Source of the DNA: Patescibacteria group bacterium
Lineage (GTDB): Bacteria > Patescibacteriota > Minisyncoccia > JACQLN01
DNA length: 64,000 nt
Direction of reading: 5' to 3'
Assembly (NCBI GenBank): GCA_038065095.1
Contig: JBBTRR010000004.1
Coordinates: 15,998-79,997 of the forward strand
In this document: positions 1-64,000 of the stretch, piece after piece
How positions within the stretch are numbered: position 1 is the first letter of the stretch
Layout of the letters: every line of letters begins with the position of its first letter
Notes under the pieces: generated by a model
Databases searched by the model: none
Seen by the model: only the letters and a program-made list of their open reading frames with translations
Told to the model about the DNA's origin: nothing
Program-made: the position numbers and the translations under genes

Positions 1-2590
1 CATTGTCGCCACCTTTTACCCCAAGAGTTTTTCTGCTTTCAACATTTTCATCCCTGCTTCCCGCTACGGTTTCTTTTGTAGGAAGGAACTCGCCAATAGC
101 ATCAGTTATTTCGCTTTGGTGTGTGCTAATTTTGCCTTCGCGTTCTGTTAATTCAGAGTCTATTTTGTCAACGTTAAAAGGTTTGCTTGTAGTTACTCCC
201 TCTGTAATAGTTGTTATGGTTAAAGATTCAGCCGTGGCCGTGCCTATACTTTTAACTTCTTGTAAGAAGTCGATAGACGGCATTTTACTGATTAAATCTA
301 AAACCCTGTCTATGTTCATCTTATTTATGTCCGATTTTTCTTCTATACCAAATGTTTCTTTTAATTCGTCAAAATGTGAGGTTAGTGTATTTTTTAGCGA
401 TGCCTCTACTAAAATAAGGGTTTTATCAATGATTTCTACCTTTGTTTTAGCTTTGGCCTTTTCGTCAGGCGGTGTTTGATCACTATCTCTTATTTTTTCT
501 AAATTTATTTTCCAAGTATTTCTTGCGTTTCTTTGGCTGTCCATCGCAGTTTTTCTTAAATCCGTCAATTCTGCTTCGTTTTCTGTTTGATCGCGCAATT
601 CTACATAGTTTTGGAGTGCTCCCAAAGCGCCTGTTTCTCGGGCGGCGCTATCGTAATCGGTTAACAAAGAATCGTATTGACTAATCACGGGCAATACAGA
701 ATTCATATATTCCATGTCATCGCCGTCACCCTCAATGTCGTTTTGAAAAGTTGCTAAAAGTTTTTTAGCGTTGTCTATCAATCCAGTGTAGGAGTTAGCT
801 ATGTTAAGGTACAAATTTTTGTTTGATCCCGCTCTGGTTAAAGCTAAAGAAAGATACTCTTTTTTCCATGTTGTAGGTGTGGTTTCTACCAATCCATCAT
901 TTTCTTCGCCTGGGGATCGTGTGAATAATAGTTGGTAGTATATATTTACTGTGTTTGTTACTTTAACAATCTTACCCTCTTTGTCGGTGAATGGCATATC
1001 TTCTTTTTTGGGATGTTCAAAGAATCTAACGTCGCTTATTTTTGAACTACAACTGTTGCGAAGTTGATCGCTTTCCGCCGAGTTAAAACTTTTTAGAGTT
1101 TGAATTATACTATCCCATTTGGAAGCGGTAACTTCGTTTAAAGCTTGATTAGCTAGGTAAGGGCCGGGGTTTTTAGATTCATCGTTAAGCTTTGCTCTTT
1201 CGTATTGAAGGTCAATGATATCATCTGCATCGTTTAGACCTCCGGTAGTTTTAAAATTGAAACCTTCTAATTTTTGTTTAAAAGTGCCTATGGTATTTTC
1301 GCCACGGGTTAATGAGCTTAATTGAGTGGATAATTTTTGGACGTTATTTTGAAAAGATAAAACTCGGTTAAGAAGATCGCTGGAAACCGGGCTTTCAGCG
1401 CCTATTACGGGCGGTAGTATCGCAGCTTGACCGTAGTAACCTGCGCCACCAGCTTTGGTAGCTTGGGTATAAGAGCCTGGCCCACTATTCATTTTAGACA
1501 GACCAGTTCTGGCTGCCCTGTTTACAGCTGCGTCTATTACTGCGTTGACTATCTCCCCAAGTTCTTTTGCGTTTATTAATGGGTCTAGCGATAATTTTTC
1601 TAAACCACCGCCAACCCAATCGCCCACAATACTGCCTGGGGTTATTGTTTCTTCTTCGGAACAGGTAGCTCCTATAGGTATGCCTACTTTGGGATCATAA
1701 TCTTGTATTCTGGATTCTCCTGTGGGGGTAAGACGTACGGAAGGTATGTTTACGTCGGTTATCGGAACTCCATCTATGGACTCACCAAAAATTAATGGCC
1801 AATCATAATTACCATCAGCATCTATGGCTAATAATTTGTTACCAAGATCAACCTCGTGTACGCCACCATACGGAGTGTCTTCAGAAAAAAATATTTTATA
1901 AAATGGAATTTCTATTTTGGTGCATTTTTTTGAGTCCAAGAATCCTTTGCCCGCCGTTATTTTTGCTATGGCTGTGTTTCCAGCTAAAGCTGCTTCCGCG
2001 CCTATAAGTTGCGTAGAAGCTAAGTATGTTCCAGGTAGTGTGTTTCTTGTTTCGTGCAGTTTTAACCAAGCTGTCCAGCCACCATCTTCAAAGTTGTTGG
2101 CGAATGCTTCCATATTTTTTTTGACGTCCGTCCAATTGCAACGCAACTGTTCTTCTTGTAATAATTTGGTTCTGTTTACCAGAAATTGAACATTGGCTTT
2201 AAATGGGGAACAAATATCAGAGCCTTGTTCGAGAAAAAATTTATCTATGGTTGATATCGTTGCAAATTTAATTTCATTTTTAATAAACTTTTTAGGATTT
2301 GTTATAAATCTTGGCTTACCGTTGCCCTGTACCCAATTAACTAAATCGTTTTGAATTTGGATAAGGTATCTTTTTTTTAGAGTTTGAAAAGCGAGATCGC
2401 CCCACTTGCCGTATTTCTTTTTAAAGTCCTCGGCTTTTTTAGCGAGGTCTTTTAGCTTTATATTGAAAGTTACTCCGCCGAATTGAGCTTGAGTTTCTTT
2501 GGGTTGGACAGGGTAAACAAAAGCAAAAATAAAAGACAAAATTATTCCAGTAGAAACGATGGCTACTTTTATATTAGTTGGCTTGTTCAT
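1..2590 (-). CDS. Large secreted hypothetical protein (>860 aa, partial; C-terminus outside the window)
   Basis: Hand translation from ATG at 2590-2588 reads MNKPTNIKVAIVSTGIILSFIFAFVYPVQP... (signal peptide) with no in-frame stop down to position 1. It overlaps the next gene by ATGA. It is absent from the ORF track, presumably because no stop codon lies in the window. The antisense plus-strand small ORFs are spurious. Confidence 0.55.
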   Translation of the reverse strand, partial: MNKPTNIKVAIVSTGIILSFIFAFVYPVQPKETQAQFGGVTFNIKLKDLAKKAEDFKKKYGKWGDLAFQTLKKRYLIQIQNDLVNWVQGNGKPRFITNPKKFIKNEIKFATISTIDKFFLEQGSDICSPFKANVQFLVNRTKLLQEEQLRCNWTDVKKNMEAFANNFEDGGWTAWLKLHETRNTLPGTYLASTQLIGAEAALAGNTAIAKITAGKGFLDSKKCTKIEIPFYKIFFSEDTPYGGVHEVDLGNKLLAIDADGNYDWPLIFGESIDGVPITDVNIPSVRLTPTGESRIQDYDPKVGIPIGATCSEEETITPGSIVGDWVGGGLEKLSLDPLINAKELGEIVNAVIDAAVNRAARTGLSKMNSGPGSYTQATKAGGAGYYGQAAILPPVIGAESPVSSDLLNRVLSFQNNVQKLSTQLSSLTRGENTIGTFKQKLEGFNFKTTGGLNDADDIIDLQYERAKLNDESKNPGPYLANQALNEVTASKWDSIIQTLKSFNSAESDQLRNSCSSKISDVRFFEHPKKEDMPFTDKEGKIVKVTNTVNIYYQLLFTRSPGEENDGLVETTPTTWKKEYLSLALTRAGSNKNLYLNIANSYTGLIDNAKKLLATFQNDIEGDGDDMEYMNSVLPVISQYDSLLTDYDSAARETGALGALQNYVELRDQTENEAELTDLRKTAMDSQRNARNTWKINLEKIRDSDQTPPDEKAKAKTKVEIIDKTLILVEASLKNTLTSHFDELKETFGIEEKSDINKMNIDRVLDLISKMPSIDFLQEVKSIGTATAESLTITTITEGVTTSKPFNVDKIDSELTEREGKISTHQSEITDAIGEFLPTKETVAGSRDENVESRKTLGVKGGDN

Positions 2591-3375
2591 TTTTGCGTGG
2601 CCGAAGTTTTGGCATAATCATTTAAAGTTTGTTGCCAAAAATAAGTTACACTATCCATTTGATTCAAAGTCATAAGTGATTTTAGTGGATCTTCCAAATC
2701 ACCCTTCATAACTTCTACTATTTTTTTTGCGCTAATAACGCTGATCATAAGATTTTTATGAAGATTTAAATATTTAGGTGGAATTTCTATTTCCGACAAG
2801 TTTCTAAAAGAATCCCCAAGGGTATTGGAATAAGAATTTAATTTATTTTGAACTCCCTCGTCGCTCAGTTTTTCCAAATCTATTTCTAAAATATTTGTCA
2901 TAGCTGTTAATATTTTTTCTGTTTCTTTTTTTGTTGAGTCAAAATATTTTTTACGGTTAGCTGATGAATCATTGGAAGTTTTAAGAACAGATGTTGGTAT
3001 TATAGGGAATAAGTTTATTTCGTTAGATTTAAAATATGGCATAACAGTTTCCACTAAAAAATCGGAGCTTTGAACTTTTTGAGCCGAAACACTTGTTAGC
3101 CCAGCCGTATCAATAACTGTACTTAGAAATTCATCTGTTAAATTTTTATCTTCTGGAGCAACGTAGGCGTTTTGATTTTCTTTTTCTTGCTCGTTAAGCT
3201 TTAAAAGCTCGCCTAAAAGTTCATCGCTGGTTTTGCCAGCCGATAATGGAGTAGAAGCTTCATCTACACCATAACTAACAGTTGTTTTTAAAACCAAGTA
3301 AGCGCCACCAAAAATACCTAGCAAGAAAACCAAAACCAAGCCAAACCAAAAGTATTTTCTGGGGTGATTAGTCAT
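2587..3375 (-). CDS. Membrane-anchored hypothetical protein (N-terminal TM)
   Basis: 262-aa ORF with N-terminal hydrophobic helix FWFGLVLVFLLGIFGGAYLVL. Translationally coupled (ATGA) to the downstream large secreted ORF. Confidence 0.5.
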   Translation of the reverse strand: MTNHPRKYFWFGLVLVFLLGIFGGAYLVLKTTVSYGVDEASTPLSAGKTSDELLGELLKLNEQEKENQNAYVAPEDKNLTDEFLSTVIDTAGLTSVSAQKVQSSDFLVETVMPYFKSNEINLFPIIPTSVLKTSNDSSANRKKYFDSTKKETEKILTAMTNILEIDLEKLSDEGVQNKLNSYSNTLGDSFRNLSEIEIPPKYLNLHKNLMISVISAKKIVEVMKGDLEDPLKSLMTLNQMDSVTYFWQQTLNDYAKTSATQK

Positions 3376-3585
3376 TAGGTAAATTTTAACACTATTGACG
3401 GGTTTTTACGTCGTCGAATATATCAATGTTTTCCACAGAAAAATGGCAAAAACATTACTAAACTATTATAAGAAATGTCTAATTTAAAATGATTAAAAAT
3501 TCTTCAAGGCTAAACCTTGGGGATTCTTAAGGTTTAGCCTTAGGTTTAAGATTTTTATCATTAGACCTTGATTAGATATTTGAGC

Positions 3586-4488
3586 TTAGGCATTTGTCAT
3601 TATTTTTTCATATAATGCCTTAAGTGTTTTGATATCTAGGTTCTGGGCTCTAATTTTTTTATCAAATTTAAGTTCGTTAAAGATGTTTTCTAGTTCATCG
3701 GGTTTAGCCGAATTTGTTTTTTTAAGGTTGTTAAAAAGTGTCTGCCGAGGCTGTTTAAATGCTTTTCTTAGAAATTCTATAAATTCGCTAAATTCATTGC
3801 CCTTAAATTCATTATCTTTAGTTCCAACTCTAAACGTGTCATGAGCATACGATCGTAAGCTCGGGACACATAAGTAAGGAGTCAGCCTGATTATCACAGA
3901 GTCTACTTTTGGTTGGGGCCAGAAGTTTTCTTTGCCTACTTTAAACAGAATTTCGGTTTCAGCCATAAATTGTATTAACGAAGAAAGATAGTTCGCCTTT
4001 GGTGGCTGGGCCGTAATCCGCTCGCCCACCTCTTTTTGAACCATAAGTATCAATTCCGAAGGCTTATTAGTGGAAAGCAGGAATTTTTGGATCAGTTTGC
4101 CCGTTAAATAGTAAGGAATATTGGCAATTATCCGATACGGAGATTTGAGAATTTTTTCGTCAAATTTTAAAATATCCCCCTCAATAATTTTTAATTTGCT
4201 TGCCCCGAGCTTGGTCGAGGGGTAATTTTGAGATTTTAATTTCAACAATTCGGTCAAATTATCATCTTTCTCTATCGCTATTATATTTGCTCCAGCTTCC
4301 AATAACGCCATAGTCAGATTTCCTGTGCCTGGTCCAACTTCTAAAATATTCTCACCACTTTTAATTTTAGCTTCTATAATTATGCGTTTTATTATTTCTT
4401 CGGAAACTAAAAAATTTTGACCAAAATGCTTTATTGGTTGTAAGTTTTTTTGTTTTAATTTGGATTTAGTTTCTTTAACTAGTTTCAT
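3586..4488 (-). CDS. rsmA: 16S rRNA (adenine1518/1519-N6)-dimethyltransferase RsmA/KsgA
   Basis: FGQNFL motif, SAM-binding EVGPGTGNLT and VDS..IRL motif typical of KsgA. Contains an in-frame 39-bp palindromic repeat (see 3833-3872). Confidence 0.85.
   Translation of the reverse strand: MKLVKETKSKLKQKNLQPIKHFGQNFLVSEEIIKRIIIEAKIKSGENILEVGPGTGNLTMALLEAGANIIAIEKDDNLTELLKLKSQNYPSTKLGASKLKIIEGDILKFDEKILKSPYRIIANIPYYLTGKLIQKFLLSTNKPSELILMVQKEVGERITAQPPKANYLSSLIQFMAETEILFKVGKENFWPQPKVDSVIIRLTPYLCVPSLRSYAHDTFRVGTKDNEFKGNEFSEFIEFLRKAFKQPRQTLFNNLKKTNSAKPDELENIFNELKFDKKIRAQNLDIKTLKALYEKIMTNA
3833..3872. repeat. 39-bp nested palindromic element inside the rsmA coding region
   Basis: On the coding strand it reads gtgtcccgagcttacgatcgtatgctcatgacacgtt (encodes CVPSLRSYAHDT). 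The first 24 nt are identical to the hairpin at 42974-43013 downstream of trpS. Confidence 0.6.
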
Positions 4489-4500
4489 ATTTTAAATAGT

Positions 4501-4612
4501 CTGGATATAAAAAATCAAAGTGTAAAATGAAAAATGGCAGATCAAGATTTAAAAATTATTTTTCTATCTTTAATATGTCATTTTTATATTTAATTTTTAA
4601 TGTTTTATATCT
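4501..4612. repeat. AT-rich palindromic intergenic repeat, copy 1
   Basis: About 80% identical over about 100 bp to 33181-33300 (aaagtgYaaaatgaMaaat ... atatgtcatttt.atattt.atttttaatgttt.atat). Internally inverted-repeated. Confidence 0.5.
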
Positions 4613-6518
4613 CCAATATTTCCTCTCCCATTTCGTATTCTTCAAACTCCACCAACCTTACTGGTATATCACCCAAAAAACGCGAAGGCAAGGCGGGTTC
4701 ACTTTTACCATAAATAGTTCTGCGGCGAGTAAATACAAAATAAGTCTTTTCTTTGGCCCGGGTTATGCCAACATAGGCGAGTCGTCTTTCCTCTTCCATT
4801 TGGGCAGGTTCAAACATACTTCGGGAATGTGGCAGTAAGCCTTCTTCGGCGCCAATAATAAACACTATAGGAAATTCTAAGCCTTTGGCCGAATGAAGTG
4901 TCATTAAGTTTAATGTGCCGTTTTCTTCGGAGATATCGTCGGCCGAAGTGGTTAGAGTTATTTCTTCTAAAAAAGAATAAAGCCCTTCTTGTGGTTCTAA
5001 CGAATCAAATTTAGTGGCTACTGTGGTAAGTTCTAAAATATTTTCCCAACGAGCCGCGCCTTCTTCGGTGCCATCTAAACAATAATTTTTATAATTTATT
5101 TTTTCTAGTAAAGATTTTATTAGTTCGGAAACCTTTTTATTCTCGGATTCTTTTTTAATTTCGTTAATTAAACTTAAAAAGTTTTCAAACTTAGTGTGTT
5201 TAAAATCAAAAATATTTTCGGTAAAAAGCACTTGGCTTAATGTGGTCTTACCAATACCGCGCGGTGGCACATTAACAATTCTTTTTAAACTAATAGAATC
5301 TTTTTGGTTTTGAATAAATCTTAAATAAGCAATAATATCTTTAACTTCACGGCGTTCGTAAAATTTTATGGCGCCTACCATTCGGTACGGCCAACCTGCC
5401 CTAATAATGGCCTCTTCTATGGCGCGCGATTGCGCATTGGTGCGGTAAAGAATAACAAAATCGTTAAGATCTCGGGCTATTTCTGGTTTGGCTCTTAATA
5501 TTTTTTTAATTTCTTCGGTTACAAAAAAACCTTCCTCCATTTCGTTGGCGGTTTGAACTATCTTAATTTTTTCGCCTGCGCCACGCTCGGTCCATAATTT
5601 TTTTTCTGTTTTAAAAACATTTTTGGCAATAACCGCATGAGCCGCGTCTAAAACATTTTGGGAGCTTCTATAATTTTCTTCTAAAAATATTATTTTTGTG
5701 CCAGAGTAATCTTTTTCAAAGTTAAGCATGTTTCTAAAATCGGAACCGCGAAAAAGATAAATTGATTGCCAATCGTCGCCCACCACACAAATATTTTTAT
5801 GTTTTTCGGCCAGCATTTTTAACAAGGTATATTGAACATGGTTGGTGTCTTGGTATTCGTCTACCAAAATATATTTAAATTTATTTTGATATTTGGCTAA
5901 TACTTCTGGATTATTTTTAAAAACTTTAACCAAAAGAAAAAGTAAATCATCAAAATCTAAAGCATTAGCTTCTTTTAATTTACTTTCATATTTTTCGAAA
6001 ACTTTAGCTATTATTTTTTCTCTAAAGCTACCAGCCCTTTCTGAATAAATCGTGGCATCAACCAACTCATTTTTTTGACGTGATATTGTTGAATATATTC
6101 CAGTGGCTTTAAATTGATCTGAATCTAGGCCAAGCTCGGCAATAATTTCTTTTAATAAAGAAATTACGTCGCTGACATCGTATATAACAAAATTTTTGCC
6201 GTAACCTATATTATGTATTTCGTGCCTCAAAAGCCTGGCGGCAAAAGAATGAAACGTGCCCAAAAAAACAGACATATTTTTGTCGGCGCCTAAAAGATTT
6301 TGAACACGATTTTTCATTTCGCCGGCAGCCTTATTGGTAAAAGTTAAAGCTAGAATATTTTCGGGAGCAATTCCTTGTTCTATTAAATAAGCAATTCTGT
6401 GTGTAAGAGCTTTTGTTTTTCCGCTTCCTGCACCAGCAATTATTAAAACTGGACCATTTATAGTGGTTACCGCTTCTTGTTGTTCTTTATTTAAATTTTT
6501 TAAGATGTCGGACATCAC
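4605..6518 (-). CDS. pcrA: UvrD/PcrA-family ATP-dependent DNA helicase
   Basis: Walker A GAGSGKT, LALTFTNKAAGEM and VDEYQDTN motifs of superfamily-1 UvrD/Rep helicases. Confidence 0.85.
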   Translation of the reverse strand: MMSDILKNLNKEQQEAVTTINGPVLIIAGAGSGKTKALTHRIAYLIEQGIAPENILALTFTNKAAGEMKNRVQNLLGADKNMSVFLGTFHSFAARLLRHEIHNIGYGKNFVIYDVSDVISLLKEIIAELGLDSDQFKATGIYSTISRQKNELVDATIYSERAGSFREKIIAKVFEKYESKLKEANALDFDDLLFLLVKVFKNNPEVLAKYQNKFKYILVDEYQDTNHVQYTLLKMLAEKHKNICVVGDDWQSIYLFRGSDFRNMLNFEKDYSGTKIIFLEENYRSSQNVLDAAHAVIAKNVFKTEKKLWTERGAGEKIKIVQTANEMEEGFFVTEEIKKILRAKPEIARDLNDFVILYRTNAQSRAIEEAIIRAGWPYRMVGAIKFYERREVKDIIAYLRFIQNQKDSISLKRIVNVPPRGIGKTTLSQVLFTENIFDFKHTKFENFLSLINEIKKESENKKVSELIKSLLEKINYKNYCLDGTEEGAARWENILELTTVATKFDSLEPQEGLYSFLEEITLTTSADDISEENGTLNLMTLHSAKGLEFPIVFIIGAEEGLLPHSRSMFEPAQMEEERRLAYVGITRAKEKTYFVFTRRRTIYGKSEPALPSRFLGDIPVRLVEFEEYEMGEEILEI

Positions 6519-6540
6519 AAAATTATAGCAGATTATTAAT

Positions 6541-6725
6541 TTTCAATTATCAATTCACAATTATCAATGAATTTTCAAGGTCTTAATTTTCAAACCCATT
6601 TGATAATTGAATCATTGTTTGACCCCCGTAGTCTTGCCGTGCCACTCCATAGCCTTTGGCGAAGGGCGGGCGAAGTGGGAGAGTTTGATTGAAAATTGAA
6701 CATTGTAAATTGAAAATTTGAATCA
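6541..6725. repeat. Composite palindromic intergenic element, copy 1, with nested GC-rich insert
   Basis: Left arm caattatcaatgaattttcaa and right arm tgaaaattgaacattgtaaattgaaaattt are identical to the copy at 31785-31872. They flank a about 60-bp GC-rich insert (6634-6694) whose reverse complement matches the tRNA-Pro 5' leader at 58185-58225. Confidence 0.55.
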
Positions 6726-6965
6726 ACTGGATCTGTGGACTACCTGATTGACCCAATGTCTCAAAAAAGCTATCATTTACCTATAACCTTGCCTTGCAGG
6801 GTTTTGTGCTTAAATAAGCTTTCTAAGCCAATATTCAGCTATTTTGGGGCTAGAGTAATTATCTAGCCAGATTAGTTTAGTAGAGGTCAATATCCGATTA
6901 GTATTTGGTATAAAATTTTATCTTTTTACGAAAACATTCTCGCTTCTTTAAAGAGTAAGCGAGTT

Positions 6966-8084
6966 TTGTTCTTAAGCTTTTCATTATCTAGAAAACTGAT
7001 ATACACATCAGTTTTTTTGTTTGTCCTATCTTTTGGATCAATTTTATTTTTTTCTGGTAATAATTCTGCTAGTTTAGATTCGGATAATAAGAGTATAGTA
7101 GAAGAAATAGATACTGGGGATGAAAGTTTTTTAAAAAAGATAATACCTCAAGAATCTCCGGTAACCTCGGCTATTTTATTTGCTGGTAATTTAGAAAGTA
7201 GAATTAGCGGAGTATTTCGTGGAACAAATTCAAATGGGGTTTTGGGTGGTCCAGAGGATAGTGCGAGTAATTTAGAAACAGCCGGCAATGCTTTAGTAGC
7301 ACAGGGTTCGATATTGGCTATAATTCCAGCAAACACAGATAGTTTTGTATCAGACGGAAACATATTTACCTACGAAATTGAAACTGGAGACAGTTTGGAA
7401 TCAATCGCTAACGATTTTGGTGTTTCAGTTGATACATTACTTAGCGCTAATAACTTACCCAAAGGAACTAAACTAAAAGTTGGCGATAAACTTTCAGTTT
7501 TACCGGTTGATGGTGTTAGACACACTATAAAATCTGGAGACACTATTAAATCTATCGCTATTAAATATAATGCCGATGAAGTTAGAATAATTGCTTTTAA
7601 TGATTTACCCGACGATGGCAAAATTGTTACAGGACAAATTTTAACAATTCCTGGTGGCGAATACCACGTACCAATAAGTATAAGGTATGCGCCGTCTCAA
7701 AATCCATCTGCCGAAAGTTTGCCGATTATTACAGGTTACTATGGTCGTCCATCTAATGGGCGAATAACATTTGGTTTACACAGGTTCAACGCTGTAGATA
7801 TTGGTGGACACGAATGGTGCAATACCCCTCTCTACGCTTCAGCCGCAGGCATTATTATTACTGCCGATGCTCAAGGTTGGAATGGTGGTTATGGTAAATA
7901 TATAAAAATTTCGCACGATAATGGCACTATTACTTTGTATGCCCACGCTTCGCAACTTTTAGTAAGCGAGGGCCAGAGTGTTAAAAAAAGCCAAACCATA
8001 GCTTTGATGGGTTCTACCGGCAATACTACCGGTTGCCATGTTCACTTTGAAGTCCGTGGCGCTAAAAACCCTTTCGCGAACTAG
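6966..8084 (+). CDS. LysM-domain M23 family metallopeptidase (cell-wall hydrolase)
   Basis: N-terminal TM/signal, two LysM repeats (GDSLESIANDFGVSVDTL; GDTIKSIAIKYNADE), C-terminal M23 core with HxH (GCHVHFEV). Confidence 0.8.
   Translation: MFLSFSLSRKLIYTSVFLFVLSFGSILFFSGNNSASLDSDNKSIVEEIDTGDESFLKKIIPQESPVTSAILFAGNLESRISGVFRGTNSNGVLGGPEDSASNLETAGNALVAQGSILAIIPANTDSFVSDGNIFTYEIETGDSLESIANDFGVSVDTLLSANNLPKGTKLKVGDKLSVLPVDGVRHTIKSGDTIKSIAIKYNADEVRIIAFNDLPDDGKIVTGQILTIPGGEYHVPISIRYAPSQNPSAESLPIITGYYGRPSNGRITFGLHRFNAVDIGGHEWCNTPLYASAAGIIITADAQGWNGGYGKYIKISHDNGTITLYAHASQLLVSEGQSVKKSQTIALMGSTGNTTGCHVHFEVRGAKNPFAN
8054..8084. repeat. 31-bp direct repeat, left copy (3' end of the M23 gene)
   Basis: tccgtggcgctaaaaaccctttcgcgaacta is identical to 8742-8772; the two copies bracket the higBA-like cassette. 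Confidence 0.7.
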
Positions 8085-8115
8085 TTTGTAAAATATATTT
8101 ATTGAACAAACATAA

Positions 8116-8430
8116 ATGGAGGTTAAAATTTTTGACGATAATTTAGAAAAGTTCATAAAATCGCTGGAAAAACCAACTATAGCCAAAGTGCTGCGCATAA
8201 TTGATCTCTTGGAACTTTTTGGAAATAAATTGAATATGCCCCACAGCAAAAAAGTAGCTGTTCATCTTTTTGAATTAAGGGTAAGAGGCATTCAAGATGT
8301 GAGAATTTTATATGCTTTTAATAAAGGAGAAGTAGTATTACTCCACGGCTTTATAAAAAAGAGCAGTCGTATTCCTAAAAAAGAAATAGATATTGCCTTG
8401 AGTAAGTTGAATCGCTTGACTCGTGTATAA
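8116..8430 (+). CDS. higB: HigB-like toxin (Gp49/DUF891-type RelE/ParE superfamily)
   Basis: 104 aa; ...HLFELRVRGIQDVRILYAFNKGEVVLLHGFIKKSSRIPKKEIDIA is typical of the phage Gp49-like toxin family. Followed by an XRE antitoxin. Confidence 0.7.
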   Translation: MEVKIFDDNLEKFIKSLEKPTIAKVLRIIDLLELFGNKLNMPHSKKVAVHLFELRVRGIQDVRILYAFNKGEVVLLHGFIKKSSRIPKKEIDIALSKLNRLTRV

Positions 8431-8451
8431 CGTATAAGTTATAGTGGAATT

Positions 8452-8730
8452 ATGAAAAAATACTCTGTATTAAAAAAACAACTTCTTAAAGATAAAATTG
8501 TAAAAAAGGTCTACGATGATTTAGGGTCGGAATTTAAGGTTATAGCTCTGTTCATTAAAAAGCGGTTAGAAAAAGGTTTAACTCAACAGGAACTAGCCCG
8601 TCGGATTGGCACTAAACAATCGGCTATTGCCCGCTTTGAATCTGGCACTTATAATCCCACTATAGATTTTTTAAATAAAGTTGCCTTAGGCTTAAACACT
8701 CGCATTAAGATTTCAATAGATTTTAAATAA
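8452..8730 (+). CDS. higA: XRE-family HTH antitoxin (HigA-like)
   Basis: 92 aa; HTH LTQQELARRIGTKQSAIARFESG immediately downstream of the toxin gene (HigBA order). Confidence 0.7.
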   Translation: MKKYSVLKKQLLKDKIVKKVYDDLGSEFKVIALFIKKRLEKGLTQQELARRIGTKQSAIARFESGTYNPTIDFLNKVALGLNTRIKISIDFK

Positions 8731-8741
8731 ATATCTTTGTA

Positions 8742-8772
8742 ATCCGTGGCGCTAAAAACCCTTTCGCGAACT
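8742..8772. repeat. 31-bp direct repeat, right copy
   Basis: Identical to 8054-8084. Here it is preceded by taa and followed by aataa, consistent with being the ancestral 3' end of the M23 gene. Confidence 0.7.
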
Positions 8773-8786
8773 AAATAAATTTAATT

Positions 8787-8826
8787 AAAAAAACCGCCCC
8801 GATCCTATATCGGGGCGGTTTTTTGT
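8787..8826. terminator. Bidirectional Rho-independent terminator
   Basis: aaaaaaaccgccccgatcctatatcggggcggtttttt: GC stem flanked by an A-tract and a T-tract between convergent genes. Confidence 0.6.
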
Positions 8827-9087
8827 TTACCGATACAAATGGCTGTGACTATTAACAGCTACAAAAATAGCCACGTCTTTTGTATCTTGTTTATATATAG
8901 CTCTTAAATCGCCGCTTATGTTTATGCTTCTATAGCTAGCATATTTACCCTCAAGAGGGTGATTATTTAGAATGGGGTTAAATATGTCTAAAAGAAAAAT
9001 CGTCAATCTTTCTTTTAGCTTAGATTGCTCGTTCGCTTTTAGTTTCTGAAATTGCTTTTCAAAGTTTCTATGAAAACGAATAATCAT
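8827..9087 (-). CDS. RelE/YafQ-family mRNA interferase toxin
   Basis: 86 aa; ...HPLEGKYASYRSINISGDLRAIYKQDTKDVAIFVAVNSHSHLY is the RelE/YafQ C-terminal signature. 4-bp overlap with the upstream antitoxin. Confidence 0.7.
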   Translation of the reverse strand: MIIRFHRNFEKQFQKLKANEQSKLKERLTIFLLDIFNPILNNHPLEGKYASYRSINISGDLRAIYKQDTKDVAIFVAVNSHSHLYR

Positions 9088-9362
9088 AAAGTATTAAGAT
9101 ACTTTATGGCTTTGTCGGCCGAATCAAAAGATGGCGACAAATTCTTTTTTGTTTGAATGTCTTTTTCTATGCCACCTAAAAGACGCTCAAATTCAGGCGT
9201 CATTTGAGGAATACTAGAGAAATAAACTTCACGACTGCGAATGAAGTTTCTTAAAGCCGCGTTTATTACATCGCTTAAAGATAAGCCTAAATCCTTAGCT
9301 AGTTTCTGAACCGTATTTTTTATTTCTTTTTCGGTTTTAATGTTTATTATAGTTTTTGACAT
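9084..9362 (-). CDS. RelB/DinJ-family antitoxin
   Basis: 92 aa, RHH-like N-terminus (LSDVINAALRNFI), immediately upstream of and overlapping the toxin gene. Confidence 0.65.
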   Translation of the reverse strand: MSKTIINIKTEKEIKNTVQKLAKDLGLSLSDVINAALRNFIRSREVYFSSIPQMTPEFERLLGGIEKDIQTKKNLSPSFDSADKAIKYLNTL

Positions 9363-9402
9363 ATAACTAAAGTATATACAACAGTTAGGTATGAGTCAAT
9401 CT

Positions 9403-10920
9403 TTAATTTTGCGGTCTATATTGCAACGCTTCGTTAATATGATCGGGCGCAATATTTTCCGATGCTGAAAGATCAGCAATAGTGCGGGCGAGTTTTAAAA
9501 CTCGGTGGTAACCGCGGGCCGAAAGATTATATTTATAAACCGCGGTTTTAATAAGTTCTTGGCATTTTTCGTCTAGCCGGCAAAATAGTTTTATATCTTT
9601 TAACCGCATTTCGCTATTAGTAGCAAAGCCAAAATTTTTAAATCTTTCACGTTGGATTTTTCTGGCACTTTCCACCCGTTCTCTAATCTTATTTGATGCT
9701 TCGGCTACACTTTCCGAGGCTAATTTTTCGTATTGTACTCTGGGCACCTCCACGTGAAGGTCTATCCTGTCTAAAAGAGGTCCAGAGATTTTTCTTTTAT
9801 ATTTTTGAACTTGAAAAGGTGTGCAAACACATTCTTTTTGTGGGTCGTTTAAAAAACCACAAGGGCAGGGGTTCATAGTGGCGGTTAAAATAAATTTAGC
9901 GGGGAAAGTTAAACTACCTTTTACACGCGAAACTGTAACAGTGCCGTCTTCTAAGGGTTGGCGCAAACTTTCTAAAACATCGCGGTTAAATTCGGGAAAT
10001 TCGTCTAAAAATAAAACACCTCGGTGCGATAAAGTTATTTCACCTGGTTTAGGCACACTGCCCCCGCCAACTAAGGCCGCGGCCGAAGACGTATGATGTG
10101 GCGATCTAAATGGCCGTGTTCTTATTAACGGTTCTTTGTGGCTGATTAAACCAGCTACCGAAAAAATTCTAGTGCTCTCTAAAATTTCTTCTTTTTCCAT
10201 AGCAGGTAATATAGAAATTAAAGCTCGAGCTAGCAATGTTTTGCCGGATCCCGGGGGCCCGCTCATTAGTATGTTGTGATTTCCTGCCGCAGTAACTTCT
10301 AGGGCGCGCTTGGCAAAATCTTGGTCTTTAATATAGGCAAAATCGTGTTCGTATTCTTGCTTAATTGGCGCGAGAATAACTGGTTCTATGGGTTTTATTA
10401 TTTTTCTTTTAGAAAAATGTTCGCAGGCTTCGGCTAGGTTTTTTAGTGGAAAAATATCTATACCATCAACTAGTCCAGCTTCCTTAGCGTTTTCTTCGGG
10501 TACATAAAGTTCTTTTGTGCCAAATGTTCTTGCCATAATAGCAATTGGCATAACACCAAAAACAGGTCTAATAGAACCGTCTAATGCGAGTTCGCCTATG
10601 AATATTTTACCTTCGGGGTCAAAATTAATCTGCCTAGAAACTAAAAGATAAGCCAAGGCTATCGGGAGGTCATATTTTGGGCCTTCTTTTTTTAGATCAG
10701 CTGGAGCCAAATTAACAATTACTCGCTTATTAGATTGATTTGGTGGAATTAAACCCGTATTTTTTATAGCAGCCGAAACCCTATCTTTAGCTTCTTCTAT
10801 GGCTTTATCTGGTAAGCCTACAATATTAAAAACATGTAGACCTCGGGCAAGGTCTACCTCAACTTCTACAGGTTGAGCATCTAAGCCAACCAAAGCCGCA
10901 GAATATATTTTACTAGGCAC
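9403..10920 (-). CDS. comM: YifB/ComM family Mg-chelatase-like AAA+ ATPase
   Basis: N-terminal Lon-like domain; Walker [15 protein letters not shown]; C-terminal Mg-chelatase ChlI-like region. Confidence 0.85.
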   Translation of the reverse strand: MPSKIYSAALVGLDAQPVEVEVDLARGLHVFNIVGLPDKAIEEAKDRVSAAIKNTGLIPPNQSNKRVIVNLAPADLKKEGPKYDLPIALAYLLVSRQINFDPEGKIFIGELALDGSIRPVFGVMPIAIMARTFGTKELYVPEENAKEAGLVDGIDIFPLKNLAEACEHFSKRKIIKPIEPVILAPIKQEYEHDFAYIKDQDFAKRALEVTAAGNHNILMSGPPGSGKTLLARALISILPAMEKEEILESTRIFSVAGLISHKEPLIRTRPFRSPHHTSSAAALVGGGSVPKPGEITLSHRGVLFLDEFPEFNRDVLESLRQPLEDGTVTVSRVKGSLTFPAKFILTATMNPCPCGFLNDPQKECVCTPFQVQKYKRKISGPLLDRIDLHVEVPRVQYEKLASESVAEASNKIRERVESARKIQRERFKNFGFATNSEMRLKDIKLFCRLDEKCQELIKTAVYKYNLSARGYHRVLKLARTIADLSASENIAPDHINEALQYRPQN

Positions 10921-11024
10921 ACATATATATCAAATATCAAAGATTAAAAATCAAAGTTATAATTCAAATTTTAAATTTTTATTTTTGATATGTAATTTTG
11001 ATATTTTGTTTTTAATTTTTGATT

Positions 11025-11378
11025 TTAATTAGTATGTTGGGTGCAGTTTCTGGCCGAAGGATTTGCACGTAAGCGTTCTATATCTATTGCTGTTCCGCAT
11101 TTTTCACATATACCAAAAGTATTATTTTTAATTTTATCTAAAGAATCGTTAATATCTCGCAACCTTGTTTCTAGGCTGTGTTCCATTGGTAAACGAGTGA
11201 TATATTCTGTTACCTCTTGAGAATTTTCATCCCAACCATCGCCTAAGTTTTCATAGGTGGTATCCCAATCGCCTTTTATATTTTTGTCGGGGTGAGCAAA
11301 AGAAGTTAGCTCCTCGGTTAAGGCTTTTCTCTCTTTTTCTAAAAGTAATCCCAGTTCTTTTATTAATTCTTGATTCAT
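11025..11378 (-). CDS. DksA/TraR-family C4 zinc-finger protein
   Basis: C-terminal CEKCGTAIDIERLRANPSARNCTQH (CxxC-x17-CxxH/C). Confidence 0.65.
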   Translation of the reverse strand: MNQELIKELGLLLEKERKALTEELTSFAHPDKNIKGDWDTTYENLGDGWDENSQEVTEYITRLPMEHSLETRLRDINDSLDKIKNNTFGICEKCGTAIDIERLRANPSARNCTQHTN

Positions 11379-11582
11379 TTACTCATTATATTTTATTAGT
11401 TTGAATAAGAAAAGCCTAGTAACGTACATTCGTATGCGTTACTAGGCAAAGCTCCGTAAGTTCAACTAGCTTGAGTTACTGGGGGCTGATTTGCCATGTT
11501 TTATATATTGTGCTTATATATACAAACATCAGACACGGATTGAACCTTACAAAATAACCCCCTATAACAAGGAGTTTGTAGC

Positions 11583-12476
11583 ATGAAACGAGCTGCTTTG
11601 ATCGCCTTTTTGGCGATTTTCACAGTTTTACCTAGGTTGTCTTTTGCCTTTGTAACTAGAGGAGATACCGTCTATTTTGATGGTTACAGTAGTTGGGCTT
11701 ATACATACAAAGACAATGCTGGGAGTGATAATCATTTGACTCTCAATAGGCTTTGGCTGAATAGCTATAAAGATATCAATCTTCCTTATGAAGTTGGTCG
11801 TTCTTATATTTTAATGGCCGCATCTTTGGAAGATAAGGTTGTAAAGATTCAAGAGTCCAGCTTAAATTGGGCTGTAGCCTTTGGTCCAGTTAACAAAGTA
11901 ACTATTGGCCGATTTGCTCCACCATTTGCGGAAGAGTGGCTGAAAGATCCTGACCAACTGAACTTGGTTAGGTATTCGTCAATTTTTGATCAGTTAGTCT
12001 ATCGAGATGATGGCGCGCAAATTGATTTATCAAAAAAAAGATTGCGTGTATCGTTCGCATCTTTTTTAGGTGAACGTAGTGGTGGAGTTGTGCGTGAACA
12101 GAAAGACGGCAAAGCCCACTTGTATTCAAAGGCAGTTTTTATTCTGCCCGGGAGCATTGAGTTTTCTGGTAGTTACAGATGGAGCCGTACTCGGAATAAT
12201 CTTTGGGCGGCTTCTGGGAAATGGCAGAAAAGTAATTTCAGAAGCGTCTCCTTTGAGGTAGTTGGTTTTGGAAAAGATATTCAGTGGTTTGCTAATTACG
12301 GCCAAAAAATCGCAACTCACTTTTTAGTTACCGCGAGATACGAAGATTTAAAGTATCAGTCGAACAGAACTATTCTTGGGGTTAGGTTTTATACGAGGCA
12401 TATTGATATAAAAACTTCTACAGTATTTTCTGATCCACCTGTTTGGATTTCATCAGAAGTGTTGTTTCGATTCTAG
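11583..12476 (+). CDS. Secreted hypothetical protein (signal peptide, beta-rich)
   Basis: N-terminal signal MKRAALIAFLAIFTVLPRLSFA; alternating hydrophobic pattern; ends ...VLFRF. Confidence 0.5.
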   Translation: MKRAALIAFLAIFTVLPRLSFAFVTRGDTVYFDGYSSWAYTYKDNAGSDNHLTLNRLWLNSYKDINLPYEVGRSYILMAASLEDKVVKIQESSLNWAVAFGPVNKVTIGRFAPPFAEEWLKDPDQLNLVRYSSIFDQLVYRDDGAQIDLSKKRLRVSFASFLGERSGGVVREQKDGKAHLYSKAVFILPGSIEFSGSYRWSRTRNNLWAASGKWQKSNFRSVSFEVVGFGKDIQWFANYGQKIATHFLVTARYEDLKYQSNRTILGVRFYTRHIDIKTSTVFSDPPVWISSEVLFRF

Positions 12477-12479
12477 ATT

Positions 12480-13255
12480 TTGTTCCAAAAATAAGTCCGT
12501 GTTCCATAGCGAACGCGGATTTTTTATTGTTTATTTATGAGCGTAGCGAATAACTATAAACAATAACCCCGCCCCAAACCAAGCATTAAAAAGTTTAGTG
12601 CAAGTTGAGAGCCGAAGGCGTATCGCTAATAAACAAATTAAGTGAGCATAGTCGATTGGGTTTGATGCGGGGTATGATAAACAATAAAAAAACCTGCTCT
12701 GGATCGAGCAGGTTGTGCATCGCAACTTTTTTGTTGCAGTGCTAGAAAATAAGCACCCTGTGTTTCCCAATTTATTTTTTTATAAAGAACTAACAATAAC
12801 TGAAAAATTATACTAACAGAAACATTTGCATGTTCCGTTTTCTAGGCTCGGAACAACGTTGTTCTCCGATTGTTATCGGAGAGGATATGTTGGAGTCGGT
12901 TCAATCAACCAACTATTTATATTTGGGTCGGAACCGACCCAACAAGCTCCCGCAATTTTTTTGTTGCGAGAAAAAATTTCTAAGGTATCCCAATTTAAAT
13001 ACGGAAGCCTTAGAGTTCTAGCCAACTCATCCCATGTAGGGAATTAAAAGAACAATGTAGCACCAACATTAACCAGTTGGCACCGATAAATAAAAACAAT
13101 TGAACCAGTTAGAACTAACTTAATCTTCGCACCACACTGCATAAAAGTAAATACAACAGAATCCCAAAATGATGTCTAGGAGTGTCAACAAGTTAATCGT
13201 GCGATGGTTGCTCGGATTTTTGAAGGTATTTTTTTAAAAAGCTTGCAAAGAACAG
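12480..13255. other. ORF-poor structured region between convergent genes (candidate ncRNA)
   Basis: About 780 bp without a credible ORF. Multiple hairpins, including two similar gcaa-T7-gttgc hairpins (tcgcaacttttttgttgcag; ccgcaatttttttgttgcgag), ttgggtcggaaccgacccaa and ctccgattgttatcggag. Confidence 0.25.
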
Positions 13256-13981
13256 TCAATTTTCCACAGAGTCATTTTCATCATTTTTAAATTGTGATCT
13301 TTGCGTGGCTTTAAAATAGTTAGATATTGGAAAGTGGTAGGCTATTAAATTTGGAGTAATTTCAAAATCAAATGTTAAAGAATTTTTGTTTAAAACTTTT
13401 TTTTCAAATTTGTTTTTTAAATAATGAGTTTGAATTTTATAAGAAATTTTTTCTAAAAAATTTGCGAGATTTATTTTTTCTAAAACTTTTTCCAAAAAAG
13501 TTTTAAGCCAAATTTTTTTATTATCATATTTAACTAAAAAACTTTTTTCGTTTTCAAAATCAGTTTCATAAAAGTTTTTTAGCCAATAATTTTCACTCCA
13601 GAAATTTTTTATTTCACTTTCGTTGCCCCAAACAGGTTTTAAGTTTTTATAAAAACTTGCGCCAATTAAATCTTGGTGTGGTAGTAATGGCGAAGAGTTA
13701 GATAAAAAAATATTAAAACAAAATCTATTTTTTATTTTTTTCTTTGATCTTCTTTTGCCAAAAATAAAAGTTGCAAGTTCTAAAAAGAGTCTGTTTAACC
13801 AGACTCTTTTTTCCTCCGAAATTATTATTAAATCAATGTCGCTTTCAGGTTTAGGATTACCTACGGCGGTGGAGCCTGCTAAAAAAATTGCGCGAGTGTA
13901 AGGGCAGTTTATTAGTATTGGCAAAAATTTTTTTAGCAGAGATATTTTATAATCAATTTCTTTTTTAAAGCTAAGAAACAT
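13256..13981 (-). CDS. Nucleotidyltransferase-domain protein (Pol-beta superfamily)
   Basis: IFLAGSTAVGNPKPESDIDLIII matches the GS...DxD minimal NTase motif. Confidence 0.55.
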   Translation of the reverse strand: MFLSFKKEIDYKISLLKKFLPILINCPYTRAIFLAGSTAVGNPKPESDIDLIIISEEKRVWLNRLFLELATFIFGKRRSKKKIKNRFCFNIFLSNSSPLLPHQDLIGASFYKNLKPVWGNESEIKNFWSENYWLKNFYETDFENEKSFLVKYDNKKIWLKTFLEKVLEKINLANFLEKISYKIQTHYLKNKFEKKVLNKNSLTFDFEITPNLIAYHFPISNYFKATQRSQFKNDENDSVEN

Positions 13982-13982
13982 T

Positions 13983-15440
13983 TTATGGATTTGTAATTAT
14001 GACCGAATCAATTGCTTTTAATATAGCACTCTTAGAAGTGGTTATTATTAGAACATCGTCTATTAAAGTATATTCCACTGTAATTGTATTTATGGGTAAG
14101 TTTTTATAATGAATAGTTTGGTTTTGGTAAGTTCCTGTTTGGAAAGTCGGGCTAGCTGCTACACCTACTTTAGATAGCACTAAAGGTTTAAGATCGGTAA
14201 CCATTGTTTTTTCCCAAGCCTTAAGTGGTGCAGAAATTTTTGTGGAATCTAAAACTTTTATAGCCATACCTAATCTTGGTCCGTAACAAGAAGTAGGAGA
14301 ATTTTTTATTTTGGCACATTCGGTTTTATCGAAAGCTTTATTGCCACCGAAGGCGAATACATCAAATTCACTTGAAAGTTCTTTTTTAACTGAAATAGGA
14401 ATTTTTATCTTTAATACCTTCATTATTTCATCTAAAGTGGTTATTTCGGTGACTGAAGATTCATTTGTGGTAGTGTCGGTTACACTTTTTTGGACAATTA
14501 ATTTTGCAAGTATATTGTCTCCAACTAGTTCATTATTTATTTTTATTATGTTGGCAACATCTACGATTTGTGTATTTGGGTCATAAGAAAGCAAGCCAGT
14601 AGCAATAGGCTCTGTTGGAATTTGAACTTCTGGAGTTGCAGGTGCTTGTTCTATAGGTAACAATGGTTGCAATTCTTGAGGTGGAGGTAAAATATCTTGC
14701 GTGGTTGCTTGTTCTGAAGCTGGTGTTTGACGCAAAAAGAACCACCATATTTCTCCGGCCACAAAAGATAAAATTAAAACCGATATAACTCCAATCAAAA
14801 CCAATTTACCCCTGCCACCTTTTCTGGAAGGAAAAGAAGATACACCACCTTGTTTCGATGGTATTGGTGGTAAAGGCGGAAGATTTGGTCTAAATGTTGG
14901 CAGTGGAGGTAATGGTGGTAGTTTTGGTGGTTGCTGTTGTTGCTGCTGTATGGGTGGTTGAGTTAAAGGCCTTGGAGGAGGCATGGGAGTAGGAGATGGT
15001 CGAGATGGCATTGTAGTAGGCTCCATTGGTAATCCCAGAGGAGGAGCTTGGCGTTGTTGTTGATAATTTTCTGGTGGCATTATAGGTTTTTTAATTGGAG
15101 TTTCAAATGGTTGAGGTTTACTAGGAGAAAGTGGTGGGGGTGAAACTAGTGGTTTTGAATATTGGTGATTTATATTTTCTTCTCTGCTTACTTCTAGTTT
15201 TTTGCTTTCTGGTATCGGAAGGCCTCGTTTTATTGTGCCTATGTCTGGAAAAGAAGGTTTAATTTGGGGTTGGCTAATATTTGAAGGGGCTAGGGTTATT
15301 TCTGAATGCAAAGACCCCGAACCCTTTTTAAGGGCTTCAATATCGCCAGCCATAGTTCTTATTTTATAGGCCAGAGAGTTTTTTGGTTCTTGGGTTGTAG
15401 AAGAAGGAGGCACGGATAAAATTAAAAAATCAAAAATCAA
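13983..15440 (-). CDS. Proline-rich membrane protein, hypothetical
   Basis: 485 aa; long P/Q-rich low-complexity region, single TM (LVLIGVISVLILSFVAGEIWWFFL), C-terminal about 200-aa domain. Confidence 0.5.
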   Translation of the reverse strand: MIFDFLILSVPPSSTTQEPKNSLAYKIRTMAGDIEALKKGSGSLHSEITLAPSNISQPQIKPSFPDIGTIKRGLPIPESKKLEVSREENINHQYSKPLVSPPPLSPSKPQPFETPIKKPIMPPENYQQQRQAPPLGLPMEPTTMPSRPSPTPMPPPRPLTQPPIQQQQQQPPKLPPLPPLPTFRPNLPPLPPIPSKQGGVSSFPSRKGGRGKLVLIGVISVLILSFVAGEIWWFFLRQTPASEQATTQDILPPPQELQPLLPIEQAPATPEVQIPTEPIATGLLSYDPNTQIVDVANIIKINNELVGDNILAKLIVQKSVTDTTTNESSVTEITTLDEIMKVLKIKIPISVKKELSSEFDVFAFGGNKAFDKTECAKIKNSPTSCYGPRLGMAIKVLDSTKISAPLKAWEKTMVTDLKPLVLSKVGVAASPTFQTGTYQNQTIHYKNLPINTITVEYTLIDDVLIITTSKSAILKAIDSVIITNP

Positions 15441-15519
15441 ATCTTAAAAGTTTGGTATCCGCCCAAGACGGTTTTTCTATAACTTTTTAATTTTGACTTG
15501 TAATTTTTCCTTTTAAATT

Positions 15520-17628
15520 TTAATTTTTAACTTGTTTTTGTGCGTCTTTAAGTGAAAGATTTATTCTGCCTTCGGTGTCTATATTTTTTACTACAACAGG
15601 GACTACGTCTCCTACATTTACAATATCCTCTACTCTATTTACGCGAAATGGTGCTAGTTCAGAAATATGGATCAAGCCCTGTTGACCAGGCAGTATTTCG
15701 GCAAATGCGCCAAAATCTAATATTTTTACTATTTTACCTTGGAACATTTCTCCTTGAACAATTTCGCGTGTAAGACTGTCTATCCATTCTTTGGCCTTTT
15801 GGACCGATTCTTCATTGTTAGAAGTTATAAAGATAGTGCCATCATCGTCTATATCTATTGTAACACCAGTTTCATCTGTTATCTGGTGAATAGTTTTCCC
15901 GCCCACGCCAATAACATCTCTAATTTTAGCAGGATTTATTTTTAAAGTTAATATTTTTGGTGCATAAGGCGACATTTTCTTTCTTGGTTCGGGAATAATT
16001 TTTAGCATGGCTTCAAGAATTTCTAATCTAGCTTTTTTAGCTTGAACCAAGGCTTGTGAAAGTATTTTAGAGGTTAAACCCGATATTTTTACATCCAGCT
16101 GCAAAACATTAACACCTTCTTTTGTACCAGCTATTTTAAAATCCATATCGCCATAATGATCTTCTGCTCCTTGTAAATCTGTAACAACGACAAACTTTTT
16201 TTCTGGATTGGTTTCGTCTTCAATAAATAAACCCATAGCTATGCCAGCTACTGGTTTTTTAATTTTTACACCTGCGTCCATTAAAGCCAGAGTCGAACCG
16301 CAAGTAGCCGCCATAGAAGTGGAGCCATTAGAAGAAAGAATTTCTGTTACAACCCTAATTGTATAGGGGAAATCTCCTTTGGTAGGAAGTACAGGTTCTA
16401 GCGCGCTTTCAGCTAGCGCACCGTGACCTATTTCTCTTCGGCCTGGGTTGCCAGTTTTACCGGTTTCTCCCGAAGAAAATGGAGGAAAGTTATAATGGTG
16501 GATATAACGTTTATTACCCTCAAATTCCATTGTTTCAATAGATTGTTCCATGCCCGGAGCGCCTAGTGTGGCAACGCACAAGGCTTGGGTTTGGCCTCTT
16601 TGGAAAATAGCCGAACCATGGGTGCGTGGCAGCACGCCAACTTCAATACTAAGTTCGCGGATTTCTTCTATTTTTCTGCCATCTACGCGTTTGTTTTTTT
16701 CTAAAATATTTTTATGAATTATTTCATTCATTTCTTCTTCAAAAAGAATGTTGGCTTCGGCTATATTTTTAGGAGTTTTTTTATCTTCGGCCATACTTAG
16801 AAAAAACTCTTTTTTAATTTCTTCGGTAGCTTCCATATCGCCCTTAGAGATAACTTCTTCTAAGCGTTTACCAACAAAACTTTTTATTTCTTTTCTTAAG
16901 GCTTCATCTGCAGAAGGCACAGAGACCAATAATGGCTTATGACCAAGAGTTTCAACTATACTTTTTTGGAAGCTTATTAATTTTTGTGTTTCTTTTTGGG
17001 CGATTTCAAAAGCCGAAATTAAATCTTCCTCGGTTACTTCGTTGGAACGGCACTCTATCATATTTACTAACTTTTCTGGGCCGGAAATAACTAAATCCAA
17101 ATCACTTTTAGCACGCTGGGCATAATTTGGGTTTACTATTATTTTTTTATTTTCATCTCGCCCTACCCTTACGGTCCCTACTGGGCCATTCCAAGGAATA
17201 CCAGAAATTAATATGGCAGTGGATCCTGCAATTATGGCAGGTATATCTGCATCATTTTCTCCATCAAAAGATAAAACAGTTACAATAAGCTGAACCTCGT
17301 TTCTTAATCTGTGGTTAAACAGAGGGCGTAAGGTTCTATCTATTAAACGAGCGGTTAGAACAGCTTCATCTGTGGCTTTGCCTTCTCTTTTTACCCAACG
17401 AGAAGCTTTAATTTTACCTGCAGCATAATATCTTTCTTCAAAATCTACGCTAAGTGGAAAGTAATCTATGCCGGTTCGTTCGTTTTTAGACATAACTACT
17501 GTGGCTAATACCACGGTTTCACCATAAGTTACTGTTACAGCGCCGTTGGCTTGCATGGCCAAATGACCTGTTTCCACCACCAATTTTTTTGAACCTATTT
17601 CAGTTTCAAATATTTTTTTATTATTCAC
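15520..17628 (-). CDS. pnp: Polyribonucleotide nucleotidyltransferase (PNPase)
   Basis: 702 aa; two RNase PH domains, KH and C-terminal S1 domain. Downstream of rpsO as in the canonical operon. Confidence 0.92.
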   Translation of the reverse strand: MNNKKIFETEIGSKKLVVETGHLAMQANGAVTVTYGETVVLATVVMSKNERTGIDYFPLSVDFEERYYAAGKIKASRWVKREGKATDEAVLTARLIDRTLRPLFNHRLRNEVQLIVTVLSFDGENDADIPAIIAGSTAILISGIPWNGPVGTVRVGRDENKKIIVNPNYAQRAKSDLDLVISGPEKLVNMIECRSNEVTEEDLISAFEIAQKETQKLISFQKSIVETLGHKPLLVSVPSADEALRKEIKSFVGKRLEEVISKGDMEATEEIKKEFFLSMAEDKKTPKNIAEANILFEEEMNEIIHKNILEKNKRVDGRKIEEIRELSIEVGVLPRTHGSAIFQRGQTQALCVATLGAPGMEQSIETMEFEGNKRYIHHYNFPPFSSGETGKTGNPGRREIGHGALAESALEPVLPTKGDFPYTIRVVTEILSSNGSTSMAATCGSTLALMDAGVKIKKPVAGIAMGLFIEDETNPEKKFVVVTDLQGAEDHYGDMDFKIAGTKEGVNVLQLDVKISGLTSKILSQALVQAKKARLEILEAMLKIIPEPRKKMSPYAPKILTLKINPAKIRDVIGVGGKTIHQITDETGVTIDIDDDGTIFITSNNEESVQKAKEWIDSLTREIVQGEMFQGKIVKILDFGAFAEILPGQQGLIHISELAPFRVNRVEDIVNVGDVVPVVVKNIDTEGRINLSLKDAQKQVKN

Positions 17629-17730
17629 TTATATTGTCGGCCGACAATACAACCAAGGCTCGAATGTATCCTTATACTTCCCCTGCAAAGAAACATAAGG
17701 ATAAACTCGCTTTCCGATTGTTCGTCGGCT

Positions 17731-18249
17731 TTATTGTTTATTATTTTTTCCTAGTAAGTACTGTTCATTAACTCCTAAATTAACAAAAATATCGGCTGAT
17801 TCTATAAGTTTAGCCGAAGCCGTTCTTTCAAAAGCCATAACCTCAACTTGAAGTCCACGGTTAAATTTTAAATATTCAACCAATGGAACAAAGTCGCCAT
17901 CTCCTGTTACCAAAACAACAGCATCTAACTGGGCCGATAATCTTACAGCATCAATAGCCATACCCACATCCCAGTCGCCTTTTTTCATGCCACCAGGAAA
18001 AATCTGAAGGTCTTTAACCCTCATTTCTATGCCTAATTTATTTAGAGCTTCAAAAAAAGACTTTTCTTCTCCAGATTCTGTCTTTATAACATAGGCCATA
18101 ACTCTAACAAGCTTCCTTCCAGACATAGCCATTCTAAGGACTTCTTTAAAGTTAACTCTACTATTATGTATATGCTTTGCAGAGTGATACAAATTTTGGA
18201 CGTCTATAAAGACACCTACTCTTTGTTCTTTATGTTTTATAGCAGACAT
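17731..18249 (-). CDS. NYN/LabA-like (PIN-like) domain protein
   Basis: VGVFIDVQNLYHS ... VLVTGDGDFVPLVEYL is typical of NYN (DUF88) domains. Confidence 0.7.
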   Translation of the reverse strand: MSAIKHKEQRVGVFIDVQNLYHSAKHIHNSRVNFKEVLRMAMSGRKLVRVMAYVIKTESGEEKSFFEALNKLGIEMRVKDLQIFPGGMKKGDWDVGMAIDAVRLSAQLDAVVLVTGDGDFVPLVEYLKFNRGLQVEVMAFERTASAKLIESADIFVNLGVNEQYLLGKNNKQ

Positions 18250-18361
18250 TTAGTTTATAGTTTATGGTTATTGGTTTTAGTTGATTAGTCTCAGGTTTTT
18301 AGTTTTACCGTATAACTACAAACTAAAAACCAGAACTTAAAACCAAGAACTAAAAACAGTC

Positions 18362-18628
18362 TTATTTCTTTAACCCTAGTTTCTTTATTAAGGAGTTATA
18401 TTTTTTCTCGTCGTTTTTGGATAAGTAATTCAAAAGAGACTTTCTGTGAGAAACCATCTTAAGAAGACCTCTGCGGGAGTGATTATCCTTAGGATTTTTC
18501 TTGAGATGCAAAGCCAGTCGTTCTATTTCTTCTGTAATAACGGCAACCTGAACACTGGCTGAGCCAGTATCCTTTTCGTGGTCTTGATAAGACTTGATTA
18601 TTTTGTCTTTTTGTTTTGTTGTAAGCAT
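18362..18628 (-). CDS. rpsO: 30S ribosomal protein S15
   Basis: 88 aa; [50 protein letters not shown] matches the S15 consensus. Confidence 0.92.
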
Positions 18629-18891
18629 AAAAACATTAGTCGGAACAGTATTAATTGTTCCAATTAGGTGCTTAATTTATTTCCCTAATATTAACAGCCA
18701 TTATTCTTTTTGGCAAATGCCCAGCATTCTATCGCTAAAACACATATTATTTAAGCTATTCTTTACAAATATACGATATTTAATTGTTACAGCATTAACG
18801 TCTTTTTTGTACTCGTTTAAGGGTTACCATAACGCAGATATTAAGAATTATGGTTAATATAAAAAATAAAAAAACTAATCATAAACCATCC

Positions 18892-18927
18892 ATCCTCATA
18901 ATCACGCTCGAGCGTGATTATGAGGAT
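18892..18927. repeat. CTCGAG-centred perfect palindrome, copy 1
   Basis: atcctcataatcacgctcgagcgtgattatgaggat, 18-bp perfect arms; downstream of the YraN-like gene. Confidence 0.6.
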
Positions 18928-18966
18928 AGTACAGTACAGATGATAATCAGGAATATATTTTAAATA

Positions 18967-19461
18967 TTAGTATATGGCTGACTCAATATGTTTTATTTTT
19001 GCCTTTTTTGAAACTGAATCTATTTCAATTAAAACCGCGTCTATTTGCCAATCAGTATCTTGATCTATATTTTTTTCCGAAATATACAACTGGCATGTTC
19101 TAATAAGCTTTTTTTGTTTAAAATAGGTTAGATTATCTTCTGGTTTTAACCCAAATACATTTTTTAACGTTTTTACTTCAACAAATATTAATTTTTTATT
19201 GTTTGTTCCGTATGGATTATTTAAATTTTTGTCGTGTAAGTTTTTTTTATGCAGAGTATTTAAAACTTTGTTAGTTAATTTGTTCCATATAGAACCATTG
19301 TTATATTTTTTAAAACAAATTATATCTATTTCACCCCATTTTCTTCTAAAATTTCTTTCTATTATTTTATAACCTTTATCTTTTAGATATCTACACGCAA
19401 TATCTTCGCCAATTTTACCTACCTTAAGATGCTGTGGAGAATTAGGTTCTATGTGGAACAT
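18967..19461 (-). CDS. YraN/UPF0102-family PD-(D/E)xK endonuclease-like protein with internal insertion
   Basis: GEDIACRYLKDKGYKIIERNFRRKWGEIDIICF ... LIFVEVKT ... DAVLIEID matches UPF0102. An about 40-aa insert (KYNNGSIWNKLTNKVLNTLHKKNLHDKNLNNPYGTNNKK) lies between the two motifs. Confidence 0.6.
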   Translation of the reverse strand: MFHIEPNSPQHLKVGKIGEDIACRYLKDKGYKIIERNFRRKWGEIDIICFKKYNNGSIWNKLTNKVLNTLHKKNLHDKNLNNPYGTNNKKLIFVEVKTLKNVFGLKPEDNLTYFKQKKLIRTCQLYISEKNIDQDTDWQIDAVLIEIDSVSKKAKIKHIESAIY

Positions 19462-19521
19462 AAAATAGAGTGTAGAATTAGATATATAGTTAAATGATTA
19501 CTTTTGATTGTTTCAAACTTT

Positions 19522-19553
19522 TCTCATTTTGTCGCTCGAGCGAAAAGATGAGA
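19522..19553. repeat. CTCGAG-centred palindrome, copy 2 (divergent promoter region)
   Basis: tctcattttgtcgctcgagcgaaaagatgaga, between the divergently transcribed YraN-like and PaaX-like genes. Confidence 0.6.
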
Positions 19554-19653
19554 TTGATGTGAAAAAAGAGAAAAGGAGAAGAGACGAGACAAAATATAAA
19601 AAATTAGAGAAATTAGAGATGGATAAGTTTATATAATTTACAAGTTTGAATAA

Positions 19654-20220
19654 ATGGATAAAAATAGTTTTAATAAATTAGGTCCAACTAAAAAGAAAAT
19701 AATATTATTGCTTGCTGGGGGAGTAGGGCTTTCTTTGGCAGGCACGCCCAAGAAATATTTTGGTGTTATTAAAAGTGTAGCAGATGAATGGAATAAAATT
19801 AATGAGACGTCTCTTAAGCGGGCTATAAAGTCGCTTTATGAATCAAAATTGATAGAGGCTAGGGAACATGAAAATGGTTCTATGACTGTAGTTCTTTCGG
19901 AAAACGGCCGTAAAAAGGCCTTAACTTATAATATGGATACTATGGCCATTAAAAAACCCGCCATTTGGGATGGTAAATGGCGAATGGTTATGTTTGATAT
20001 TCCTAATAAAAGAAAAAAGGAAAGAGATGTATTGAGAAATATGCTAAAACAACTTGGGTTTATAAAATATCAAGAAAGCGCCTTTATTTTGCCTTACGAA
20101 TGCAAAAACGAGGTAGATTATGTGGTTGAATTCTTTAACCTCCGCCCGCACGTTAGGTTTTTAGAAATAAGTAAATTTGATGATGACTTAGCTTTAAAAA
20201 ACAGATTTGGGTTGGTTTAG
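19654..20220 (+). CDS. PaaX-like winged-helix regulator
   Basis: N-terminal wHTH-like region; C-terminal WDGKWRMVMFDIPNKRKKERDVLRNMLKQLGFIKYQESAFILPY resembles the PaaX C-terminal domain. Confidence 0.45.
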   Translation: MDKNSFNKLGPTKKKIILLLAGGVGLSLAGTPKKYFGVIKSVADEWNKINETSLKRAIKSLYESKLIEAREHENGSMTVVLSENGRKKALTYNMDTMAIKKPAIWDGKWRMVMFDIPNKRKKERDVLRNMLKQLGFIKYQESAFILPYECKNEVDYVVEFFNLRPHVRFLEISKFDDDLALKNRFGLV

Positions 20221-20239
20221 TGGTCTAGGTTTTAACTAA

Positions 20240-20271
20240 TCTCATTTACTCGCTCGAGCGAGAAGATGAGA
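20240..20271. repeat. CTCGAG-centred palindrome, copy 3
   Basis: tctcatttactcgctcgagcgagaagatgaga downstream of the PaaX-like gene, followed by a second terminator hairpin acctccgaagggttacccttcggaggt. Confidence 0.6.
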
Positions 20272-20351
20272 AGGGTATTAAAAATTATTTAAAACCTCCG
20301 AAGGGTTACCCTTCGGAGGTTGATGAGATTAATGGTTGAAATGAATATTTT

Positions 20352-20864
20352 TTACCAATCAGTATTCTCTAGAACTGTTTTAGCCAATGAAACAACTCTG
20401 CTGTCTTTATAATTTGGTTCAACTTTTTTTAGTAGTTTCTCTATAAGTTCTCTCCAATTACGCCTTCTTTGTGGGTCAGGACGCATATTTTCATCGTACA
20501 TTGTAGCTGTTTTATCAACTAATTTTAGTAATTGAACCAAAGAAGATTTTTTATCTATATCTATTTCTTCTTCCCATGTTTCGTGAGTCATTTCTTGAAC
20601 TATCTTGGCGACTTCTGGCTCCACCCACTCTGGAAGTTTTAGGCTCGTATCCTCAAGGACGTCGTGTAGCAAAAGAGCTTGGTAACCAATGCGACGCTCT
20701 TCGTACGGTATACGAGTATCGTTTAATAAAACCATTGCGCACCAAATTGGATGAACAACAAAAGGAACTTTACCGTCCTGTCTAAAATCTTTTTTTATAC
20801 AATGTTCTTGGTGTGCACTGTAAACAAAGTCTAAAAGCTTTTTAAATTCTTTTGGTTGTATCAT
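20352..20864 (-). CDS. HD-domain phosphohydrolase
   Basis: FVVHPIWCAMVLL ... ALLLHDVLEDT contains H...HD...D metal-binding residues. Confidence 0.65.
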   Translation of the reverse strand: MIQPKEFKKLLDFVYSAHQEHCIKKDFRQDGKVPFVVHPIWCAMVLLNDTRIPYEERRIGYQALLLHDVLEDTSLKLPEWVEPEVAKIVQEMTHETWEEEIDIDKKSSLVQLLKLVDKTATMYDENMRPDPQRRRNWRELIEKLLKKVEPNYKDSRVVSLAKTVLENTDW

Positions 20865-20874
20865 GTAAAATATT

Positions 20875-21366
20875 TTAAAGAATGACTTCTTTGAAACGTT
20901 CTAGTATTTTTTGAGGGTCAGAAACCTTTATTAACTCCAAAGCACCTTGCAAATCCCATAACCTTTTTTGGCCTCTTTCTGGGTGACGAAAAGTCGCACT
21001 GAGTTTTCTTAGTAACATGTCCTCAGCGGTCATAACATTAATAGTTTTATCACCTACTTCTTTTTCTGTTGAGTTATACTTTTTTAGAGTTGTGGGATCA
21101 AGAATAAGATCTAAAATTGTTTCTTCTTTTTTTAGTGTAACAATTAGTACAGTTTTCTTCAATTGATTTCTATTTATCTCCACCCAGCCATTATTGATAA
21201 AGTGTTTTAACCACGAATTTAGCTGTATTTCGTTGTCTAAGGTAACATCAAAGTCGTCTGAATAGGGAAAATTAGGAACGTGTAAGCTCAAGCCATAACT
21301 TCCTATAACAACGTAGTCTTTTTGGGTGGAAATAAAATCTATTATTTCTAAAAAGGTTATTTTCAT
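20875..21366 (-). CDS. Hypothetical protein, possible minimal nucleotidyltransferase fold
   Basis: VIGSYGLSLHVPNFPYSDDFDV loosely fits GS-x(n)-DxD. Adjacent to and co-directional with the HD-domain gene. Confidence 0.35.
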   Translation of the reverse strand: MKITFLEIIDFISTQKDYVVIGSYGLSLHVPNFPYSDDFDVTLDNEIQLNSWLKHFINNGWVEINRNQLKKTVLIVTLKKEETILDLILDPTTLKKYNSTEKEVGDKTINVMTAEDMLLRKLSATFRHPERGQKRLWDLQGALELIKVSDPQKILERFKEVIL

Positions 21367-21373
21367 ATATTTG

Positions 21374-21447
21374 TGGGCGTGCTAGGACTCGAACCTAGAA
21401 CCGCAGAGGTATAAGCTCTGTGCTCTAACCAATTGAGCTACACGCCC
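21374..21447 (-). tRNA. tRNA-Ile (anticodon UAU)
   Basis: Hand-folded: GGGCGTG-TA-GCTC-AATTGGTT-A-GAGC-A-CAGAG-CTTATAC-CTCTG-CGGTT-CTAGG-TTCGAGT-CCTAG-CACGCCC-A. Anticodon loop CU-UAU-AC, discriminator A73. Confidence 0.75.
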
Positions 21448-21547
21448 TACTTCGCTCCTTCGGAGCTATGTAGGGCAAGCCCCTACATATGAATTCACTT
21501 TAACTAAAAATCCCTCCTTATTCAAGGAGGGATTTTTTACTGTTCTT

Positions 21548-23401
21548 TTATGCTACTGATCCCGATATCCGCATACTTTTCATCAACTCTTCAAATTCGG
21601 TTTGTTCAATAGTTTCTTTTTCTATAAGCACAGAGGCGATTTTGTTTAAGGCGTTTCTTTTTTCTTTAACAATTTTCATAGCAGTCTTATAGGCTCTATC
21701 TATAAAGCTGGAAACTTCTTCGTCTATTCTTGTGGCCACACTTTCGGAATAATTTCTATTTTCGCCCATTTCTTTGCCCAAAAACACTAATTTTTCTCTT
21801 TCACCAAAAGTTACCGGACCCATTTTTTCCGACATACCATATTCGGTTACAATTCTTCGAGCTAAATCGGAAGCAGTTTTTAAGTCGGAATGTGGGCCAG
21901 TGGTAACATCGCCAAAGACTGTTTTTTCGGCAGCGTAGCCACCAAGTAACGTAGCCAGCTCGTCTATAAACTTGTTTTTAGAATAAAAATTTATTTCTTC
22001 TGTCGGCAATTTTAGTGTATAGCCTCCAGCTCGTCCGCGTGAAATTATAGAAATTTTATGAACGGCATCCGCATTAGAAAGGGAAGCGGCTACTAAGGCG
22101 TGGCCGGCTTCGTGGAAGGCTACAATTTCTTTTTCTTTGGCAGAATAAACCTTACTGCGTCTTTCGGGGCCCATCATAACTTTTTCTATGGATTCGGTAA
22201 GTTCGGTTTGGGTAATTTCTTTTTGATTTTTACGAGCTGCCGAAATAGCGCCTTCATTCATCAAGTTAGCCAAATCGGCACCACTAAAACCTGGGGTTCG
22301 TTCCGCAATCTTTCGTAAAACAACATTAGCAGACAAAGGTTTACCTTCGGAATGTATCTTTAAAATTTCCTCACGATTTTTAATATCTGGCTCGTCTATA
22401 ATTACGCGCCTGTCAAACCTGCCTGGGCGCAATAAAGCTGGGTCTAAAATATCTGGCCTATTAGTGGCGGCTATAACAATAACGTTGGTGTCTCTATCAA
22501 AACCATCCATTTCTACCAGTATTTGGTTTAAGGTTTGTTCGCGTTCGTCGTGGCCTCCACCCATACCCGAACCGCGGTGTCGGCCTACAGCGTCAATTTC
22601 GTCTATAAAAACAATGGCAGGTGCCTGTTTTTTGGCATTGCTAAATAAATCTCTAACCCTAGAAGCGCCAACACCCACAAACATTTCCACAAATTCTGAA
22701 CCAGAAATATGAAAAAAAGGCACGTTAGCTTCGCCAGCCACCGCACGGGCGAGCAAGGTTTTGCCTGTGCCAGGCGAGCCTATTAAAATTACACCCCTAG
22801 GAATTTTGGCGCCCATACCCAAAAACTTGGCTGGGCTTTTTAAAAATTCCACAACTTCTTTTAATTCTTCTTTAGCTTCATCGGCGCCGGCCACATTTTT
22901 AAAAGTTATTTTTTCTTTATTGGCATCAAATAACTTGGCTTTAGAAGCGCCAAAATTAAAGGCCTGCATTTGGCCGCCTTTGGCTTGGCGAAACATAAAG
23001 TAAAAGAAAAGTAAGATTAAAATAAACGGCAGTATTGTGGGTAAAATATTTATTAAAAAGTAACTTAAACCGCTCTCGGTTTTAACCTGAATATTTATTT
23101 TCTTTATATTATCGTCACTTATGCCTAAGTTTTTTAAACTTTCTAAAAATGAACCAGAGGCTTCTTTATAGGTAACTGCTTTAGACTCATCGGTTAGGGT
23201 AAGCTCAACTTTGTCTCCAGAGATTAGAGCGGTTTTAATCTCGCCCGATTTAGCTTTTAGGGCTAGATCGGAAAGGGAAATAACATTTTCTTTAGCAAAA
23301 AAACCACTGGCTCCTGAAAATAGGGATACCAAAACCATAAAAATTACCAAAGCAAAAAGTATATTTTTTAACACATCTTTCATAGAAATATAAAAAATCA
23401 A
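21548..23401 (-). CDS. ftsH: ATP-dependent zinc metalloprotease FtsH
   Basis: Two N-terminal TMs, AAA+ Walker [14 protein letters not shown], second region of homology, zinc site HEAGHAL. Confidence 0.93.
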
Positions 23402-23496
23402 ATATCAAACATAAAAAATCTTGAATTAGTTTTTTATATTTTATTTTTGATACTTAATTTAAAACTTGTTAAGTCTAACACATTGAATATAAGATG

Positions 23497-24648
23497 TCAA
23501 CTCTGGATAGAGTTTTCAGTGTTTTCGCTGGTTTTAAACTCAAAAGCTGGTTGTAAGGCTAGTTTGTATTCTTTTGGTTCCAAGGTGGAAACCTTAAAAG
23601 GATAGGTTTTTCCTATCTCCATAGCAGCCGCCATATCTTTGTAGGTTTTAAATTCTGAAATATGAGCTAAGCCTTGAATTTCTGAATCTAGCTTAACGAA
23701 AGCACCAAAAGGGTTAAATTTAACAACTGTACCCTCAACCACATCCCCCTTTTTATATTTGTTTTCAACTTCATTCCAAGGATTTGGCTTTAAAGCTTTT
23801 AAGGAGAGGGATATTTTGTCGCCTTCAACAGAAATAACCTTGGCTTCCATTTTATCGCCTATTTTTAAAACGTCGCTAGGTTTTTCTACCAATTGCCAGC
23901 CTATTTCCGAAATATGTATTAAGCCCTCAATACCATTAAATGTAACAAAAGCTCCAAAATCAACTAAACCAGATATTTCTCCTTCCACAACATCACCTAG
24001 GTTATAGCCAGAAAGTTTAGCCTCCATTTCTTTAGATATTTTAGCTTTTTCTGAAAGTATGATCTTTTGGTTTCTTTGATCAAAGTCTATAACTTTAACT
24101 AAAATTGTTTGGCCAACAAATTTCTTAAGTATTTTTAATATTTCTTCTTTGTCTCCGCCTTCAACGTGGGGATAATTTTGGCTGGAAAGCTGAGAAACTG
24201 GCAAAAAAGCAGCGAGTCCTTCTACTTGGGCGGTTAAGCCTCCACGGTTAGCTCCGGTTATTTTAGCTTCTATAACTTCGCCACTATTTTTAAGATTCCT
24301 TATAACATCCCAAGATTGGTCCATGGTAGCTTGTATCAAAGACACTTCTACTAACCCATCTTTATTTTCTATTTCGGTTATTTTAACGTTTAAAACATCA
24401 TCTTTTTTAAGATCTTGGAAACTAGTGTTAAAAGATTCCATATCACTTTTATAGAGAACACCAGTTCTAAAGCCGGTTAAATCTAAATATATTCTATTTC
24501 GGCCTTTGTCTATGACTAGGCCTTGTAAGGTATCGCCCACCTTAGGTACTACAATATTTATGTTTTTTTCCAGAAGTAAGTCCTTCATGGATTGAACCTC
24601 TTTTGGAGAGGCTGTGGAGACGGAGGTGTTTGTTTCGTTAGTATTCAT
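23497..24648 (-). CDS. rpsA: 30S ribosomal protein S1 (four S1 domains)
   Basis: 383 aa with repeated S1 OB-fold motifs (GDVVEGEISGLVDFGAFVTF..., GDVVEGTVVKFNPFGAFVKL...). Confidence 0.85.
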   Translation of the reverse strand: MNTNETNTSVSTASPKEVQSMKDLLLEKNINIVVPKVGDTLQGLVIDKGRNRIYLDLTGFRTGVLYKSDMESFNTSFQDLKKDDVLNVKITEIENKDGLVEVSLIQATMDQSWDVIRNLKNSGEVIEAKITGANRGGLTAQVEGLAAFLPVSQLSSQNYPHVEGGDKEEILKILKKFVGQTILVKVIDFDQRNQKIILSEKAKISKEMEAKLSGYNLGDVVEGEISGLVDFGAFVTFNGIEGLIHISEIGWQLVEKPSDVLKIGDKMEAKVISVEGDKISLSLKALKPNPWNEVENKYKKGDVVEGTVVKFNPFGAFVKLDSEIQGLAHISEFKTYKDMAAAMEIGKTYPFKVSTLEPKEYKLALQPAFEFKTSENTENSIQS

Positions 24649-24690
24649 ATTTTGTGTAGAAACTATAACAGAATAGGCTAACTACATCAA

Positions 24691-24740
24691 CCCCGTTAGA
24701 GACAGAGGGTCGCTACGAGTCCTCGCGGTCTCTAACGGGG
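24691..24740. promoter_or_regulatory. 13-bp inverted repeat hairpin upstream of rpsA
   Basis: ccccgttagagac-(24 nt)-gtctctaacgggg in the rpsA 5' region, at the boundary of the GC-elevated TA island. Confidence 0.35.
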
Positions 24741-24782
24741 TCAAGTTTTGAGAAGAAAGATAGATATGGTAATATATTTTTT

Positions 24783-25004
24783 ATGAATGGGACTATAATC
24801 AAAAATAAAGAAGTAACGCCTTTGGGTATTAGTAAAATTCGCCGATTGTTTAGTGTTGGGTCAGAAATCACCGAACTAGCAGAGGAGGTTTTAGAAGAAT
24901 TAGGGGAATATAAACAAGAGTTTATGTTAGGATTGGAGAAGTCTGTTAAAGAGTTCAAAAGCGGAAAGCTTAAAAAGATTAAGTCGTTAAAGGACCTTAG
25001 ATAG
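24783..25004 (+). CDS. Putative type II antitoxin (partner of downstream RelE-like toxin)
   Basis: 73 aa, charged helical C-terminus, immediately upstream of a RelE/ParE toxin gene. Confidence 0.45.
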   Translation: MNGTIIKNKEVTPLGISKIRRLFSVGSEITELAEEVLEELGEYKQEFMLGLEKSVKEFKSGKLKKIKSLKDLR

Positions 25005-25020
25005 GTTCTTTTTTGATTAT

Positions 25021-25284
25021 ATGAGGAATATTTTTATAACCCCACAATTTAAAAAAGATTTATCTGAAGTTTATAAAAATATTTTTGTTAAGGCTGATAC
25101 AGTTTTATTTATATTAAAGTTAAATCCAATAGATTTTTCGCTTAAACCTAAAAAATTAAAAATTGGTAAAAATTTATGGCGGGTCAGGGTCGGCACTCAT
25201 CGTTTAGTTTATTCATTCAATAAGGATTCTTTAATACTTTTGAGAATTCGCCACCGCAAAGATGTTTACAGAGGTCTAAAATAA
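25021..25284 (+). CDS. RelE/ParE-family toxin
   Basis: 87 aa; ...KLKIGKNLWRVRVGTHRLVYSFNKDSLILLRIRHRKDVYRG is typical of RelE/StbE. Confidence 0.7.
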   Translation: MRNIFITPQFKKDLSEVYKNIFVKADTVLFILKLNPIDFSLKPKKLKIGKNLWRVRVGTHRLVYSFNKDSLILLRIRHRKDVYRGLK

Positions 25285-25288
25285 AAAT

Positions 25289-25313
25289 TCCCCCGACGCT
25301 TAGCGTCGGGGGA
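25289..25313. terminator. GC hairpin terminator (cccccgacgc family, copy 1)
   Basis: aaaaa-tcccccgacgcttagcgtcggggga between convergent genes. Confidence 0.6.
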
Positions 25314-25334
25314 TAGTGTGAATACGGCTTGGAT

Positions 25335-25769
25335 TTAATGACCTTCTAAAAATTTTAGAATATAATCAATGTATTTATGATAATCCCTTAAGCAATCATT
25401 AATAGAAGCATATACTTTTTCGTAATCTATTTTATCGTATTCATGCACTAAAAGATTTCTAGTGCCGATGCTTTTGGCGATTTCTTGGGCAAACTCTTTA
25501 GGGTAGATGTCTAAATCCGAAAGCCTTAAAAATGTTTCTCGGTAATCTTTAGGAGGCATGGTGTTTGCGGTGGCAAGTTCGGCAATAAGGTGTTCGTTGA
25601 TGTCTATAGCCCGCGAGATTGTTCGTTCCAAGAGCCGTTCTACCGTAGCTTGTTTTAAAAAATCTCCCACAATTTCTTCAATGGAAAAATTAGATAATTG
25701 AGCGAGTTTGCTCAAATCATCCTGAATAAGAGATATTTTTCTCTGAATTAAATCTTTTTTAAACATCAA
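25335..25769 (-). CDS. HEPN-domain toxin (DUF86-like)
   Basis: 144 aa; GTRNLLVHEYDKIDYEKVY contains the Rx4-6H HEPN motif. Downstream of an MNT gene (MNT-HEPN order). Confidence 0.7.
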   Translation of the reverse strand: MMFKKDLIQRKISLIQDDLSKLAQLSNFSIEEIVGDFLKQATVERLLERTISRAIDINEHLIAELATANTMPPKDYRETFLRLSDLDIYPKEFAQEIAKSIGTRNLLVHEYDKIDYEKVYASINDCLRDYHKYIDYILKFLEGH

Positions 25770-25770
25770 A

Positions 25771-26193
25771 TTATATAGCTAGAGCCTCTTGCCTCTTTTT
25801 TATAATTAACGATTCCAAATCACGTAATGACTGGCTGTCTATATAGTCTTTGAAAGCGAAGATACGATAGTCTTGGTAAGAAGTTTCATCACCGTAAAGC
25901 AAGATTCCGTTTTGGGTGGCTTCATAACGTAAAAGTATATTAGCTGGCGACAAATCTACCAGATCTATTTTTCTAAAGCCCGATGACAAAGCGTCCGGTA
26001 GTTCGCTACTGATGTTTAAGAAGGATTTATAATCAAGTAAACTATGGTTTTTCCGCAAAACCGCTATGTCTATGTCGCTGGAATCCTTCATTAAACCAGA
26101 AGCCGCACTACCAAAAACCACCACAAACTTCAGGTTGTAGTTTTGGGCGATTTTTTCCACTTGCAGTTTGCTATCCTTTATATTCAACATCAT
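25771..26193 (-). CDS. MNT-type minimal nucleotidyltransferase (HEPN/MNT antitoxin)
   Basis: VVVFGSAASGLMKDSSDIDIAVL matches the GS-x9-DxD NTase motif; 1-bp spacing to the HEPN gene. Confidence 0.75.
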   Translation of the reverse strand: MMLNIKDSKLQVEKIAQNYNLKFVVVFGSAASGLMKDSSDIDIAVLRKNHSLLDYKSFLNISSELPDALSSGFRKIDLVDLSPANILLRYEATQNGILLYGDETSYQDYRIFAFKDYIDSQSLRDLESLIIKKRQEALAI

Positions 26194-26238
26194 GGCATTA
26201 TCTTAACTAAATTTACAGAATAAAAAAAGCCCCGACGC

Positions 26239-26261
26239 AATGCGTCGGGGGTAAGATAAAA
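26239..26261. terminator. GC hairpin terminator (cccccgacgc family, copy 2)
   Basis: aaaaaaa-gccccgacgcaatgcgtcggggg. Confidence 0.6.
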
Positions 26262-26263
26262 TT

Positions 26264-26803
26264 CTATTTTTGCAATCTTAGGCTACTCGGTAGCTCTATT
26301 AGTCCCTGCCCTTTTCTTTCTGGCCATTTTGGACCAGCCTCTCTTTCCTTCTTGGCATTTTTACGGTCGCGGAATTTTTGGGCGAGCCAGAAAAATGGCC
26401 AGCTGACCACTTTAATTCCCGCGCTGTCTCCGCCGTCTACCACAATCGGTTTGCCGAACCAGAGGCCGACGAGGGTTGTGAGAAATCCGACAATGGCATA
26501 GGAAGTAAAACATGCCCTATTAAGGTAGGATGTTAAATCTAAGAGGTCTTGATACATACTTTCCTTGATGACCAACAAAGTAGATGTCGCATCTGCTACA
26601 AATAACAGCATTATGCCTATGATTGTGCCAAATAAGACAGCAGGTACATTCGATCTCTCGGATTTTTCATAGCGTATCTTAGCAGTCAAAATCGCTGACA
26701 GTGTTAAAGTGGCGGAGCAGACTAGCCAAATGAACACGTTGCTTGGTATGGCGGGATGGTAATAGGACAAAGTCCATCTGTCATTGGCTAACGACGACCA
26801 CAA
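26264..26803 (-). CDS. Small multi-TM membrane protein, hypothetical (inside TA island)
   Basis: 179 aa with three to four hydrophobic helices; locally GC-elevated sequence; bounded by GC hairpins. Confidence 0.45.
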   Translation of the reverse strand: MWSSLANDRWTLSYYHPAIPSNVFIWLVCSATLTLSAILTAKIRYEKSERSNVPAVLFGTIIGIMLLFVADATSTLLVIKESMYQDLLDLTSYLNRACFTSYAIVGFLTTLVGLWFGKPIVVDGGDSAGIKVVSWPFFWLAQKFRDRKNAKKEREAGPKWPERKGQGLIELPSSLRLQK

Positions 26804-26967
26804 AGTCTGGCCGAGATCGACAAGGATGAACGAGAAGCCAAGCTAACTTTTTCATAGGATTCTCCTACGTTTAGAGTTTTAGAAAGTGCTAATATTAATT
26901 CTAGCCATTTAGATAATATATTGTCAATAGTGAGAAAAAAGGATGGGTGTGGTAAAGTTTTACCAAT

Positions 26968-27222
26968 ATGGAAACTTACACTTATCGTATTATTATAGAG
27001 TCCGATGAAAATGGCACTTTTCACGGCTATGTGCCAGCTTTGCGGGGTTGTCATACTTGGGGCAAGACCCTGGCAGCTACTAGGGAAAATATCAAGGACG
27101 CTATAGATGTTTATTTGCGTAGCTTGAGGGCTGACGGCGAGATTATACCGCAAGACAACGGCATTGAAATTTTAGAGACTGTTAAAATTTCTCCAATAAA
27201 AAAATCTCCAATCTATGCCTAA
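26968..27222 (+). CDS. hicB: HicB-family antitoxin (UPF0150)
   Basis: 84 aa; YRIIIESDENGTFHGYVPALRGCHTWGKTLAATRENIKDAI is typical of HicB/UPF0150. Confidence 0.7.
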   Translation: METYTYRIIIESDENGTFHGYVPALRGCHTWGKTLAATRENIKDAIDVYLRSLRADGEIIPQDNGIEILETVKISPIKKSPIYA

Positions 27223-27445
27223 GTTGCCGGTTATCAGACATCAGCAACTCATCCGAGTTTTAAAGAAACTTGGTTTTTTTGAACACCCCGAGCGTGGCAG
27301 TTCTCATTTAGTTTTTAAAAATTCCGATGGAAGAGTAACTACTGTAGCGCGTCATTCTGGCGATTTTCCGCGAGGTACTCTGCGGAGTATTCTCCACGAT
27401 ATTAGAATTTCTCCAGAAGAATTTATAAAATTGCTCAAAAAATAA
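27215..27445 (+). CDS. hicA: HicA-family toxin
   Basis: 76 aa; ...GSSHLVFKNSDGRVTTVARHSGDFPRGTLRSILHDIRIS matches the HicA/YcfA consensus. Overlaps hicB by 8 bp. Confidence 0.7.
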   Translation: MPKLPVIRHQQLIRVLKKLGFFEHPERGSSHLVFKNSDGRVTTVARHSGDFPRGTLRSILHDIRISPEEFIKLLKK

Positions 27446-27448
27446 AAT

Positions 27449-27472
27449 CCCCGACGCGTGGCGTCTGGGGGT
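27449..27472. terminator. GC hairpin terminator (cccccgacgc family, copy 3)
   Basis: aaaa-tccccgacgcgtggcgtctggggg-tgtttatttttat. Confidence 0.6.
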
Positions 27473-27579
27473 GTTTATTTTTATCAGGGTTTAGCCTTGT
27501 AAATTTGGTGTCAAGATAGCAGTTTGGGCATTGAATCAACAAAAAATGTGTGTTAAATTTATACGGTATTTAATTCCCA

Positions 27580-28179
27580 ATGAACATTTTTTGGTACGGA
27601 AAAAACTCTGTGGGTATTGATAGCGGCGAAAATTCGCTTGTGGCGAGTCCTTTGGATTTGGAAAAAGAATTAAAACCTGCCTCGTCGGCAGGCAAGTCGG
27701 CTAGGGGTGCTGATGTGGTTTTGGCATCTAAAGAAGGCGAGGCAGATAGAAATATAAAAACTAATTCTTTTTTAATAAATAACCCGGGCGAATACGATGT
27801 TAAAGGGTTTTTTGTTATGGGCTTTGGAGGTTTTGGCGAAAATATGGCTTATACAATAGAAACAGAGGGAGCAAGAGTTTGTCATTTATCTGGGTTAGAT
27901 AAAGAATTAACAGATGGGCAAATAGAAAGCCTTTCCGATATAGATATTTTGTTAATAGATATAGGTATCACTGAAGATTCTAATGAAATTGCTAGCAAAA
28001 TAGTTAATCAGATAGAACCAAGAATAGTTATTCCGATAGGTTATAATCCAGAAAAGAAAGCCTCGGTATTTTTTAAAGAAATGGGCGCTTCCGAAGTTGA
28101 ACCGCAGAACAAATTGAATATAAAGAAGAAAGATTTACCACAGGAAGAAACGAAGATGGTAGTGTTGAATGTGTCGTAG
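27580..28179 (+). CDS. Hypothetical protein (weak MBL-fold-like pattern)
   Basis: 199 aa. Pattern of short beta strands and DID/LLID motifs reminiscent of UPF0173/MBL-like hydrolases, but the His motifs are not evident. Confidence 0.3.
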   Translation: MNIFWYGKNSVGIDSGENSLVASPLDLEKELKPASSAGKSARGADVVLASKEGEADRNIKTNSFLINNPGEYDVKGFFVMGFGGFGENMAYTIETEGARVCHLSGLDKELTDGQIESLSDIDILLIDIGITEDSNEIASKIVNQIEPRIVIPIGYNPEKKASVFFKEMGASEVEPQNKLNIKKKDLPQEETKMVVLNVS

Positions 28180-28286
28180 CTTATGCCAATATACGAATTT
28201 ATGCGAATGATACGAATGGAACAACGAATTTTATGATATTTGGTTAGTTATTAGTATAATTCGTATTCATTTGTAGATTTGCATAT

Positions 28287-28634
28287 ATGAGTTTATATAA
28301 TTTCGTTTACAATCTTCAAAGAAAAAATAATAAAACCAAAAAAAGGATTTTGATAGGGCTTTTGGTTGCCTCCTTTATAGTGTTGATGTTTTTTTGGGTC
28401 TTGATGTTTAAAAATCAATTACAAAAAATAGATTTATCACAAAAATCTGGGGCGACTAAATTATTGGGTGATGAAGAAAAAATTGTAAGCCCCTTAGCCG
28501 CATTGATCCAAGGTTTTAAAAGTTTAAAAGGTAGTGCGAGTAAAAAAATTAATGAATACGGAAATACGGTTTCAAATAACAAAGATATAGAATCGCAAAA
28601 AGTAAGAACAGTATACGAATTACCAGTAGAATAG
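28287..28634 (+). CDS. Small membrane protein, hypothetical
   Basis: 115 aa, single TM ([21 protein letters not shown]), upstream of gyrA. Confidence 0.4.
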
Positions 28635-28639
28635 AAAAA

Positions 28640-31156
28640 ATGGAATCAAAAAAAGAAGCCTCCTCGCAAAATGCGGGCGAGCCTCGCCAAGGGCGGGGAA
28701 CAAACGTAGAACAAAATATTCAAGCACGTGAAATAACTCACGAAATGCAAGACGCTTATTTGGATTACGCTATGAGCGTTATAGTTTCGCGTGCTTTGCC
28801 AGATGTTCGAGATGGCTTAAAACCGGTGCATCGCAGAATTCTTTATTCAATGCACGAAAATGGTTTGCGTCACAGCGCTAAGTATAGAAAATGCGCTACG
28901 GTGGTTGGAGACGTTATTGGTAAATATCACCCGCATGGGGATGCGGCCATTTACGATGCCTTGGCACGTATGGCGCAAGATTTTTCTTTGCGTTACCCAC
29001 TAGTAGATGGGCAGGGAAATTTTGGTTCTATAGATGGTGATGCGCCTGCGGCTTATCGTTACACGGAATGTCGTATGGAGACTGTAGCCGAAGAAATGCT
29101 TACAGATATAGACAAAGAAACTGTAGATTGGAGGGAAACTTATGATGGTAGTAGGGAAGAACCTTCTGTTTTACCAGCTAGGGTTCCAAATATTTTACTT
29201 AACGGTTCTGTTGGTATTGCTGTTGGTATGGCTACCAATATTCCACCACATAATTTGGTGGAAGTTGTAGACGCTTTATTACATTTAACCGATAATCCAA
29301 AATCCACCAGCGAGGATTTAATGCAATTTGTAAAAGGCCCCGATTTTCCTACCGGCGGCGCAATTTATGGCAAGAAAGATATTATTCAGGCTTATGCTAC
29401 GGGTCGCGGGCCTATGGTTGTTCGCGGTATTGCCGATGTTATAGAAGGCAAAGGTTCAAAAGGTTTTCAAATAATCATTAGAGAAATACCATACCAAGTT
29501 AACAAAGCCACAATGTTGGAACATTTGGCCGATTTGGTAAAAGAAAAGAAAATTGAAGGTATAAAAGATATTCGCGATGAATCCGACAAAGATGGCATTA
29601 GAATAATGATAGAATTGCGAGGCGATGCTTACCCTCAAAAAGTTTTAAATAAACTTTATAAATTAACTGATCTTCAAAAAACTTTTCACTTAAATATGCT
29701 GGCTTTGGTTGATGGAATTCAGCCACAAGTTTTGTCTTTAAAATCGGTTTTAGAACATTATTTGGCGCATAGAAAAGTTATTGTTGAACGCCGAACCAGA
29801 TACGATCTTAAAAAAGCCGAGGAAAGAAAGCATATTTTAGAAGGCTTATCCAAAGCACTCGACCATATTGATGAAGTTATAAATACCATTAGAAAATCGG
29901 AAACCCGCGAAGATGCTCACGCTAATTTAATTAAAAAGTTTAAGCTTTCCGAAGTTCAATCAACGGCCATTTTAGAAATGCGTTTGCAAACTTTGGCAGG
30001 GCTTGAAAGAAAGAAAATAGAAGATGAGCTCGCCGAGAAAATAAAATTGATTACGTATTTAAATAGTATTTTGGATGACGCCAAAAAACTATTGGGAGTT
30101 ATTAAGGCAGAATTTAAAGAAGTTAGAGAAAAATATCCAAGCGAACGCCGCACTAAAATTTTTGTAAACCCAATTGGCGAATTTAGCGAGGAAGATTTAA
30201 TTCCCGACGAAGAAGTTATTATAACTATAAGTCGTGATGGTTTTATTAAGCGTTTGCCACCTGGCACTTATCGCACGCAAAAGCGTGGTGGTTCGGGTAA
30301 AATTGGAGCGGCTGTGGCCGAAGAAGACTTTATTCAACATTTGGTTGTGGCCAATACCCACAATAGTGTTTTGTTATTTACCTCTACGGGAAAGGTTTTT
30401 CTTTCTAAAGTTCACGAAATTCCGGTAGCCACCAGAACTTCTAAGGGTAGGGCCTTGGTTAATTTCTTGGAAATAAATCAAGAAGAATTAATTACCGCAA
30501 TTGTTCCTGTTAAATTTGATATTAAAAAATCTAAAACACAAGAAAATATTGGTAAGTTTTTAGTAATGATAACTCGTAGTGGTATAATTAAGAAAACAGA
30601 AGTTTCCGATTTTGCCAATGTAAGACGTTCTGGTTTAATCGCCATTAAACTTCATAAAGGTGACGAGCTTAATTGGGTTAAACTAACTTCGGGTAAGGAT
30701 GAAATAATTTTGGTAACGCAAAAAGGTCAAGCTATAAGATTTTCCGAAAATGATGTTCGTGATATGGGCCGAAATGCCAGTGGAGTTAACGCTATGAGGT
30801 TAAAAAGTGGAGATTTAATAGCTGGAGCCGATATAATAAGTTCGCTTAAAAAAGATGGAGAAATGCTAGTAGTGCTTTCCAAGGGTTATGCCAAAAGAAC
30901 ACCAATTAAATTCTATAAGAGACAAAAACGAGCGGGTTCAGGCATAAAAACTGCTAAAGTTACCGCAAAAACGGGCGAAATAGTTTCTGCTAAAATACTT
31001 GATCCAGAAGAAGAAGATTTAATAGTTATTTCTAAAAAAGGGCAGTTAATCCGAACCCCTATAAAGCATATTTCTGTATTAGGACGCGCCACGCAAGGCG
31101 TAAGGGTGATGAAGTTAAAAGATGGCGATCAGATAGGCTCTACAACAACGTTATAA
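28640..31156 (+). CDS. gyrA: DNA gyrase subunit A
   Basis: 838 aa; [30 protein letters not shown] and the catalytic Tyr region; C-terminal beta-pinwheel repeats. Confidence 0.95.
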
Positions 31157-31222
31157 TAGCTTTTAGGTGGATTAGCTTCATTAGCTTTCAGCAAAACTAA
31201 TTAAGCTAAAAGCTAAAAGCTA

Positions 31223-31777
31223 ATGAAGCTAAAAATGATTCCCCAAGGAGGATTTTTAAATCCAGACTCTATAATTTCTAGTTTAAATATTAAATCAGGC
31301 TATAAAGTTGCCGATTTTGGTTCTGGTTCTGGTTTTTTTGCTTTGCTTATTGCGGCGATTGTTGGTTCGGACGGTTCGGTTACGGCTATAGATGTTTTGC
31401 AAGGTAAACTGGATACTTTAAAGTCTGCGGCGCAAGCTCGGGGGCTTTTTAACATAAGCTATGTCAGAGGCGATTTAGAAGTTTTTGGTAGTTCTAAACT
31501 TAACGATTTAAGCCAAGATATGGCTCTTTTAACAAATATTTTGTTCCAATCACAAAAAAAGTTGGATATTCTTAAAGAAGCACACAGAGTTTTAAAAGTA
31601 GGCGGAGAGTTAGTTATAGTAGATTGGGATCCAACCTCTATGTTTGGTTCTAAAGAAACTGGTTGGAAGTTTTCTAAAGAGGAGTGCCAGCAGATAGCTT
31701 CTGGAATTGGTTTTAATTTTGATAGAGAAATTACTGCAACTAATGATCATTGGGGATTAGTGTTTAAGAAAACATAA
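31223..31777 (+). CDS. Class I SAM-dependent methyltransferase
   Basis: VADFGSGSGFFALLIA glycine-rich SAM-binding motif I. Confidence 0.65.
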   Translation: MKLKMIPQGGFLNPDSIISSLNIKSGYKVADFGSGSGFFALLIAAIVGSDGSVTAIDVLQGKLDTLKSAAQARGLFNISYVRGDLEVFGSSKLNDLSQDMALLTNILFQSQKKLDILKEAHRVLKVGGELVIVDWDPTSMFGSKETGWKFSKEECQQIASGIGFNFDREITATNDHWGLVFKKT

Positions 31778-31784
31778 TTATCAA

Positions 31785-31872
31785 TTCTCAATTTTGCAAT
31801 TATCAATGAATTTTCAATGATTCAATTATAAAATCCGTTTGAAAATTGAACATTGTAAATTGAAAATTTTAA
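31785..31872. repeat. Palindromic intergenic element, copy 2 (compact form)
   Basis: Arms identical to 6563-6583 and 6688-6717, with only a about 23-bp centre. A third partial arm lies at 33317-33347. Confidence 0.55.
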
Positions 31873-31873
31873 A

Positions 31874-33154
31874 GTGCGTTACAAACTAATCATTTTCATA
31901 ACTGTAGGGGTTCTGGTGCTTTTAGCGGTTTCGGCTTTTTTGTTTGGTAAAAAACCAGGTTCTGGCGATAAAGTTGCTTTGGAATTTTGGGGTACGGATC
32001 CGGCTAGTTACTGGACAGGCATAATTTCTGCTTATCAAACCGCTAATCCAAACGTTACAATTAAATATGTTCAAAAAAATGTTTCTTCTTATGAAAAAGA
32101 TTTTGTAAATTCTTTAGCTTCAGCTTCTGGTCCAGACATTATCACTATAAATAATACTTGGTTAAATAAACACATAAATAAATTATCGCCAATGCCGGGT
32201 TCGTTAATGACTCCGCAGATGTTCCGTGATGCTTTTGCCGATGTTGCTATAAATGATTTGGTTGTAGCTAATAAAATTTATGCCATACCTTTTTATATAG
32301 ATACTATCGGTCTTTACTATAATAAAGCGCTTTTTAATAATGCCGGCATAGTTAATCCACCAAAAACTTGGGACGAATTTAATAGTGATGTAAAACAGTT
32401 AACTCAAAAAGATAGTTCAGGCGATTTTGTAAGATCTGGCGTAGCCTTAGGCACAGTTTCTAATGTTAATTATGCGAGCGATATACTTACGCTTTTAATG
32501 CTTCAAACAGGCGCGCCAATGTTAAGTAGCGATGGTAAAAAAGCCACTTTTGACGCCACTATTAAATCTTTTAACCCAGGTGAATCCGCTTTAAACTTTT
32601 ACACCAGTTTTGCTATAAGTTCCAAACCAGTTTACACGTGGAATGCTAGAATGCCCCAAGCTTTAGAGGCTTTTAAAACAGGAAAGACTGCTATGTATTT
32701 GGGTTATGCTCAAGATTTAAAAGAAATAGCCACAACTGTTAACAATCTTGGTGTGGCGCCTGCGCCTCAAATTAAAGATTCACAAAAAGATGCTTCATAT
32801 TTAGATATTAATTTTGCTTCTTACCAAGCTGGTGCGGTAACTGGAGCCAGTACCAAGAAAGATGCAGCTTGGAACTTTTTGTTTTTTGTTTCAACCAAAA
32901 ACGCAGAGGGTAGTTATATTAATGTTTCGCATTTACCGCCAGCGAGGAAAGATCTGATTTCGTATACTGCTTCGGATCCAGCCTTAAATATTTTTGCTAA
33001 ACAAATTTTAACCGCTTCCAGTTGGGCTCAACCGGACGATGTGGAAGTTAGTATAATTTTTAATAGGATGATAAATTCTGTGGCGTTAAGCCAAACACCT
33101 GCCAAAGAAGCTTTGAAAGAAGCAGTTGCCGAGGTAAATAACCTGCTAAGATAA
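31874..33154 (+). CDS. Extracellular solute-binding protein (ABC transporter family 1-like), orphan
   Basis: 426 aa with N-terminal TM anchor; overall resemblance to sugar-binding SBPs. No adjacent permease or ATPase genes. Confidence 0.5.
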   Translation: MRYKLIIFITVGVLVLLAVSAFLFGKKPGSGDKVALEFWGTDPASYWTGIISAYQTANPNVTIKYVQKNVSSYEKDFVNSLASASGPDIITINNTWLNKHINKLSPMPGSLMTPQMFRDAFADVAINDLVVANKIYAIPFYIDTIGLYYNKALFNNAGIVNPPKTWDEFNSDVKQLTQKDSSGDFVRSGVALGTVSNVNYASDILTLLMLQTGAPMLSSDGKKATFDATIKSFNPGESALNFYTSFAISSKPVYTWNARMPQALEAFKTGKTAMYLGYAQDLKEIATTVNNLGVAPAPQIKDSQKDASYLDINFASYQAGAVTGASTKKDAAWNFLFFVSTKNAEGSYINVSHLPPARKDLISYTASDPALNIFAKQILTASSWAQPDDVEVSIIFNRMINSVALSQTPAKEALKEAVAEVNNLLR

Positions 33155-33180
33155 TTTTCAATGGCCGATTTACTAAAATA

Positions 33181-33300
33181 AAAAATTAAAATGTAAAGTG
33201 CAAAATGACAAATCAAAATTTAAAGTTGAATTCAAGAGACAAAAAGTTATTTTTATTTTTTATATGTCATTTTAATATTTGATTTTTAATGTTTAATATT
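33181..33300. repeat. AT-rich palindromic intergenic repeat, copy 2
   Basis: Matches 4501-4612. Confidence 0.5.
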
Positions 33301-33306
33301 ACTTAG

Positions 33307-34437
33307 ATGAAAATTGTAAATTGTAAATTGAAAATTATTAAAGCAATTGGATTATTAGCAATTGTTTTGTTGTTGGTCACTGTAATTTCTCCTCCTGCTT
33401 ATGCCGCCAATTGCGGTGCTTCAGTTGACAACCCAGCGACCCCAGAAAATGATACACAACCATGCGTAGGAGGTTTGGTTCCCTGCACGGGTATAAACTG
33501 TTCTCTGTGTGATCTTTTTGCTTTAGCCCAAAATATTTTTAACTTTGTGGTATGGACGCTGGTGCCTATAATTGGCACGGGTATGATTTTATGGAGCGGT
33601 TTTACCATTTTAACCGCAGGCGAAAAGCCAGATCAAGTTAAAAAAGGTAGGAAAATGATAACCGCTACACTAATTGGCATAGCCATAGTTTATTCTTCTT
33701 ACATCATGGCTTCGTTTGTGGTTAAGTTTTTGGCTGGTAATGGCACAGCCAGTTCTAGCTTTAAAAATGGCCAATTTGATATTCAATGTACTAGCGAAGC
33801 AATCCGTGATGTTACAGGTAAATATCTTAAAAACGGTAGTTATACATTTGATATAAAAGATGAAATTTTATTAGCCGAAGAAGAACCAGCTCCAGAAGTT
33901 GTATCTGGACAAGAGGAAGCTTTTGATTTGGGCAAAACAGAAGGTGTTATTTTGAATATTAAAACAAAACCAGGCGTGAATTTAGACGGTGTGGATTCAC
34001 AGGTTATTAATCAATTATCAGCAGCAGTGATAGATGTTAGAACAAACGCAGCAGGCAATCCAAACTTTATCTTACAAGATTTAAAGGTTGCATCCGGTTT
34101 TAGAGATTTAGGAGAACAATTGGATCTTGTTGCTCAAAATTGTAAAGATCCAGATGCGGTTAAATGTGATCCAAAGTCTTCAAAGTATCCTATTACGTGT
34201 ATTCCTAAAGATACGGATCAAAATGGAAGCGTGGATGGCAAAAATTGCCGCCATACCACCGGTAAGGCTTTAGATGTTTGGGGTTATAATAAAAGCGGTG
34301 CTAAGTGTTGCCAAAATGAAGTTATACAAGTTATGAAAAGAAATGGTTTTTGTGTTTACAAAGAAATTTGGCATTTTGAACTTAAATCAAATTTAGAAAA
34401 AGATAAAAACAGGTTAAATGTTTTTACTTGTAACTAA
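33307..34437 (+). CDS. Fusion protein: TrbC/VirB2-like two-TM module fused to C-terminal M15-family peptidoglycan peptidase
   Basis: N-terminal 150 aa parallel the two downstream small paralogs (signal, Cys motif, two TMs with charged loop GEKPDQVKKGRKM). The C-terminal domain has the M15 motifs ASGFRD (SxxR), RHTTGKALDVWGY (HxxGxAxD) and EIWHFE (ExWH). Confidence 0.6.
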   Translation: MKIVNCKLKIIKAIGLLAIVLLLVTVISPPAYAANCGASVDNPATPENDTQPCVGGLVPCTGINCSLCDLFALAQNIFNFVVWTLVPIIGTGMILWSGFTILTAGEKPDQVKKGRKMITATLIGIAIVYSSYIMASFVVKFLAGNGTASSSFKNGQFDIQCTSEAIRDVTGKYLKNGSYTFDIKDEILLAEEEPAPEVVSGQEEAFDLGKTEGVILNIKTKPGVNLDGVDSQVINQLSAAVIDVRTNAAGNPNFILQDLKVASGFRDLGEQLDLVAQNCKDPDAVKCDPKSSKYPITCIPKDTDQNGSVDGKNCRHTTGKALDVWGYNKSGAKCCQNEVIQVMKRNGFCVYKEIWHFELKSNLEKDKNRLNVFTCN

Positions 34438-34786
34438 TTATAAAAAAATGAAAAAAATTGTTTATTTTCTATCTTTATTAATTTTACCCTTAATAACATT
34501 AGCTCAAACTCCACCGTCCTGTGATGGTGTTATATGTAATCCCCTAGGAGATGATGCCACTATAACGGTTTTGATTGATAGAATTATAAACTTTCTTCTC
34601 TACTTAGCCGCGCCTATAGCTGTTTTAATGACGGTTTATGCTGGGTTTTTGTTTATTACTAGAGGTGATAAGCCAGAAGAGATTAAAAAAGCGAGCAAAA
34701 TGCTTCTTTATATTGTTATTGGTGTTATTGTGCTTATACTTTCAAAATCTGTTGTAGGTTTTGTAAATAGTTTTTTGACTCCTTAA
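34418..34786 (+). CDS. TrbC/VirB2-like small two-TM protein (paralog 2)
   Basis: 122 aa: signal peptide, SCDGVICNP, TM1 IINFLLYLAAPIAVLMTVYAGFLFI, loop TRGDKPEEIKKASKM, TM2. Confidence 0.5.
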   Translation: MFLLVTNYKKMKKIVYFLSLLILPLITLAQTPPSCDGVICNPLGDDATITVLIDRIINFLLYLAAPIAVLMTVYAGFLFITRGDKPEEIKKASKMLLYIVIGVIVLILSKSVVGFVNSFLTP

Positions 34787-34886
34787 ATATATCCACAGCT
34801 TGTTTGTTTTGTATTATTACTATGTGATAGAATGATGTTATAAAGTCGTTTTTGTTTTAATTTAAAAACTCTCTAAAATTTAAAAA

Positions 34887-35261
34887 ATGTTTAAAAGTAT
34901 AAATTTGAATAAGTTGATCTCGGTAGGTTTGCTCTCGTTTTTTTTATTCGCTCTTAGTTTTATGGCTGTTAATGCTGCTGAAGTAACAGGAGATCTACAA
35001 CCGGAAATAGTAGGTGTAGAAAGCTTTACTAAAGAACGCCTAACAAGTACGGTGACGATTGTAGTTAACTACATTATTGGCATAGTTGCTATAGTAGCCG
35101 TGGTTATGATTGTCTGGGCAGGTTATTTGTACATTACGGCTGGTATGGACGAAAAGAACGTTGAAAAAGCCAAAAAGATGCTTTTATACGGTATTATCGG
35201 TATTGTCGTAGTTATACTTTCTTACTCAATAGTTAGTTTTGCAACAAGTTTCTTAGGATAA
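34887..35261 (+). CDS. TrbC/VirB2-like small two-TM protein (paralog 3)
   Basis: 124 aa with the same topology; loop TAGMDEKNVEKAKKM; conserved KML(L)Y after the loop. Confidence 0.5.
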   Translation: MFKSINLNKLISVGLLSFFLFALSFMAVNAAEVTGDLQPEIVGVESFTKERLTSTVTIVVNYIIGIVAIVAVVMIVWAGYLYITAGMDEKNVEKAKKMLLYGIIGIVVVILSYSIVSFATSFLG

Positions 35262-35406
35262 TGTTATTAGGTATTATTTTTTTCTAAATAAGATATTTAA
35301 AAAACACTCCGATTTTTGTCGGAGTGTTTTAGTTTATCCCGTTAGAAGCTCTGTTGCCTTCTTTAAAGGTGTGGATTTGAGTTTTTAAAAATGTTACAAT
35401 TTAGAT

Positions 35407-35718
35407 ATGGAAGAGACAACCCTGTCGTCAAAAACTGAGCGATTGCCAGAGTTTTTTAGGCCACTTTTTTGGTCGTATAATTTTGATTATATTGATCCCG
35501 ATAAAGACATAAAAACAATAGTTTTGAATGTGATAAATTATGGGTATTGGAAACACTGGCATTGGTTGGTTTATCATTACGGCATAGATGTCATTAGAAA
35601 TATTTTGACCCATTTTTTGTCAACGGAACTTAGGCCGCCAGCGGAAAAACTAGCGAGGGTTGTATTCAATTTAAAATCTCTTAACAATGCATCTCGAAGC
35701 ACTAACCAAGACAGGTAG
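35407..35718 (+). CDS. Hypothetical small protein overlapping the AbiEii gene (possible cognate antitoxin)
   Basis: 103 aa; overlaps the downstream NTase toxin gene by 32 nt in a different frame (typical TA coupling). No recognisable domain. Confidence 0.3.
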   Translation: MEETTLSSKTERLPEFFRPLFWSYNFDYIDPDKDIKTIVLNVINYGYWKHWHWLVYHYGIDVIRNILTHFLSTELRPPAEKLARVVFNLKSLNNASRSTNQDR

Positions 35719-36307
35719 GGAAATTTTTCCAATTCTCAAGAATTTTTCGGAATTCTATTTAGCTGGCGGCACGGCTTTGGCTTTGCAATTAGGTCATCGC
35801 GTTTCGGCTGATTTTGATTTATTTAGCGGGATTGATATTCCGGCAGAATTACTGCCACTGGTTCAAAAGACTTTTGATAAAAAGACTTTTCAAATCAGCG
35901 TCAATAACAGAGAGGAACTGACAGTATTTATAAATGGCGTTAAGATTACTTTTTTGAATTATCCATTTCCAGTTTTAGAAGATACAACTGAATATGAAGG
36001 TTTAAAAATGTTAGGCGTTTCCGAAATAGCCACAACCAAAGCTTATACTATCGGGCGCCGAGGCTCGTTTAAAGATTATGTTGATTTATATTTTGCAGTT
36101 AAGGAAAAAATTATTGGTTTGGACGGAATTATTAAACAGGCTGATAAAAAATATGGGGGATATTTTAACGGTCGTCTGTTTTTAGAACAGTTGGTTTATT
36201 TAAATGATATTGAGGATACAGAGATTATTTTTCTAAAAGAAACAGTGGATAAAAATAATCTAGAGGAGTTTTTTGTGGCAGAAATTAAAAAGATCAAATT
36301 TGATTGA
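35687..36307 (+). CDS. AbiEii/AbiGii-family nucleotidyltransferase toxin (DUF1814)
   Basis: FYLAGGTALALQLGHRVSADFDLF and KDYVDLYF motifs are characteristic of AbiEii. Confidence 0.65.
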   Translation: MHLEALTKTGREIFPILKNFSEFYLAGGTALALQLGHRVSADFDLFSGIDIPAELLPLVQKTFDKKTFQISVNNREELTVFINGVKITFLNYPFPVLEDTTEYEGLKMLGVSEIATTKAYTIGRRGSFKDYVDLYFAVKEKIIGLDGIIKQADKKYGGYFNGRLFLEQLVYLNDIEDTEIIFLKETVDKNNLEEFFVAEIKKIKFD

Positions 36308-36447
36308 GTTTCTGAAAAAATAATATCCTCCCATTTCGGGAGGATATTTTGTTTCTTGTTCTGCTAGAAGTAAGTTGTTCCTAGATGGCTAAAGTGTGTT
36401 TTCGGCAGGACGGACTTCTAACGGGATACAGGAGGCATAAATTTATC

Positions 36448-37299
36448 TCATTCGTTGTTTACAGGAGTAAATACTACCAAGCCGAGTTGGCTACGAACAC
36501 GGAATTTTTTTAAAGATGGGTAGTTAAAATCTTGACTCGAATATGCCGTTATATATTCATTTGAACCTTCTCGCTTAAAATGCGCCCAACCTTTAAAAAC
36601 TACATTATAATTCCCATATAAAGTAATTAATTCGGAAAAATCTTTATCATTACCGTAAACAAATATTGTTTCTTCTCTGCTATATTTTTTATCTTGGTAA
36701 GTGGAATATGTGTGATTGAAGCTGTTTAAGACAAAACCAACAGGGTTAGGATCAAAAAGAGAAAGAGAAGTGTAAGTCATTGTCCCCATAACTATCAGAG
36801 TATAAAGCTTCGGCGGAATCCAACTGCCCCATAAAAATATACCTATAACTAGAGCCATACCGCATATTAACAATTTAGGCACAGCTCCTGGGTTATTTTC
36901 TATGGGCATTTCTATTGTGTAGAGAAAAACCAGTATAGATACAAATAAAGCTGTTAGCATTCCTCTTACATAGCTACTGCCGGCAATGGCGGGATTGATG
37001 GTTTCGCCTTTTAGCATACCAATTACTATGCCAAGTGGTGAGCCTAAAAATGCTAAAGCTACACCTAAAATAAAGCATAAACCTACGCCAATGTAGGCAA
37101 ACCACGGCCAGCCGGTTAGGGCTTTGAGTATAATTGAAGCGAATATAATCAAGAACCAAATAGCTACACCTTTGGCCAGTGCCTTAAGATATGCCGGCGC
37201 CGAAGATTTTACTTTTTGATAAGTTTTTTCGGCGCCGTATATGGCGATATCAAACATCAGTTCAACTGTTTTGCCTAAAGATTCACCAGTTGTGGCCAT
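36448..37299 (-). CDS. Polytopic membrane protein, hypothetical
   Basis: 283 aa with about 6 TM helices and a C-terminal soluble about 100-aa domain; 14-nt overlap with the upstream gene. Confidence 0.5.
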   Translation of the reverse strand: MATTGESLGKTVELMFDIAIYGAEKTYQKVKSSAPAYLKALAKGVAIWFLIIFASIILKALTGWPWFAYIGVGLCFILGVALAFLGSPLGIVIGMLKGETINPAIAGSSYVRGMLTALFVSILVFLYTIEMPIENNPGAVPKLLICGMALVIGIFLWGSWIPPKLYTLIVMGTMTYTSLSLFDPNPVGFVLNSFNHTYSTYQDKKYSREETIFVYGNDKDFSELITLYGNYNVVFKGWAHFKREGSNEYITAYSSQDFNYPSLKKFRVRSQLGLVVFTPVNNE

Positions 37300-37311
37300 A
37301 TTAAGCCTCCT

Positions 37312-37806
37312 TTATGGTGAGCTTGTTGAACCAGCAGGTTTTAGTTTGTCTCGGATTTCTTGCAGTTTCTTATTAAAACTTTCCAGCACAGGAGATGCTG
37401 ATTCTACTTTAGGATAAGCCAATTCCATAATTTGGTTAAACAGAGTTATTTCTCCTTTTATTTTCTCAAATTCTTTTTGCGGGTCTTCGGCGCTTCTTAG
37501 ACGTTCTAGTATTTGGGCTAAAAAATTCTGAAGCAGATCTTGTTTAGTAGTGTTACTTTTTGTTTGTGCTAAAACCGTAGAAAGAAAACCCGAAAAATCG
37601 CCTAGTTTTTTTACAACCACCGAAGATGTGTTAGAAAATTTTTCGGCGTGGGTTTCTACTATTCCTCGTAACACGCCCGAAATATATTCGGCTAAGTTGG
37701 AACGTAATAAACTTCCTTCGGGAATTTTTTCTGCTAATTCTTGTATCCGCTTTATTGAAGCAGGATCAAACAGCCCAGCCATTCCAGCTATCCACCTTTT
37801 GTCCAT
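37312..37806 (-). CDS. Helical soluble hypothetical protein
   Basis: 164 aa, no TM, charged and helical; co-transcribed with 36448..37299. Confidence 0.45.
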   Translation of the reverse strand: MDKRWIAGMAGLFDPASIKRIQELAEKIPEGSLLRSNLAEYISGVLRGIVETHAEKFSNTSSVVVKKLGDFSGFLSTVLAQTKSNTTKQDLLQNFLAQILERLRSAEDPQKEFEKIKGEITLFNQIMELAYPKVESASPVLESFNKKLQEIRDKLKPAGSTSSP

Positions 37807-37933
37807 TTATAATGCCTCCTAATTTTTAAGGAACATAAAGAACTATTTGATTAGATTATAGAATGATTTTACTTTAGAAGCGAGAAGGTAATATTTCCAG
37901 AAGGACATTCCTTCTGGAAAGAAGCCAAAAAAA

Positions 37934-37958
37934 CTCCCCCGACGCAAGGTCGGGGGAG
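37934..37958. terminator. GC hairpin terminator (cccccgacgc family, copy 4)
   Basis: aaaaaaa-ctcccccgacgcaaggtcgggggag directly downstream of 37983..39185. Confidence 0.6.
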
Positions 37959-37982
37959 GGTTAGGGTACAAATTAAAGAGCT

Positions 37983-39185
37983 TCATTGTTCGGAGATTGT
38001 TATGGTTCCAGTGCCGGCTACACCGCGCACTATGAACCACCTTACTTCGCCAGCTCGGCGAAATTCCATAGAATGTGGGTAGCTCACTTGAGCTCCCCAC
38101 GATTCTATGTAGGTGATCAAGCCAGAACTGGTAGTGCCGTCGTTACGGTTAATGATTCTATCGCCCGTAGAAAGCATAACTTCATACTTTCCTGGCATAT
38201 CCCATTTAACGTTGTAATCTGGACTCCATGGGATTTTTTTGGACCAGTGAACTGGGTCCAAATTTACCGTGATTTTTTGAGCGAGGCCTTCCACCTTAGG
38301 CTCCGGCTTGTTGTAGTGTCCACGTCGTTCCGGCGAAGGATTTAAACTCTCCTTTCTTTTTTGGACTTCGTGAACACTAGCCACCAATTGTTGATGGGCA
38401 TCTACATCGGCTTGGAACCCGCCGTGATAGTAGTAGCTTGCAAACTGGTTTAGCGCTAGAAGCAAGCCGATCACGATAATAAGCACGATCGCGATCACTC
38501 TTAATTTTTTTACCGCGGCGGCAATAATTATCAGGATGATAACCGCAATAGCTATCGTCCAAAATAATTTTTCACCGCTAAGGCCGCTAAGGTTGTTCAT
38601 ATCGGGCACGTTTGGCAGTTTATCACCAATCACACCGGCCAAACTAAAACCGCCGGTATCGGAGATAAACTCTTTGTTCTTCTCGCGCCAAGATATGTTT
38701 TTTTGAATCTTATTTCTGATAACATCTTGGCGTTTTTGATATGCCGAGAAATCGCCTGTCCGAATGTATTCGGATTCAGAGTTTTTAAGCTCTTGGCTGA
38801 CTTCTTCACCAAGTTTATCTTCTATACGATCGGAGCTTTCTTTCAGGGCGGCTATTTGGGCCAGTCCAGAAGGATGTAGATATTCTCCGAGGCGCATATC
38901 TTCGCGTAAACTTCTTTTTCCAAGTTCTGGACGAACGTAAGGGCTTCCGCTTAAAAAACTATCAAGCGCTGTCGGCCCAAAACGTATGGCTAGCCAAACG
39001 ATAAAAAAGAAACTCACCCATTTGTTTACTGGCGCGGGAATCTTCTGGATAAGAACAAAGAGAAAAATTATTCCCGCGATCGCAAGACACATCCAGAAAG
39101 TCATAAGCCCCACTTGCCAAAAGACAAATGAGATCGCTATAACTATCCAGAAGATTGTCCAGTTCCATGTAATGTTCATAGCCAC
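37983..39185 (-). CDS. Membrane protein with GC-rich C-terminal beta domain, hypothetical
   Basis: 400 aa with 3-4 TMs. The C-terminal about 150 aa are encoded by 55-60% GC DNA in an otherwise about 30-35% GC genome. Confidence 0.5.
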   Translation of the reverse strand: MAMNITWNWTIFWIVIAISFVFWQVGLMTFWMCLAIAGIIFLFVLIQKIPAPVNKWVSFFFIVWLAIRFGPTALDSFLSGSPYVRPELGKRSLREDMRLGEYLHPSGLAQIAALKESSDRIEDKLGEEVSQELKNSESEYIRTGDFSAYQKRQDVIRNKIQKNISWREKNKEFISDTGGFSLAGVIGDKLPNVPDMNNLSGLSGEKLFWTIAIAVIILIIIAAAVKKLRVIAIVLIIVIGLLLALNQFASYYYHGGFQADVDAHQQLVASVHEVQKRKESLNPSPERRGHYNKPEPKVEGLAQKITVNLDPVHWSKKIPWSPDYNVKWDMPGKYEVMLSTGDRIINRNDGTTSSGLITYIESWGAQVSYPHSMEFRRAGEVRWFIVRGVAGTGTITISEQ

Positions 39186-40120
39186 CTCCGGAAGAATTTA
39201 GCAATGGTTATTTCCTCAAGGAAAAACTTAAACGCTTTTCCTATGGAACTCATAACGCTGTGTTTACCTCCGCCTCCACTTGTTGGATTTGGACTCGCGC
39301 TGGAAGCAGTATGTCCTTTAAAAGCTTTACTGATAGCTGATCCAGCTTCTTCTTTAAACGAGATGATGGTATAGATTAAAAGGATTGGTATTGCCACTAT
39401 GGACAATAGCCACAACCACCAAGACAAAGTGCTTGCTGTTTTTTTAAACCAGCTAGATTTTGTTTTGGCGATTTCTTTTTTTCCTGCCAGCTCTTGATCT
39501 GTTTTGAACTGACCACGCTCGGCAAGGTTTTTTCTTTTCTCTGCCGTATCGGCTTTTCTTGTTTCTGCCGATGCAGAGATGCTGGTAGGAAATAGTGGTT
39601 TGTTTGGGCCGATACCGATCGCAAAAATGTTGAATATCATCCAAAAAATCCAGACCACCCAAAACGTTTTTGCGCGGAAATTATTTTGGTTATCGTTTTT
39701 TGTGGTGAATCTCACCCAAAACCAGTGAACTGGTTTGAGAAAGGGATTCATATCGCTCGGTGCCGCAGGATAACTTATTGGCGGTTTCTTGGGCGGAGGT
39801 AATGGCTCCAGATTAAATTCTTCTTGCTTTTCTGGAGTGTGAATCTCCAACTTTCCTGGCACAGCATTAAAGGTGCAAACACCTTTGGAATCAGTCTGCT
39901 CTGTTTTCTGGCTACCGTTCTGTATAAAGATGAAGGAGACTCCCGCTTCCGGCTTACCGGCTTTGTGAGCCGATGCCACAATCACCCAATTGCCATCTGT
40001 TTTTTGGGAACGAGATAGAAATATTTTTATGGGTGGTTGCGGTGGCGGTTGTGGTACAGGTCTTGGTCCTGTGGGTCTTGGGCTTCCAGATCCTCCGTGC
40101 GTTGGTCCTCTTTTAGCCAT
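39176..40120 (-). CDS. Pro-rich membrane protein with Ig/CarboxypepD_reg-like domain, hypothetical
   Basis: 314 aa; N-terminal PxP-rich region, beta-sandwich-like segment (GNWVIVASAHKAGKPEAGVSFIFIQNG...GVCTFNAVPGKLEI), two TMs; GC-elevated; 10-nt overlap with the downstream gene. Confidence 0.5.
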   Translation of the reverse strand: MAKRGPTHGGSGSPRPTGPRPVPQPPPQPPIKIFLSRSQKTDGNWVIVASAHKAGKPEAGVSFIFIQNGSQKTEQTDSKGVCTFNAVPGKLEIHTPEKQEEFNLEPLPPPKKPPISYPAAPSDMNPFLKPVHWFWVRFTTKNDNQNNFRAKTFWVVWIFWMIFNIFAIGIGPNKPLFPTSISASAETRKADTAEKRKNLAERGQFKTDQELAGKKEIAKTKSSWFKKTASTLSWWLWLLSIVAIPILLIYTIISFKEEAGSAISKAFKGHTASSASPNPTSGGGGKHSVMSSIGKAFKFFLEEITIAKFFRRWL

Positions 40121-40383
40121 TAAGGTGTCTCCTTTTAGTGTTTTTACTGCGTAAGTTTTTAAGTTACTAACCGTTTTCTGTGTGTTTATATACTATACTA
40201 AAGTAACTCAAAAGTCAAGTTTAAAACTAGGCTCATAAGATGCTTAAGATAAGAGGTGATTTTTTACTGTTTTTACTGTAATATTTCTTTTATGCCCTAG
40301 TGGTGAAATTGTCCCGAAAAATACAGGGTGCAGCGTGACAATATTTTTCGAGGATCCCGTTTTCCTGCGAGTGGTGTGTTTAA

Positions 40384-40645
40384 GGGCGAGTGGATTAAAA
40401 GCAAATGTTTTTGCTTTTAATGGCCAACTACATTAATTAATATGATTTATAGGTTGGCCTTGGAGAAATTGGCAGAATTATTCTACACAAAGTGCTGGGG
40501 TGGCGAAATTGGTAGACGCACTAGCCTTAGGAGTTAGCGGGGCAACCCATGGGAGTTCGAGTCTCCCCCCCAGCACTTTGTGTAGAATACCGCAAGGATT
40601 AATCGTGACAACGTCACGATTAATGGTTCAAATCCCACCTCGCCC
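40384..40645. repeat. About 260-bp multi-level inverted-repeat structure enclosing tRNA-Leu
   Basis: Outer IR GGGCGAGtGG / CCaCCTCGCCC. Two perfect palindromes, attaaaagcaaatgtttttgcttttaat (40394-40421) and attaatcgtgacaacgtcacgattaat (40598-40624). Inner 13-bp IR ttctacacaaagt / actttgtgtagaa directly abuts the tRNA acceptor ends. Confidence 0.5.
40494..40575 (+). tRNA. tRNA-Leu (anticodon UAG), class II with long variable arm
   Basis: GCTGGGG-TG-GCG-AAATTGGTAGA-CGC-A-CTAGC-CTTAGGA-GTTAG-CGGGGCAACCCATG-GGGAG-TTCGAGT-CTCCC-CCCCAGC-A. Confidence 0.85.
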
Positions 40646-40731
40646 ACATTCAGCTTGTGTTATTTGGAAATAGTGTTAATATGTTTAAGCAACGTCGAAT
40701 GTTACAAGTAAAAATAGTTTAAAATAGTCAT

Positions 40732-40938
40732 ATGACAGGACCAAAAACAGGAACAATCAAAACCCTTAGAGAAGGATTTGGATTCATATCTCGCGAAGGC
40801 GTAGATAAGGATCTTTTCTTTCATGCTAAAGATCTTGATGGACTTACGTTTGATGAACTTAAAGTTGGAGACAATCTTTCTTTTGATGTTGAAGAAACTG
40901 AAAAAGGAACAGCCGCCAAAAAAGTATCTCGTTCGTAA
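40732..40938 (+). CDS. cspA: Cold-shock protein (CspA family)
   Basis: 68 aa; GTIKTLREGFGFISREG (RNP1-like KGFGFI motif). Confidence 0.9.
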   Translation: MTGPKTGTIKTLREGFGFISREGVDKDLFFHAKDLDGLTFDELKVGDNLSFDVEETEKGTAAKKVSRS

Positions 40939-40985
40939 TCTTTTAAGAAATACTTTTAAAAAGTATTTCTATATAGATAATAAAA

Positions 40986-41010
40986 TTCCCCCGACACTAG
41001 GTCGGGGGAA
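40986..41010. terminator. GC hairpin terminator (cccccgacgc family, copy 5), bidirectional
   Basis: aaaa-ttcccccgacactaggtcgggggaa-tttt between convergent cspA and the 3D-domain gene. Confidence 0.6.
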
Positions 41011-41016
41011 TTTTAT

Positions 41017-41559
41017 TCAGAGTGAATAGTCTTCTATAACTTCAATTTGCAGTTTTTTTCGGCCGAAAGTTTTGGCTTCTTGTTTGGTAGGAAACCAAAT
41101 GTCTACTTTCTCGGTGTGGCGTCTGGCCATACGGTCTTCTACTACGAATATTTTATTTCCAAACATTTCTGGTATTCTAATTTTGGTGCCCATCGGCAAA
41201 AAGTTAGCAGCAACTATACCGTCGCGTACTTTTTTACCAGAAGCAGTTATAAAAGGAGTGCTGTCTGTTTCATCTATACTAGACGAGTAAGCGGTTACAA
41301 AAGTTTCGTATACCTTAATCACACCTATTAAAGGTTGGCCAGAAGTTATTAGAGCTATACCGTTTATAGTAGCAAGGTCGTTATTTTCTTTTTCGTAGTC
41401 GGCTAAGACTATGGGAGAAATTTTATTCTTAAGCCAAGAACTTATACTGTCTGTGTTTATATCAATTAAGCCTGCGTGTGCATAAGCAGGCACAGAAGAC
41501 ATTAAGATTATGGCTATAATTAGCCTTAAAATAAACGCTTTTTTTATAATGTTTTTCAT
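41017..41559 (-). CDS. 3D-domain protein (YuiC/MltA-like cell-wall binding)
   Basis: Signal peptide; C-terminal TFVTAYS...DGIVAANFLPMGTKIRIPE...VVEDRMARRHTEKVDIW fits the 3D domain. Confidence 0.65.
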   Translation of the reverse strand: MKNIIKKAFILRLIIAIILMSSVPAYAHAGLIDINTDSISSWLKNKISPIVLADYEKENNDLATINGIALITSGQPLIGVIKVYETFVTAYSSSIDETDSTPFITASGKKVRDGIVAANFLPMGTKIRIPEMFGNKIFVVEDRMARRHTEKVDIWFPTKQEAKTFGRKKLQIEVIEDYSL

Positions 41560-41809
41560 AGTTTGGGGATTAACCCTGCGCTGTGTTTAGTGTAATCCCT
41601 CGCTTAAAAGCTCGGGATTATTGCTTATAGCTACTCGCCAAAGGCTCGCAGATAAGCAATAAAAAACCGCGTCGAGACGCGATATGTTGCAATATTAGCA
41701 TATTATTATTAACTTGTCAATAGCTACTATAATATGCTATATTTACGCTAGGAAGGTAGCAGTAAATAGATAGTTAGTAAATAGCCACTAGAAGTTAGGG
41801 TAAAAGAAT

Positions 41810-41881
41810 GCCTCTGTAGTGAAATGGATATCACGCGACGCTTCGGACGTCGTATTCCGGGTTCAAGTCCTGGCGGAGGCA
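41810..41881 (+). tRNA. tRNA-Arg (anticodon UCG)
   Basis: GCCTCTG-TA-GTGA-AATGGATA-TCAC-G-CGACG-CTTCGGA-CGTCG-TATT-CCGGG-TTCAAGT-CCTGG-CGGAGGC-A. Confidence 0.85.
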
Positions 41882-41922
41882 CATATGAGATAAAAATTTA
41901 AATATCAAATATCAAAAATATT

Positions 41923-42936
41923 ATGAAACGTATACTTACAGGCGATCGGCCTACAGGCAAGCTCCATTTGGGGCATTATGTAGGCACACTAAAAAATCGT
42001 ATAGCGTTACAAAACGAATACGAGACTTTTATTATTCTTGCCGATTTACATACGCTTACTACAAAACCGGAAAAAGAAAATATCCAAAAATTAAACGAAA
42101 ACATTCGCCAGTTGATGTTAGATTACTTAGCTTGCGGATTAGATCCCAAAAAAGTTATTTTTTATAGGCAATCGCAAGTTCCAGAAGTCGCCTATCTTTC
42201 TTTGCTATTTTCAATGCTAGTTACAACTTCTCGCTTAGAAAGATTACCAACCTTAAAAGACGTAATGCGAGATTTAAAAATAGATAATGCTTCTTTGGGT
42301 TTATTATCTTACCCTGTTTTACAATCAGCCGATATTTTAATGGTGCGTGCAAATCTTGTACCTGTTGGAAAGGATCAAGAATCGCATATAGAACTTACGC
42401 GCGAAATTGCAAATAAATTTAATAAAATGTATCCCTCGACTGCACTCGGGACAGGCGGGGAAGTTTTTCCAGAGCCCGAAGCTTTAATTGGCAATGAAGC
42501 TATAACTTTAATTGGAACAGATGGCAAAGCCAAAATGTCTAAGTCGCTTGGCAATTGCATTTATCTTTCCGATAGCGCCGAAGAAGTTAAAAAGAAAGTT
42601 ATGGGTATGTATACCGACCCTAATCGCGTACATGGTAATGAACCCGGCCAAGTGGAAGGTAATCCAGTTTTTATTTACCACGATCTTTTTAATACCAATA
42701 AAGATGAAGTTGCCGATCTTAAAGAACGCTATCAAAAAGGCACGGTTAAAGATGTAGAAGTTAAAGAAAAATTAGCTATAGCGATAAACAACTTTTTAGA
42801 ACCTATTAGAACCAAGCGAACCGAGTTTGAAAATAAGCCAGAACTTATAGATCAAATACTTTTAGATGGCACCGCTCGCGCCCGTGCCGAAGCCCAAGAA
42901 ACTTTGAAGTTGGTTAAAGAGGCCATGGGGTTTTAA
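41923..42936 (+). CDS. trpS: Tryptophan--tRNA ligase
   Basis: HIGH-type TGKLHLGH and KMSKS motifs; overall class Ic TrpRS pattern. Confidence 0.9.
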   Translation: MKRILTGDRPTGKLHLGHYVGTLKNRIALQNEYETFIILADLHTLTTKPEKENIQKLNENIRQLMLDYLACGLDPKKVIFYRQSQVPEVAYLSLLFSMLVTTSRLERLPTLKDVMRDLKIDNASLGLLSYPVLQSADILMVRANLVPVGKDQESHIELTREIANKFNKMYPSTALGTGGEVFPEPEALIGNEAITLIGTDGKAKMSKSLGNCIYLSDSAEEVKKKVMGMYTDPNRVHGNEPGQVEGNPVFIYHDLFNTNKDEVADLKERYQKGTVKDVEVKEKLAIAINNFLEPIRTKRTEFENKPELIDQILLDGTARARAEAQETLKLVKEAMGF

Positions 42937-42973
42937 TAAACAAAAATTTAAAAATAAAATATCAAAAATATAA

Positions 42974-43013
42974 AACGTGTCCCGAGCTTACGATCGTAGA
43001 TTCGGGACACGTT
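42974..43013. terminator. Long nested palindromic hairpin downstream of trpS (repeat family shared with the rsmA insert)
   Basis: aacgtgtcccgagcttacgatcgtagattcgggacacgtt, a 12-bp outer stem plus inner tacgatcgta palindrome, followed by tttaatt. Confidence 0.6.
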
Positions 43014-43314
43014 TTAATTAGATAAACATTTAATCTCGATAATAATAGAATAACAGAGTTTTAGACATTTTTTTAATTTAAATGTTTTTTGATGTGGATT
43101 AAAATATAAGTATCTTTTTGGATAATAAAGTAAAAGCATATATGCCTATCCATGCGAGCTTGCCAGATGCCTGTAGTCTTGCTGTATTTTTTAGCGCGCA
43201 AAGATGGTTAATTTATATTTCTTAACAAAAAACAGGCTTGTTTATAAAACTTTCGCCGGATTTATTTTGGGAAATTTCTAAGTTCCTTTTTAAACTTGGG
43301 CGGATAAAACAGTT

Positions 43315-43524
43315 TCATTTTTCCAAAGATTTTTTTAATTCTTTGATTGAACTAAACGGTCCAATTATTTTTCCTTGTTTTATTTCTTTGAGCGCCACCA
43401 GTAGTTTTTTGTCTAAATCATTTTTTTTATTTTTAGCAAACACAAACTCCTCGTATTCTTTACGAGGTATTATCACTAATTCTTCTCCCTTAGTTACCGA
43501 TTTATTAATAATTACTACTGTCAT
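43315..43524 (-). CDS. Small hypothetical protein (antitoxin-like, orphan)
   Basis: 69 aa; ELVIIPRKEYEEF resembles Phd/AbrB-type antitoxin cores. Lies 37 bp downstream of the recombinase gene with no toxin partner. Confidence 0.3.
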   Translation of the reverse strand: MTVVIINKSVTKGEELVIIPRKEYEEFVFAKNKKNDLDKKLLVALKEIKQGKIIGPFSSIKELKKSLEK

Positions 43525-43560
43525 GGTATTAAATTATCATCATTGTAGTCAAAGTTTGGA

Positions 43561-44466
43561 TTATTCTTTTCTTCTGCGTGCGTGGAAGGCTTTGTGAATT
43601 TCTTTTAAGCCTGTGTCTGTAACGTGGGTGTATATTTGAGTTGTGGTTATATTGGCATGTCCCAGCATGGCTTGAACCGAACGTATATCGGCACCATTGC
43701 GTAATAAATCAGTTGCGAAAGAATGGCGCAATGTATGCGGGTGAATATCTTTTACAATTCCGGCTTTGGTTGCATAGTGTTTAACAATTCTTTGAACGGT
43801 TCTAGGTGTAATTCTTAAATCTTTATTCGCTTTTTGTTTTTTATCACTTATTCTTCTAGCGAATAGTGCTTCACTCATATCTTCTCTTTTAGCAATATAG
43901 TTTTCTAAAGAACGCCTGGCGGGTTCAGAAAGAAAAACCACGCGAATTTTATCGCCTTTACCGCGTACTGCAAACTCGCCACGTTTTAAATTAACTGATT
44001 CTTTATTTAACGAACAAAGTTCGGAAACACGTAATCCCGTAGAAAACAAAAGTTCTAATAAGGCTTTGTCGCGTAAGTTTTTAACAGAATTACCATTAGC
44101 AGAATCCAACAAGCGCTCTATTTCTTCGTTTTCTAAAAAGTCTATGTGCCTATCGCCAATTTTTCCCAATTCTATTTTGTCGGCGGTTAAAGTTTTTACA
44201 TCGCGTTTGGCTAAGTATTTTAAAAAATTACGTAAAGCAATTAAATGGTAGGCTTGTGTAATTTTTTTTAATGGGGGAGTTATTCGGTTTAGATGTAATC
44301 TATAGTTTCTAACTACATCGTTGGAAATACTAGAAGGTGAATTAATTTTGGCGTAATCAAAAAAGCGTCTTAGATAACGATCGTAATTTTCTATCGTTTT
44401 TATTGAACGGTTTTTTTCTATTTCTAAATAATTTAAATAATCGGTGAATAAAGATTTTATAGTCAT
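43561..44466 (-). CDS. xerC: Tyrosine site-specific recombinase (XerC/XerD family)
   Basis: C-terminal HTLRHSFATDLLRNGADIRSVQAMLGHANITTTQIYTHV contains the R..H..R..Y catalytic residues. Confidence 0.85.
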   Translation of the reverse strand: MTIKSLFTDYLNYLEIEKNRSIKTIENYDRYLRRFFDYAKINSPSSISNDVVRNYRLHLNRITPPLKKITQAYHLIALRNFLKYLAKRDVKTLTADKIELGKIGDRHIDFLENEEIERLLDSANGNSVKNLRDKALLELLFSTGLRVSELCSLNKESVNLKRGEFAVRGKGDKIRVVFLSEPARRSLENYIAKREDMSEALFARRISDKKQKANKDLRITPRTVQRIVKHYATKAGIVKDIHPHTLRHSFATDLLRNGADIRSVQAMLGHANITTTQIYTHVTDTGLKEIHKAFHARRRKE

Positions 44467-44599
44467 GTTTAATTTATTATATCAGATATTATGCGACCCT
44501 CGGCTGTGTTTGACACGACCTTTTACCCGTGTATAATATAGGTATTACTGTGAAGTTTGATTAAGGACCGTTACGAAGCGGGCCTTATTTTTTTAAGGG

Positions 44600-44700
44600 C
44601 TTTACCCAATAAACAGAGCGAAGTGAATGTTTATTGGCTGTAAAACCTTACCCCGCCATGGCGGGGTGCTCAATTTAATAGCTATTCGCTTCACTCATAG
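44600..44700. repeat. Palindrome-containing intergenic repeat, copy 1 (upstream of nusA)
   Basis: gagcgaagtgaat ... ccccgccatggcgggg ... tgctcaatttaatagctattcgcttcactc; the terminal portion is shared with 60085-60215. Confidence 0.4.
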
Positions 44701-44734
44701 TTCGATTAACTCACTATAAATAAATAAAACTTGC

Positions 44735-46060
44735 ATGATTGATTTAAAACAATTTATTTCGGCTATAGACCAAATTGCCGAGGAAAAGGGTATTCCTAGG
44801 GAAAAAGTCATGGAAACCATAGAAATGGCCATGGCTGCCGCCTATAAAAAGGATTATGGCGAAAAAGGTCAAAATATAAGGGTAGTGTTAGATCCTAAAA
44901 CTGGAACTGCTAAGTTTTTTCAGGTTCTTTTGGCTGTGGATGAAAGTATGATTTTTTCGGAAGAAGAAATTGCTAAAATGGAAGCTGATCGAGCCGAAAG
45001 GGAGGCTAAATTGAAAGGAGAAACAGTTGAAAAATCAGAACAAACTTCAACGGGTGAATCCTCCTTCGCTAAAGCTATGGAGGACGAGGATGATGAGATA
45101 GTATCAGGCGTGACGCAGGATAAAAAATTCCGTTTTAATCCAAAACGCCATGTTTTAATTGATGAAGCTAAAAAAACCAAGTCTGACATTGAACTTGGTG
45201 GAGAGCTTCTGATTCCATTAGATACTAAAGAAGACTACGGTCGTATTGCTGCTCAAACAGCTAAGCAGGTTATTATTCAGCGTATTCGTGAAGCCGAAAG
45301 GGAGGTCGTTTACGCAACCTTTAAAGAAAAAGAAGGCGATATTCTTTCGGCTACTGTTCAAAGGGTTGAACGTGGCACGGTTTACTTAGATATTGGAAAA
45401 ACAACAGGGTCTTTGTTTCCAGAAGAACAAATTCCACAAGAAAGGTATCGTATTGGCCAGCGTTTAAGAGTTTATGTGGTTAGAGTAGAAAAGGATCATC
45501 GTGGTCCGGCTATTATACTTTCACGTAAGCATCCTAAGATTATTGCCAAACTTTTCGAACTAGAAGTTCCAGAAATCGCCACAGGTGTAGTAGAAATTAA
45601 AGCTATTGCTCGTGAAGCTGGTTCTAGAAGCAAAGTCGCGGTTTATTCTAGTGATCCCGGAATTGATCCGGTAGGATCTTGTGTTGGACAAAGAGGTATT
45701 AGGGTCAGCGCTGTTATTAGTGAGCTTGGTGGAGAAAATATAGATATTGTAGCTTGGTCCAACGATGAATCTAAACTAATAGCGAGCGCACTTTCTCCTG
45801 CTAAAGTTTTAAATGTTGATTTAAATGAGGTTCATCATATAGCCACTGTAGATGTAAGCGAGGATCAACTTTCTTTGGCTATTGGTAAGAGGGGGCAAAA
45901 TGTTAGATTAGCTGCCGAACTTACGGGTTGGAAAATAGATGTTAAGGGAACTGCGCCTATTATTAAAGAGGAAGCAAAAACAGAATCGGAAAATGAAGAA
46001 ACGGTAGTAACTGAATTAAGTGAAGTGATTAGTGAAGAAAAATTAAAAGAAAATATCTAA
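44735..46060 (+). CDS. nusA: Transcription termination/antitermination factor NusA
   Basis: N-terminal NusA domain, S1 and two KH regions (GQRGIRVSAVISELGGENIDI...; IGKRGQNVRLAAELTGWKIDV); acidic insertion. Confidence 0.9.
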   Translation: MIDLKQFISAIDQIAEEKGIPREKVMETIEMAMAAAYKKDYGEKGQNIRVVLDPKTGTAKFFQVLLAVDESMIFSEEEIAKMEADRAEREAKLKGETVEKSEQTSTGESSFAKAMEDEDDEIVSGVTQDKKFRFNPKRHVLIDEAKKTKSDIELGGELLIPLDTKEDYGRIAAQTAKQVIIQRIREAEREVVYATFKEKEGDILSATVQRVERGTVYLDIGKTTGSLFPEEQIPQERYRIGQRLRVYVVRVEKDHRGPAIILSRKHPKIIAKLFELEVPEIATGVVEIKAIAREAGSRSKVAVYSSDPGIDPVGSCVGQRGIRVSAVISELGGENIDIVAWSNDESKLIASALSPAKVLNVDLNEVHHIATVDVSEDQLSLAIGKRGQNVRLAAELTGWKIDVKGTAPIIKEEAKTESENEETVVTELSEVISEEKLKENI

Positions 46061-46180
46061 TACCCAATTACTAATATCTAATCAATTTCTAATGTTTAAA
46101 TGCCCAATTTTAGAACTTAGTCATTAGACATTTGCGTTTGATTAGAAATTAGATATTAGAAATTAAAATTTTTTAAAAAA

Positions 46181-48157
46181 ATGTCCATATCACAAATATT
46201 TATTGTAGTATCGGGTTTGGTAGGAATTATTTATGGAACGCTTCTTATTGTTTCGGTTTTAAAAAAACCAGAAGGTCCAGAGGAACAAAAAAGTATTTCT
46301 CAAGCTATACGCGAAGGTGCTAATGCTTACTTAAAACGTCAGTATAAAACAATATCTATAATCGCAATTTTGTTGGCAGTTGGAATTTATTTTGCTTTAG
46401 ATCTAACTACGGCAATTGGGTTTTTGATTGGCGGATTTTTTTCTGCCTTAGCAGGATACATTGGTATGAGCGTAGCTGTTAGATCAAATGTTCGTGTGGC
46501 TGAAGCTGCCAAAACCGGTTTAAGACAGGCTTTTTCTTTAGCTTTTAATGGCGGAGCTGTTACGGGATTTTTTGTTTGCGCTTTAGCTTTACTTTCGGTA
46601 TCGGGATTTTATTTTATTACAGGTAATTTAAACGCTCTTATCGGATTAGGTTTTGGTGGTAGTTTAATTTCTATTTTTGCTCGTTTGGGTGGAGGCATAT
46701 TTACCAAGGGCGCTGATGTTGGTGCAGATTTAGTTGGAAAAATTGAAGCTGGAATTCCGGAAGACGATCCTAGAAACCCAGCAGTTATTGCCGATAACGT
46801 TGGTGATAATGTGGGGGACTGTGCTGGTATGGCGGCTGATCTTTTCGAAACCTATGTAGTTACAATGGTAGGCACAATGTTGCTCGGTGCTTTCGTGGCT
46901 CCATCATTTATAATTTTACCTTTAGTAATTGGAGCTATGGCTATTTTGGGAAGCATTGTTGGTTCTTGGTTTGTGAGATTGTCTGGCGAAGCAATTATGG
47001 CTGCCCTTTATAAAGGCTTACTAGCTTCGGCTGTTATAACTTTGGCTGCACTTTGGTTTATTATTCCAAAAGTTATAAATACAGAAAACAATATTAATTT
47101 GTTTTGGTCGGCGCTTGTTGGTGTAGTTGTTACTTTCTTGATGGTTTTAGTTACCGATTATTATACTTCTAAAAATTATAGGCCGGTAAAATCTATTGCC
47201 CACTCTTCTCAGTCTGGACATGGTACAAATATAATTACAGGGCTTGCTGTTTCTTTGGAAAGCACGGCGTTGCCAGTTATTATTATTTCCGCTGGAGTTT
47301 TATTTTCTTTTCAACTTTTTGGAATTTATGGCGTAGCAATTGCGGCTTCAAGCATGCTTTCAATGGCCGCAATAATTGTAGCTATAGATTCTTTTGGACC
47401 TATTACAGATAATGCTGGTGGTATTGCTGAAATGGCGGGGTTAGATGAATCTGTGCGTAAACACACTGATGCTTTAGATGCTGTTGGTAATACTACAAAA
47501 GCCATAACCAAAGGCTATGCTATTGCTTCGGCCGGCCTCGCCGCCTTAACTTTATTTGTGGTTTATGTGGCTGAAATAGAAAAATTTGGTTTAAGATTTG
47601 GTTTTCAATTGGTAAATCCAATTGTTCTCATCGGTTTATTTTTGGGCGCAATGTTGCCTTACATATTTGCTTCTTTTTCTATTAGGGCTGTAGGTGAAGC
47701 TGCTTCCAAGGTTGTTATGGAGGTTCGCCGTCAGTTTAAGGAAATGCCAGGTATTATGGAACGAACTGTAAAACCAGATTATGCCAAAGCGGTAGATATT
47801 GTTACTATTGCGGCTCAAAAGGGAATGATAATTCCAGCTTTGATTCCAATATTTGTACCAATTTTGGTAGGTTGGTTTTTAGGTTTAGAAGCCTTAGGGG
47901 GTGTTATTGTTGGTTCGTTAATTTCTGGTTTATTTATGGCTATTTCTATGACCTCAGGCGGTGCCGCTTGGGATAATGCAAAAAAATATATTGAAGACGG
48001 GCATTATGGCGGTAAAAAATCGTTTGCGCATCAAGCTGCAGTTACAGGCGACACTGTAGGTGATCCTTACAAAGATACGGCTGGTCCTGCCATTAACCCA
48101 ATGATTAAAATTGTTAACATTGTGGCGTTGTTGATAGTGGGTTTGTTAGTGAAGTAG
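46181..48157 (+). CDS. hppA: Membrane-bound proton/sodium-translocating pyrophosphatase
   Basis: 658 aa polytopic; [55 protein letters not shown] is the V-PPase signature. Confidence 0.93.
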
Positions 48158-48167
48158 TTTTTTACAC

Positions 48168-48245
48168 ATCACTCCTCACAGACGATATGGAGCCTCTTTA
48201 TTTATATAAATTGTCTTCTCCATAATGCTGTTCGGAGTGATGTGT
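48168..48245. repeat. Terminator-loop palindromic insert element, copy 1
   Basis: CACTCC-tca-[cagacgatatggagcctctttatt...ttgtcttctccataatgctg]-tt-CGGAGTG. The outer stem equals the plain terminators at 35306-35335 and 57565-57598. Confidence 0.6.
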
Positions 48246-48258
48246 ATGTAAATAAATA

Positions 48259-49524
48259 ATGAAATTAGAATCAAAAGATTTACCAAAGTCTCAATTAGAG
48301 TTAGCTATAACTTTATCATCTGACGAGTTGGAAAAATATTTAGACGCAAGTGTGCGTGAACTTTCTCGTCATAATCCCATAAAGGGTTTTAGACCTGGTT
48401 TTGCTTCACGTGATGTTGTGGTTCGCGAATTAGGCAAAGAAAAAGTGGAACATGTTGCCTTTGACATTGCTGTTCGTGAAAAACTAACAGAAGTTATTAA
48501 CGAAAAAAAGATAAGTTTTGTGGGCGAACCTAAAGTTTCCAAAGTTTTACCTAAAGATGGCGGTATTGAATTTAGCGCTGTGCTTTCGGTTGTGCCACAA
48601 ATTGATCCAGGTGAATATAAAAAAATAAAAATATCTTTAGATGAAGTTAAAGTTGAAGAAAAAGAAATTGCAGAAGTTTTGGAAGATATAAGAAAATCTC
48701 GAACCCAAAATTTTAATGTTGATCGTGCTGCCGATAAAGGCGATAGAGTGGAAATTGATTTCTTGGTTAAAAAAGAAGGGGTGCTTGTTGATGGCGGAGA
48801 ATCTAAACAGCATCCTTTAGTTTTAGGTGAAGGACATTTTATAGAAGGTTTTGAAGACAATATTGTTGGTTTAAAAGAAGGCGAAACTAAGAATTTTTCT
48901 TTAACTGCTCCAGTAAATTATCACAATAAAGATATGGCGGGTAAAAAGATAGATTTTGAGGTTAAAATGAATTTGGTTCAGGCAAGAAAATTACCAGAGC
49001 TTACCGATGAGTTTGTAAAGTCTTTAGGTAAGTTTGCTTCGTTAGAAGATTTGAAATCTAATATTATTGAAGGTATTAAAATTGAAAAGAAAGCTAAAGC
49101 AGAAGAAAAACGCAGAGCTAAAATTGTAGAAGAATTAGTTAAAAATATTAAAGTAGAATTACCTCAAGAGCTTATAGAAATGGAATTTGAAAAAATGACG
49201 GCGGAACTAGCCGATTCATTAAGGCAGATGAATTTAACGCTAGAAAATTATTTAAATCATATTAGTAAAACTCCAGAAGAATTAAAAAAGGATTGGGAAC
49301 CTCAAGCTGAAAAAAGAGTTAAAGCAGCGCTAGTATTAAAAGAAATTTCTAAAAGAGAAAATGTGGAGGTTGCAGAAGCTGAAATAGAAGAAAAGTTAAC
49401 AGCTATGATGCGCCAAGCTCCGCCGCTCGCGCCTAATCAAAATCTTGATTTGACAGCATTAAGAGGGTATGTTAAAAACATAATACGAAACGAGAAAGTA
49501 TTTAAGGTTTTAGAAAACCAGTAA
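48259..49524 (+). CDS. tig: Trigger factor
   Basis: 421 aa; N-terminal ribosome-binding domain with GFRPG motif; central PPIase-like and C-terminal arms. Confidence 0.85.
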   Translation: MKLESKDLPKSQLELAITLSSDELEKYLDASVRELSRHNPIKGFRPGFASRDVVVRELGKEKVEHVAFDIAVREKLTEVINEKKISFVGEPKVSKVLPKDGGIEFSAVLSVVPQIDPGEYKKIKISLDEVKVEEKEIAEVLEDIRKSRTQNFNVDRAADKGDRVEIDFLVKKEGVLVDGGESKQHPLVLGEGHFIEGFEDNIVGLKEGETKNFSLTAPVNYHNKDMAGKKIDFEVKMNLVQARKLPELTDEFVKSLGKFASLEDLKSNIIEGIKIEKKAKAEEKRRAKIVEELVKNIKVELPQELIEMEFEKMTAELADSLRQMNLTLENYLNHISKTPEELKKDWEPQAEKRVKAALVLKEISKRENVEVAEAEIEEKLTAMMRQAPPLAPNQNLDLTALRGYVKNIIRNEKVFKVLENQ

Positions 49525-49546
49525 ATCAAGTGGTTTATAAGCAGAA

Positions 49547-49635
49547 CATTCCTCGCAGACGATATATGAATCTTGCCTAAGCAAGATTCATCGTCAACTG
49601 ATTTAGGTTTTCTCCATAATGCTACTCGGAGTGTT
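49547..49635. repeat. Terminator-loop palindromic insert element, copy 2 (variant core)
   Basis: cattcctcgcagacgatat-[atgaatcttgcctaagcaagattcat]-...ctccataatgctactcggagtg; overlaps the over-extended ORF-track start of clpP. Confidence 0.55.
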
Positions 49636-49656
49636 TTGATTACAATACATAAAACC

Positions 49657-50241
49657 ATGAATTTAATTCCAACAGTTATAGAAAAAACTTCGTATGGCGA
49701 AAGGGCTTACGATATATACTCGCGATTACTTAAAGAAAGAATCGTGTTTTTGGGTGGTTCCATAAACGATGCAGTTGCCAACACTGTAATTGCTCAACTT
49801 TTGTTTTTAGAAAGCCAAGATCCTAAAAAAGAGATCAAACTTTATATAAATAGCCCAGGTGGTTCTGTTACCGCAGGACTGGCTGTTTACGATACAATAC
49901 AGTTAATTAAAAGCGATGTTTCTACTATTTGTGTGGGTATAGCGGCTTCAATGGGCGCAGTTTTGCTGGCTGGTGGTAAAAAGGGTAGAAGATTTTCTTT
50001 GCCAAATAGCGAAGTTATGATTCACCAAGTTATGGGCGGGGTAGAAGGCCAAGCTGTAGAAATAGAAATTTCTGCTCGGCATATAATTAAAGTTAAGGAC
50101 AGGTTAAATAAAATTTTGGCTAAGCATAGTGGCAAGAGCCTAAAAGATATAGAAAAAGATACAGATAGAGACCATTTTATGTCTGCAGAAGAAGCCAAGG
50201 CTTATGGAATTGTGGATGAAATAATTTCGGCTAAAAAATAA
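49657..50241 (+). CDS. clpP: ATP-dependent Clp protease proteolytic subunit
   Basis: [32 protein letters not shown]...; catalytic Ser (GIAASMG), His and Asp contexts. The ORF-track start at 49573 lies inside the upstream repeat, so ATG at 49657 is preferred. Confidence 0.9.
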
Positions 50242-50292
50242 AAGAAGCAGGCAAAACTGCAAAAAAGAACGGTTGATAGCCGTTCTTTTTCA

Positions 50293-51879
50293 TTATTTAT
50301 ATAATATTGGGAGTAGGCTTTTGCCATCCATATCGCTAGGCGCATTGATTTGCATTAGGTCTAGAACAGTAGCCGCCACATCTTGCAGTATACCTTTTAC
50401 ACCAGTTTTTTCTTCTCGTAATTCTTTTATTTTCTCTGATGTTTTTTCTTTTTTTAATTGATTCGTCACTAAATACAGTGGCACGGGGTTTATGGTGTGT
50501 TCGGTATTTATTTCTCCGCTAAGAGTATTTATTTTGAGTTCAGCGTTGCCATGATCGGCAGTTATTATTAAAGTTCCGTTAACTTCTAAAACAGCGTCCA
50601 TTATTTTTTTTACAGCCAAATCAATTGATTCAACTGATTTTATTGTTGCGGATAAATCGCCAGTGTGCCCAACCATATCAGCATTGGCTAAATTAGCTAA
50701 AAGAAAATCGTATTTTGCAGATTTTATAGCGCTAGTCAAACCCTCGGCTATTTCAAAAGCTTTCATCTTCGGAACATCGCTAAAATGTGTGGCGGTTGCA
50801 GATTTTATAAGCTGTCTTTCTTCACCTTCGAACGCGCTTTCTTGCCCGCCGTTAAAAAAATAAGTTACATGCGCATATTTTTCTGTTTCGGCAATTTTAA
50901 ATTGTTTTTTGCCGTTTTCTGAAAGTATTTGAGAAAGTGTATACTTTAGTTCGAGGGGGGGGAATATAACCTCTGCAGGTAAACCTTTTTCGTAGGGGGT
51001 TAACATTGCATAGAAATTATTTTTTGTTTCTTTGTGCGAAAATTCTTTAAATTTTGGCTCAGCTATAGCTTTTACAAGTTCGCGGGCTCTGTCTTCTCTA
51101 AAATTAAAAAATATAACAACATCACCGTCTTTTACTGTACCTAGTGGTTCATTTTTTTCATCTACTAAGACAATAGGTTCTAAATAATTATCGTTTATAT
51201 TTTTGGCATATTGGTTTTTTATTGATTGAATAAAATCTTGGGTTTTTTCGCCTTGGCCTTCTATTACTAGACGATAAGCTTTTTCTATTCTATCCCAGTG
51301 GGCATCTCTATCCATACTGTAAAATCTGCCAATACAACTTGCGATTTTACCTTTACCGAGCCAGTTTAATCTTTCAATTAAATTTTGTATAAGTGTCGCC
51401 GCCTCTTTAGGTGGGCTGTCTTGGCCATCGGTTGAAAGATGCAACCAGATTTCTTTTACATTTTCGTTTTTAGCCATTTCAACAAGTGCATATAAGTGGT
51501 CTATATAAGAATGCACCGAACCCGAACCAACCAAACCAACTAAGTGCCAAGCGGAATTATTTTCTTTGGCATGTGCGATCGCTTTTTTTAAAACTGGATT
51601 TTGAAAAAAACTTCCATTTTGAATAGCAAAAGTTATGCGGGTTAAGGGTTGTTGCCAGATTTGGCCTGTACCCATAGCAGTGTGACCCACTTCGGAATTT
51701 CCAGCTTCACCCCACGGCAAACCCACTGGTACACCCGAAGCCTGCAACAAAACAAAAGGATAGTTTTTTTCTATAAAATCTAAGTTTGGTTTATTGGCTT
51801 GAGTTATGGCGTTACCCTTACTTTCTTCGCCTACACCATAGCCATCTAAAATTAGTAGAACAACAGGTCTCATTACCAT
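50293..51879 (-). CDS. gpmI: 2,3-bisphosphoglycerate-independent phosphoglycerate mutase
   Basis: 528 aa; N-terminal VVLLILDGYGVG, metal-binding ITADHGNAE and DGRD-like motifs of iPGM. Confidence 0.9.
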   Translation of the reverse strand: MVMRPVVLLILDGYGVGEESKGNAITQANKPNLDFIEKNYPFVLLQASGVPVGLPWGEAGNSEVGHTAMGTGQIWQQPLTRITFAIQNGSFFQNPVLKKAIAHAKENNSAWHLVGLVGSGSVHSYIDHLYALVEMAKNENVKEIWLHLSTDGQDSPPKEAATLIQNLIERLNWLGKGKIASCIGRFYSMDRDAHWDRIEKAYRLVIEGQGEKTQDFIQSIKNQYAKNINDNYLEPIVLVDEKNEPLGTVKDGDVVIFFNFREDRARELVKAIAEPKFKEFSHKETKNNFYAMLTPYEKGLPAEVIFPPLELKYTLSQILSENGKKQFKIAETEKYAHVTYFFNGGQESAFEGEERQLIKSATATHFSDVPKMKAFEIAEGLTSAIKSAKYDFLLANLANADMVGHTGDLSATIKSVESIDLAVKKIMDAVLEVNGTLIITADHGNAELKINTLSGEINTEHTINPVPLYLVTNQLKKEKTSEKIKELREEKTGVKGILQDVAATVLDLMQINAPSDMDGKSLLPILYK

Positions 51880-51972
51880 ATTATACTTGAGACTAGATTT
51901 TACTGCTCTATTGACACTTTCTTAAAAATTATTGTATCTTAGAGTTAAATGGTTCTTTAACAAAAAAGGAGA

Positions 51973-53184
51973 ATGGTAATGTTAGCAAAGGAACTTTTAG
52001 TTCGAGAAGAAGAGCCTCTAATTACTACTGAAGAGCAAATTTCTTTCAGTCAGGAGAAAGAAGAGGTTGAAATAGATTTAGCTAAAAAAGCCAAGGAAAT
52101 TTTAGGTTATACACCTCTTATTTTGGAGCAAGAAAGAAAAATACGAAAGAATAAAGAAGCCAAAGATCGTTTTCTTTTCAGGACAGCTATATTTATGGCT
52201 GGTATACAACCTTTCAAGTTGAAATCAGTAGTGGATTATAAGGAAGCTGCAGTTAGGGAGAAACTTGATTTTCGTGGCCAGATGGTAGAAAAGGTTTACA
52301 AAGGATCTATATATTTGTGGGGAGCATTAGTAGTTGTCGGAGTGGTTTTATTTTTAGCCTATGCGACTGCAGATAAAATTGCCGAAGATACCTCGTCTTA
52401 TTCGGTATTTCAAGATACAGAAACAGGGCGTGGTTTAGGATTTAGAATTGCGTGGGAGATGATAGGAATATTTCCAAGATCAACGGAAATTATCATCACT
52501 CCAACCGAACAAGAAATAGAGAGTTGGATCCGACGACAGATTCTGGATGAAAATCTGCGTGGTAGTCAAGTTCAAAAAAGATTGAGAGAAATGGCTGAAC
52601 AGCATTTTCTAAAATCCAGCTTGAGCATAGGTGATCCTCGAGTGATTCGTAACTTTGTATTACGTTTTGCTTTACCTATTTTTCTGGTGGTTGTGCTGGT
52701 CAAATTATTTTTTGACAGGCGTTTACGAGAGCATCTTCCCACTAGAAGAGTTTTTTGGAAGTTGATACCAATTAAGGACTATGATCAGCCAGTTCCAGAA
52801 TCTGTTTTACAAACAGCGGTCAAAATTGGGGAACGTAATCCAGAACTAGAATTCTTTGTTGATAATCTGATGGAAAAGAAATTGCCCCAACGTTTCTGGG
52901 TGCACACTTTAGTTTTAGTTCCAGTGTTGACGTTGGTTATGTATTACGCTGGTACTAGGTTGTCAGAAATGCTTTGGATGTATCTTGCTTCGATAGCTAT
53001 GTCTGGAACTGCTATAGCCATTGCCAATGCAGCAACTATGGTTGCACCGATTGTAGTGGACCCGTTCTTGGTTGTGAGGCATAAGGATTATCCTAATGTG
53101 CCAGAAGAATACTATGTTTATGTTTGGGATGAACCAAAGTTTGAAAGGCAAACCAACACAAGAGGGAGCGCGCATCTTAACTAG
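51973..53184 (+). CDS. Membrane protein, hypothetical
   Basis: 403 aa with about 4 TM helices and no recognisable domain. Confidence 0.45.
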   Translation: MVMLAKELLVREEEPLITTEEQISFSQEKEEVEIDLAKKAKEILGYTPLILEQERKIRKNKEAKDRFLFRTAIFMAGIQPFKLKSVVDYKEAAVREKLDFRGQMVEKVYKGSIYLWGALVVVGVVLFLAYATADKIAEDTSSYSVFQDTETGRGLGFRIAWEMIGIFPRSTEIIITPTEQEIESWIRRQILDENLRGSQVQKRLREMAEQHFLKSSLSIGDPRVIRNFVLRFALPIFLVVVLVKLFFDRRLREHLPTRRVFWKLIPIKDYDQPVPESVLQTAVKIGERNPELEFFVDNLMEKKLPQRFWVHTLVLVPVLTLVMYYAGTRLSEMLWMYLASIAMSGTAIAIANAATMVAPIVVDPFLVVRHKDYPNVPEEYYVYVWDEPKFERQTNTRGSAHLN

Positions 53185-53263
53185 AAGGTAATGTTCAAAA
53201 AGTTATTTTATTCTACTAAACCCCACTAAACAGTGGGGTTTTTGTTACTTAAACACACAGTTA

Positions 53264-53587
53264 TTGACAAACTACGGGGTGATATGCTATGATGTAAACA
53301 TCAGAAAAAAGGGTAGTTCCTTCTTAATGTCCTATATGGACGATAGGGTCGTTATGAAATATCTAGTTGGATTCTGGATGTTCGTGGTCGGCTATTATGG
53401 TTTTTTGAACATTCTACTTCAGGAGACCTACAAGTCGCCTGTCGGGTCAGCCTCTCCGTATTACACTGTACCTGGCGTACACACAGATACGTCGGATATG
53501 ACCTTGATAGTGGGGGGAACACTCTTTATTCTGTTCATGATGTGGTTGAACAGAAAGAGGGAGACCCGCTATCCGTTCCAAAACTGA
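53264..53587 (+). CDS. Small two-TM protein, hypothetical
   Basis: 107 aa; two hydrophobic helices. Confidence 0.3.
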   Translation: MTNYGVICYDVNIRKKGSSFLMSYMDDRVVMKYLVGFWMFVVGYYGFLNILLQETYKSPVGSASPYYTVPGVHTDTSDMTLIVGGTLFILFMMWLNRKRETRYPFQN

Positions 53588-53655
53588 AGATTGAGTCTGG
53601 AAGACTTGAATCTTCTTGACCCCTTGAATATTGAAATTTGTTCAGGGGGTCTTTT

Positions 53656-53913
53656 TTATCTGTAAATATCTTTACGATGATCTATGTCAAAAAAGATGGC
53701 GGTATCGGTTGTGTGGAAATAAAAAAGCACCCGATAATTTCGGGTGATGCGAAAAGAGAAAACATGCTTTAAGGTTTTATTCTTTTTTATATGAAGACGA
53801 GGACTTCGCCAGTCGGTTAAAAAGAAATCCTCTTGAATCTGATAAAGCCGTTGAATTGCTTGGGGTAATTTCTTGAAAGCGCGTTTAAAATCGTCAGTTT
53901 GAATTATTCTCAT
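53656..53913 (-). CDS. RelE/ParE-family toxin
   Basis: 85 aa; ...HVFSFRITRNYRVLFYFHTTDTAIFFDIDHRKDIY. Confidence 0.65.
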   Translation of the reverse strand: MRIIQTDDFKRAFKKLPQAIQRLYQIQEDFFLTDWRSPRLHIKKNKTLKHVFSFRITRNYRVLFYFHTTDTAIFFDIDHRKDIYR

Positions 53914-54107
53914 GCCGATAATGGCGGGTACAGCTTTGAGGCTTTTTTATAAGAATTTTTGATTCTAGTAGGATGAGCATAATCTTTTAAATCTTCTTGT
54001 GGAAAATCAGAAGTCATTTTTTGAATAACATCAAAACGCTCGGCCTTTTCCACGAGCTCTTGGTATCTTTCTTTGGTTAAGGTTATCTTACCATTCATAG
54101 TATACAC
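53910..54107 (-). CDS. Putative antitoxin partner of RelE-like toxin
   Basis: 65 aa immediately upstream with 4-bp overlap to the toxin gene. Confidence 0.45.
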   Translation of the reverse strand: MYTMNGKITLTKERYQELVEKAERFDVIQKMTSDFPQEDLKDYAHPTRIKNSYKKASKLYPPLSA

Positions 54108-54174
54108 TTTAGCTAAAATGTCTGTATTTGTAAAATAATTTGCCAGTAGGTAGTAAAATTGATATCATTTCGGT

Positions 54175-54450
54175 ATGAGAAAAAGGACTAAAATACAATC
54201 ACAATATTATGTAACTTATGAACGCGATGGCAAAAAAGGTTATGTGGCTTCGGCGCCAGCCATCACTGGTTGCGTTGTTTATGGAAAAACGCTTGAGGAA
54301 GCTCACCAGAACATAAGTTCGGCCATTAAAGAATGTTTGGAAGTGATTCATCAGTTTAACAAAGATACTCCTAAAGAAACTATGGAGCCAAAAGAAGTAC
54401 GCAAATTTTCCTTCGTTAAAGTTAGACAGCGTGAATATGCTAAAACTTAA
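54175..54450 (+). CDS. hicB: HicB-family antitoxin (UPF0150)
   Basis: YYVTYERDGKKGYVASAPAITGCVVYGKTLEEAHQNISSAI parallels the HicB copy at 26968. Confidence 0.65.
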   Translation: MRKRTKIQSQYYVTYERDGKKGYVASAPAITGCVVYGKTLEEAHQNISSAIKECLEVIHQFNKDTPKETMEPKEVRKFSFVKVRQREYAKT

Positions 54451-54658
54451 ACCAATCGGTTATGGTGAGTTTGCAAGAAAACTGATTCGCGCTGGCTATA
54501 TGCCTATTAGAAAATCTAAACACACTATCTATTTTCATTCCGTAAAAAATATAACTATACCTTTTCCTCATAAACATGCTCACGACATACCTACTGGCCT
54601 GTTAAATAAACTTATCAAAGAAATGGGTTTATCGCGCGAGGATTTTGGGCGACTTTAG
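54431..54658 (+). CDS. hicA: HicA-family toxin
   Basis: 75 aa; ...KHTIYFHSVKNITIPFPHKHAHDIPTGLLNKLIKEMGLSREDF (HicA/YcfA pattern). Overlaps hicB. Confidence 0.65.
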   Translation: MNMLKLKPIGYGEFARKLIRAGYMPIRKSKHTIYFHSVKNITIPFPHKHAHDIPTGLLNKLIKEMGLSREDFGRL

Positions 54659-54805
54659 AAATTTTATTTTACTCTCGTTGATGTTTAGTATCAACTCACC
54701 CCGATTTTAAATCTGGGCTTTACACAGTAGCAACTGTTTTGGGCACACACATATGGCGGATTGATTAATTTGTCAGTTTTATAATGCTGGGTTATACTAC
54801 TTTCA

Positions 54806-55030
54806 ATGATAAGGATAAGCTATAGCAAGCATTCTTTAGATAGATTAAGAAAAAGAGGTATATCTAAAAATCTTGTTCACGAGGCTATAGAGAAAGGACA
54901 AGAAAGGAAGTTGCAATTAAATCTGGGAACTGTTAAATGTGTTTATGCTAAGAGTGGCAAAAAGTTAGTGGTTATTTATCTTCAGAACAAAGAGAATTTT
55001 AAAATTGTAACTGCTTACTACCAAGATTAA
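54806..55030 (+). CDS. DUF4258-family putative toxin
   Basis: 74 aa; ISYSKHSLDRLRKRGISKNLVHEAIEKG...KLVVIYLQ...KIVTAYY matches the DUF4258 consensus. Confidence 0.6.
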   Translation: MIRISYSKHSLDRLRKRGISKNLVHEAIEKGQERKLQLNLGTVKCVYAKSGKKLVVIYLQNKENFKIVTAYYQD

Positions 55031-55045
55031 AAGTAATATATAAAT

Positions 55046-55267
55046 ATGAAAATAAAATACGACAAAGAAGTGGATGTTTTATATATAGAACTTAAGAAAA
55101 GCCGGGTATATAAAACCGTGGAAACTCGGGACAGTTTTTTAATTGATTTTGATAAAGAAGGTCAAGTTATAGGTTTTGAAATATTGGGTTATTCTAAAAC
55201 GGTGCCTAAAGTGGACGAAAGATTTTCAGTGTATGCTGGGCAAAGCAGGATCAAAATTCCTGTATAG
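55046..55267 (+). CDS. DUF2283-family putative antitoxin
   Basis: 73 aa; MKIKYDKEVDVLYIELKK... is the canonical DUF2283 N-terminus; paired with DUF4258. Confidence 0.6.
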   Translation: MKIKYDKEVDVLYIELKKSRVYKTVETRDSFLIDFDKEGQVIGFEILGYSKTVPKVDERFSVYAGQSRIKIPV

Positions 55268-55518
55268 AATTATTTTTGTCGGGCATTGGGTTGTTGAGTA
55301 TATACATATCATTTTAACCTTGGGGTGTGAACCACAACAAGGTATTTACTTTTTTGCCTTATAAGTGTTAAGTTTAATTTGGTATTAATTTAAGATTTAG
55401 AGTTTGTTGGAGGTATACTTTGGGCCAAAAGGTACGAAAAGGTGGCACAAAGCATTAATATTTTACGTTTTTAAAATGTTTTTACAGGTTTTAAACCATC
55501 CGATAACTTACACACAAA

Positions 55519-57048
55519 ATGTTTTCATTGGGAATATTACCCCAACTAGTTTTGGTTGCGGCCATTGGCTTGGGGATAGGTTACTTTATACGCCAACAGA
55601 TAGCTCAAAGAAGGGCTGGTAGTTTGGAGGCGCGCCTCGCTAAAATGGTTGAAAAAGCCAAAGCCGAGGTAAAGGAAAAAGAAGATGAGGCCAAAGGAAA
55701 AGCGAGAGAAATTATAAACGAAGCCAAAGAAGAAACAGCTCGTAGGCAATCTCAACTTACCAAAATAGAAGATCTCTTACTTAAAAGAGAAGAGGGTTTA
55801 GAAAAAAAAATACAGGAAACAGAACGAAAAATAGAAGTTCTGGAGGGAGAGCGTGTTCAGGTTTCAAAAACCAAAGAAGTAGTAGAAGAAATAAGAAAAA
55901 AGGAAATATTAGAATTAGAAAGAATTTCTAATCTAAATCAAGAAAAAGCTAAGGCAGAACTTTTTAATCAACTAGAAAAAACTTACAGCGAAGATCTTTT
56001 AAGGCAAATTCATCGTTTACAAAACGAAAACAGAACTGAACTTGATAAAAAAACTCAAGATATTTTGGTTTCTTCGTTACAACGATATGCAGGTTCGGTG
56101 GTTTCCGAAGTAACAACTACTTATGTTAAGTTGCCCTCGGAAGAACTTAAGGGAAAAATAATTGGCAAAGAAGGTAGAAATATTAAGGCTTTAGAAAGAT
56201 TAACTGGTGTAGAAATTGTGGTAGATGAAACTCCGGATTCTGTTATGATTTCTGGTTTTGACCCGGTACGCAGGCAAATTGCTAAAACTGCTCTGGAAGA
56301 TTTAATAAAAGATGGACGCATTCAACCAGCAAAAATAGAAGAAGCTGTAGCTACTGCCCGTGAAAAGGTTAACGAAAAAGCTAAAGAAGCGGGAGAAGCC
56401 GCAGTTTTTGATCTAGGTTTAACGGGAATAGATCCAAGATTAATACAGCTTTTGGGTAGATTAAAGTTTAGAACTTCTTTTGGGCAAAATGTTTTAGATC
56501 ACTCGGTAGAGGCGTCTCATATAGCCGGGATGTTAGCAGTAGAACTTGGTGTTAATGTGCGTGTGGCTAAAATGGGAACGCTTTTTCATGATGTTGGAAA
56601 AGCTATAGACCACGAGGTTCAGGGTTCGCATGTAGATATTGGCCGAAGAATTTTACAAAAGTTTGGTGTAGATGAAAATGTTGTAAAAGCTATGCAGGCT
56701 CATCATGGTGAATATCCTTATGAAACTCCGGAAAGTATTATTGTTCAGGTAGCGGAATCAATTTCTGCAGCTCGCCCTGGCGCTCGCAAAGATTCTGTAG
56801 AAATTTATCTTAAACGTTTAGAAGATATTGAAAGAATCACCAACAGTTTTGAAGGTATTGAAAAGTCTTACGCCATACAATCAGGCCGAGAGGTTAGGGT
56901 GTTTGTAATGCCAGATAAAATTGATGATTTTGGTATGCATAAACTAGCCAAAGATATGGCGGCTAAGATTCAGGAGGAGCTTAGGTATCCTGGAGAAATT
57001 AAAATAACCGTTATTAGAGAAAATAGGGCGGTGGAATATGCAAAATAG
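55519..57048 (+). CDS. rny: Ribonuclease Y
   Basis: N-terminal TM, coiled-coil, KH domain (IIGKEGRNIKALERLTGVEIVVD) and HD domain (FHDVGKAIDHEVQGSHVDIG). Confidence 0.9.
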   Translation: MFSLGILPQLVLVAAIGLGIGYFIRQQIAQRRAGSLEARLAKMVEKAKAEVKEKEDEAKGKAREIINEAKEETARRQSQLTKIEDLLLKREEGLEKKIQETERKIEVLEGERVQVSKTKEVVEEIRKKEILELERISNLNQEKAKAELFNQLEKTYSEDLLRQIHRLQNENRTELDKKTQDILVSSLQRYAGSVVSEVTTTYVKLPSEELKGKIIGKEGRNIKALERLTGVEIVVDETPDSVMISGFDPVRRQIAKTALEDLIKDGRIQPAKIEEAVATAREKVNEKAKEAGEAAVFDLGLTGIDPRLIQLLGRLKFRTSFGQNVLDHSVEASHIAGMLAVELGVNVRVAKMGTLFHDVGKAIDHEVQGSHVDIGRRILQKFGVDENVVKAMQAHHGEYPYETPESIIVQVAESISAARPGARKDSVEIYLKRLEDIERITNSFEGIEKSYAIQSGREVRVFVMPDKIDDFGMHKLAKDMAAKIQEELRYPGEIKITVIRENRAVEYAK

Positions 57049-57064
57049 ATTATGTTACAAAAAA

Positions 57065-57133
57065 TCACCCCTCGCAGACGATATGGAGCCTCTTTATTAT
57101 ATTCTGGTCTTCTCCATAATGCTGCTTGGGGTG
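57065..57133. repeat. Terminator-loop palindromic insert element, copy 3
   Basis: tcacccctcgcagacgatatggagcctctttattatattctggtcttctccataatgctgcttggggtga downstream of rny. Confidence 0.6.
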
Positions 57134-57270
57134 ATTTTTTTATTTTTATTTTTCCACAACGAAAGATGAGGTTTATTGCGGAAAAATTGAAGGTCGGGTA
57201 TTATGGAGATAGTAAAGATGCGACTTTTTGGAAAGGTCGAATAAAAAGCGTAGTAATTGCTTAAAAAATA

Positions 57271-57543
57271 ATGACAAAAAATCAATTCGTGGCAGCAGTA
57301 GCCACCAAGACAGGCAAGGCCAAGTCAGAAACAGCAGAAATGGTAGATGCTATTTTTGATACTATTACACAGACTATGATTAAGGGGGACAATGCAAACA
57401 TTTCTGGTTTTGGAGTTTTTAGAGTTTCCGATAGAAAAGCTCGTGAAGGCATTAATCCAAGAACTGGTGAAAAAATTCAAATTGCAGCTAAAAAGGCTCC
57501 TAAATTTAGAGCCGGTAAGACCTTGAAAGAAGCTGTAAAATAG
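57271..57543 (+). CDS. hup: DNA-binding protein HU
   Basis: 90 aa; ISGFGVFRVSDRKAREGINPRTGEKIQIAAKKAPKFRAGKTLKEAV matches the HU/IHF consensus. Confidence 0.93.
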   Translation: MTKNQFVAAVATKTGKAKSETAEMVDAIFDTITQTMIKGDNANISGFGVFRVSDRKAREGINPRTGEKIQIAAKKAPKFRAGKTLKEAVK

Positions 57544-57597
57544 TATTTCTTATAACTTAAAAAATCACTCCGATCTATTCGGGGTGGTTTTAGTTTG

Positions 57598-57744
57598 GAG
57601 TGGGTAAGGGGAATCGGTCACAGATAATGCCTCACTGTCGCTCGGTATTTCTGCGACCCCAGCTCATCGCAATTTTTTTATAAAAATTGACGATTCCGCT
57701 TTTCGATTCCCCACGTGGGCAAATAAATTTGCCCACTTTACCCG
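57598..57744. repeat. tRNA-Gly-associated miniature element with conserved core (copy A)
   Basis: Begins with gagtgggtaaggggaatcg, a 19-bp copy (1 mismatch) of the 3' end of tRNA-Gly at 57786-57804. A conserved core gtcaca...tcgcgaccccagctcatcRcaatttt...aaaattgaYgattccgctttt is shared with 57963-58048. It then carries the inverted copy cgattcccc and a hairpin gtgggcaaataaatttgcccac. Confidence 0.55.
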
Positions 57745-57789
57745 ATAACAAAAACAGAACCTAAAGAGTAGGTTCTGTTTTTGTTATTG

Positions 57790-57860
57790 AGCGGGTAAGG
57801 GGAATCGAACCCCTAGCAACAGCTTGGAAAGCTGTGGTATTACCACTATACGATACCCGC
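57790..57860 (-). tRNA. tRNA-Gly (anticodon UCC)
   Basis: GCGGGTA-TC-GTAT-AGTGGTA-ATAC-C-ACAGC-TTTCCAA-GCTGT-TGCT-AGGGG-TTCGATT-CCCCT-TACCCGC-T, with discriminator U73 as in bacterial tRNA-Gly. Confidence 0.85.
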
Positions 57861-57945
57861 CTACGCTCGCTGCGAGCTATGGCGGGCAAGCCCGCCAATG
57901 GTTAGCGAAGTTTCTTTTAAATTTATTCCTTCGTTTGACTTGGTC

Positions 57946-58050
57946 GGGGCCGCCGAGAATCGGTCACAACTCTCGCCTCGTCGTCACTCGGCTCGGTCGC
58001 GACCCCAGCTCATCACAATTTTCTGCTGAAAATTGATGATTCCGCTTTTT
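57946..58050. repeat. tRNA-Pro-associated miniature element with conserved core (copy B)
   Basis: Begins with ggggccgccgagaatcg, a direct repeat of the tRNA-Pro 3' end cggggcgccgagaatcg at 58108-58124, then the same about 70-bp core as copy A. Confidence 0.55.
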
Positions 58051-58106
58051 TCTTCTCGACACACGACAATAAATCGTCGTGCTGCTCCCTCCTTCACTTC
58101 GTTCAG

Positions 58107-58177
58107 TCGGGGCGCCGAGAATCGAACTCGGCCTACCTGTTCCCAAAACAGGCGTACTACCAATATACGACGCCCCG
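58107..58177 (-). tRNA. tRNA-Pro (anticodon UGG)
   Basis: CGGGGCG-TC-GTAT-ATTGGTA-GTAC-G-CCTGT-TTTGGGA-ACAGG-TAGG-CCGAG-TTCGATT-CTCGG-CGCCCCG-A. Confidence 0.85.
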
Positions 58178-58316
58178 CCTTCGCCCACCCTTCGCCAAAG
58201 GCTACGGAGTGGCAAGTAATGCTACGGCGGGCAAGCCCGCTTAAGCACTCAAGCTACTAACATCTACTCTATCAAATAGCCCAAATTTAAGAAAGGTGTT
58301 GTATAATTAAAAGATA

Positions 58317-60080
58317 ATGACCCTCGATTTAGAAAAATTTAAAAAATTCTTAATAGATTCAAATTTAGTTTCGGCCAAGAACTTAGAATTAGCCGAAGCC
58401 GAAGAAAAAGAAACTGGTCGCAGGCTGGACGATGTTTTGCTAAGGCGAAATTTTGTTTCCGAAGAAATGATGGTTAAAGCTAAGGCCTATGTTTTAGGAA
58501 TTCCCTTTGTGGATTTAACAAATCAAAAAGTTGAACCAGAAATTTTAAAAATAATTCCCGAACCAATTGCTCGTAACAGTAACATTGTGGCTTTTCGCAA
58601 AACAGGAGCTGATCTTGAAGTGGCCATGCTTGATCCTAACGATTTACAAACCATAGATTTTATAAAGAAAAAAGCCAGTCTTAATATTTTACCTAGATTA
58701 ACTTCGCGCCAATCTTTAGAAGCTGTTTTAAGGCAGTATCAACGTAGTTTAGAGGATGAATTTAGCAATATTATAAAAGCTGAATCTTCAGCTGTGCTTA
58801 AAGTTGTAGAGTTAGCTTCAAAAGATGGCAAAATAAAATCTGATGCCGAATTACAACGTGTGGCCGAAGAATTACCTGTTGTAAAAATTGTGGATACGCT
58901 AATACGTCATGCTATTTTAGAAAATGCTTCCGATATCCACATAGAGCCCGAAGAAAAAGATATAGTGGTACGTTATCGCATTGATGGTGTATTAAAAGAT
59001 GTAATGACTCTGCCTCAAGCTGTGCACGATGGCATTGTGGCTCGTATTAAAGTTTTATCTAATTTAAAATTAGATGAACATAGACTGCCTCAAGATGGTC
59101 GTTTTAAAATAGAAGGAGATGGTTTTAAGGTTTCTTTTCGTGTTTCTATTTTGCCAGTTTACGATGGCGAAAAAATTGTGATGCGTCTTTTGCAGGAAGA
59201 CGCACAAGGTTTTACGTTAGAAAGTTTGGGTTATAGGGGTAAGGCTTTAGAAATTTTACACCGCGCCATTAAACGTCCAACTGGTTTAATTTTATCTACC
59301 GGTCCCACCGGTTCAGGAAAAACCACTTCGCTTTATACAATTTTGGATATTTTAAATACTCCAGAAGTTAATATTTCAACCATAGAAGACCCAATAGAAT
59401 ATAGAATACCGCGTGTTAATCAAACGCAAGTTAAACCCGAAATTGGTTTTACTTTTGCTCAAGGTTTACGCACGTTGGTTCGCCAAGATCCCGACATTGT
59501 TATGGTAGGAGAAATACGTGATAGTGAAACAGCTGCTTTGGCTATTAATGCTTCGCTCACGGGGCATTTGGTTGTTTCTACTTTACATACCAATTCTGCG
59601 GCTGGTGCTGTACCTAGATTAATTGATATGAAAGTAGAACCGTTTTTAATTTCATCTACGATGACGGCTATTATAGCTCAAAGATTAGTAAGATGCCTTT
59701 CACCAGACAGCCGAACTAAATATAGTCTTACAAAAACAGAGATAGAGTCGCTAGGTAAGGAAATAGATTCAGAAAAAGTTTTAAAAACACTTAAAGCCGA
59801 AAAAGCTATTGGGCCAAAAGATACATGGGAATCAATAAGTTTTTATAGACCTAAAGAAACCGAGACCGCTCCAACGGGCTATAAAGGTAGAATTGGAATT
59901 TTTGAAGTTTTGGATATTACACCAAAAATTAAAGAACTTATTGTGGCTTCGGCAACTTCGGACGATATTCAAAAAGTGGCCGAAGAAGAGGGCATGATAA
60001 CTATGTTGGAAGACGGTTTTATAAAAGCAGTTCAAGGTATAACCAGTATAGAAGAAATTTTAAGAGCTTCAAGGGAATAA
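58317..60080 (+). CDS. pilB: Type IV pilus assembly ATPase PilB/GspE family
   Basis: 587 aa; N-terminal GSPII_E domain, Walker A LSTGPTGSGKTTSLYT, Asp and His boxes, tetracysteine-like region. Confidence 0.9.
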   Translation: MTLDLEKFKKFLIDSNLVSAKNLELAEAEEKETGRRLDDVLLRRNFVSEEMMVKAKAYVLGIPFVDLTNQKVEPEILKIIPEPIARNSNIVAFRKTGADLEVAMLDPNDLQTIDFIKKKASLNILPRLTSRQSLEAVLRQYQRSLEDEFSNIIKAESSAVLKVVELASKDGKIKSDAELQRVAEELPVVKIVDTLIRHAILENASDIHIEPEEKDIVVRYRIDGVLKDVMTLPQAVHDGIVARIKVLSNLKLDEHRLPQDGRFKIEGDGFKVSFRVSILPVYDGEKIVMRLLQEDAQGFTLESLGYRGKALEILHRAIKRPTGLILSTGPTGSGKTTSLYTILDILNTPEVNISTIEDPIEYRIPRVNQTQVKPEIGFTFAQGLRTLVRQDPDIVMVGEIRDSETAALAINASLTGHLVVSTLHTNSAAGAVPRLIDMKVEPFLISSTMTAIIAQRLVRCLSPDSRTKYSLTKTEIESLGKEIDSEKVLKTLKAEKAIGPKDTWESISFYRPKETETAPTGYKGRIGIFEVLDITPKIKELIVASATSDDIQKVAEEEGMITMLEDGFIKAVQGITSIEEILRASRE

Positions 60081-60084
60081 GGGC

Positions 60085-60215
60085 TTTGTTCGCGAGCGGA
60101 GCGAGCGATAACAAAACCTTATGGTGAGTGTAGCGAATCCATTACATTAAAGTAATTCTTCGATTATACTCAGGATGCTCAAATTTAATAATTAATCGCT
60201 TCGCTCTTAAATAAA
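60085..60215. repeat. Palindrome-containing intergenic repeat, copy 2 (upstream of pilC)
   Basis: gagcgagcgataa ... gctcaaatttaataattaatcgcttcgctc; terminal portion shared with 44600-44700. Confidence 0.4.
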
Positions 60216-60221
60216 TTTGGC

Positions 60222-61469
60222 ATGGAATACGAATATAAAGCTGTTTCTAAAGACGGCAAAAAAACTGAAGGTGTAAAAATGGCCGATAGCCAAATATCTT
60301 TGGCGCGCAGTTTAAGGGAAGACGGAATGTTTTTAATTTCTGCTAGGGAAAAAGGGGTTAATGGTCCTTTGCCTGAAAGCGTATCAATTTTAAAGAAAGA
60401 TGTTTTTAATTCTTTAGAGTTTTTATTTAAGTATGTTAGTTTGCAAGAAAAAGTTATTTTTGCCCGCCATTTAGGCTTGATGATACGAGCTGGTTTTTCT
60501 TTAAATAAAGCGCTAGATACTTTATCTCGGCAAACAAAAAATAAATATTTTTCACAAGCGCTCAAGAATATAAGTGGCAGAGTAGCTTCGGGCGAAACTT
60601 TTAGCCAAGCGATTTCTTATTATCCTAATATTTTTCCAGATCTTTTTGTGAGTATGGCTAAAGTGGGTGAGGCTTCGGGTAAATTAGAAAGCACTTTAAA
60701 GTTGGTTATGATGCATTTGCGTCGTGAGTATATGCTTAAGCGAAAAATACACGGAGCTTTGGTTTACCCAAGTATAATAGTGGTAGCCATGTTGGGCGTG
60801 GGTGCTGTTATGATGACATTTGTTTTGCCGCAATTGGCCAGCACATTTGCAGAACTTAATGTACCTTTACCTATAAGTACGCAGATAATTTTTGGCATTT
60901 CTAACTTTATGAGCCAGTATTGGTATTTTTTAATTTTAATTCTGGTTGTAGTTAGTTATTCTCTTTATTTCTTTTTTCGAAAAACAAAGTTAGGCAAGAA
61001 AGCGATAAATCTATTTTTATTAAAAACACCAATTTTTTCCGATATTACTAAAAAAATAAATTCAGCTAGATTTGCTAGAACTCTCAGTTCTTTGCTTTTA
61101 GGCGGAATACCATTAGTAGAGGCTATACGTATTACTAGTGATTCACTGACAAATTATTTTTATAAAAAAATTATTGCTGAAACTATGGTTGAAATTGAAA
61201 AAGGAAAAAACTTATCTTCTTTGTTAATAAAATATCCTAATATGTTTCCACCCGTAGTTACCGAGATGATAGCTGTAGGCGAGGAAACAGGCTCGCTCGC
61301 TGATATTTTAAAAGAATTAGCGCATTTTTTTGAATCGGAAGTATCTATAGCTACTAAAAGTATGTCTTCTGTAATTGAGCCGGTGATAATGATTTTAATG
61401 GGTATAGCTGTGGGAATTTTTGCCTTGTCTGTAATACAACCTATTTATTCGATAGGAGCAGGTCTGTAA
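60222..61469 (+). CDS. pilC: Type IV pilus inner-membrane platform protein PilC/GspF family
   Basis: 415 aa; two T2SSF repeats (..ARFARTLSSLLLGGIPLVEAI..; ..PVVTEMIAVGEETGSL..) and three TMs. Confidence 0.85.
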   Translation: MEYEYKAVSKDGKKTEGVKMADSQISLARSLREDGMFLISAREKGVNGPLPESVSILKKDVFNSLEFLFKYVSLQEKVIFARHLGLMIRAGFSLNKALDTLSRQTKNKYFSQALKNISGRVASGETFSQAISYYPNIFPDLFVSMAKVGEASGKLESTLKLVMMHLRREYMLKRKIHGALVYPSIIVVAMLGVGAVMMTFVLPQLASTFAELNVPLPISTQIIFGISNFMSQYWYFLILILVVVSYSLYFFFRKTKLGKKAINLFLLKTPIFSDITKKINSARFARTLSSLLLGGIPLVEAIRITSDSLTNYFYKKIIAETMVEIEKGKNLSSLLIKYPNMFPPVVTEMIAVGEETGSLADILKELAHFFESEVSIATKSMSSVIEPVIMILMGIAVGIFALSVIQPIYSIGAGL

Positions 61470-61634
61470 GTTAGATATTAGCTTTCTAGCTCCTTAGCTC
61501 CTTAGCTTTTTAGGTAAGATTTCCTAGGAAGTTAATATACTAGAAAGCTAAAAGATATTTATGAAAGGATTTACCTCGACACAAGAAAATGGCGTTGTCT
61601 CTACAGCATTTTTAGTAAAATAAAGTTAGTTAAT

Positions 61635-62561
61635 ATGAAAAAGAAATGGCTAAAGTTCTCTAATATCTTAAGGAGACAAAATGAAAATTCTTCGCCATTT
61701 TTCTGTGCGGGGTTTACATTAGTTGAACTTCTTGTGGTCATAGCTATCACCTCTATTTTACTGGCTGGTGGCGTAGTATCGTTAAGTAGTATAAGAACTT
61801 CAAGTAGTTTATCGGCTGGAGCCGATACCATCAGACTAACTTTAGAAAAATCTCGTCTCTCAGCCTTAGTTAAAGAAAATGAAACCGGCTATAGCGTGAA
61901 ATTAAATGAAAATAATATTGTTTTATTTAAAGGTATGTCTTACGACCTGAACAATTCTAGCAATAAAATTATTAACTTGCCTTCAAGCACAAAGATTACC
62001 AGTGTTAACTTGGGTAATGGTAACAGCATAGTCTCGTTTAGTAGTCTTACTGGTACAACTAGTCCAGGCACAATAGTATTATCGTCCACTATTGATCCTT
62101 CACATATTAGAACGATTTATTTAGATGGTTCTGGGCGTATTTATCATGCTTATACATCTGCTGGTGGAGGAGGAGGTGGCGGTTCTGGTGGTGATGGTCA
62201 GGTTACTGATAGTGGGCATCAAGAATTTAATTTGGGTTGGAGCATTCAAGACACATCAGAAATTAAATTTAAATTTCTAGATCCGCCAACGACCAAAATT
62301 TTTCTTATGCAGCCGCACTTAAATGGCAGTAAAACAGTTTTTAATTATGTTGGTTATTTTAATGAGGGCGGTGTAAATCAGAAGATAACAATGTATTCTA
62401 ATCAATTAGATCCCAATAACACTATTCTTTCTATAACTAGGGAACCCAAGGGTTCTGGGCCGACGTTAGAAATTTCCATAGACAATAATGTTATTGTGAC
62501 TTATTTTGCTGATGGTACAGTTTCGGTGGGTTCCAGTGGCGGAACAATGATAGCGCAGTAG
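61635..62561 (+). CDS. Type IV pilin-like protein with Gly-rich internal tract
   Basis: Prepilin leader plus N-methylation-site hydrophobic helix AGFTLVELLVVIAITSILLAGG; 308 aa; poly-Gly stretch AGGGGGGGSGGDG. Confidence 0.7.
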   Translation: MKKKWLKFSNILRRQNENSSPFFCAGFTLVELLVVIAITSILLAGGVVSLSSIRTSSSLSAGADTIRLTLEKSRLSALVKENETGYSVKLNENNIVLFKGMSYDLNNSSNKIINLPSSTKITSVNLGNGNSIVSFSSLTGTTSPGTIVLSSTIDPSHIRTIYLDGSGRIYHAYTSAGGGGGGGSGGDGQVTDSGHQEFNLGWSIQDTSEIKFKFLDPPTTKIFLMQPHLNGSKTVFNYVGYFNEGGVNQKITMYSNQLDPNNTILSITREPKGSGPTLEISIDNNVIVTYFADGTVSVGSSGGTMIAQ

Positions 62562-62678
62562 TTTTTCGATATAATGATAGTTGTTAGTTATAAGTTTCTG
62601 TTTTTAGTTTAAGTTTTAAGTTAAACTGGCAACTATAACTATTAACTATAACTAGAAATTAAGAACTATAAACTGATT

Positions 62679-63152
62679 ATGAATAATAAAGGTGTAAGTT
62701 TAATTGAAGCTGTGGTGGTGTTGGGTCTTCTTGCTACAGTTGTTTCGGGATTGGTTCAACTTAATTTATCTTTTTCTCGTAATATTTCTTCGGAGGGTTT
62801 AAGTGTCCGCGCCAATGCAATTGCTGTTGAAACAATGGAAGTGGTCAGGGTTTTAAGAGATCAGAATTGGAATAATTTAGGAAATTTAACACCAGAAATG
62901 CCATATTATTTATCTTTTTCTGAATCGGCGAAAGATTGGACAATTGAAAGTTCGGATACAGGTAAAATTCAAGGAATATTTTCTAGAAGTTTTTATGTTT
63001 ATCCCGTTTTGCGTGATGCAATTACAGGAAAAATATCTGCTTCGGATGGAAATAGTGATAGCAATACTTTAAAAGTTGAAGTTATGGTCGGTTGGAATGA
63101 TAGAGGTCGCGATAAAGATATAAAATTGACTACATATTTATCGAATTTTTAA
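62679..63152 (+). CDS. Prepilin-type N-terminal domain protein (minor pilin-like)
   Basis: MNNKGVSLIEAVVVLGLLATVVSGL class III signal-like N-terminus. Confidence 0.6.
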   Translation: MNNKGVSLIEAVVVLGLLATVVSGLVQLNLSFSRNISSEGLSVRANAIAVETMEVVRVLRDQNWNNLGNLTPEMPYYLSFSESAKDWTIESSDTGKIQGIFSRSFYVYPVLRDAITGKISASDGNSDSNTLKVEVMVGWNDRGRDKDIKLTTYLSNF

Positions 63153-63177
63153 TTTCCAAATCCTAATTTCTAAACAA

Positions 63178-63732
63178 ATGCCAAAACCCAAATTACAAAT
63201 AAATTCTAAAGAGGCTAAAAGCTGTATAGGGTTCACACTTATTGAAACTTTATTATATGTAGCAGTACTCGGTGTTTTGCTTGTAGTAATTTCCAATTTG
63301 ATTTTAGGCACGATAGGTAATTATAAAACTTCTAGTATTAGAGATGGATTAGCTTCTTCTGGGTATCAAGTTTTTGGATTTTTTTTTAGAGAAGTAAAAA
63401 ATGCTAATAGTGTTTACTTCTCAACCTCAAGTTTAGATAATGATTTTGGCACTTTGAGTTTAACAACTCCGTTTCAGCTGGGTAGTGGTTTGGTCGGTCA
63501 GACCACCTTTTATCTTTCAGGTGGCAGAATTATGCTTAGTCGTGAAGGTGAAACTCCGCTGGTTTTGACCCCAGATGATATTGAAATAATTAAATTTAAA
63601 TTTATTAGAATAACTCCCAAAGCTGGTTTAGAAGGTATACGTTTTTATTTGGATCTTAAAAGCAAAATTAAACCAGAAGAAACTTTTTCTTTAACCACTT
63701 TTACTATGCTCCGTGGCGGCTATATTCAATGA
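63178..63732 (+). CDS. Prepilin-type N-terminal domain protein (minor pilin-like)
   Basis: ...AKSCIGFTLIETLLYVAVLGVLLVVISNL; G-FTLIE motif. Confidence 0.6.
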   Translation: MPKPKLQINSKEAKSCIGFTLIETLLYVAVLGVLLVVISNLILGTIGNYKTSSIRDGLASSGYQVFGFFFREVKNANSVYFSTSSLDNDFGTLSLTTPFQLGSGLVGQTTFYLSGGRIMLSREGETPLVLTPDDIEIIKFKFIRITPKAGLEGIRFYLDLKSKIKPEETFSLTTFTMLRGGYIQ

Positions 63733-63742
63733 TCTTTCTTTA

Positions 63743-64000
63743 TGGCAAATAAACTAAAAACTAAAAACTTAAAACTAAAAACTGAAGGTGGCTACGCCGC
63801 AATGTTTTCTTTTTTGATTATGATAATTGTTTTAGGGTCTTTGGTGTCGGTTTTTACAATTTTGGTTTTGAAAGGTATTTTTTTGGCTAGAACCAGTGTG
63901 GCAGAATTTAAAAATATTTACGCTATTGAGGGTTTTATTGAGGACACATTAAAACGTACCCGTGATACAAGTTTAGCTGACACAGATGATGGAGAGGTTC
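63743..64000 (+). CDS. Hypothetical membrane protein in pilus cluster (partial, runs off window)
   Basis: Hand translation MANKLKTKNLKLKTEGGYAAMFSFLIMIIVLGSLVSVFTILVL... with no stop before the window end. N-terminal hydrophobic helix but no canonical G/FxxxE site. Confidence 0.35.

Follow-up and report, generated by a model that had tools for sequence, protein, structure and literature searches.

Three open reading frames follow one another in co-oriented tandem on the + strand (33307/33328-34437, 34448-34786 and 34887-35261) of the 64-kb stretch of DNA analysed here, hereafter the window. The initial annotation had singled out this trio, and the genes are confirmed as real. The source is an ultra-small groundwater bacterium (Patescibacteria).

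Gene 1 (33307..34437, + strand) encodes a pilin-M15 fusion of 376 aa if read from ATG 33307, or of 369 aa from TTG 33328. The latter is the start in the database copy (P0001) and in a homolog (P0002), and judging from these sequences translation may begin there. A heptamer DNA repeat, (AAATTGT)n-AAATTGAAAATT, overlaps the gene 1 start (33309..33336, + strand) and is the origin of the N-terminus 'MKIVNCKLKI'; an identical 21-mer is found at the gene start in L003, L008, L013 and L015, the proteins being merely 39-48% identical. Gene 2 (34448..34786, + strand) encodes a plain VirB2-like pilin of 112 aa. Its mechanical ORF begins at 34418 and had been taken as a 122-aa protein; judged from homolog N-termini, the start is most likely ATG 34448, and thus gene 1 and gene 2 would not overlap. 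Gene 3 (34887..35261, + strand) encodes a plain VirB2-like pilin of 124 aa without cysteine, and the identical database protein P0170 bears the NCBI name 'TrbC/VirB2 family protein'. A terminator-like hairpin whose 13-bp stem leads into a U-rich tail (35301..35338, + strand; folding energy -20.5 kcal/mol, z-score -6.5 versus shuffled sequences) closes the three-gene unit. A sigma-70 promoter scan returned 25 sites versus 18.7 ± 4.3 expected, a difference that carries no information, and an RNA family search of the region found no known family, the five tRNAs of the window all lying elsewhere.

Pilin modules of the three proteins

All three proteins match the Pfam family T4SS_pilin (PF18895; cut-off 26.6 bits) above threshold, with 29.9, 49.9 and 50.1 bits for genes 1, 2 and 3, respectively. 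The TrbC/VirB2 profile (PF04956; cut-off 27.9 bits) is passed by gene 2 (32.1 bits) and gene 3 (31.6 bits), whereas gene 1 reaches 17.7 bits only. The pilin modules are paralogous, with 31% identity between genes 1 and 2 (E 2.5e-14), 32% between genes 1 and 3 (E 1.8e-14) and 44% between genes 2 and 3 (E 3e-22). According to the sequences and the helices of the AF2 models, each protein carries a signal peptide and a hydrophobic helix pair connected by a short basic loop, which is GEKPDQVKKGRKM in gene 1, GDKPEEIKKASKM in gene 2 and GMDEKNVEKAKKM in gene 3. The common topology described in the initial annotation is thus found for signal peptide, helices and loop, but not for the Cys-containing segment, since gene 3 has zero cysteines; the loop peptides had also been quoted in an order that did not follow the gene order.

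In gene 1, a Sec-type signal peptide is read from the sequence at residues 1-32 (33307..33402, + strand), with a hydrophobic core AIGLLAIVLLLVTVI followed by A-x-A and the end ...PPAYA before AN; the AF2 model shows a helix at residues 2-27. The pilin module proper (residues 55-150; 33469..33756, + strand) comprises the motif LVPC-x-G-x2-C-x2-C, TM1, the basic loop and TM2. Hereby, the PF18895 match spans residues 71-138 and the two helices are modelled at residues 67-103 and 108-147 (pLDDT about 80-87). The LVPC-x-G-x2-C-x2-C motif is invariant, including C60, C65 and C68, among the homologs aligned. The hairpin moreover retains the family signature WxG[FY]..IT.G......K...KM....IG, i.e. a likeness that goes beyond mere hydrophobicity.

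Structure comparison was less informative. In a Foldseek search with the model of the fusion, T-pilus VirB2 (8exh) ranked 30th with E 3.4 and a TM-score of 0.62, a similarity that is not significant. The gene 3 model, of low pLDDT (64.5), matched generic helical hairpins alone, and the plain-pilin sequence profile found no match in the PDB. At the level of sequence, the assignment of the three proteins to the VirB2/TrbC-like T4SS_pilin family, and not to the type IV prepilins, is supported, in line with the original reading of the trio.

Linker and peptidase domain of gene 1

The pilin module is followed by a beta-hairpin and linker (33757..33918, + strand) with conserved F152, F157 and C161 and a variable stretch at residues ~163-200. 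The linker, roughly 60 residues long, is largely disordered, with pLDDT below 50 at residues 163-200. The remainder of the protein (residues 205-376; 33919..34434, + strand) corresponds to an M15 (LAS-fold) zinc peptidase domain, which is modelled with a pLDDT of about 90 and is cysteine-rich, several of the cysteines being conserved. Its motifs are SGFRD with R266 (codon 34102-34104), H316-x6-D323 (34252-34254 and 34273-34275) and E353-x-W355-H356 (E353, 34363-34365; H356, 34372-34374; all + strand). R266, H316, D323, E353, W355 and H356 are invariant in 18/18 close homologs. Among 144 distant cluster representatives both His and the Asp are invariant, while conservation is 90% or higher for the Arg, the Trp and the E of E-x-W-H.

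In the alignment with Ply500, the zinc ligands of gene 1 correspond to its SNH, AVD and PHFE motifs. A profile of the domain matched LysB4 (E 2e-5) and Ply500 (E 6e-4) in the PDB and, ranked after these M15C endolysins, LdcB-type carboxypeptidases (4mph, 4jid, 4ox3). Foldseek returned Ply500 (E 1.5e-5) as well as LysB4, LysECD7 and an RB49 peptidase, all with a probability of 1.00 and with target TM-scores of 0.48-0.62. Against Pfam, the VanY score of gene 1 (14.1-16.5 bits) falls under the cut-off of 25, and no SLT or CHAP match was obtained. The conserved catalytic residues, the profile-to-PDB matches and the predicted fold together support an M15/LAS zinc peptidase at the C-terminus, as the initial annotation had proposed from motifs that are indeed present; the catalytic set (Arg, H-x6-D, E-x-x-H) is complete. 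The nearest structures cleave L-Ala-D-Glu; the gene 1 product may cut this bond or may act as a D-Ala-D-Ala or LD-carboxypeptidase.

The phage origin of the best structural matches raises the question of whether the genes form a phage-derived lysis or bacteriocin cassette, with the two-helix proteins acting as holins or immunity proteins and the M15 domain as an endolysin. Weak PHROG matches (E about 0.03), to an endolysin family as well as to a membrane protein, point in the same direction. Against this stand the lack of phage genes nearby, a chromosomal synteny that is kept down to 33% identity, and the curated TrbC/VirB2 thresholds passed by genes 2 and 3. No holin, endolysin or immunity family was found for these proteins in Pfam, in NCBIfam or in PHROGs, where no match was significant. 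We thus regard this very improbable reading as effectively refuted.

Distribution of the fusion

VirB2-like pilin arrays in Patescibacteria have already been published (Wang et al. 2023, PMC10633639; Quinonero-Coronel et al. 2025, PMC12102498); the PF18895 arrays comprise 2-11 genes with a mean identity of 25% among paralogs. The essential type IV secretion cluster of Southlakia epibionticum encodes, beside VirB4, a 1113-aa protein that ends in a 'Hedgehog/DD-peptidase' domain, as well as six PF18895 pilins in genes of their own (PMC10633639). For the pilin-M15 fusion, no description was found in the literature searched.

Close homologs of gene 1 carry PF18895 in 20/20 cases, some of them VanY as well. 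The pilin-M15 family comprises at least 223 protein clusters (50% identity, E<=1e-10), and PF18895 is also matched by 72 of the 100 best of these 223. Among 100 relatives, VanY is matched at E<=1e-3 by 61 and Peptidase_M15 by 24. A profile re-search of a large protein database, swamped by word candidates, gave 17 matches only. In the relatives, the order of a solute-binding protein (SBP) gene, the pilin-M15 gene and 2-3 plain pilin genes recurs and is kept down to 33% identity. Elsewhere in the Patescibacteria, this hairpin carries Peptidase_M23, SLT or SLT_3 lysozyme-like, or Peptidase_C39_2 domains. The pilin-M15 design thus turns out to be common in Patescibacteria yet apparently undescribed, a large family and no one-off, which at present bears no annotation beyond 'hypothetical' or 'D-Ala-D-Ala carboxypeptidase family'. 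These results suggest that wall hydrolases are often built onto Patescibacteria pilins themselves, with M15 as the most visible cargo.

Genomic context

The locus is flanked by genes for gyrA, a methyltransferase, the SBP and TrpRS, and its synteny is kept across relatives down to 33% identity. The AbiEii toxin noted nearby forms an AbiEii/DUF6922 pair that is an insertion absent from relatives. The 'GC-anomalous island' described beside it is syntenic in relatives and is therefore no recent island. The reverse-strand neighbours at 36448-41559 were considered as part of the system, and no link to it was found; they are kept within the same lineage only and are absent from other fusion contexts.

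No VirB4 is present in the 64-kb window, as the initial annotation had stated. The contig, however, does encode a VirB4/TraC-like ATPase (P-loop_TraG 86 bits, AAA_10 44.5 bits) just outside, about 4.6 kb past the left edge of the window and about 38 kb from the trio. No other pilin-like ORF, other M15 domain or Pfam-recognisable hydrolase was found across the 84 kb inspected. In about 25 metagenomic loci of at least 9 kb, VirB4 accounted for 0 of the 33-35 classifiable large P-loop ORFs; those classified near distant pilin-M15 genes were RecG, RadA, ClpB and DnaA. Other contexts of the fusion are of a housekeeping or envelope kind (DsbA, Wzy_C-like proteins, glycosyltransferases), and the fusion locus near DnaA holds envelope glycosylation genes instead of T4SS genes.

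Such neighbourhoods are what would be expected if the fusion were a housekeeping wall enzyme, i.e. a membrane-bound carboxy- or endopeptidase that acts on peptidoglycan during growth and division, as ordinary enzymes of the VanY or LdcB type do, and in which the hairpin would be an anchor only, independent of any secretion system. The core-chromosome contexts are kept, from gyrA to TrpRS here, with ClpB-DsbA-...-RadA-RecG elsewhere, and near DnaA with Wzy_C-like and glycosyltransferase genes; in such loci no VirB4 was found within 10 kb. The matches of the M15 profile to the LdcB-type enzymes 4mph, 4jid and 4ox3 fit as well, and M23, SLT and M15 are typical autolysin domains too. On the other hand, one TM helix would suffice as an anchor, yet the hairpin retains the pilin signature. 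Gene 1 is, moreover, co-oriented with two cargo-less pilins before the terminator-like hairpin, and a DD-peptidase-fold protein is combined with pilins in the Southlakia secretion cluster. We consider a housekeeping enzyme with a pilin-like anchor somewhat doubtful and still a serious rival.

Discussion

The most likely reading, to which we give about even chances, is that the trio encodes the pilins of a type IV secretion system in Patescibacteria, with a modular pilin as the first subunit whose peptidoglycan peptidase would be tethered where secretion or pilus assembly takes place. This assignment to a secretion-linked pilin operon draws on the paralogy of the modules, the retained family signature, the tandem one-strand genes with their terminator-like hairpin and the kept gene order, as well as on the same-contig VirB4, the Southlakia cluster and the M23, SLT and C39 sister fusions. 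It is weakened by the distance of about 38 kb between trio and VirB4, by the lack of VirB4 in the metagenomic loci classified, by the housekeeping contexts, by the lack of significant structural likeness to VirB2 and by the sub-threshold VanY score of gene 1. The earlier suggestion, a filament or channel module for local opening of the peptidoglycan, is plausible, and gains support because VirB4 lies on the same contig and because of the Southlakia cluster and the M23, SLT-like and C39-like sister fusions.

Mechanistically, the basic loop would face the cytoplasm according to the positive-inside rule, and the acidic N-segment and the entire M15 domain would consequently be placed outside the membrane, beside the wall. 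The hairpin would put the enzyme into the membrane pool of pilins, from which it could reach the VirB4-driven assembly site or enter the filament as a minor subunit with its cargo outward. There it would be expected to cut peptidoglycan stem peptides, and would thus take the role of the VirB1-type hydrolases, namely local wall opening for a pilus or channel. Few VirB1 homologs turned up in published surveys, from which it was concluded that a VirB1 may be dispensable for pilus biogenesis. Most genomes with VirB2 homologs are without VirB1, and other hydrolases may substitute for it (Quinonero-Coronel et al. 2025, PMC12102498).

A bolder reading places the fusion within an extracellular VirB2-type filament, with the peptidase outward and cutting the wall of the host at contact for epibiont feeding or channel insertion. 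In filaments of VirB2-type pilins the subunit termini point outward, and F-pilin can display proteins fused to its C-terminus by engineering. The structures closest to the M15 domain are those of lytic phage endolysins cleaving L-Ala-D-Glu, the T4SS and its pilins have proved essential to epibiotic growth in the one species tested, and modular type IV pilins provide a precedent for cargo-bearing pilins (PMC8179133). The filament, the incorporation of a 170-residue cargo and a host for this organism are, however, all hypothetical, and the data fit action on the own wall equally well. We therefore deem this reading unlikely for the present locus; in its general form, that Patescibacteria build enzymatically armed VirB2-type pili whose hydrolase pilins (M15 here, M23, SLT-like and C39-like elsewhere) breach host peptidoglycan from within a T4SS filament, it appears similarly improbable. 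If true, it would explain why the T4SS and the pilin arrays are essential for epibiotic growth.

The T4SS of Patescibacteria, essential in the one species tested, lacks relaxases, and its predicted pili are unusual for a single-membrane cell. A VirB2-type pilus has been seen in no Patescibacterium, the pili being predictions. The pilin-M15 fusion offers a testable handle on the role of the pilus and on how ultra-small epibionts handle their own or host walls.

Comparison with known systems

With VirB2/TrbC pilins and the published PF18895 arrays, the trio shares the signal peptide, the two-helix hairpin and the basic loop, the tandem arrangement of divergent paralogs (31-44% identity here) and a VirB4 in the genome. 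It differs in that the first subunit has a C-terminal enzyme domain of ~170 residues and in that VirB4 is about 38 kb off.

The VirB1-type hydrolases (VirB1; Gram-positive PrgK, TraG, CwlT, TcpG) resemble gene 1 in the proposed local wall opening and in its predicted membrane-tethered, extracytoplasmic position. The cargo range found on pilin hairpins (M15, M23, SLT-like, C39-like cysteine peptidase) likewise resembles the multi-domain make-up of the Gram-positive representatives, e.g. the domain set of PrgK. In contrast to their SLT/CHAP domains and single-helix anchor, gene 1 combines an M15 zinc peptidase with a pilin hairpin, and it is not beside VirB4, which makes it a functional analogue at most. 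In S. epibionticum, SEML1_0007 (1113 aa, essential, adjoining VirB4) also ties a DD-peptidase/M15-fold domain to a T4SS with a PF18895 array, a likeness by annotated domain; it is, however, a separate and far larger protein with no pilin domain in its table entry.

The phage M15C endolysins (Ply500 2vo9, LysB4 6akv, LysECD7 8q2g) and the M15B enzymes VanY and LdcB share with gene 1 the LAS fold, the zinc ligands H...D...H, the Arg of S-x-x-R and, three residues ahead of the last His, an acidic position. Identity is only 17-20%, and unlike these enzymes the gene 1 domain has many additional conserved cysteines, contains an insertion that separates the Arg motif from the first His, forms part of a pilin fusion, and is chromosomally encoded outside any lysis cassette. 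Finally, the modular type IV pilins PilB and PilC of Streptococcus sanguinis (PMC8179133) carry, as gene 1 does, a functional module grafted onto the C-terminus of a pilin that occurs among plain pilins. Those proteins belong to an unrelated filament superfamily (type IV versus VirB2-type), and their cargo is adhesive, whereas the one described here is enzymatic.

Pilin array and M15 domain

The initial annotation had described the three consecutive forward-strand genes as TrbC/VirB2-like, the first being fused to an M15 peptidase. Gene 1 (33307-34437, +; 376-aa ORF), gene 2 (34418-34786, +; 122-aa ORF) and gene 3 (34887-35261, +; 124-aa ORF) all exceed the curated Pfam threshold of PF18895 (T4SS_pilin; 26.6 bits) with 29.9, 49.9 and 50.1 bits, and genes 2 and 3 also pass that of TrbC/VirB2 (PF04956), which bears out the family assignment. 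NCBIfam yields no more than one near-threshold match, to a Mycoplasma ICE pilin-like family; gene 3 already carries the NCBI name "TrbC/VirB2 family protein". The three pilin modules are paralogs (31-44% identity, E 1e-14 to 3e-22) sharing the signature W/Y-x-G-[FY]-x2-I-T-x-G...K-x3-K-M...I-G. Judged by homolog N-termini, gene 2 begins at ATG 34448 (112 aa), and TTG 33328 may serve as an alternative start of gene 1. A terminator-like hairpin (35301-35338, +; 13-bp stem with U-rich tail, -20.5 kcal/mol, z -6.5) ends the three-gene unit. Arrays of 2-11 divergent VirB2-like pilin genes have already been described in Patescibacteria, 441 of them in the survey of Quinonero-Coronel et al. 2025 (PMC12102498), and the trio as such is an already known kind of array; reviews treat the corresponding pili as potential, not observed.

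We assign the C-terminal domain of gene 1, whose catalytic set is complete, to the M15/LAS zinc peptidases, in agreement with the initial annotation, because conserved catalytic residues, profile matches to the PDB and the predicted fold coincide. An alignment of 18 homologs (36-75% identity over aligned columns) shows no substitution at R266 (in S-G-x-R), H316, D323, E353, W355, H356 and ten cysteines. Both His and the Asp also stay unchanged in 144 distant cluster representatives, which conserve the Arg, Glu and Trp to at least 90%. Alone, the gene 1 protein reaches 14-16.5 bits on Pfam VanY, below the cut-off of 25. A profile of the domain matches LysB4 (E 2e-5), Ply500 (E 6e-4) and LdcB-type carboxypeptidases in the PDB, with the Arg and zinc-ligand motifs in register. 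The AlphaFold model (pLDDT ~90 across residues 220-376) yields phage L-Ala-D-Glu endolysins as top Foldseek matches (probability 1.00; Ply500, E 1.5e-5; LysB4, 6e-5; LysECD7, 8e-4).

The gene 1 protein starts with a signal peptide and an acidic Cys-containing segment; TM1 and TM2 follow, joined by a basic loop of net charge +3. After TM2 come a conserved beta-hairpin (F152, F157, C161) and a variable, disordered linker that leads to the M15 domain. From the positive-inside rule we infer a cytoplasmic loop and an enzyme outside the membrane, which agrees with the many conserved cysteines and with the position of a DsbA gene immediately 5' of fusion genes in other lineages.

Distribution of the fusion

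Close relatives of gene 1 number only ~20, all from Patescibacteria metagenome-assembled genomes with source labels including Minisyncoccia, Parcubacteria, Sungbacteria and Yanofskybacteria, and are named "hypothetical", "D-alanyl-D-alanine carboxypeptidase family protein" or "Peptidase M15B". Every examined locus shows the same neighbourhood, and the array recurs in related genomes. A methyltransferase gene comes first, with gyrA ahead of it on contigs that reach far enough; next are an orphan solute-binding-protein gene, pilin-M15 and 2-3 plain pilins. Behind them lie several reverse-strand genes without assigned function and, on longer contigs, TrpRS, XerC and NusA. Searched against 1.84 billion cluster representatives, the M15-domain profile finds 709 clusters at E<=1e-3, of which 223 also reach E<=1e-10, with the domain C-terminal in 300-500 aa proteins in nearly all of them. 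Among the best 100 representatives, leaving out the six close relatives heading the list, 72 match PF18895, 61 VanY and 24 Peptidase_M15, and a custom hairpin HMM matches 118 of 144 distant representatives; judged by these domain matches, the fusion is a large family and no curiosity of one genome.

In other lineages, pilin-domain proteins beside M15 fusions, or in their place, bear different wall-hydrolase domains, namely Peptidase_M23 (36.9 bits, over threshold), SLT (20.9 bits, slightly below cut-off), lysozyme-like SLT_3 (E 4e-5) or Peptidase_C39_2. Such fusions lie in the retrieved loci, each in its own coordinates, L048 (10492-11826), L052 (10447-11973), L053 (7987-9282), L076 (340-1590), L065 (7032-8084) and L021 (3494-4735), often adjoining a pilin-M15 gene and lying downstream of DsbA. 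Together with M15, the M23, SLT-like and C39 domains resemble the domain types of Gram-positive multi-domain VirB1-type hydrolases such as PrgK.

Link to a type IV secretion machine

Within the window, VirB4, VirD4 and VirB6 give no Pfam match, as the initial annotation had stated for the VirB4/VirD4 ATPases, but a VirB4 lies just outside on the same contig. The window is identical to part of a 384-kb groundwater contig (ENA Hain_H52), on which the flanks were inspected (84 kb in total). A 598-aa VirB4/TraC-like ATPase (P-loop_TraG 86 bits, AAA_10 44.5 bits, DUF87 38.7 bits) sits 4.6-6.4 kb past the left edge, preceded by a 222-aa TraC-like fragment (both at 17340-19782 of the left-flank locus L081, window ~ -3964 to -6406). 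Between it and the edge lie 906-aa and 663-aa proteins without Pfam match, the 906-aa ORF extending into the window (1-2590). Window 1-3375 (-) belongs to this VirB4-side region, with a 262-aa gene (2587-3375) adjoining the 906-aa ORF. The VirB4 cluster is ~38 kb from the trio, and the 84 kb contain no further pilin-like ORFs or domains of gene 1's M15 family. In the survey, pilins are close to virB4 in 1135 of 1948 assemblies having both (PMC12102498).

We see an even chance that gene 1 is a modular VirB2-like pilin which tethers or delivers its peptidase. Hereby, the pilin module would bring the peptidoglycan peptidase to the pilin or T4SS assembly site, where the enzyme would serve as VirB1 analogue; VirB1 is absent from most genomes with VirB2 homologs, and other hydrolases may substitute (PMC12102498). 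Up to 10 kb from distant pilin-M15 fusions no VirB4 turned up; their neighbours are housekeeping or envelope genes (ClpB-DsbA-...-RadA-RecG or, close to DnaA, Wzy_C-like and glycosyltransferase genes). This counts against a tight link of fusion and T4SS and favours a housekeeping wall peptidase with the pilin-like hairpin as mere anchor, a reading we hold possible but doubtful. That the enzyme is displayed on a pilus and directed at a host's wall appears improbable, and a lysis cassette is effectively excluded.

A separate type IV pilus cluster (58317-63732, +) encodes the PilB ATPase, PilC and three prepilins with N-methylation motifs, with PilM and PilN directly past the right edge (right-flank locus L082); this system is distinct from the VirB2-like trio.

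Neighbouring genes and repeats

Upstream of gene 1 lies a membrane-anchored SBP_bac_1 solute-binding-protein gene (31874-33154, +), an orphan without neighbouring permease or ATPase genes. It precedes pilin-M15 in every examined relative locus, the gap being sometimes only 7-57 nt and in a few loci holding one small gene. AAATTG[T/A] heptamer repeats form inverted arms flanking intergenic regions between uvrD and the M23-LysM gene (6538-6578, -; 6690-6719, +), directly 5' of the solute-binding-protein gene (31776-31818, 31840-31869) and over the pilin-M15 start (33309-33336; remnant 33157-33166). The repeat has 10 matches (0.6 expected). Four other genomes carry the exact 21-mer AAATTGTAAATTGTAAATTGA where their pilin-M15 gene starts, even though the proteins share only 39-48% identity; the repeat may be a regulatory site or of MITE/REP-like type. 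The wall hydrolase downstream of the first arms (6966-8084, +; LysM x2 and Peptidase_M23) lies ~3.6 kb from the gene adjoining the T4SS-side cluster.

The initial annotation had placed the trio beside an AbiEii toxin and a GC-anomalous island. A DUF6922/AbiEii nucleotidyltransferase toxin pair (35407-36307, +) is indeed inserted between the reverse-strand cluster and the trio, a position at which syntenic relatives lack it; the stretch at 38-40 kb is likewise richer in GC (0.43-0.46, window ~35%). The four genes for membrane and coiled-coil proteins (36448-40120, -; 283, 164, 400 and 314 aa; no Pfam or PHROG family), whose homologs were met only in same-lineage loci, are no recent island, because they are syntenic in relatives. 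A secreted 180-aa protein (41017-41559, -; phrog_6631, E 3.6e-10; weak MltA/YuiC-like 3D match) may likewise act on the cell wall; relatives keep its gene in this neighbourhood. Other window genes include gyrA, FtsH, PNPase, NusA and many toxin-antitoxin pairs; together with the type IV pilus cluster and the database relatives, they assign the window to Patescibacteria/CPR.

Comparison with known systems

In the searched literature we found no description of pilin-hydrolase fusions; what is new is the pilin with cargo, a widespread yet undescribed variant to which Streptococcus sanguinis with its modular type IV pilin comes closest in concept (PMC8179133). The essential T4SS cluster of Southlakia epibionticum (SEML1_0006-0019), in which every gene but one scored essential, encodes a lysozyme/cysteine-proteinase protein, VirB4, PrgI, a VirB6-like protein and six PF18895 pilins, besides a protein of 1113 aa that ends in a "Hedgehog/DD-peptidase" domain and finds its best structural match in a "Peptidase M15B domain-containing protein" (Wang et al. 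2023, PMC10633639). One machine there thus comprises a pilin array and, as a separate protein, an M15-fold enzyme; here the two are fused.

Follow-up and report, generated by a model that had tools for sequence, protein, structure and literature searches.

The R1 motif is an undescribed palindromic repeat family of ultra-small groundwater Patescibacteria (CPR), with a length of 80-110 nt. It is represented by 32 distinct copies in the window (the whole stretch of 64,000 nucleotides that was analysed) and in loci, numbered L below, of at least 10 related uncultured genomes derived from metagenomes. No matches were found in Rfam, in phage or plasmid collections, or in viral contigs. The repeated unit is the whole hairpin, from an 8-bp stem through a TC/TC loop and an irregular inner stem to a variable loop. 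Such units arise anew in the short spacer right behind a stop codon, even where the corresponding genes of relatives overlap. Once present, a copy can be retained over long periods while compensatory changes preserve its pairing. Inner parts, namely the loop and extra mini-hairpins, are swapped among copies or inserted at fixed positions that are unpaired.

The window is a Patescibacteria contig from Hainich groundwater. Three hairpins reported in an initial annotation at 48168-48245, 49547-49635 and 57065-57133 have the sequences described there, and the family is not restricted to these loci. The R1 copies of the window, their parts and two plain terminators are as follows.

48163-48246, + strand: R1 copy 1, in the hppA-tig spacer (fold and covariance model); outer stem TACACATCACTCC/GGAGTGATGTGTA, TC/TC loop, inner stem and 25-nt loop
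48176-48192, + strand: conserved 5' core of copy 1, TC-ACAG-A-CG-A-TATGGAG (columns invariant or nearly so among 21 and 26 copies)
48218-48233, + strand: conserved 3' core of copy 1, CTCCATA-A-TG-CTGT-TC (core-motif count and conserved alignment columns)
49542-49638, + strand: R1 copy 2, in the tig-clpP spacer, of the 'copy-2' subfamily (fold and covariance model)
49558-49595, + strand: nested centre module of copy 2, GACGATAT-ATGAATCTTGC-CTAA-GCAAGATTCAT-CGTC (fold)
57059-57140, + strand: R1 copy 3, after rny; outer stem AAAAAATCACCCC/GGGGTGATTTTTT (fold and covariance model)
57134-57158, + strand: T-rich tract TTTTTTTATTTTTATTTTT, 3' of copy 3
35299-35332, + strand: plain terminator, not a member of R1, after a pilin-like gene; A-run/CACTCCGA-loop-TCGGAGTG/T-run
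57560-57592, + strand: plain terminator, not a member of R1, after the HU gene; CACTCCGA/TCGGGGTG with one U.G pair

The window contains exactly three occurrences of CAGACGATAT, all of them on the + strand and at the three R1 sites, and CTCCATAATGCT likewise occurs exactly three times, each paired with a CAGACGATAT. With up to one mismatch, CAGACGATAT has 9 matches in the window versus 1.95 expected, and none of 100 shuffles reaches 9. Copies 1, 2 and 3 have folding energies of -36.2, -33.6 and -35.7 kcal/mol (z-scores of -7.9, -4.7 and -8.0). A covariance model built from 21 R1 copies found outside the window scores them at 111.6, 40.4 and 99.1 bits (E = 1.5e-29, 8e-9 and 6e-26). With filters off, this model finds no fourth copy in the 64 kb, and its next-best window matches, at 21 bits or less, are ordinary terminators.

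Copy 1 begins 6 nt past the hppA stop codon and ends 12 nt ahead of the tig ATG, with no T-run after it. Its 5' core contains half of the 2x2 loop and helix 2, continues with the bulged A and the C-G/G.U pair, and reaches the top helix after the A of the A.A mismatch. In copy 2 both cores are retained, and another hairpin stands in place of the top helix's 5' half. This different centre hairpin, which had been pointed out earlier, is borne out as ATGAATCTTGCCTAAGCAAGATTCAT at 49566-49591. Its stem runs into the element's own 5' arm (GACGA/TCGTC), so that the nested module reuses GACGA of R1 itself. Copy 3 is terminator-like, and the T-rich tract that follows it lies upstream of the conserved promoter/leader region of the HU gene. 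The two plain terminator hairpins also exist as described, at 35305-35326 and 57566-57586. The hairpin after the pilin-like gene gives only an 18.5-bit match to the covariance model, which spans a deletion, and the HU-gene terminator has orthologues in L011 (CACCCCGA/TCGGGGTG), L131 and L132.

Each R1 is a single long imperfect hairpin. The outer stem has 11-20 bp and is locus-specific outside a semi-conserved 8-bp segment, ATYAYYCC/GGRRTRAT. The TC/TC 2x2 loop separates it from the inner stem, which hardly varies and contains a G.U pair, an A.A mismatch and a bulged A; the variable loop caps the hairpin. The initial annotation had interpreted the inner palindrome as an insert of about 50 nt within ordinary terminators, whose stem it gave as CACTCC/GGAGTG. 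This interpretation is not supported: the stem is homologous in 26 of 26 aligned copies, with differences that are mainly transitions, and it therefore belongs to the element. Compensatory changes are common. Among the 26 pairs, 18 change on both sides, 94.8% of alignment cells are paired, and none of 500 shuffles matches this; when the partner is slid by 1-3 columns, only 34-57% are paired. Covariation is also seen among orthologous copies. In the four from galT-tpi, 8 of the first 12 outer-stem positions have two or three Watson-Crick pair types, with pairing kept. The outermost 5-10 bp are locus-specific yet perfectly paired. A run of at least five T follows the full stem in only about 5-7 of 23 copies. 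As the sequences read, T4-7 is found just past the 8-bp conserved stem in about half of the copies.

All 32 copies are intergenic. R1 lies 0-13 nt past stop codons, between housekeeping genes. Their spacers include rplC-rplD, rplN-rplX, adk-map, eno-pyk and that between two transketolase halves; in rplC-rplD, rplN-rplX and the split transketolase genes, R1 is within operons. The orientation is sense in 23 copies and antisense in 5 (about 17 to 5 without orthologous duplicates). Copies that share a contig are all co-oriented, including the copy at 3494 in L065, which is antisense to its flanking genes and has the same orientation as the contig's other three. Antisense copies are as intact as sense copies (109.6 bits in L009 and 102.3 bits in L012).

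The presence of R1 at orthologous sites is patchy, and relatives that lack it at these sites were found. This patchiness and the compensatory changes bear out part of the initial annotation's interpretation. Among the relatives compared, the hppA-tig copy is present in the window only. The tig-clpP site is occupied in the window and in L133, where the copy is a standard R1 of 65 bits, and the rny-HU site in the window and in L011 (rny 90% identical), with L131 and L132 lacking R1. Complete R1 copies are present in L060 at adk-map and at ydjM-ruvX. In L068 and L137, adk/map and ydjM/ruvX overlap by 1-4 nt, and in the closest relative, L136 (Map 89% identical), the adk-map spacer has 35 nt and contains an unrelated small hairpin. 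These observations imply that no host terminator pre-existed at those L060 junctions. Together with the operon-internal copies, they speak against the earlier suggestion that terminator loops are the target. At the equivalent junctions, relatives have genes that overlap by 4 nt, a plain hairpin of small size or a palindrome from another family.

Some copies have been kept for long at orthologous sites, which fits the second idea of the initial annotation, a conserved structured element. In the rplC-rplD copies of L038 and L135, the arms are identical at 58 of 61 positions, and the flanking coding sequence is 71-73% identical. With the locus-specific outer stem and the 3' flank counted in, identity of the arms at this site is 95-100%, against 72% for coding sequence. 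For the remaining orthologous pairs, arm identity is 0.82-0.96 and coding sequence is 68-90% identical. In 2 of 6 orthologous pairs the arms are less conserved than the flanking coding sequence.

The nesting of one hairpin within another, also recognized in the initial annotation, is real, and R1 sub-modules are nested at fixed unpaired positions. The copy-2 composite recurs in L042 (4309-4419), at a non-orthologous site between a typA-like gene and an RRM-protein gene. Similarly, a 19-nt GC mini-hairpin is found at the identical internal mismatch in two unrelated copies (L135 and L038). The loop of copy 3 is closer to that of paralogous copy 1 than to that of the orthologous L011 copy, and a tandem pair in L068 has common AAATATAT outer arms and different cores.

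On balance, we favor a view of R1 as a dispersed family of non-autonomous palindromic repeats in a Parcubacteria-type lineage, of the same general kind as REP/REPIN, ERIC, Correia and SPRITE. Several results count against this view. About 330 kb of annotated R1-bearing sequence showed no transposase, no RAYT and no other candidate for a copying enzyme. A metagenome scan revealed no long autonomous version, and each true 3' half has a 5' half at most 110 nt away. No target-site duplication was seen at R1 copies, and simple cut-and-paste does not account for the paired, locus-specific outermost 5-10 bp. The less conserved arms of two of the six orthologous pairs and the strand asymmetries given below also count against it. 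The repeats have probably been co-opted as mRNA hairpins. Most copies have sense orientation and lie within housekeeping operons or at their ends, which makes co-transcription of R1 likely. The hairpin might then protect 3' ends or act as a processing signal, perhaps as a site for a double-strand-specific RNase or as a barrier to PNPase; the window encodes PNPase and RNase Y. Termination would be expected only where a U-tract follows. The invariant region with the bulge, G.U pair and A.A mismatch is a putative recognition site for a trans-acting protein, which could be a copying enzyme, or an RNA-binding or RNase factor.

Alternately, a mobile palindrome of about 50 nt (CAGACGATATGGAG...CTCCATAATGCTG) might insert into the loops of intrinsic terminators, whose stems become the outer stem. 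This is unlikely, even though nesting at unpaired positions does occur in R1 and the inner part tracks paralogy while the outer stem tracks orthology (copy 3 and L011, copy 2 and L133, and the L068 tandem pair). Outer stems past the 8 bp are locus-specific but paired, often of an A-run/T-run type, the CACTCC/GGAGTG stem is also present in the two plain window terminators, and different palindrome families repeatedly occupy identical spacers. However, the 8-bp stem is homologous across all copies and hence part of the element. At the empty sites of L068 and L137 the genes overlap and no hairpin is present, and the hairpin of L136 bears no relation to the outer stem in L060. Also, copies are found inside r-protein and glycolytic operons, where terminators are unexpected, and most lack a proper U-tract. 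The 5' side reads CC-TC in R1 versus CC-GA in plain terminators, so R1 is not a simple loop insertion. That R1 copies are ordinary intrinsic terminators, alike by chance or convergence, is refuted. An A-run, stem and T-run do occur in copy 3 and a few others, and C-rich 5' arms are common to the plain terminators of this genome, but motifs with at least 24 specified bases recur across genomes, model E-values reach 1.5e-29 while plain terminators remain at 21 bits or less, and internal irregularities are invariant, with subfamilies and operon-internal copies.

R1 might instead be chiefly a cis-acting RNA element of the host, analogous to the RNase III processing signals between phage T7 early genes: a hairpin, intercistronic or at 3' ends, that a specific RNase or RNA-binding protein recognises. 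The spread of R1 would then be secondary. This is possible but doubtful. The sense bias, the exact placement between the stop codon and the next start in highly expressed housekeeping genes, the conservation of the rplC-rplD arms, the four orthologues that retain structure despite sequence turnover and the invariant irregular core are consistent with such a role. Also, the top helix and the CAG/CUG helix have identical sequences on the two strands, and R1 in either orientation could therefore serve a dsRNA-specific enzyme. However, relatives' junctions have no spacer or have unrelated palindromes, antisense copies are equally intact, and no partner protein was identified. Moreover, 22 of 26 copies fold more stably as the complement of the mRNA-sense strand, by a mean of 3.6 kcal/mol (Wilcoxon p = 0.0003, with copies that are non-independent), and transition-type mismatches on the sense strand are mostly A.C (25 vs 7; 4 vs 1 among galT-tpi orthologues). 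Both asymmetries run counter to the expectation for an mRNA hairpin under selection, although many of the mismatches are shared by descent. They suit another reading, in which R1 acts as folded single-stranded DNA, a substrate for recombination or transposition like attC, REP/RAYT or IS200/IS605 ends. The active strand would be the complement, on which the TC/TC loop becomes tandem G.A and the 25 A.C mismatches become G.T, and bulged or mismatched bases would be marks for protein recognition. The attC-like architecture, the co-orientation within contigs and the addition of modules at fixed unpaired positions also point this way. This reading is nonetheless improbable. Conserved AAC/GTT triplets (CTGCTC is present in half of the copies) and a GTAG-type tetranucleotide are lacking, neighbours are housekeeping operon genes and not cassettes, and neither an integron integrase, a Y1/HUH transposase nor a RAYT was seen. 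The sole nearby tyrosine recombinase is a syntenic XerC/D-like gene, and the mismatch asymmetry falls to about 14 vs 6 when independent position-types are counted.

Several known systems resemble the repeat family favored here. REP/REPIN sequences, which are mobilised by RAYT in Enterobacteria and Pseudomonas, are also short multicopy intergenic palindromes, often at gene 3' ends or inside operons, and persist vertically as hairpins with compensatory changes; they are also reported to influence mRNA stability (PMC3184786; PMC3116915). Unlike these, an R1 copy forms one long hairpin (80-110 nt) whose inner stem is irregular and invariant. R1 has no conserved GTAG-like 5' tetranucleotide and no RAYT seen, and resides in a CPR lineage with a tiny genome. 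ERIC/IRU elements are imperfect palindromes of about 127 bp in Enterobacteriaceae, similar to R1 in size and as intergenic hairpins for which, in R1, co-transcription is likely. Longer ERIC variants result from internal insertions at fixed sites. ERIC has an orientation-dependent effect on upstream mRNA via RNase cleavage (PMC3184786, citing De Gregorio 2005), and ERIC-type elements end in inverted repeats and are flanked by a 5'-TA-3' motif (PMC3184786). In contrast, R1 has no TA or other duplication and no sequence similarity to ERIC. The SPRITE dispersed repeat has a structure that mimics an intrinsic terminator (PMC3184786), which is essentially what had been noticed in copy 3. However, only a minority of R1 copies have a U-tract, R1 also occurs inside essential operons, and the two are unrelated in sequence and host.

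The attC site of integrons is an imperfect palindrome at the 3' end of a gene, in which a central unpaired spacer separates a first stem from a second one with extrahelical bases, and the terminal loop is variable. It is constrained in structure more than in sequence, with strand asymmetry. R1 shares this location, order of parts, level of constraint and asymmetry, but has no conserved R'' RYYYAAC or R' GTTRRRY boxes and no IntI, and its neighbours are syntenic housekeeping genes in place of cassettes. The RNase III hairpins of T7 early genes are likewise intercistronic, with a conserved asymmetric internal loop between upper and lower stems, and leave a protective 3' hairpin on the upstream mRNA. 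In contrast, R1 is a chromosomal repeat family in both orientations, and its cleavage is putative. Rickettsia palindromic elements are palindromic repeats that proliferate in a reduced genome (PMC3184786), as R1 does. They are often in frame within coding genes, whereas R1 is intergenic in 32 of 32 copies.

The R1 repeat is a palindromic hairpin of 80-110 nt that is found three times in the window:

48163-48246, + strand: copy 1, between hppA and tig
49542-49638, + strand: copy 2, between tig and clpP
57059-57140, + strand: copy 3, after rny

The sequences of these hairpins are present as the initial annotation gave them. Within the 64 kb there are three exact matches to the 10-mer CAGACGATAT and three to the 12-mer CTCCATAATGCT, all on the + strand, and each occurrence of one is paired with an occurrence of the other. 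Each copy comprises a long imperfect hairpin (z = -7.9, -4.7 and -8.0 for copies 1 to 3, versus shuffles). Copy 2 does contain a different hairpin at its center, as had been noticed, and the stem of this hairpin is predicted to run into the 5' arm of R1 itself. The two plain CACTCCGA...TCGGRGTG hairpins that had served as the comparison also exist in the window. A covariance model built from R1 copies found outside the window scores the three copies at 111.6, 40.4 and 99.1 bits, and detects only these three copies in the 64-kb window, even with filters off. All model matches of at most 21 bits in the window are ordinary terminators (A-run, stem, T-run) with an unrelated stem. A simple terminator scan of the window flags none of the R1 copies, because it allows only loops of up to 8 nt.

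The outer stem of R1 has 11-20 bp, of which the outermost 5-10 bp are wholly different between loci, yet near-perfectly paired. The next layer inward is a semi-conserved 8-bp stem (ATYAYYCC/GGRRTRAT), which encloses a conserved 2x2 loop (TC/TC) and then the helix RCAG/CTGY. Above this helix are a bulged A, a C-G pair, an invariant G.U pair and an A.A mismatch. The top helix is TATGGAG/CTCCATA, and the terminal loop of 23-35 nt begins with CCTCTTTATT in most copies. In an alignment of 26 copies, which was fitted to the R1 model and thus favors the structure, 94.8% of cells are paired and two-sided changes occur at 18 of the 26 pairs. None of 500 shuffles reached the covariation of R1, which was also computed on the first 21 copies, and slid controls were paired just 34-57%. 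Diverged copies exhibit compensation in the inner helix, for example, UAU/AUA to CAC/GUG. Pairing is also kept in four orthologous copies from galT-tpi spacers, aligned by hand, in which 8 of the outer positions 1-12 exhibit two to three Watson-Crick types. Covariation analysis, the check that had been proposed for these hairpins, therefore reveals compensatory changes above both kinds of control and among orthologues, as expected of a structured nucleic acid whose pairing is under selection.

When GTDB species genomes were scanned for the exact pattern, 6 R1 copies were found in 4 uncultured MAGs, labeled Yanofskybacteria, 'Saccharibacteria' and 'bacterium'. Metagenomes were scanned with the 3' half of R1 alone (pattern TTCTCCATAATGCTRYTYR), and about 24 of the 119 matches listed are true, with about 95 due to chance. 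Every listed true 3' half has a 5' half at most 110 nt away, so no long autonomous version of R1 is seen among these matches. With diverged copies added by model searches of fetched loci, R1 totals at least 32 distinct copies, which occupy about 26 non-orthologous sites. The window's trigger factor has identical counterparts encoded on Hainich groundwater metagenome contigs (one of 384 kb) and in an NCBI MAG labeled Patescibacteria. A scan of viral contigs and BLAST searches of phages and plasmids with R1 gave no match. Only tRNAs in the window reach the gathering score of Rfam, and in E-value mode all matches to R1 copies are generic hairpins far below gathering and indicate no family.

R1 fills the spacers in which it occurs. 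The model match, which comprises the hairpin and about 6 nt on each side, starts 0-13 nt past a stop codon, and in most cases 2-30 nt separate its end from the next start. Its neighbors in the window and in loci (L numbers) from related uncultured genomes include the following:

window: hppA, tig, clpP, rny
L065: two transketolase halves, pfkB, fba, eno-pyk
L060: adk-map, ydjM-ruvX, galT-tpi
S10/spc cluster of L038, L134 and L135: rplC-rplD, rplN-rplX

These flanking genes are housekeeping genes, not cassettes, and the sites are mostly not operon ends. A run of at least five T residues past the full stem is found in only about 5-7 of 23 copies, and T4-7 occurs right behind the conserved 8 bp in about half of copies. 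Among 32 copies, 23 are sense relative to the flanking genes, 5 are antisense, 3 lie between convergent genes and 1 is unclear; when orthologous duplicates are removed, the ratio is about 17 sense versus 5 antisense. Antisense copies are as intact as sense ones (109.6 bits in L009, 102.3 bits in L012). The window's genes include those for PNPase and RNase Y. At L065 12255-14213, transketolase is divided into two genes (N-terminal, and pyrimidine-binding/C-terminal halves) with R1 in the spacer between them, and the related L050 has a different palindrome in this spacer. The outer stems of L010 and L050 are similar, which suggested orthology, but BLAST shows no synteny and the proposal was rejected.

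Syntenic loci of relatives (L131-L138) were fetched by means of tig, L4 and Map homologues. In the hppA-tig spacer, R1 is found in the window only, and L131, L132 and L133 each have a different long AT-rich palindrome. R1 is present between tig and clpP in the window and L133, and between rny and HU in the window and L011, whose rny is 90% identical. The adk/map and ydjM/ruvX junctions are gene overlaps of 1-4 nt in L068 and L137, and in L060 each junction contains a complete R1. Between adk and map, a small hairpin lies in an unrelated 35-nt spacer in L136, whose Map is 89% identical, and L138 has a different 'ACGAAT' palindrome. Such overlaps and unrelated spacers indicate that whole hairpins, including the outer stem, appear where no terminator existed. 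The proposed check of whether relatives lack the insert at orthologous terminators reveals patchy presence; the empty adk/map and ydjM/ruvX junctions are overlaps, with no terminator there. R1 therefore has the non-orthologous copies and the differences in presence at orthologous sites that characterize a spreading intergenic repeat.

Once present, R1 can be conserved or diverge. Between L038 and L135, the rplC-rplD copies agree at 58 of 61 arm positions and throughout the 3' flank, with 71-73% identity in the flanking coding sequence, and galT-tpi spacers of four genomes contain diverged copies. Across six orthologous R1 pairs, the fraction of identical positions is 0.58-0.96 in the arms and 0.32-0.88 in the loops. 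The plain terminator after HU has an ordinary orthologous terminator in L011, L131 and L132.

The inner parts of R1 appear to be modular. The composite of copy 2 recurs in L042, between typA-like and RRM-protein genes. L042 had been mistaken for an hppA-tig orthologue; it is not orthologous, and the copy-2 subfamily is therefore dispersed. In L133, the true orthologue of copy 2 has the standard center. Copy 3 and its L011 orthologue have identical stems and loops that differ far more than their flanks, and the copy 3 loop resembles that of its paralogue, copy 1. The two members of a tandem pair in L068 have common outer arms (AAATATAT...) and different cores. At the A.A mismatch, each strand of the rplC-rplD copy of L135 carries an additional hairpin. 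The hairpin on the 3' side, CCTGCCCGCCTYTGGCGGG, also occupies this position in the rplN-rplX copy of L038, which is not orthologous, and orthologues of both copies lack it. This 19-nt GC-rich mini-hairpin occurs at three places:

L135 7940-7957: inside R1
L038 13544-13561: inside R1, same position
L133 19910-19927: outside any R1

The recurring composite, the loop mismatch, the shared arms and CCTGCCCGCCTYTGGCGGG together imply that R1 copies exchange inner parts or gain them at fixed unpaired positions. This much survives of the original idea of a palindrome of about 50 nt inserted into terminator loops, which does not account for whole hairpins that arise where no terminator stood.

Intergenic palindromic repeats are a known kind of element that includes REP, ERIC, Correia, RUP, SPRITE and RPE (reviewed in PMC3184786). 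REP/REPIN elements are GC-rich palindromes of 20-40 nt with a 5' tetranucleotide of the GTAG/GTGG type, are often arranged as inverted doublets, and occur in genomes with a RAYT (Y1/HUH transposase) gene that is typically REP-flanked. In contrast, R1 is a single hairpin of 80-110 nt with locus-specific flanks and no conserved tetranucleotide by the stem. As to a RAYT gene, no transposase-type Pfam match is found in the 34 window ORFs, the window gene calls at 38259-59524 or the called genes of L131-L138. MITEs of the ERIC/Correia type have terminal inverted repeats, target-site duplications (often TA) and a related autonomous IS. R1 has inverted termini because the whole element is palindromic, but its copies lack target-site duplications or other flanking direct repeats, and the matches listed include no long version. 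Intrinsic terminators are GC-rich hairpins with a U-tract directly behind them, where a transcription unit ends. This arrangement is found in copy 3, L011, L060 (7455), L015 and L027. Most copies, such as window copy 1 and those of rplC-rplD and tktN-tktC, lack this arrangement. Integron attC sites have conserved R''/R' boxes (…AAC / GTT…), an adjoining cassette array and an IntI integrase. In R1, GTT occurs in about half of copies (CTGTTC versus CTGCTC), AAC is not conserved, and the only recombinase nearby is XerC/D-like. Gene-R1-gene-R1 arrays in L065 and L060 prompted consideration of integron cassettes, which were rejected, since these are housekeeping genes in synteny and R1 lacks the R boxes. 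Resemblances to K-turn, loop E and group II domain V were also rejected, as R1 has neither a GA/AG tandem beside a 3-nt bulge nor an AGC triad. TIGR arrays, which are mentioned for CPR (Patescibacteria) in PMC12045711, do not fit because R1 is dispersed, not tandem. Because R1 differs from REP/RAYT elements, TA-flanked MITEs, attC sites and plain terminators, we assign it only to the general kind of intergenic palindromic repeat. As far as we found, the R1 family itself, its host lineage, its presence in essential operons and its modular nesting are new.

We lean toward regarding R1 as a dispersed hairpin repeat of this CPR lineage, similar to REP, ERIC and SPRITE, that is kept by selection for pairing. 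R1 would be copied as a whole hairpin into spacers behind stop codons and then retained in many places because its pairing is selected. It would be co-transcribed as a hairpin for 3' protection or processing, serving as a terminator only where a U-tract follows, and a protein would be expected to recognize the invariant irregular core. Several observations sit awkwardly with this view: the scanned ORFs and listed gene calls include no transposase-type domain that might mark a copying enzyme, target-site duplications are absent, and the palindromic flanks are locus-specific. These flanks could possibly stem from a template switch at a hairpin, from insertion of R1 into an older AT-rich palindrome or from compensation in situ.

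Strand asymmetry also fits poorly with this view and hints at another reading, in which selection acts on R1 as folded template-strand DNA, by a mechanism similar to that of attC or REP. In 22 of 26 copies, folding is better on the complement of the mRNA-sense strand; on that complement, TC/TC becomes tandem G.A, and the sense-strand A.C mismatches become G.U. Transition mismatches on the sense strand are 25 A.C versus 7 G.U (4 versus 1 in the galT-tpi orthologues), whereas the plain terminators of the window are opposite, with U.G on the mRNA strand. However, many mismatches are common by descent, and the independent position-types number about 14 versus 6; for this reason, we retain selection on template-strand DNA as a rival that we consider quite improbable. 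It is also rather unlikely that R1 and its nested modules are moved by a structure-targeted process. Such a process would place hairpin modules in unpaired positions of hairpins or directly behind stops, and would create or maintain the locus-specific palindromic flanks. It would act on folded DNA complementary to the mRNA by an enzyme unlike known transposases, with the products retained by the host as operon-internal hairpins.

The genomes of CPR/Patescibacteria are among the most streamlined known, and we found no description in the literature of dispersed palindromic repeats, MITEs or REP elements in them. Several palindrome families, of which R1 is the best defined, lie in spacers within essential operons, among them the S10/spc r-protein cluster and glycolysis genes; regions of this kind are 'repeat deserts' in Pseudomonas (PMC3184786). 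If R1 signals processing, stabilization or termination, it offers a handle on expression control in bacteria that are not culturable on their own; if it is purely selfish, minimal genomes are open to invasion by hairpin repeats, which can persist there. R1 is also a sequence-specific marker for this lineage and a source of spurious ORF calls. A 70-aa ORF at window 57052-57264 (L001 18794-19006), called as a gene in the public assembly, overlies copy 3 and the HU leader and is almost certainly such a call.

A further family of palindromic repeats, each about 120 nt long, has arms of periodic TCTAAT/ATTAGA motifs:

window 46050-46173: nusA-hppA spacer
L131 9878-10001
L134 7859-8004
L133 7795-7927

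The MAG GCA_030697795.1 has near-identical members in its hppA-tig and rplC-rplD spacers, which are R1 sites in other genomes. Long AT-rich imperfect palindromes, whose arms have a 5-7-nt period (ATCAAA, TTAGC and AACTA types), are also intergenic in the window:

4494-4621
10924-10996
18249-18354
23390-23458
31157-31232
33175-33286
61478-61551
62572-62654

Orthologous spacers of relatives contain other types (CCAAAT, ACGAAT, ATCTCA), and the lineage as a whole seems to have long hairpins in its spacers.

Three palindromes centered on CGCTCGAGCG, with TCTCAT/ATGAGA-like arms, are located at window 18892-18927, 19508-19567 and 20240-20271. One of these, 36 nt long, is a perfect palindrome. Arranged around a PaaX-like regulator gene (19654-20220) and a UPF0102 gene, the three are candidate operator sites. 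A 28-nt, 93%-complementary inverted repeat (40479-40506 / 40562-40589) encloses the tRNA at 40494-40575; it reaches far past the acceptor stem and may form a stem for processing. A stretch of about 110 nt ahead of the HU (Bac_DNA_binding) gene, at window 57150-57270, is conserved in L011, L131 and L132 far above the adjacent spacers; this region has no Rfam match and may comprise a promoter and structured 5' leader. Toxin-antitoxin-type modules (HepT/MNT, AbiEii, HicAB, DUF4258/DUF2283) are present in this small genome, at window 25335-26193, 35687-36307 and 54175-55267.

Follow-up and report, generated by a model that had tools for sequence, protein, structure and literature searches.

The described systems closest to the locus analysed here are Islander-type tyrosine-integrase islands and prophages, which use sequence of their own to regenerate the target gene and displace its native 3' fragment to the opposite end of the element, where it forms a direct repeat with the native flank behind it, and the group I introns of Patescibacteria, which sit at nearly the same T-loop nucleotide position as the inserts described below (PMC11915505, PMC13011429). 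Two inserts of 150-190 bp, one behind tRNA-Gly (copy A) and one behind tRNA-Pro (copy B), resemble the islands in these respects in the window, i.e., the whole 64,000-nucleotide stretch of DNA that was analysed, and are members of an apparently undescribed family of miniature, enzyme-less tRNA/tmRNA T-loop elements.

Downstream of each of the two tRNA genes, at a distance of 163-192 bp, lies a near-exact copy of the gene's own segment from the T-loop to the discriminator (Z; Table 1), and repeat searches and shuffles confirm the 3'-end duplications noticed at both genes in the preliminary description. The Gly repeat GAGCGGGTAAGGGGAATCG is found at 57789-57807 (exact) and 57598-57616 (one mismatch) and at no other site in 64 kb with up to three mismatches permitted, and is absent from 100 shuffles, while the Pro repeat GCCGAGAATCG occurs only at 58114-58124 and 57952-57962. 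Z of copy A corresponds to tRNA-Gly nt 56-73 with 17/18 positions identical, and Z of copy B to tRNA-Pro nt 56-73, the full 18-nt copy differing from the gene by a single inserted base. The shared core region spans 57611-57728 and 57957-58074 (spacing 346), its 24-mers match at these two window sites only, and direct repeats and core together are far beyond chance as judged from shuffles. The functional genes do not encode CCA: tRNA-Gly, whose sequence from the T-loop onward forms the proximal direct repeat, ends in ..CCCGCU before CAA, and tRNA-Pro in ..CCCCGA before CUG. CCA follows both duplicated ends and neither functional gene in the window, a pattern that is not kept in L055; in relatives, CCA is part of the native genes for tRNA-Gly and tRNA-Pro, as it is of the Z copies of the window, in line with Z being the native end. 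CCA after Z was considered as a sign of an RNA intermediate and rejected on these two grounds, i.e., its presence in the native genes of relatives and its absence from the Z copies of L055. Every Z is followed by a terminator-like hairpin, which in copy A is a bidirectional terminator in common with the hup gene. One relative's contig stops 73 bp past hup, short of the tRNA locus.

Table 1. Parts of the two inserts and their host genes in the window (CM, covariance model).
Feature	Sequence	Position	Strand	Remarks
tRNA-Gly(UCC), functional gene		57789..57860	-	ARAGORN (tcc) and Rfam, 64.6 bits
Hairpin		57745..57787	-	directly after tRNA-Gly; perfect 19-bp hairpin, A and U tracts at flanks
X, copy A	CGGGUAA(A)	57737..57744	-	reverse complement of tRNA-Gly acceptor 3' strand UUACCCG
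hp1, copy A	GUGGGCAAAUUUAUUUGCCCAC	57715..57736	-	family-specific hairpin
Y, copy A	GGGGAAUCGAA	57702..57712	-	pairs with Z (stem P1)
Core A		57617..57701	-	three-way junction; CM 114 bits
Z, copy A	CGAUUCCCCUUACCCACU + CCA	57596..57616	-	distal direct repeat
tRNA-Pro(UGG), functional gene		58106..58177	-	ARAGORN (tgg) and Rfam, 57.9 bits
Spacer	CUGAACGAAGUGAAGGAGGGAGCAG	58082..58105	-	between tRNA-Pro and hp1 of copy B
hp1, copy B	CACGACGAUUUAUUGUCGUG	58062..58081	-	
Y, copy B	GUCGAGAAGAA	58050..58060	-	pairs with T-loop and T-stem 3' part of Z
Core B		57963..58049	-	three-way junction as in core A; CM 108.5 bits
Z, copy B	CGAUUCUCGGCGGCCCCGA + CCA	57941..57962	-	distal copy

The core folds into a three-way junction in which P2 carries a GGA/GA internal loop and P3 a G.U pair, with AAAGCGGAAUC, GAGCUGGGGUCG and GUGAC as the conserved blocks of core A. 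Within the CM-aligned span, in which Y and part of Z are included, cores A and B have 70% identity. The core of about 70 bp originally delimited is indeed common to both copies and begins, as stated there, directly after gaatcg, but the unit is larger, about 95 nt plus the upstream hairpin hp1, whose stems covary between copies. Both copies adopt the same folded architecture on the minus strand (z = -10.9 for A and -5.1 for B), the plus strand being weaker. In an alignment of 10 copies, paired cells make up 94.6% and both sides have changed in a compensatory manner in 26 of 31 pairs, values reached by none of 500 shuffles, with slid controls only 30-46% paired. The P3 G.U pair is invariant in 10/10 copies, which marks out the tRNA-sense strand. 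Over the core, Rfam 15 returned only sub-threshold small-RNA and cis-regulatory matches (17.6-20.1 bits against gathering thresholds of 55-60, with E up to 10), and a scan of L013, L019, L033 and L034 at gathering thresholds found tRNA, tmRNA and group I intron only. Self-cleaving ribozymes were also discarded after comparison by eye with the hammerhead, hairpin and twister consensus, with no match in Rfam; the CUGAUGAG of L019 is not conserved.

Between gene and core, the inserts carry sequence complementary to their own target. Y of copy A is the exact reverse complement (11/11) of tRNA-Gly nt 54-64, i.e., of the T-loop and T-stem 3' strand; complementarity is likewise 11/11 in L043, L054 and L019, and 12/12 in L013, where it includes the unusual T-loop UGCGAUU of that gene. 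Y of copy B is a decayed complement, L055 having ..GGAAUCGAA there. An inverted tRNA-derived segment had been described for copy A only; this holds for A, but copy B also pairs with its duplicated end. P1 (Y.Z) is equivalent to the duplex of tRNA nt 56-64 with a strand-specific G.U pattern, and the pairing of Y with the duplicated end hints at a possible folded single-strand recombination site. The hairpin directly behind tRNA-Gly is of the bidirectional terminator type and probably arrived with the insert, because it differs from the version at the same site in L054 and L055. A native origin of this proximal terminator, with insertion behind it, was rejected because L054 and L055 share a terminator despite differing flanks after Z, and because the native flank follows Z in L054.

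Outside the window, the core was found behind other tRNAs and tmRNA in Patescibacteria, in agreement with the preliminary description, which had set against its own reading the case of a core occurring nowhere else; the host genomes belong to Paceibacterota, Saccharibacteria and unbinned contigs. tRNA-Gly carries copies in the window, L043 and L055, together with a variant core in L054, and tRNA-Pro in the window and L055; the other host genes are tRNA-Lys (L033), tRNA-Arg (L034), an intron-containing tRNA-Met(CAU) (L013) and tmRNA (L019). Every element lies downstream of its host gene in constant orientation, and in L034 a copy stands in tandem where the contig ends. With the CM, true copies reach 54-118 bits, whereas unrelated loci that contain the search motifs by chance (248 kb) do not exceed 18 bits; run with filters off over the 64-kb window, the model returned the two copies and no others. 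Four distant members came from an exact-motif scan, and their similarity to the window copies is therefore partly an ascertainment effect. Of the 31 loci in a first genome-wide pattern scan, 29 were chance hits (21 being instances of a single conserved coding motif that would fit an S1-domain protein, and 8 unrelated matches), all at 18 bits or less with the model. Also set aside were the chance matches L001 and L035, a weak CM match at L043 11007-11086 that is not a copy, and the assignment of the upstream gene in L013 as tmRNA, this gene being tRNA-Met(CAU)-like and carrying a group I intron. BLAST against phage and plasmid collections and three viral-contig scans gave no genuine match.

Relatives provide empty sites, which the preliminary description had proposed to look for: in L044 and L056 tRNA-Gly is directly followed by its flank with no insert, and L047 has no copy at any of its 7 tRNAs. 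The locus is identical in all Hainich contigs (n=5), among which there is no within-population empty allele. In L054, the flank after Z (CAAAAUUGCAACAAUUUUGAGCG..) matches the one directly after the real tRNA-Gly in L056, and the distal copy is therefore the displaced native end; by analogy, Z of copy A is read as the displaced native tRNA-Gly 3' end. Empty sites and the native flank in L054 both support the attL/attR-like reading of the duplication put forward earlier. Copy B is embedded in a tRNA-Pro pseudo-3'-half that is longer and older: its spacer is homologous to the start of this half (GUGAAGGAGCAG..) in L054, L043, L044 and L056, and its flank CCAAGUCAAAC is orthologous to that of the half in L054, which is intact and without hp1 or core, so duplication and core may be separate events at this site, the core having perhaps entered a fragment that was already there. 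Among copies, the repeats measure 18-22 nt or comprise a 37-nt half. Copy A is 58% identical to its ortholog in L055, compared with 70% between copies A and B and 74% between L043 and L055 A; L054 and L055 have a common left part and unrelated cores, whereas the window and L043 have the X-hp1 type in common and different core subtypes. Core subtypes thus differ, and left parts are mosaic, between orthologous sites in close relatives, which shows subtype replacement.

With moderate confidence, we read each unit as a miniature non-autonomous, att-flanked but integrase-less integrative cassette in a tRNA/tmRNA T-loop. The cassette would have entered between nt 55 and 56, supplying the gene with a new 3' end that usually brings along a terminator hairpin, and pushing the native 3' end (Z, nt 56-73) and the native downstream flank 150-190 bp downstream, a displacement that would produce the attL/attR-like direct repeat. 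Its body comprises, in order, an optional X, an optional hp1, Y and the conserved three-way junction, a module of about 85-105 nt. Y pairs with Z on the tRNA-sense strand, and X with the acceptor part of Z, so that a single strand rebuilds a duplex copy of the target with the junction as its cap. Movement may be due to a site-specific crossover within the 18-22 nt repeat, with an enzyme acting in trans, or alternatively to transformation and homologous recombination via the two tRNA-derived flanks, and the conserved junction may be needed for movement or be a small RNA cargo. The predicted circle junction would read ..GUGAC, CGAUUCCCCUUACCCGCU and CAAUAAC.. in succession; no excised form or circle junction was seen. 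It is conceivable, if unlikely, that the moving form is a folded single strand (DNA, or RNA with a copying step) and that its junction recruits a host enzyme, which would make the element an attC/CTX-like, protein-less parasite of tRNA/tmRNA genes. Y and X would then pair with Z to replicate the T-arm and acceptor duplex, the recruited enzyme would exchange strands in the near-universal T-loop, and the element would be able to retarget by copying the sequence of its target anew.

With its 150-190 bp the element has no room for an ORF and is therefore non-autonomous, as had been suspected. No recombinase, transposase or reverse transcriptase lies in or beside the copies among called genes (ORFs of L013, L019, L033 and L034 being unannotated). 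The sole recombinase candidate in the window, the XerC/D-like gene at 43561-44466, had been put forward as the mobilising enzyme; this link finds no support, the gene being a syntenic housekeeping gene that also lies beside trpS and nusA in L044 and L047, which have no element. No TnpB, IscB or IS110 gene was present among the window ORFs scanned, and no TnpB/IscB Pfam domain in these ORFs or in annotated loci.

A host-serving small RNA gene, tRNA-derived, tRNA-mimicking and mostly vertically inherited, is a possible but doubtful account. X-hp1-Y-core-Z would form an acceptor/T-arm minihelix with a three-way junction replacing the T-loop, gene conversion would maintain the match between its stems and the adjacent tRNA, and the gene would often be lost from lineages. 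Strong strand-specific covariation and the invariant junction sequence are what such an RNA would show, and the same two sites are kept in the window and in L055 (PilB identity 90%), with a terminator-like hairpin after each Z. In four relatives, Z matches the gene at 17-18/18 positions, with adjacent flanks, even CCA, diverging, which may be a sign of selection on a tRNA-mimicking RNA, or of gene conversion, and not of mobility. Copy B lies within the tRNA-Pro to tRNA-Gly transcription unit and is therefore probably transcribed; the Gly copies, however, are preceded by a strong terminator, and a promoter/terminator scan, itself uninformative, gave no promoter match for them. The gene would further have to be missing from the close relatives L044 and L056 and from all 7 L047 tRNAs, to dispense with X and hp1 (L055 A and L054 are without both), to tolerate a badly conserved acceptor-like stem in B, L043 and L019, and to hold different subtypes at orthologous sites, and it matches no Rfam family.

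The inserts are quite unlikely to be decay remnants of integrase-bearing islands or prophages in tRNA genes, in which internal deletions left attL and attR with attP reduced to its arms and the core would be a conserved attP-arm feature of one island family. The tRNA 3'-end direct repeat and displaced native flank are exactly those of Islander-type islands (PMC4383910), and tRNA-Pro in L043, L044, L054 and L056 bears one or two stacked pseudo-3'-halves of different functional alleles, thus indicating heavy traffic at this gene. Yet all 11 copies are miniature, with the core about 45-115 nt past the gene, and none is adjoined by an integrase or cargo (ORFs of L013, L019, L033 and L034 being unannotated); the same compact layout is seen again in different Patescibacteria classes, RNA-type covariation is unexpected in double-stranded protein-binding arms, and phage, plasmid and viral collections hold no match.

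Very improbable is a third scenario, in which the core is a separate T-loop-homing insertion, either intron-like or a TnpB/IS200-IS605-type guide-RNA scaffold with Z as 3' guide, into pre-existing pseudo-tRNA fragments, where it would do no harm, the end duplication being earlier and unrelated. A scaffold followed by an 18-nt target is a layout that we take, by analogy, to resemble right-end guide RNAs. Adding hp1 and core to the L054 pseudo-half yields copy B, the Y/Z frame at tRNA-Gly is filled by three different cores (window, L055 and L054), and group I introns are known in tmRNA T-loop subsites (PMC11915505). In contrast, no Gly site has the duplicated end without a core, and Y is the reverse complement of the T-loop instead of a direct copy, so the Y/Z frame is not simply a split T-arm; the core has no group I match and, with 85-105 nt, is far under group I intron size, and the scanned window ORFs include no TnpB, IscB or IS110 gene. 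Finally, a generic tRNA trailer or terminator resembling tRNA by chance, for which hairpin-rich trailers and A/U-tract terminators might speak, is refuted to near certainty by shuffles that expect zero repeat/core matches, by covariation and by the empty sites of relatives.

If active, the cassettes would rank with the smallest known site-specific integrative elements and would give rise to tRNA gene fragments and tRNA-allele turnover in reduced Patescibacteria genomes, a source of both that had so far escaped notice. The conserved junction offers a concrete covariance model for a census, in which co-occurrence could reveal the mobilising enzyme; if it is a functional tRNA-mimicking RNA, it would define a new RNA class tied to tRNA/tmRNA genes. 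On either reading, the inserts can break assemblies, as in the relative whose contig stops past hup, and may confuse tRNA annotation.

Besides the features named at the outset, the elements share with Islander-type islands the T-loop breakpoint, the use of tmRNA and the empty sites in relatives, but differ in their size (150-190 bp), in having neither integrase nor cargo gene, in the three-way junction at the crossover-region position and in the inverted target T-loop and T-stem that they contain. At attR there is no contiguous core site of inverted arms around a 6-8 bp overlap; instead, a core of 85-105 nt splits Y, the reverse complement of the loop, from Z, and occupies the place of the classical tyrosine-integrase overlap region, unlike in a standard attP. 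CIMEs similarly have attL/attR-like flanks, no recombination genes of their own and a need for an outside enzyme, and the L034 tandem recalls their accretion; they are, however, kilobases long and recognisably deleted ICEs or IMEs, whereas here the miniature form is recurrent and conserved across Patescibacteria classes, and we know of no parent element. By analogy, the strand-specific structure and the hairpin stem that reconstitutes a duplex matching a double-stranded target may be compared with integron attC and with the CTX-phage attP(+) site, the latter used by XerCD, in which the distal part is also variable and the part near the crossover conserved; the target here is a tRNA T-arm and the likeness one of resemblance only, with no IntI found and no attC R/L box consensus found by eye. 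Small, non-coding, structured, multi-copy and non-autonomous, the elements are also like MITEs and small palindromic repeats (Correia, RPE, REP/BIME), of which RPEs occur inside RNA genes. The MITE-like label given to them earlier does not hold in the classical sense, as terminal inverted repeats belonging to the element are lacking (the inverted Y is target-specific and differs between Gly, Pro, Met and tmRNA), as is a target-site duplication of short and fixed length, and copies are not dispersed, the two in 64 kb both being at tRNA T-loop positions. Group I introns, finally, occur in the same organisms, and the L013 tRNA hosts both intron and element. The core differs from them in its 85-105 nt and in giving no match to Intron_gpI (RF00028), and while the introns interrupt the gene, the element sits behind a complete 3' end and leaves the functional gene intact.

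Behind both tRNA-Gly and tRNA-Pro, the duplications of the tRNA 3' end reported in the preliminary description are confirmed, with no other sites in the 64 kb. With up to three mismatches allowed, the Gly 19-mer from T-loop to discriminator occurs only in the gene and at 57598-57616 (one mismatch; no matches in 100 shuffles). The Pro 11-mer GCCGAGAATCG occurs in the 64-kb window only at 58114-58124 and 57952-57962, the full 18-nt Pro copy having one additional base relative to the gene. The core said to be shared by the two sites is equally real, with a spacing of 346. On the minus (tRNA-sense) strand the same folded architecture is predicted for both trailers (z = -10.9 and -5.1), with weaker predicted folding of the plus strand in each. 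In the predicted fold of copy A, behind tRNA-Gly, Y and Z make up stem P1, and the acceptor portion of Z is paired with X; copy B, behind tRNA-Pro, has the same order hp1-Y-core-Z. Apart from a weak 6-bp match at 30464, put down to chance, the two elements hold all hp1-type hairpins (loop AUUUAU) of the window.

Features of the two tRNA loci and of copy A in the window, and pseudo-3'-halves at related loci
Feature	Position	Strand	Description
tRNA-Gly(UCC)	57789-57860	minus	
tRNA-Pro(UGG)	58106-58177	minus	
Proximal hairpin	57787-57745	minus	perfect, 19 bp, A/U-flanked; first part after tRNA-Gly
X	after proximal hairpin	minus	CGGGUAA, complement of acceptor 3' strand
hp1, copy A	57736-57715	minus	
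Y, copy A	after hp1	minus	GGGGAAUCGAA, exact reverse complement of tRNA-Gly nt 54-64
Three-way junction, copy A	57701-57617	minus	with helices P2 and P3
Z, copy A	after junction	minus	CGAUUCCCCUUACCCACU, then CCA
tRNA-Pro pseudo-3'-half stacks	L043 12700-12850; L044 13190-13385; L054 9690-9745; L056 4730-4840	minus	

The 5' leader of tRNA-Gly, tRNA-Pro and tRNA-Ile is conserved (window 57876-57895, 58221-58240 and ~21450-21490, minus strand; also in the related loci L043, L055 and L056). It consists of a GC hairpin whose loop is CUUG (GGCGGGCUUGCCCGCC or GUAGGGGCUUGCCCUAC), then AUAGC, then a second short hairpin ~10-20 nt ahead of the tRNA 5' end, and its role may be that of a processing signal or of a promoter-proximal one.

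The organism, a Patescibacteria/Minisyncoccia bacterium, comes from Hainich groundwater, and the locus is identical throughout five contigs with an identical HU protein. Empty sites in relatives, by which the preliminary description proposed to recognize a mobile element, do exist: in L044 (83% RNase Y identity) and L056 (84% PilB identity) the flank directly follows tRNA-Gly, without the core, and L047 has seven tRNAs and no copies. What follows Z in L054 (92% PilB identity), CAAAAUUGCAACAAUUUUGAGCG.., is the flank found directly 3' of the real tRNA-Gly in L056, which makes Z the native end, displaced; by this comparison, the present 3' end of tRNA-Gly and the proximal hairpin would have arrived with the insert. 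CCA is encoded in the native tRNA-Gly and tRNA-Pro genes of relatives and likewise in the window Z copies, an agreement that carries little weight because CCA after Z is missing in L055. Among the 26 tRNA/tmRNA genes in the loci examined, near-identical 3'-end copies downstream are found only beside a core or a Pro pseudo-half. Such sequence comparisons indicate that what lies behind the tRNAs is an insertion, not a trailer. The contig of L041 (CAYJTN010000013.1; 86% RNase Y identity) ends 73 bp past the hup stop, just short of the window's tRNA-Gly/Pro position, where the repeats may break the assembly.

The core also recurs elsewhere, as the preliminary description had anticipated for a mobile element. 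Scanning one genome per species for exact motifs recovered two true relatives, L013 (Paceibacterota MAG) and L019 (Saccharibacteria MAG), the remaining 29 matches being due to chance (21 to one conserved coding motif, 8 unrelated); a metagenome scan added L033 and L034, and a covariance model added a diverged third copy in L034 and copies in the window relatives L043 and L055. True copies score 54-118 bits, against a best of 18 bits in 248 kb of unrelated loci. In an alignment of 10 copies, paired cells reach 94.6% and both sides change in 26 of the 31 pairs, which no shuffle attained, slid controls being 30-46% paired. Since a single G.U pair in P3 is invariant across this alignment, the tRNA-sense strand is the structured one. 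Conserved positions cluster at the junction (AAAGCGGAAUC, the GGA/GA internal loop, GAGCUGGGGUCG and GUGAC), and the helix tips are variable. No Rfam family matched, nor did anything in phage, plasmid and viral collections.

All copies lie 3' of a gene with a tRNA-like end and in its orientation: tRNA-Gly (window, L043, L055, L054), tRNA-Pro (window, L055), tRNA-Lys (L033), tRNA-Arg (L034, with a truncated tandem second copy at the contig end), a tRNA-Met(CAU)-like gene (L013) and tmRNA (L019). At L013 2941-3140 (minus strand), this gene, missed by ARAGORN, also bears in its anticodon loop a group I intron that scores 62.8 bits with RF00028. Y of window A, L043, L054 and L019 shows reverse complementarity at all positions to the T-loop and T-stem 3' strand of the real gene, and in L013 Y tracks even the unusual loop UGCGAUU, reading AAUCGCA.

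Different elements occupy orthologous sites. Over the span aligned by the covariance model, Y and Z frame included, copies A and B are 58% and 61% identical to their L055 orthologs at tRNA-Gly and tRNA-Pro, respectively, 70% identical to each other, and L043 is 74% identical to the L055 tRNA-Gly copy. Type 1 cores occur in window A and B, L013, L019, L033 and L034b, and type 2 cores in L043, both L055 copies and L034c; part of the likeness of type 1 cores between classes stems from ascertainment by exact-motif scans. The L054 interior is of a third kind, unalignable, yet it too folds as a three-way junction, set in the Y/Z frame of the others. The modules vary independently of one another: the proximal hairpin and spacer are common to L054 and L055, which differ in core, and X-hp1 is common to the window and L043, which differ in core subtype. 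Such a mosaic is consistent with site-specific replacement, time and again, or with elements having recombined with one another.

At tRNA-Pro the locus has a layered make-up: one or two pseudo-3'-halves lie behind the gene in L043, L044, L054 and L056, running from anticodon stem to acceptor end, derived from different once-functional alleles (T-arms CCGAG, CUGGG, CCGGG, CUCGAG), stacked in varying order and separated by spacers of 9-23 nt ending ..GUGAA or ..GAUGAA; a 23-nt insertion interrupts the T-loop of one such half in L043. Copy B aligns, both flanks included, with an intact core-less half of L054, hp1 replacing GUA and the core replacing the first two T-loop bases, which leaves two readings for this site: a core that inserted into a fragment already present, or an exact loss of the core in L054.

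Small GIY-YIG ORFs (L054 9355-9606, minus, 83 aa; L047 12025-12288, plus, 87 aa) have stop codons directly adjoining the 5' end of tRNA-Gly and tRNA-Pro, respectively, and could be tied to tRNA-allele replacement. Around tRNA-Leu(tag) (40494-40576; region 40394-40660), a 14-nt inverted repeat on both sides (ATTCTACACAAAGT / ACTTTGTGTAGAAT) is followed by a hairpin and a foreign tRNA 3' fragment (GGTTCAAATCCCACCTCGCCCACA, 40625-40648), whose matching acceptor 5' strand GGGCGAG lies at ~40394, upstream; this looks like an older gutted tRNA with the working tRNA nested within. The hairpin AAAAGCAAA(U/A)GU(U/C)UUUGCUUUU, within a longer GC-rich leader, occurs upstream of tRNA-Leu (~40405-40432) and of tRNA-Pro in L043, L044 and L054. 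Between pilB and pilC, the close relative L054 (13723-15089) carries a bAvd and reverse transcriptase pair of diversity-generating retroelement type, absent from the window. The window encodes a 188-aa protein with a PaaX central, Cas2-like domain (PF20803; 19654-20220, plus), no CRISPR context being noticed, and dense toxin-antitoxin or abortive-infection type genes at ~24700-27500, 35400-36310 and 54100-55270, including ParE, HepT with nucleotidyltransferase, two HicAB pairs, AbiEii and DUF4258/DUF2283.

No transposase, reverse transcriptase, TnpB or dedicated integrase was found in the window or adjoining copies with annotated neighbours, and the Xer-like gene at 43561-44466, previously named as the window's only recombinase, is syntenic in L044 and L047, both without the element. 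We lean towards a miniature integrative cassette that is non-autonomous and whose recombination takes place inside the 18-22 nt repeat. Unlikely, in our view, is a tRNA-mimicking host RNA gene whose match to its neighbour is kept by gene conversion; leftovers of ordinary islands are more doubtful still, and a separate insertion homing to the T-loop is the least probable. For the integrative cassette, Y and X would let a single strand recreate the target as a duplex, with the conserved junction as its cap; a possible path needing no enzyme of its own would be transformation and homologous recombination, with the tRNA body and Z as arms.

A literature search returned no account of an integrase-less, structure-bearing element of 150-190 bp of this kind. 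The regenerated tRNA with a displaced fragment, seen here too, is the classical footprint of tRNA-gene integration (PMC4383910). Insertion of group I introns into T-loops is likewise on record, for tmRNA and for these organisms (PMC11915505, PMC13011429). The rebuilt target duplex would make a folded single-strand substrate plausible, and it is in this feature of its predicted anatomy that the element would resemble integron attC or CTX attP.
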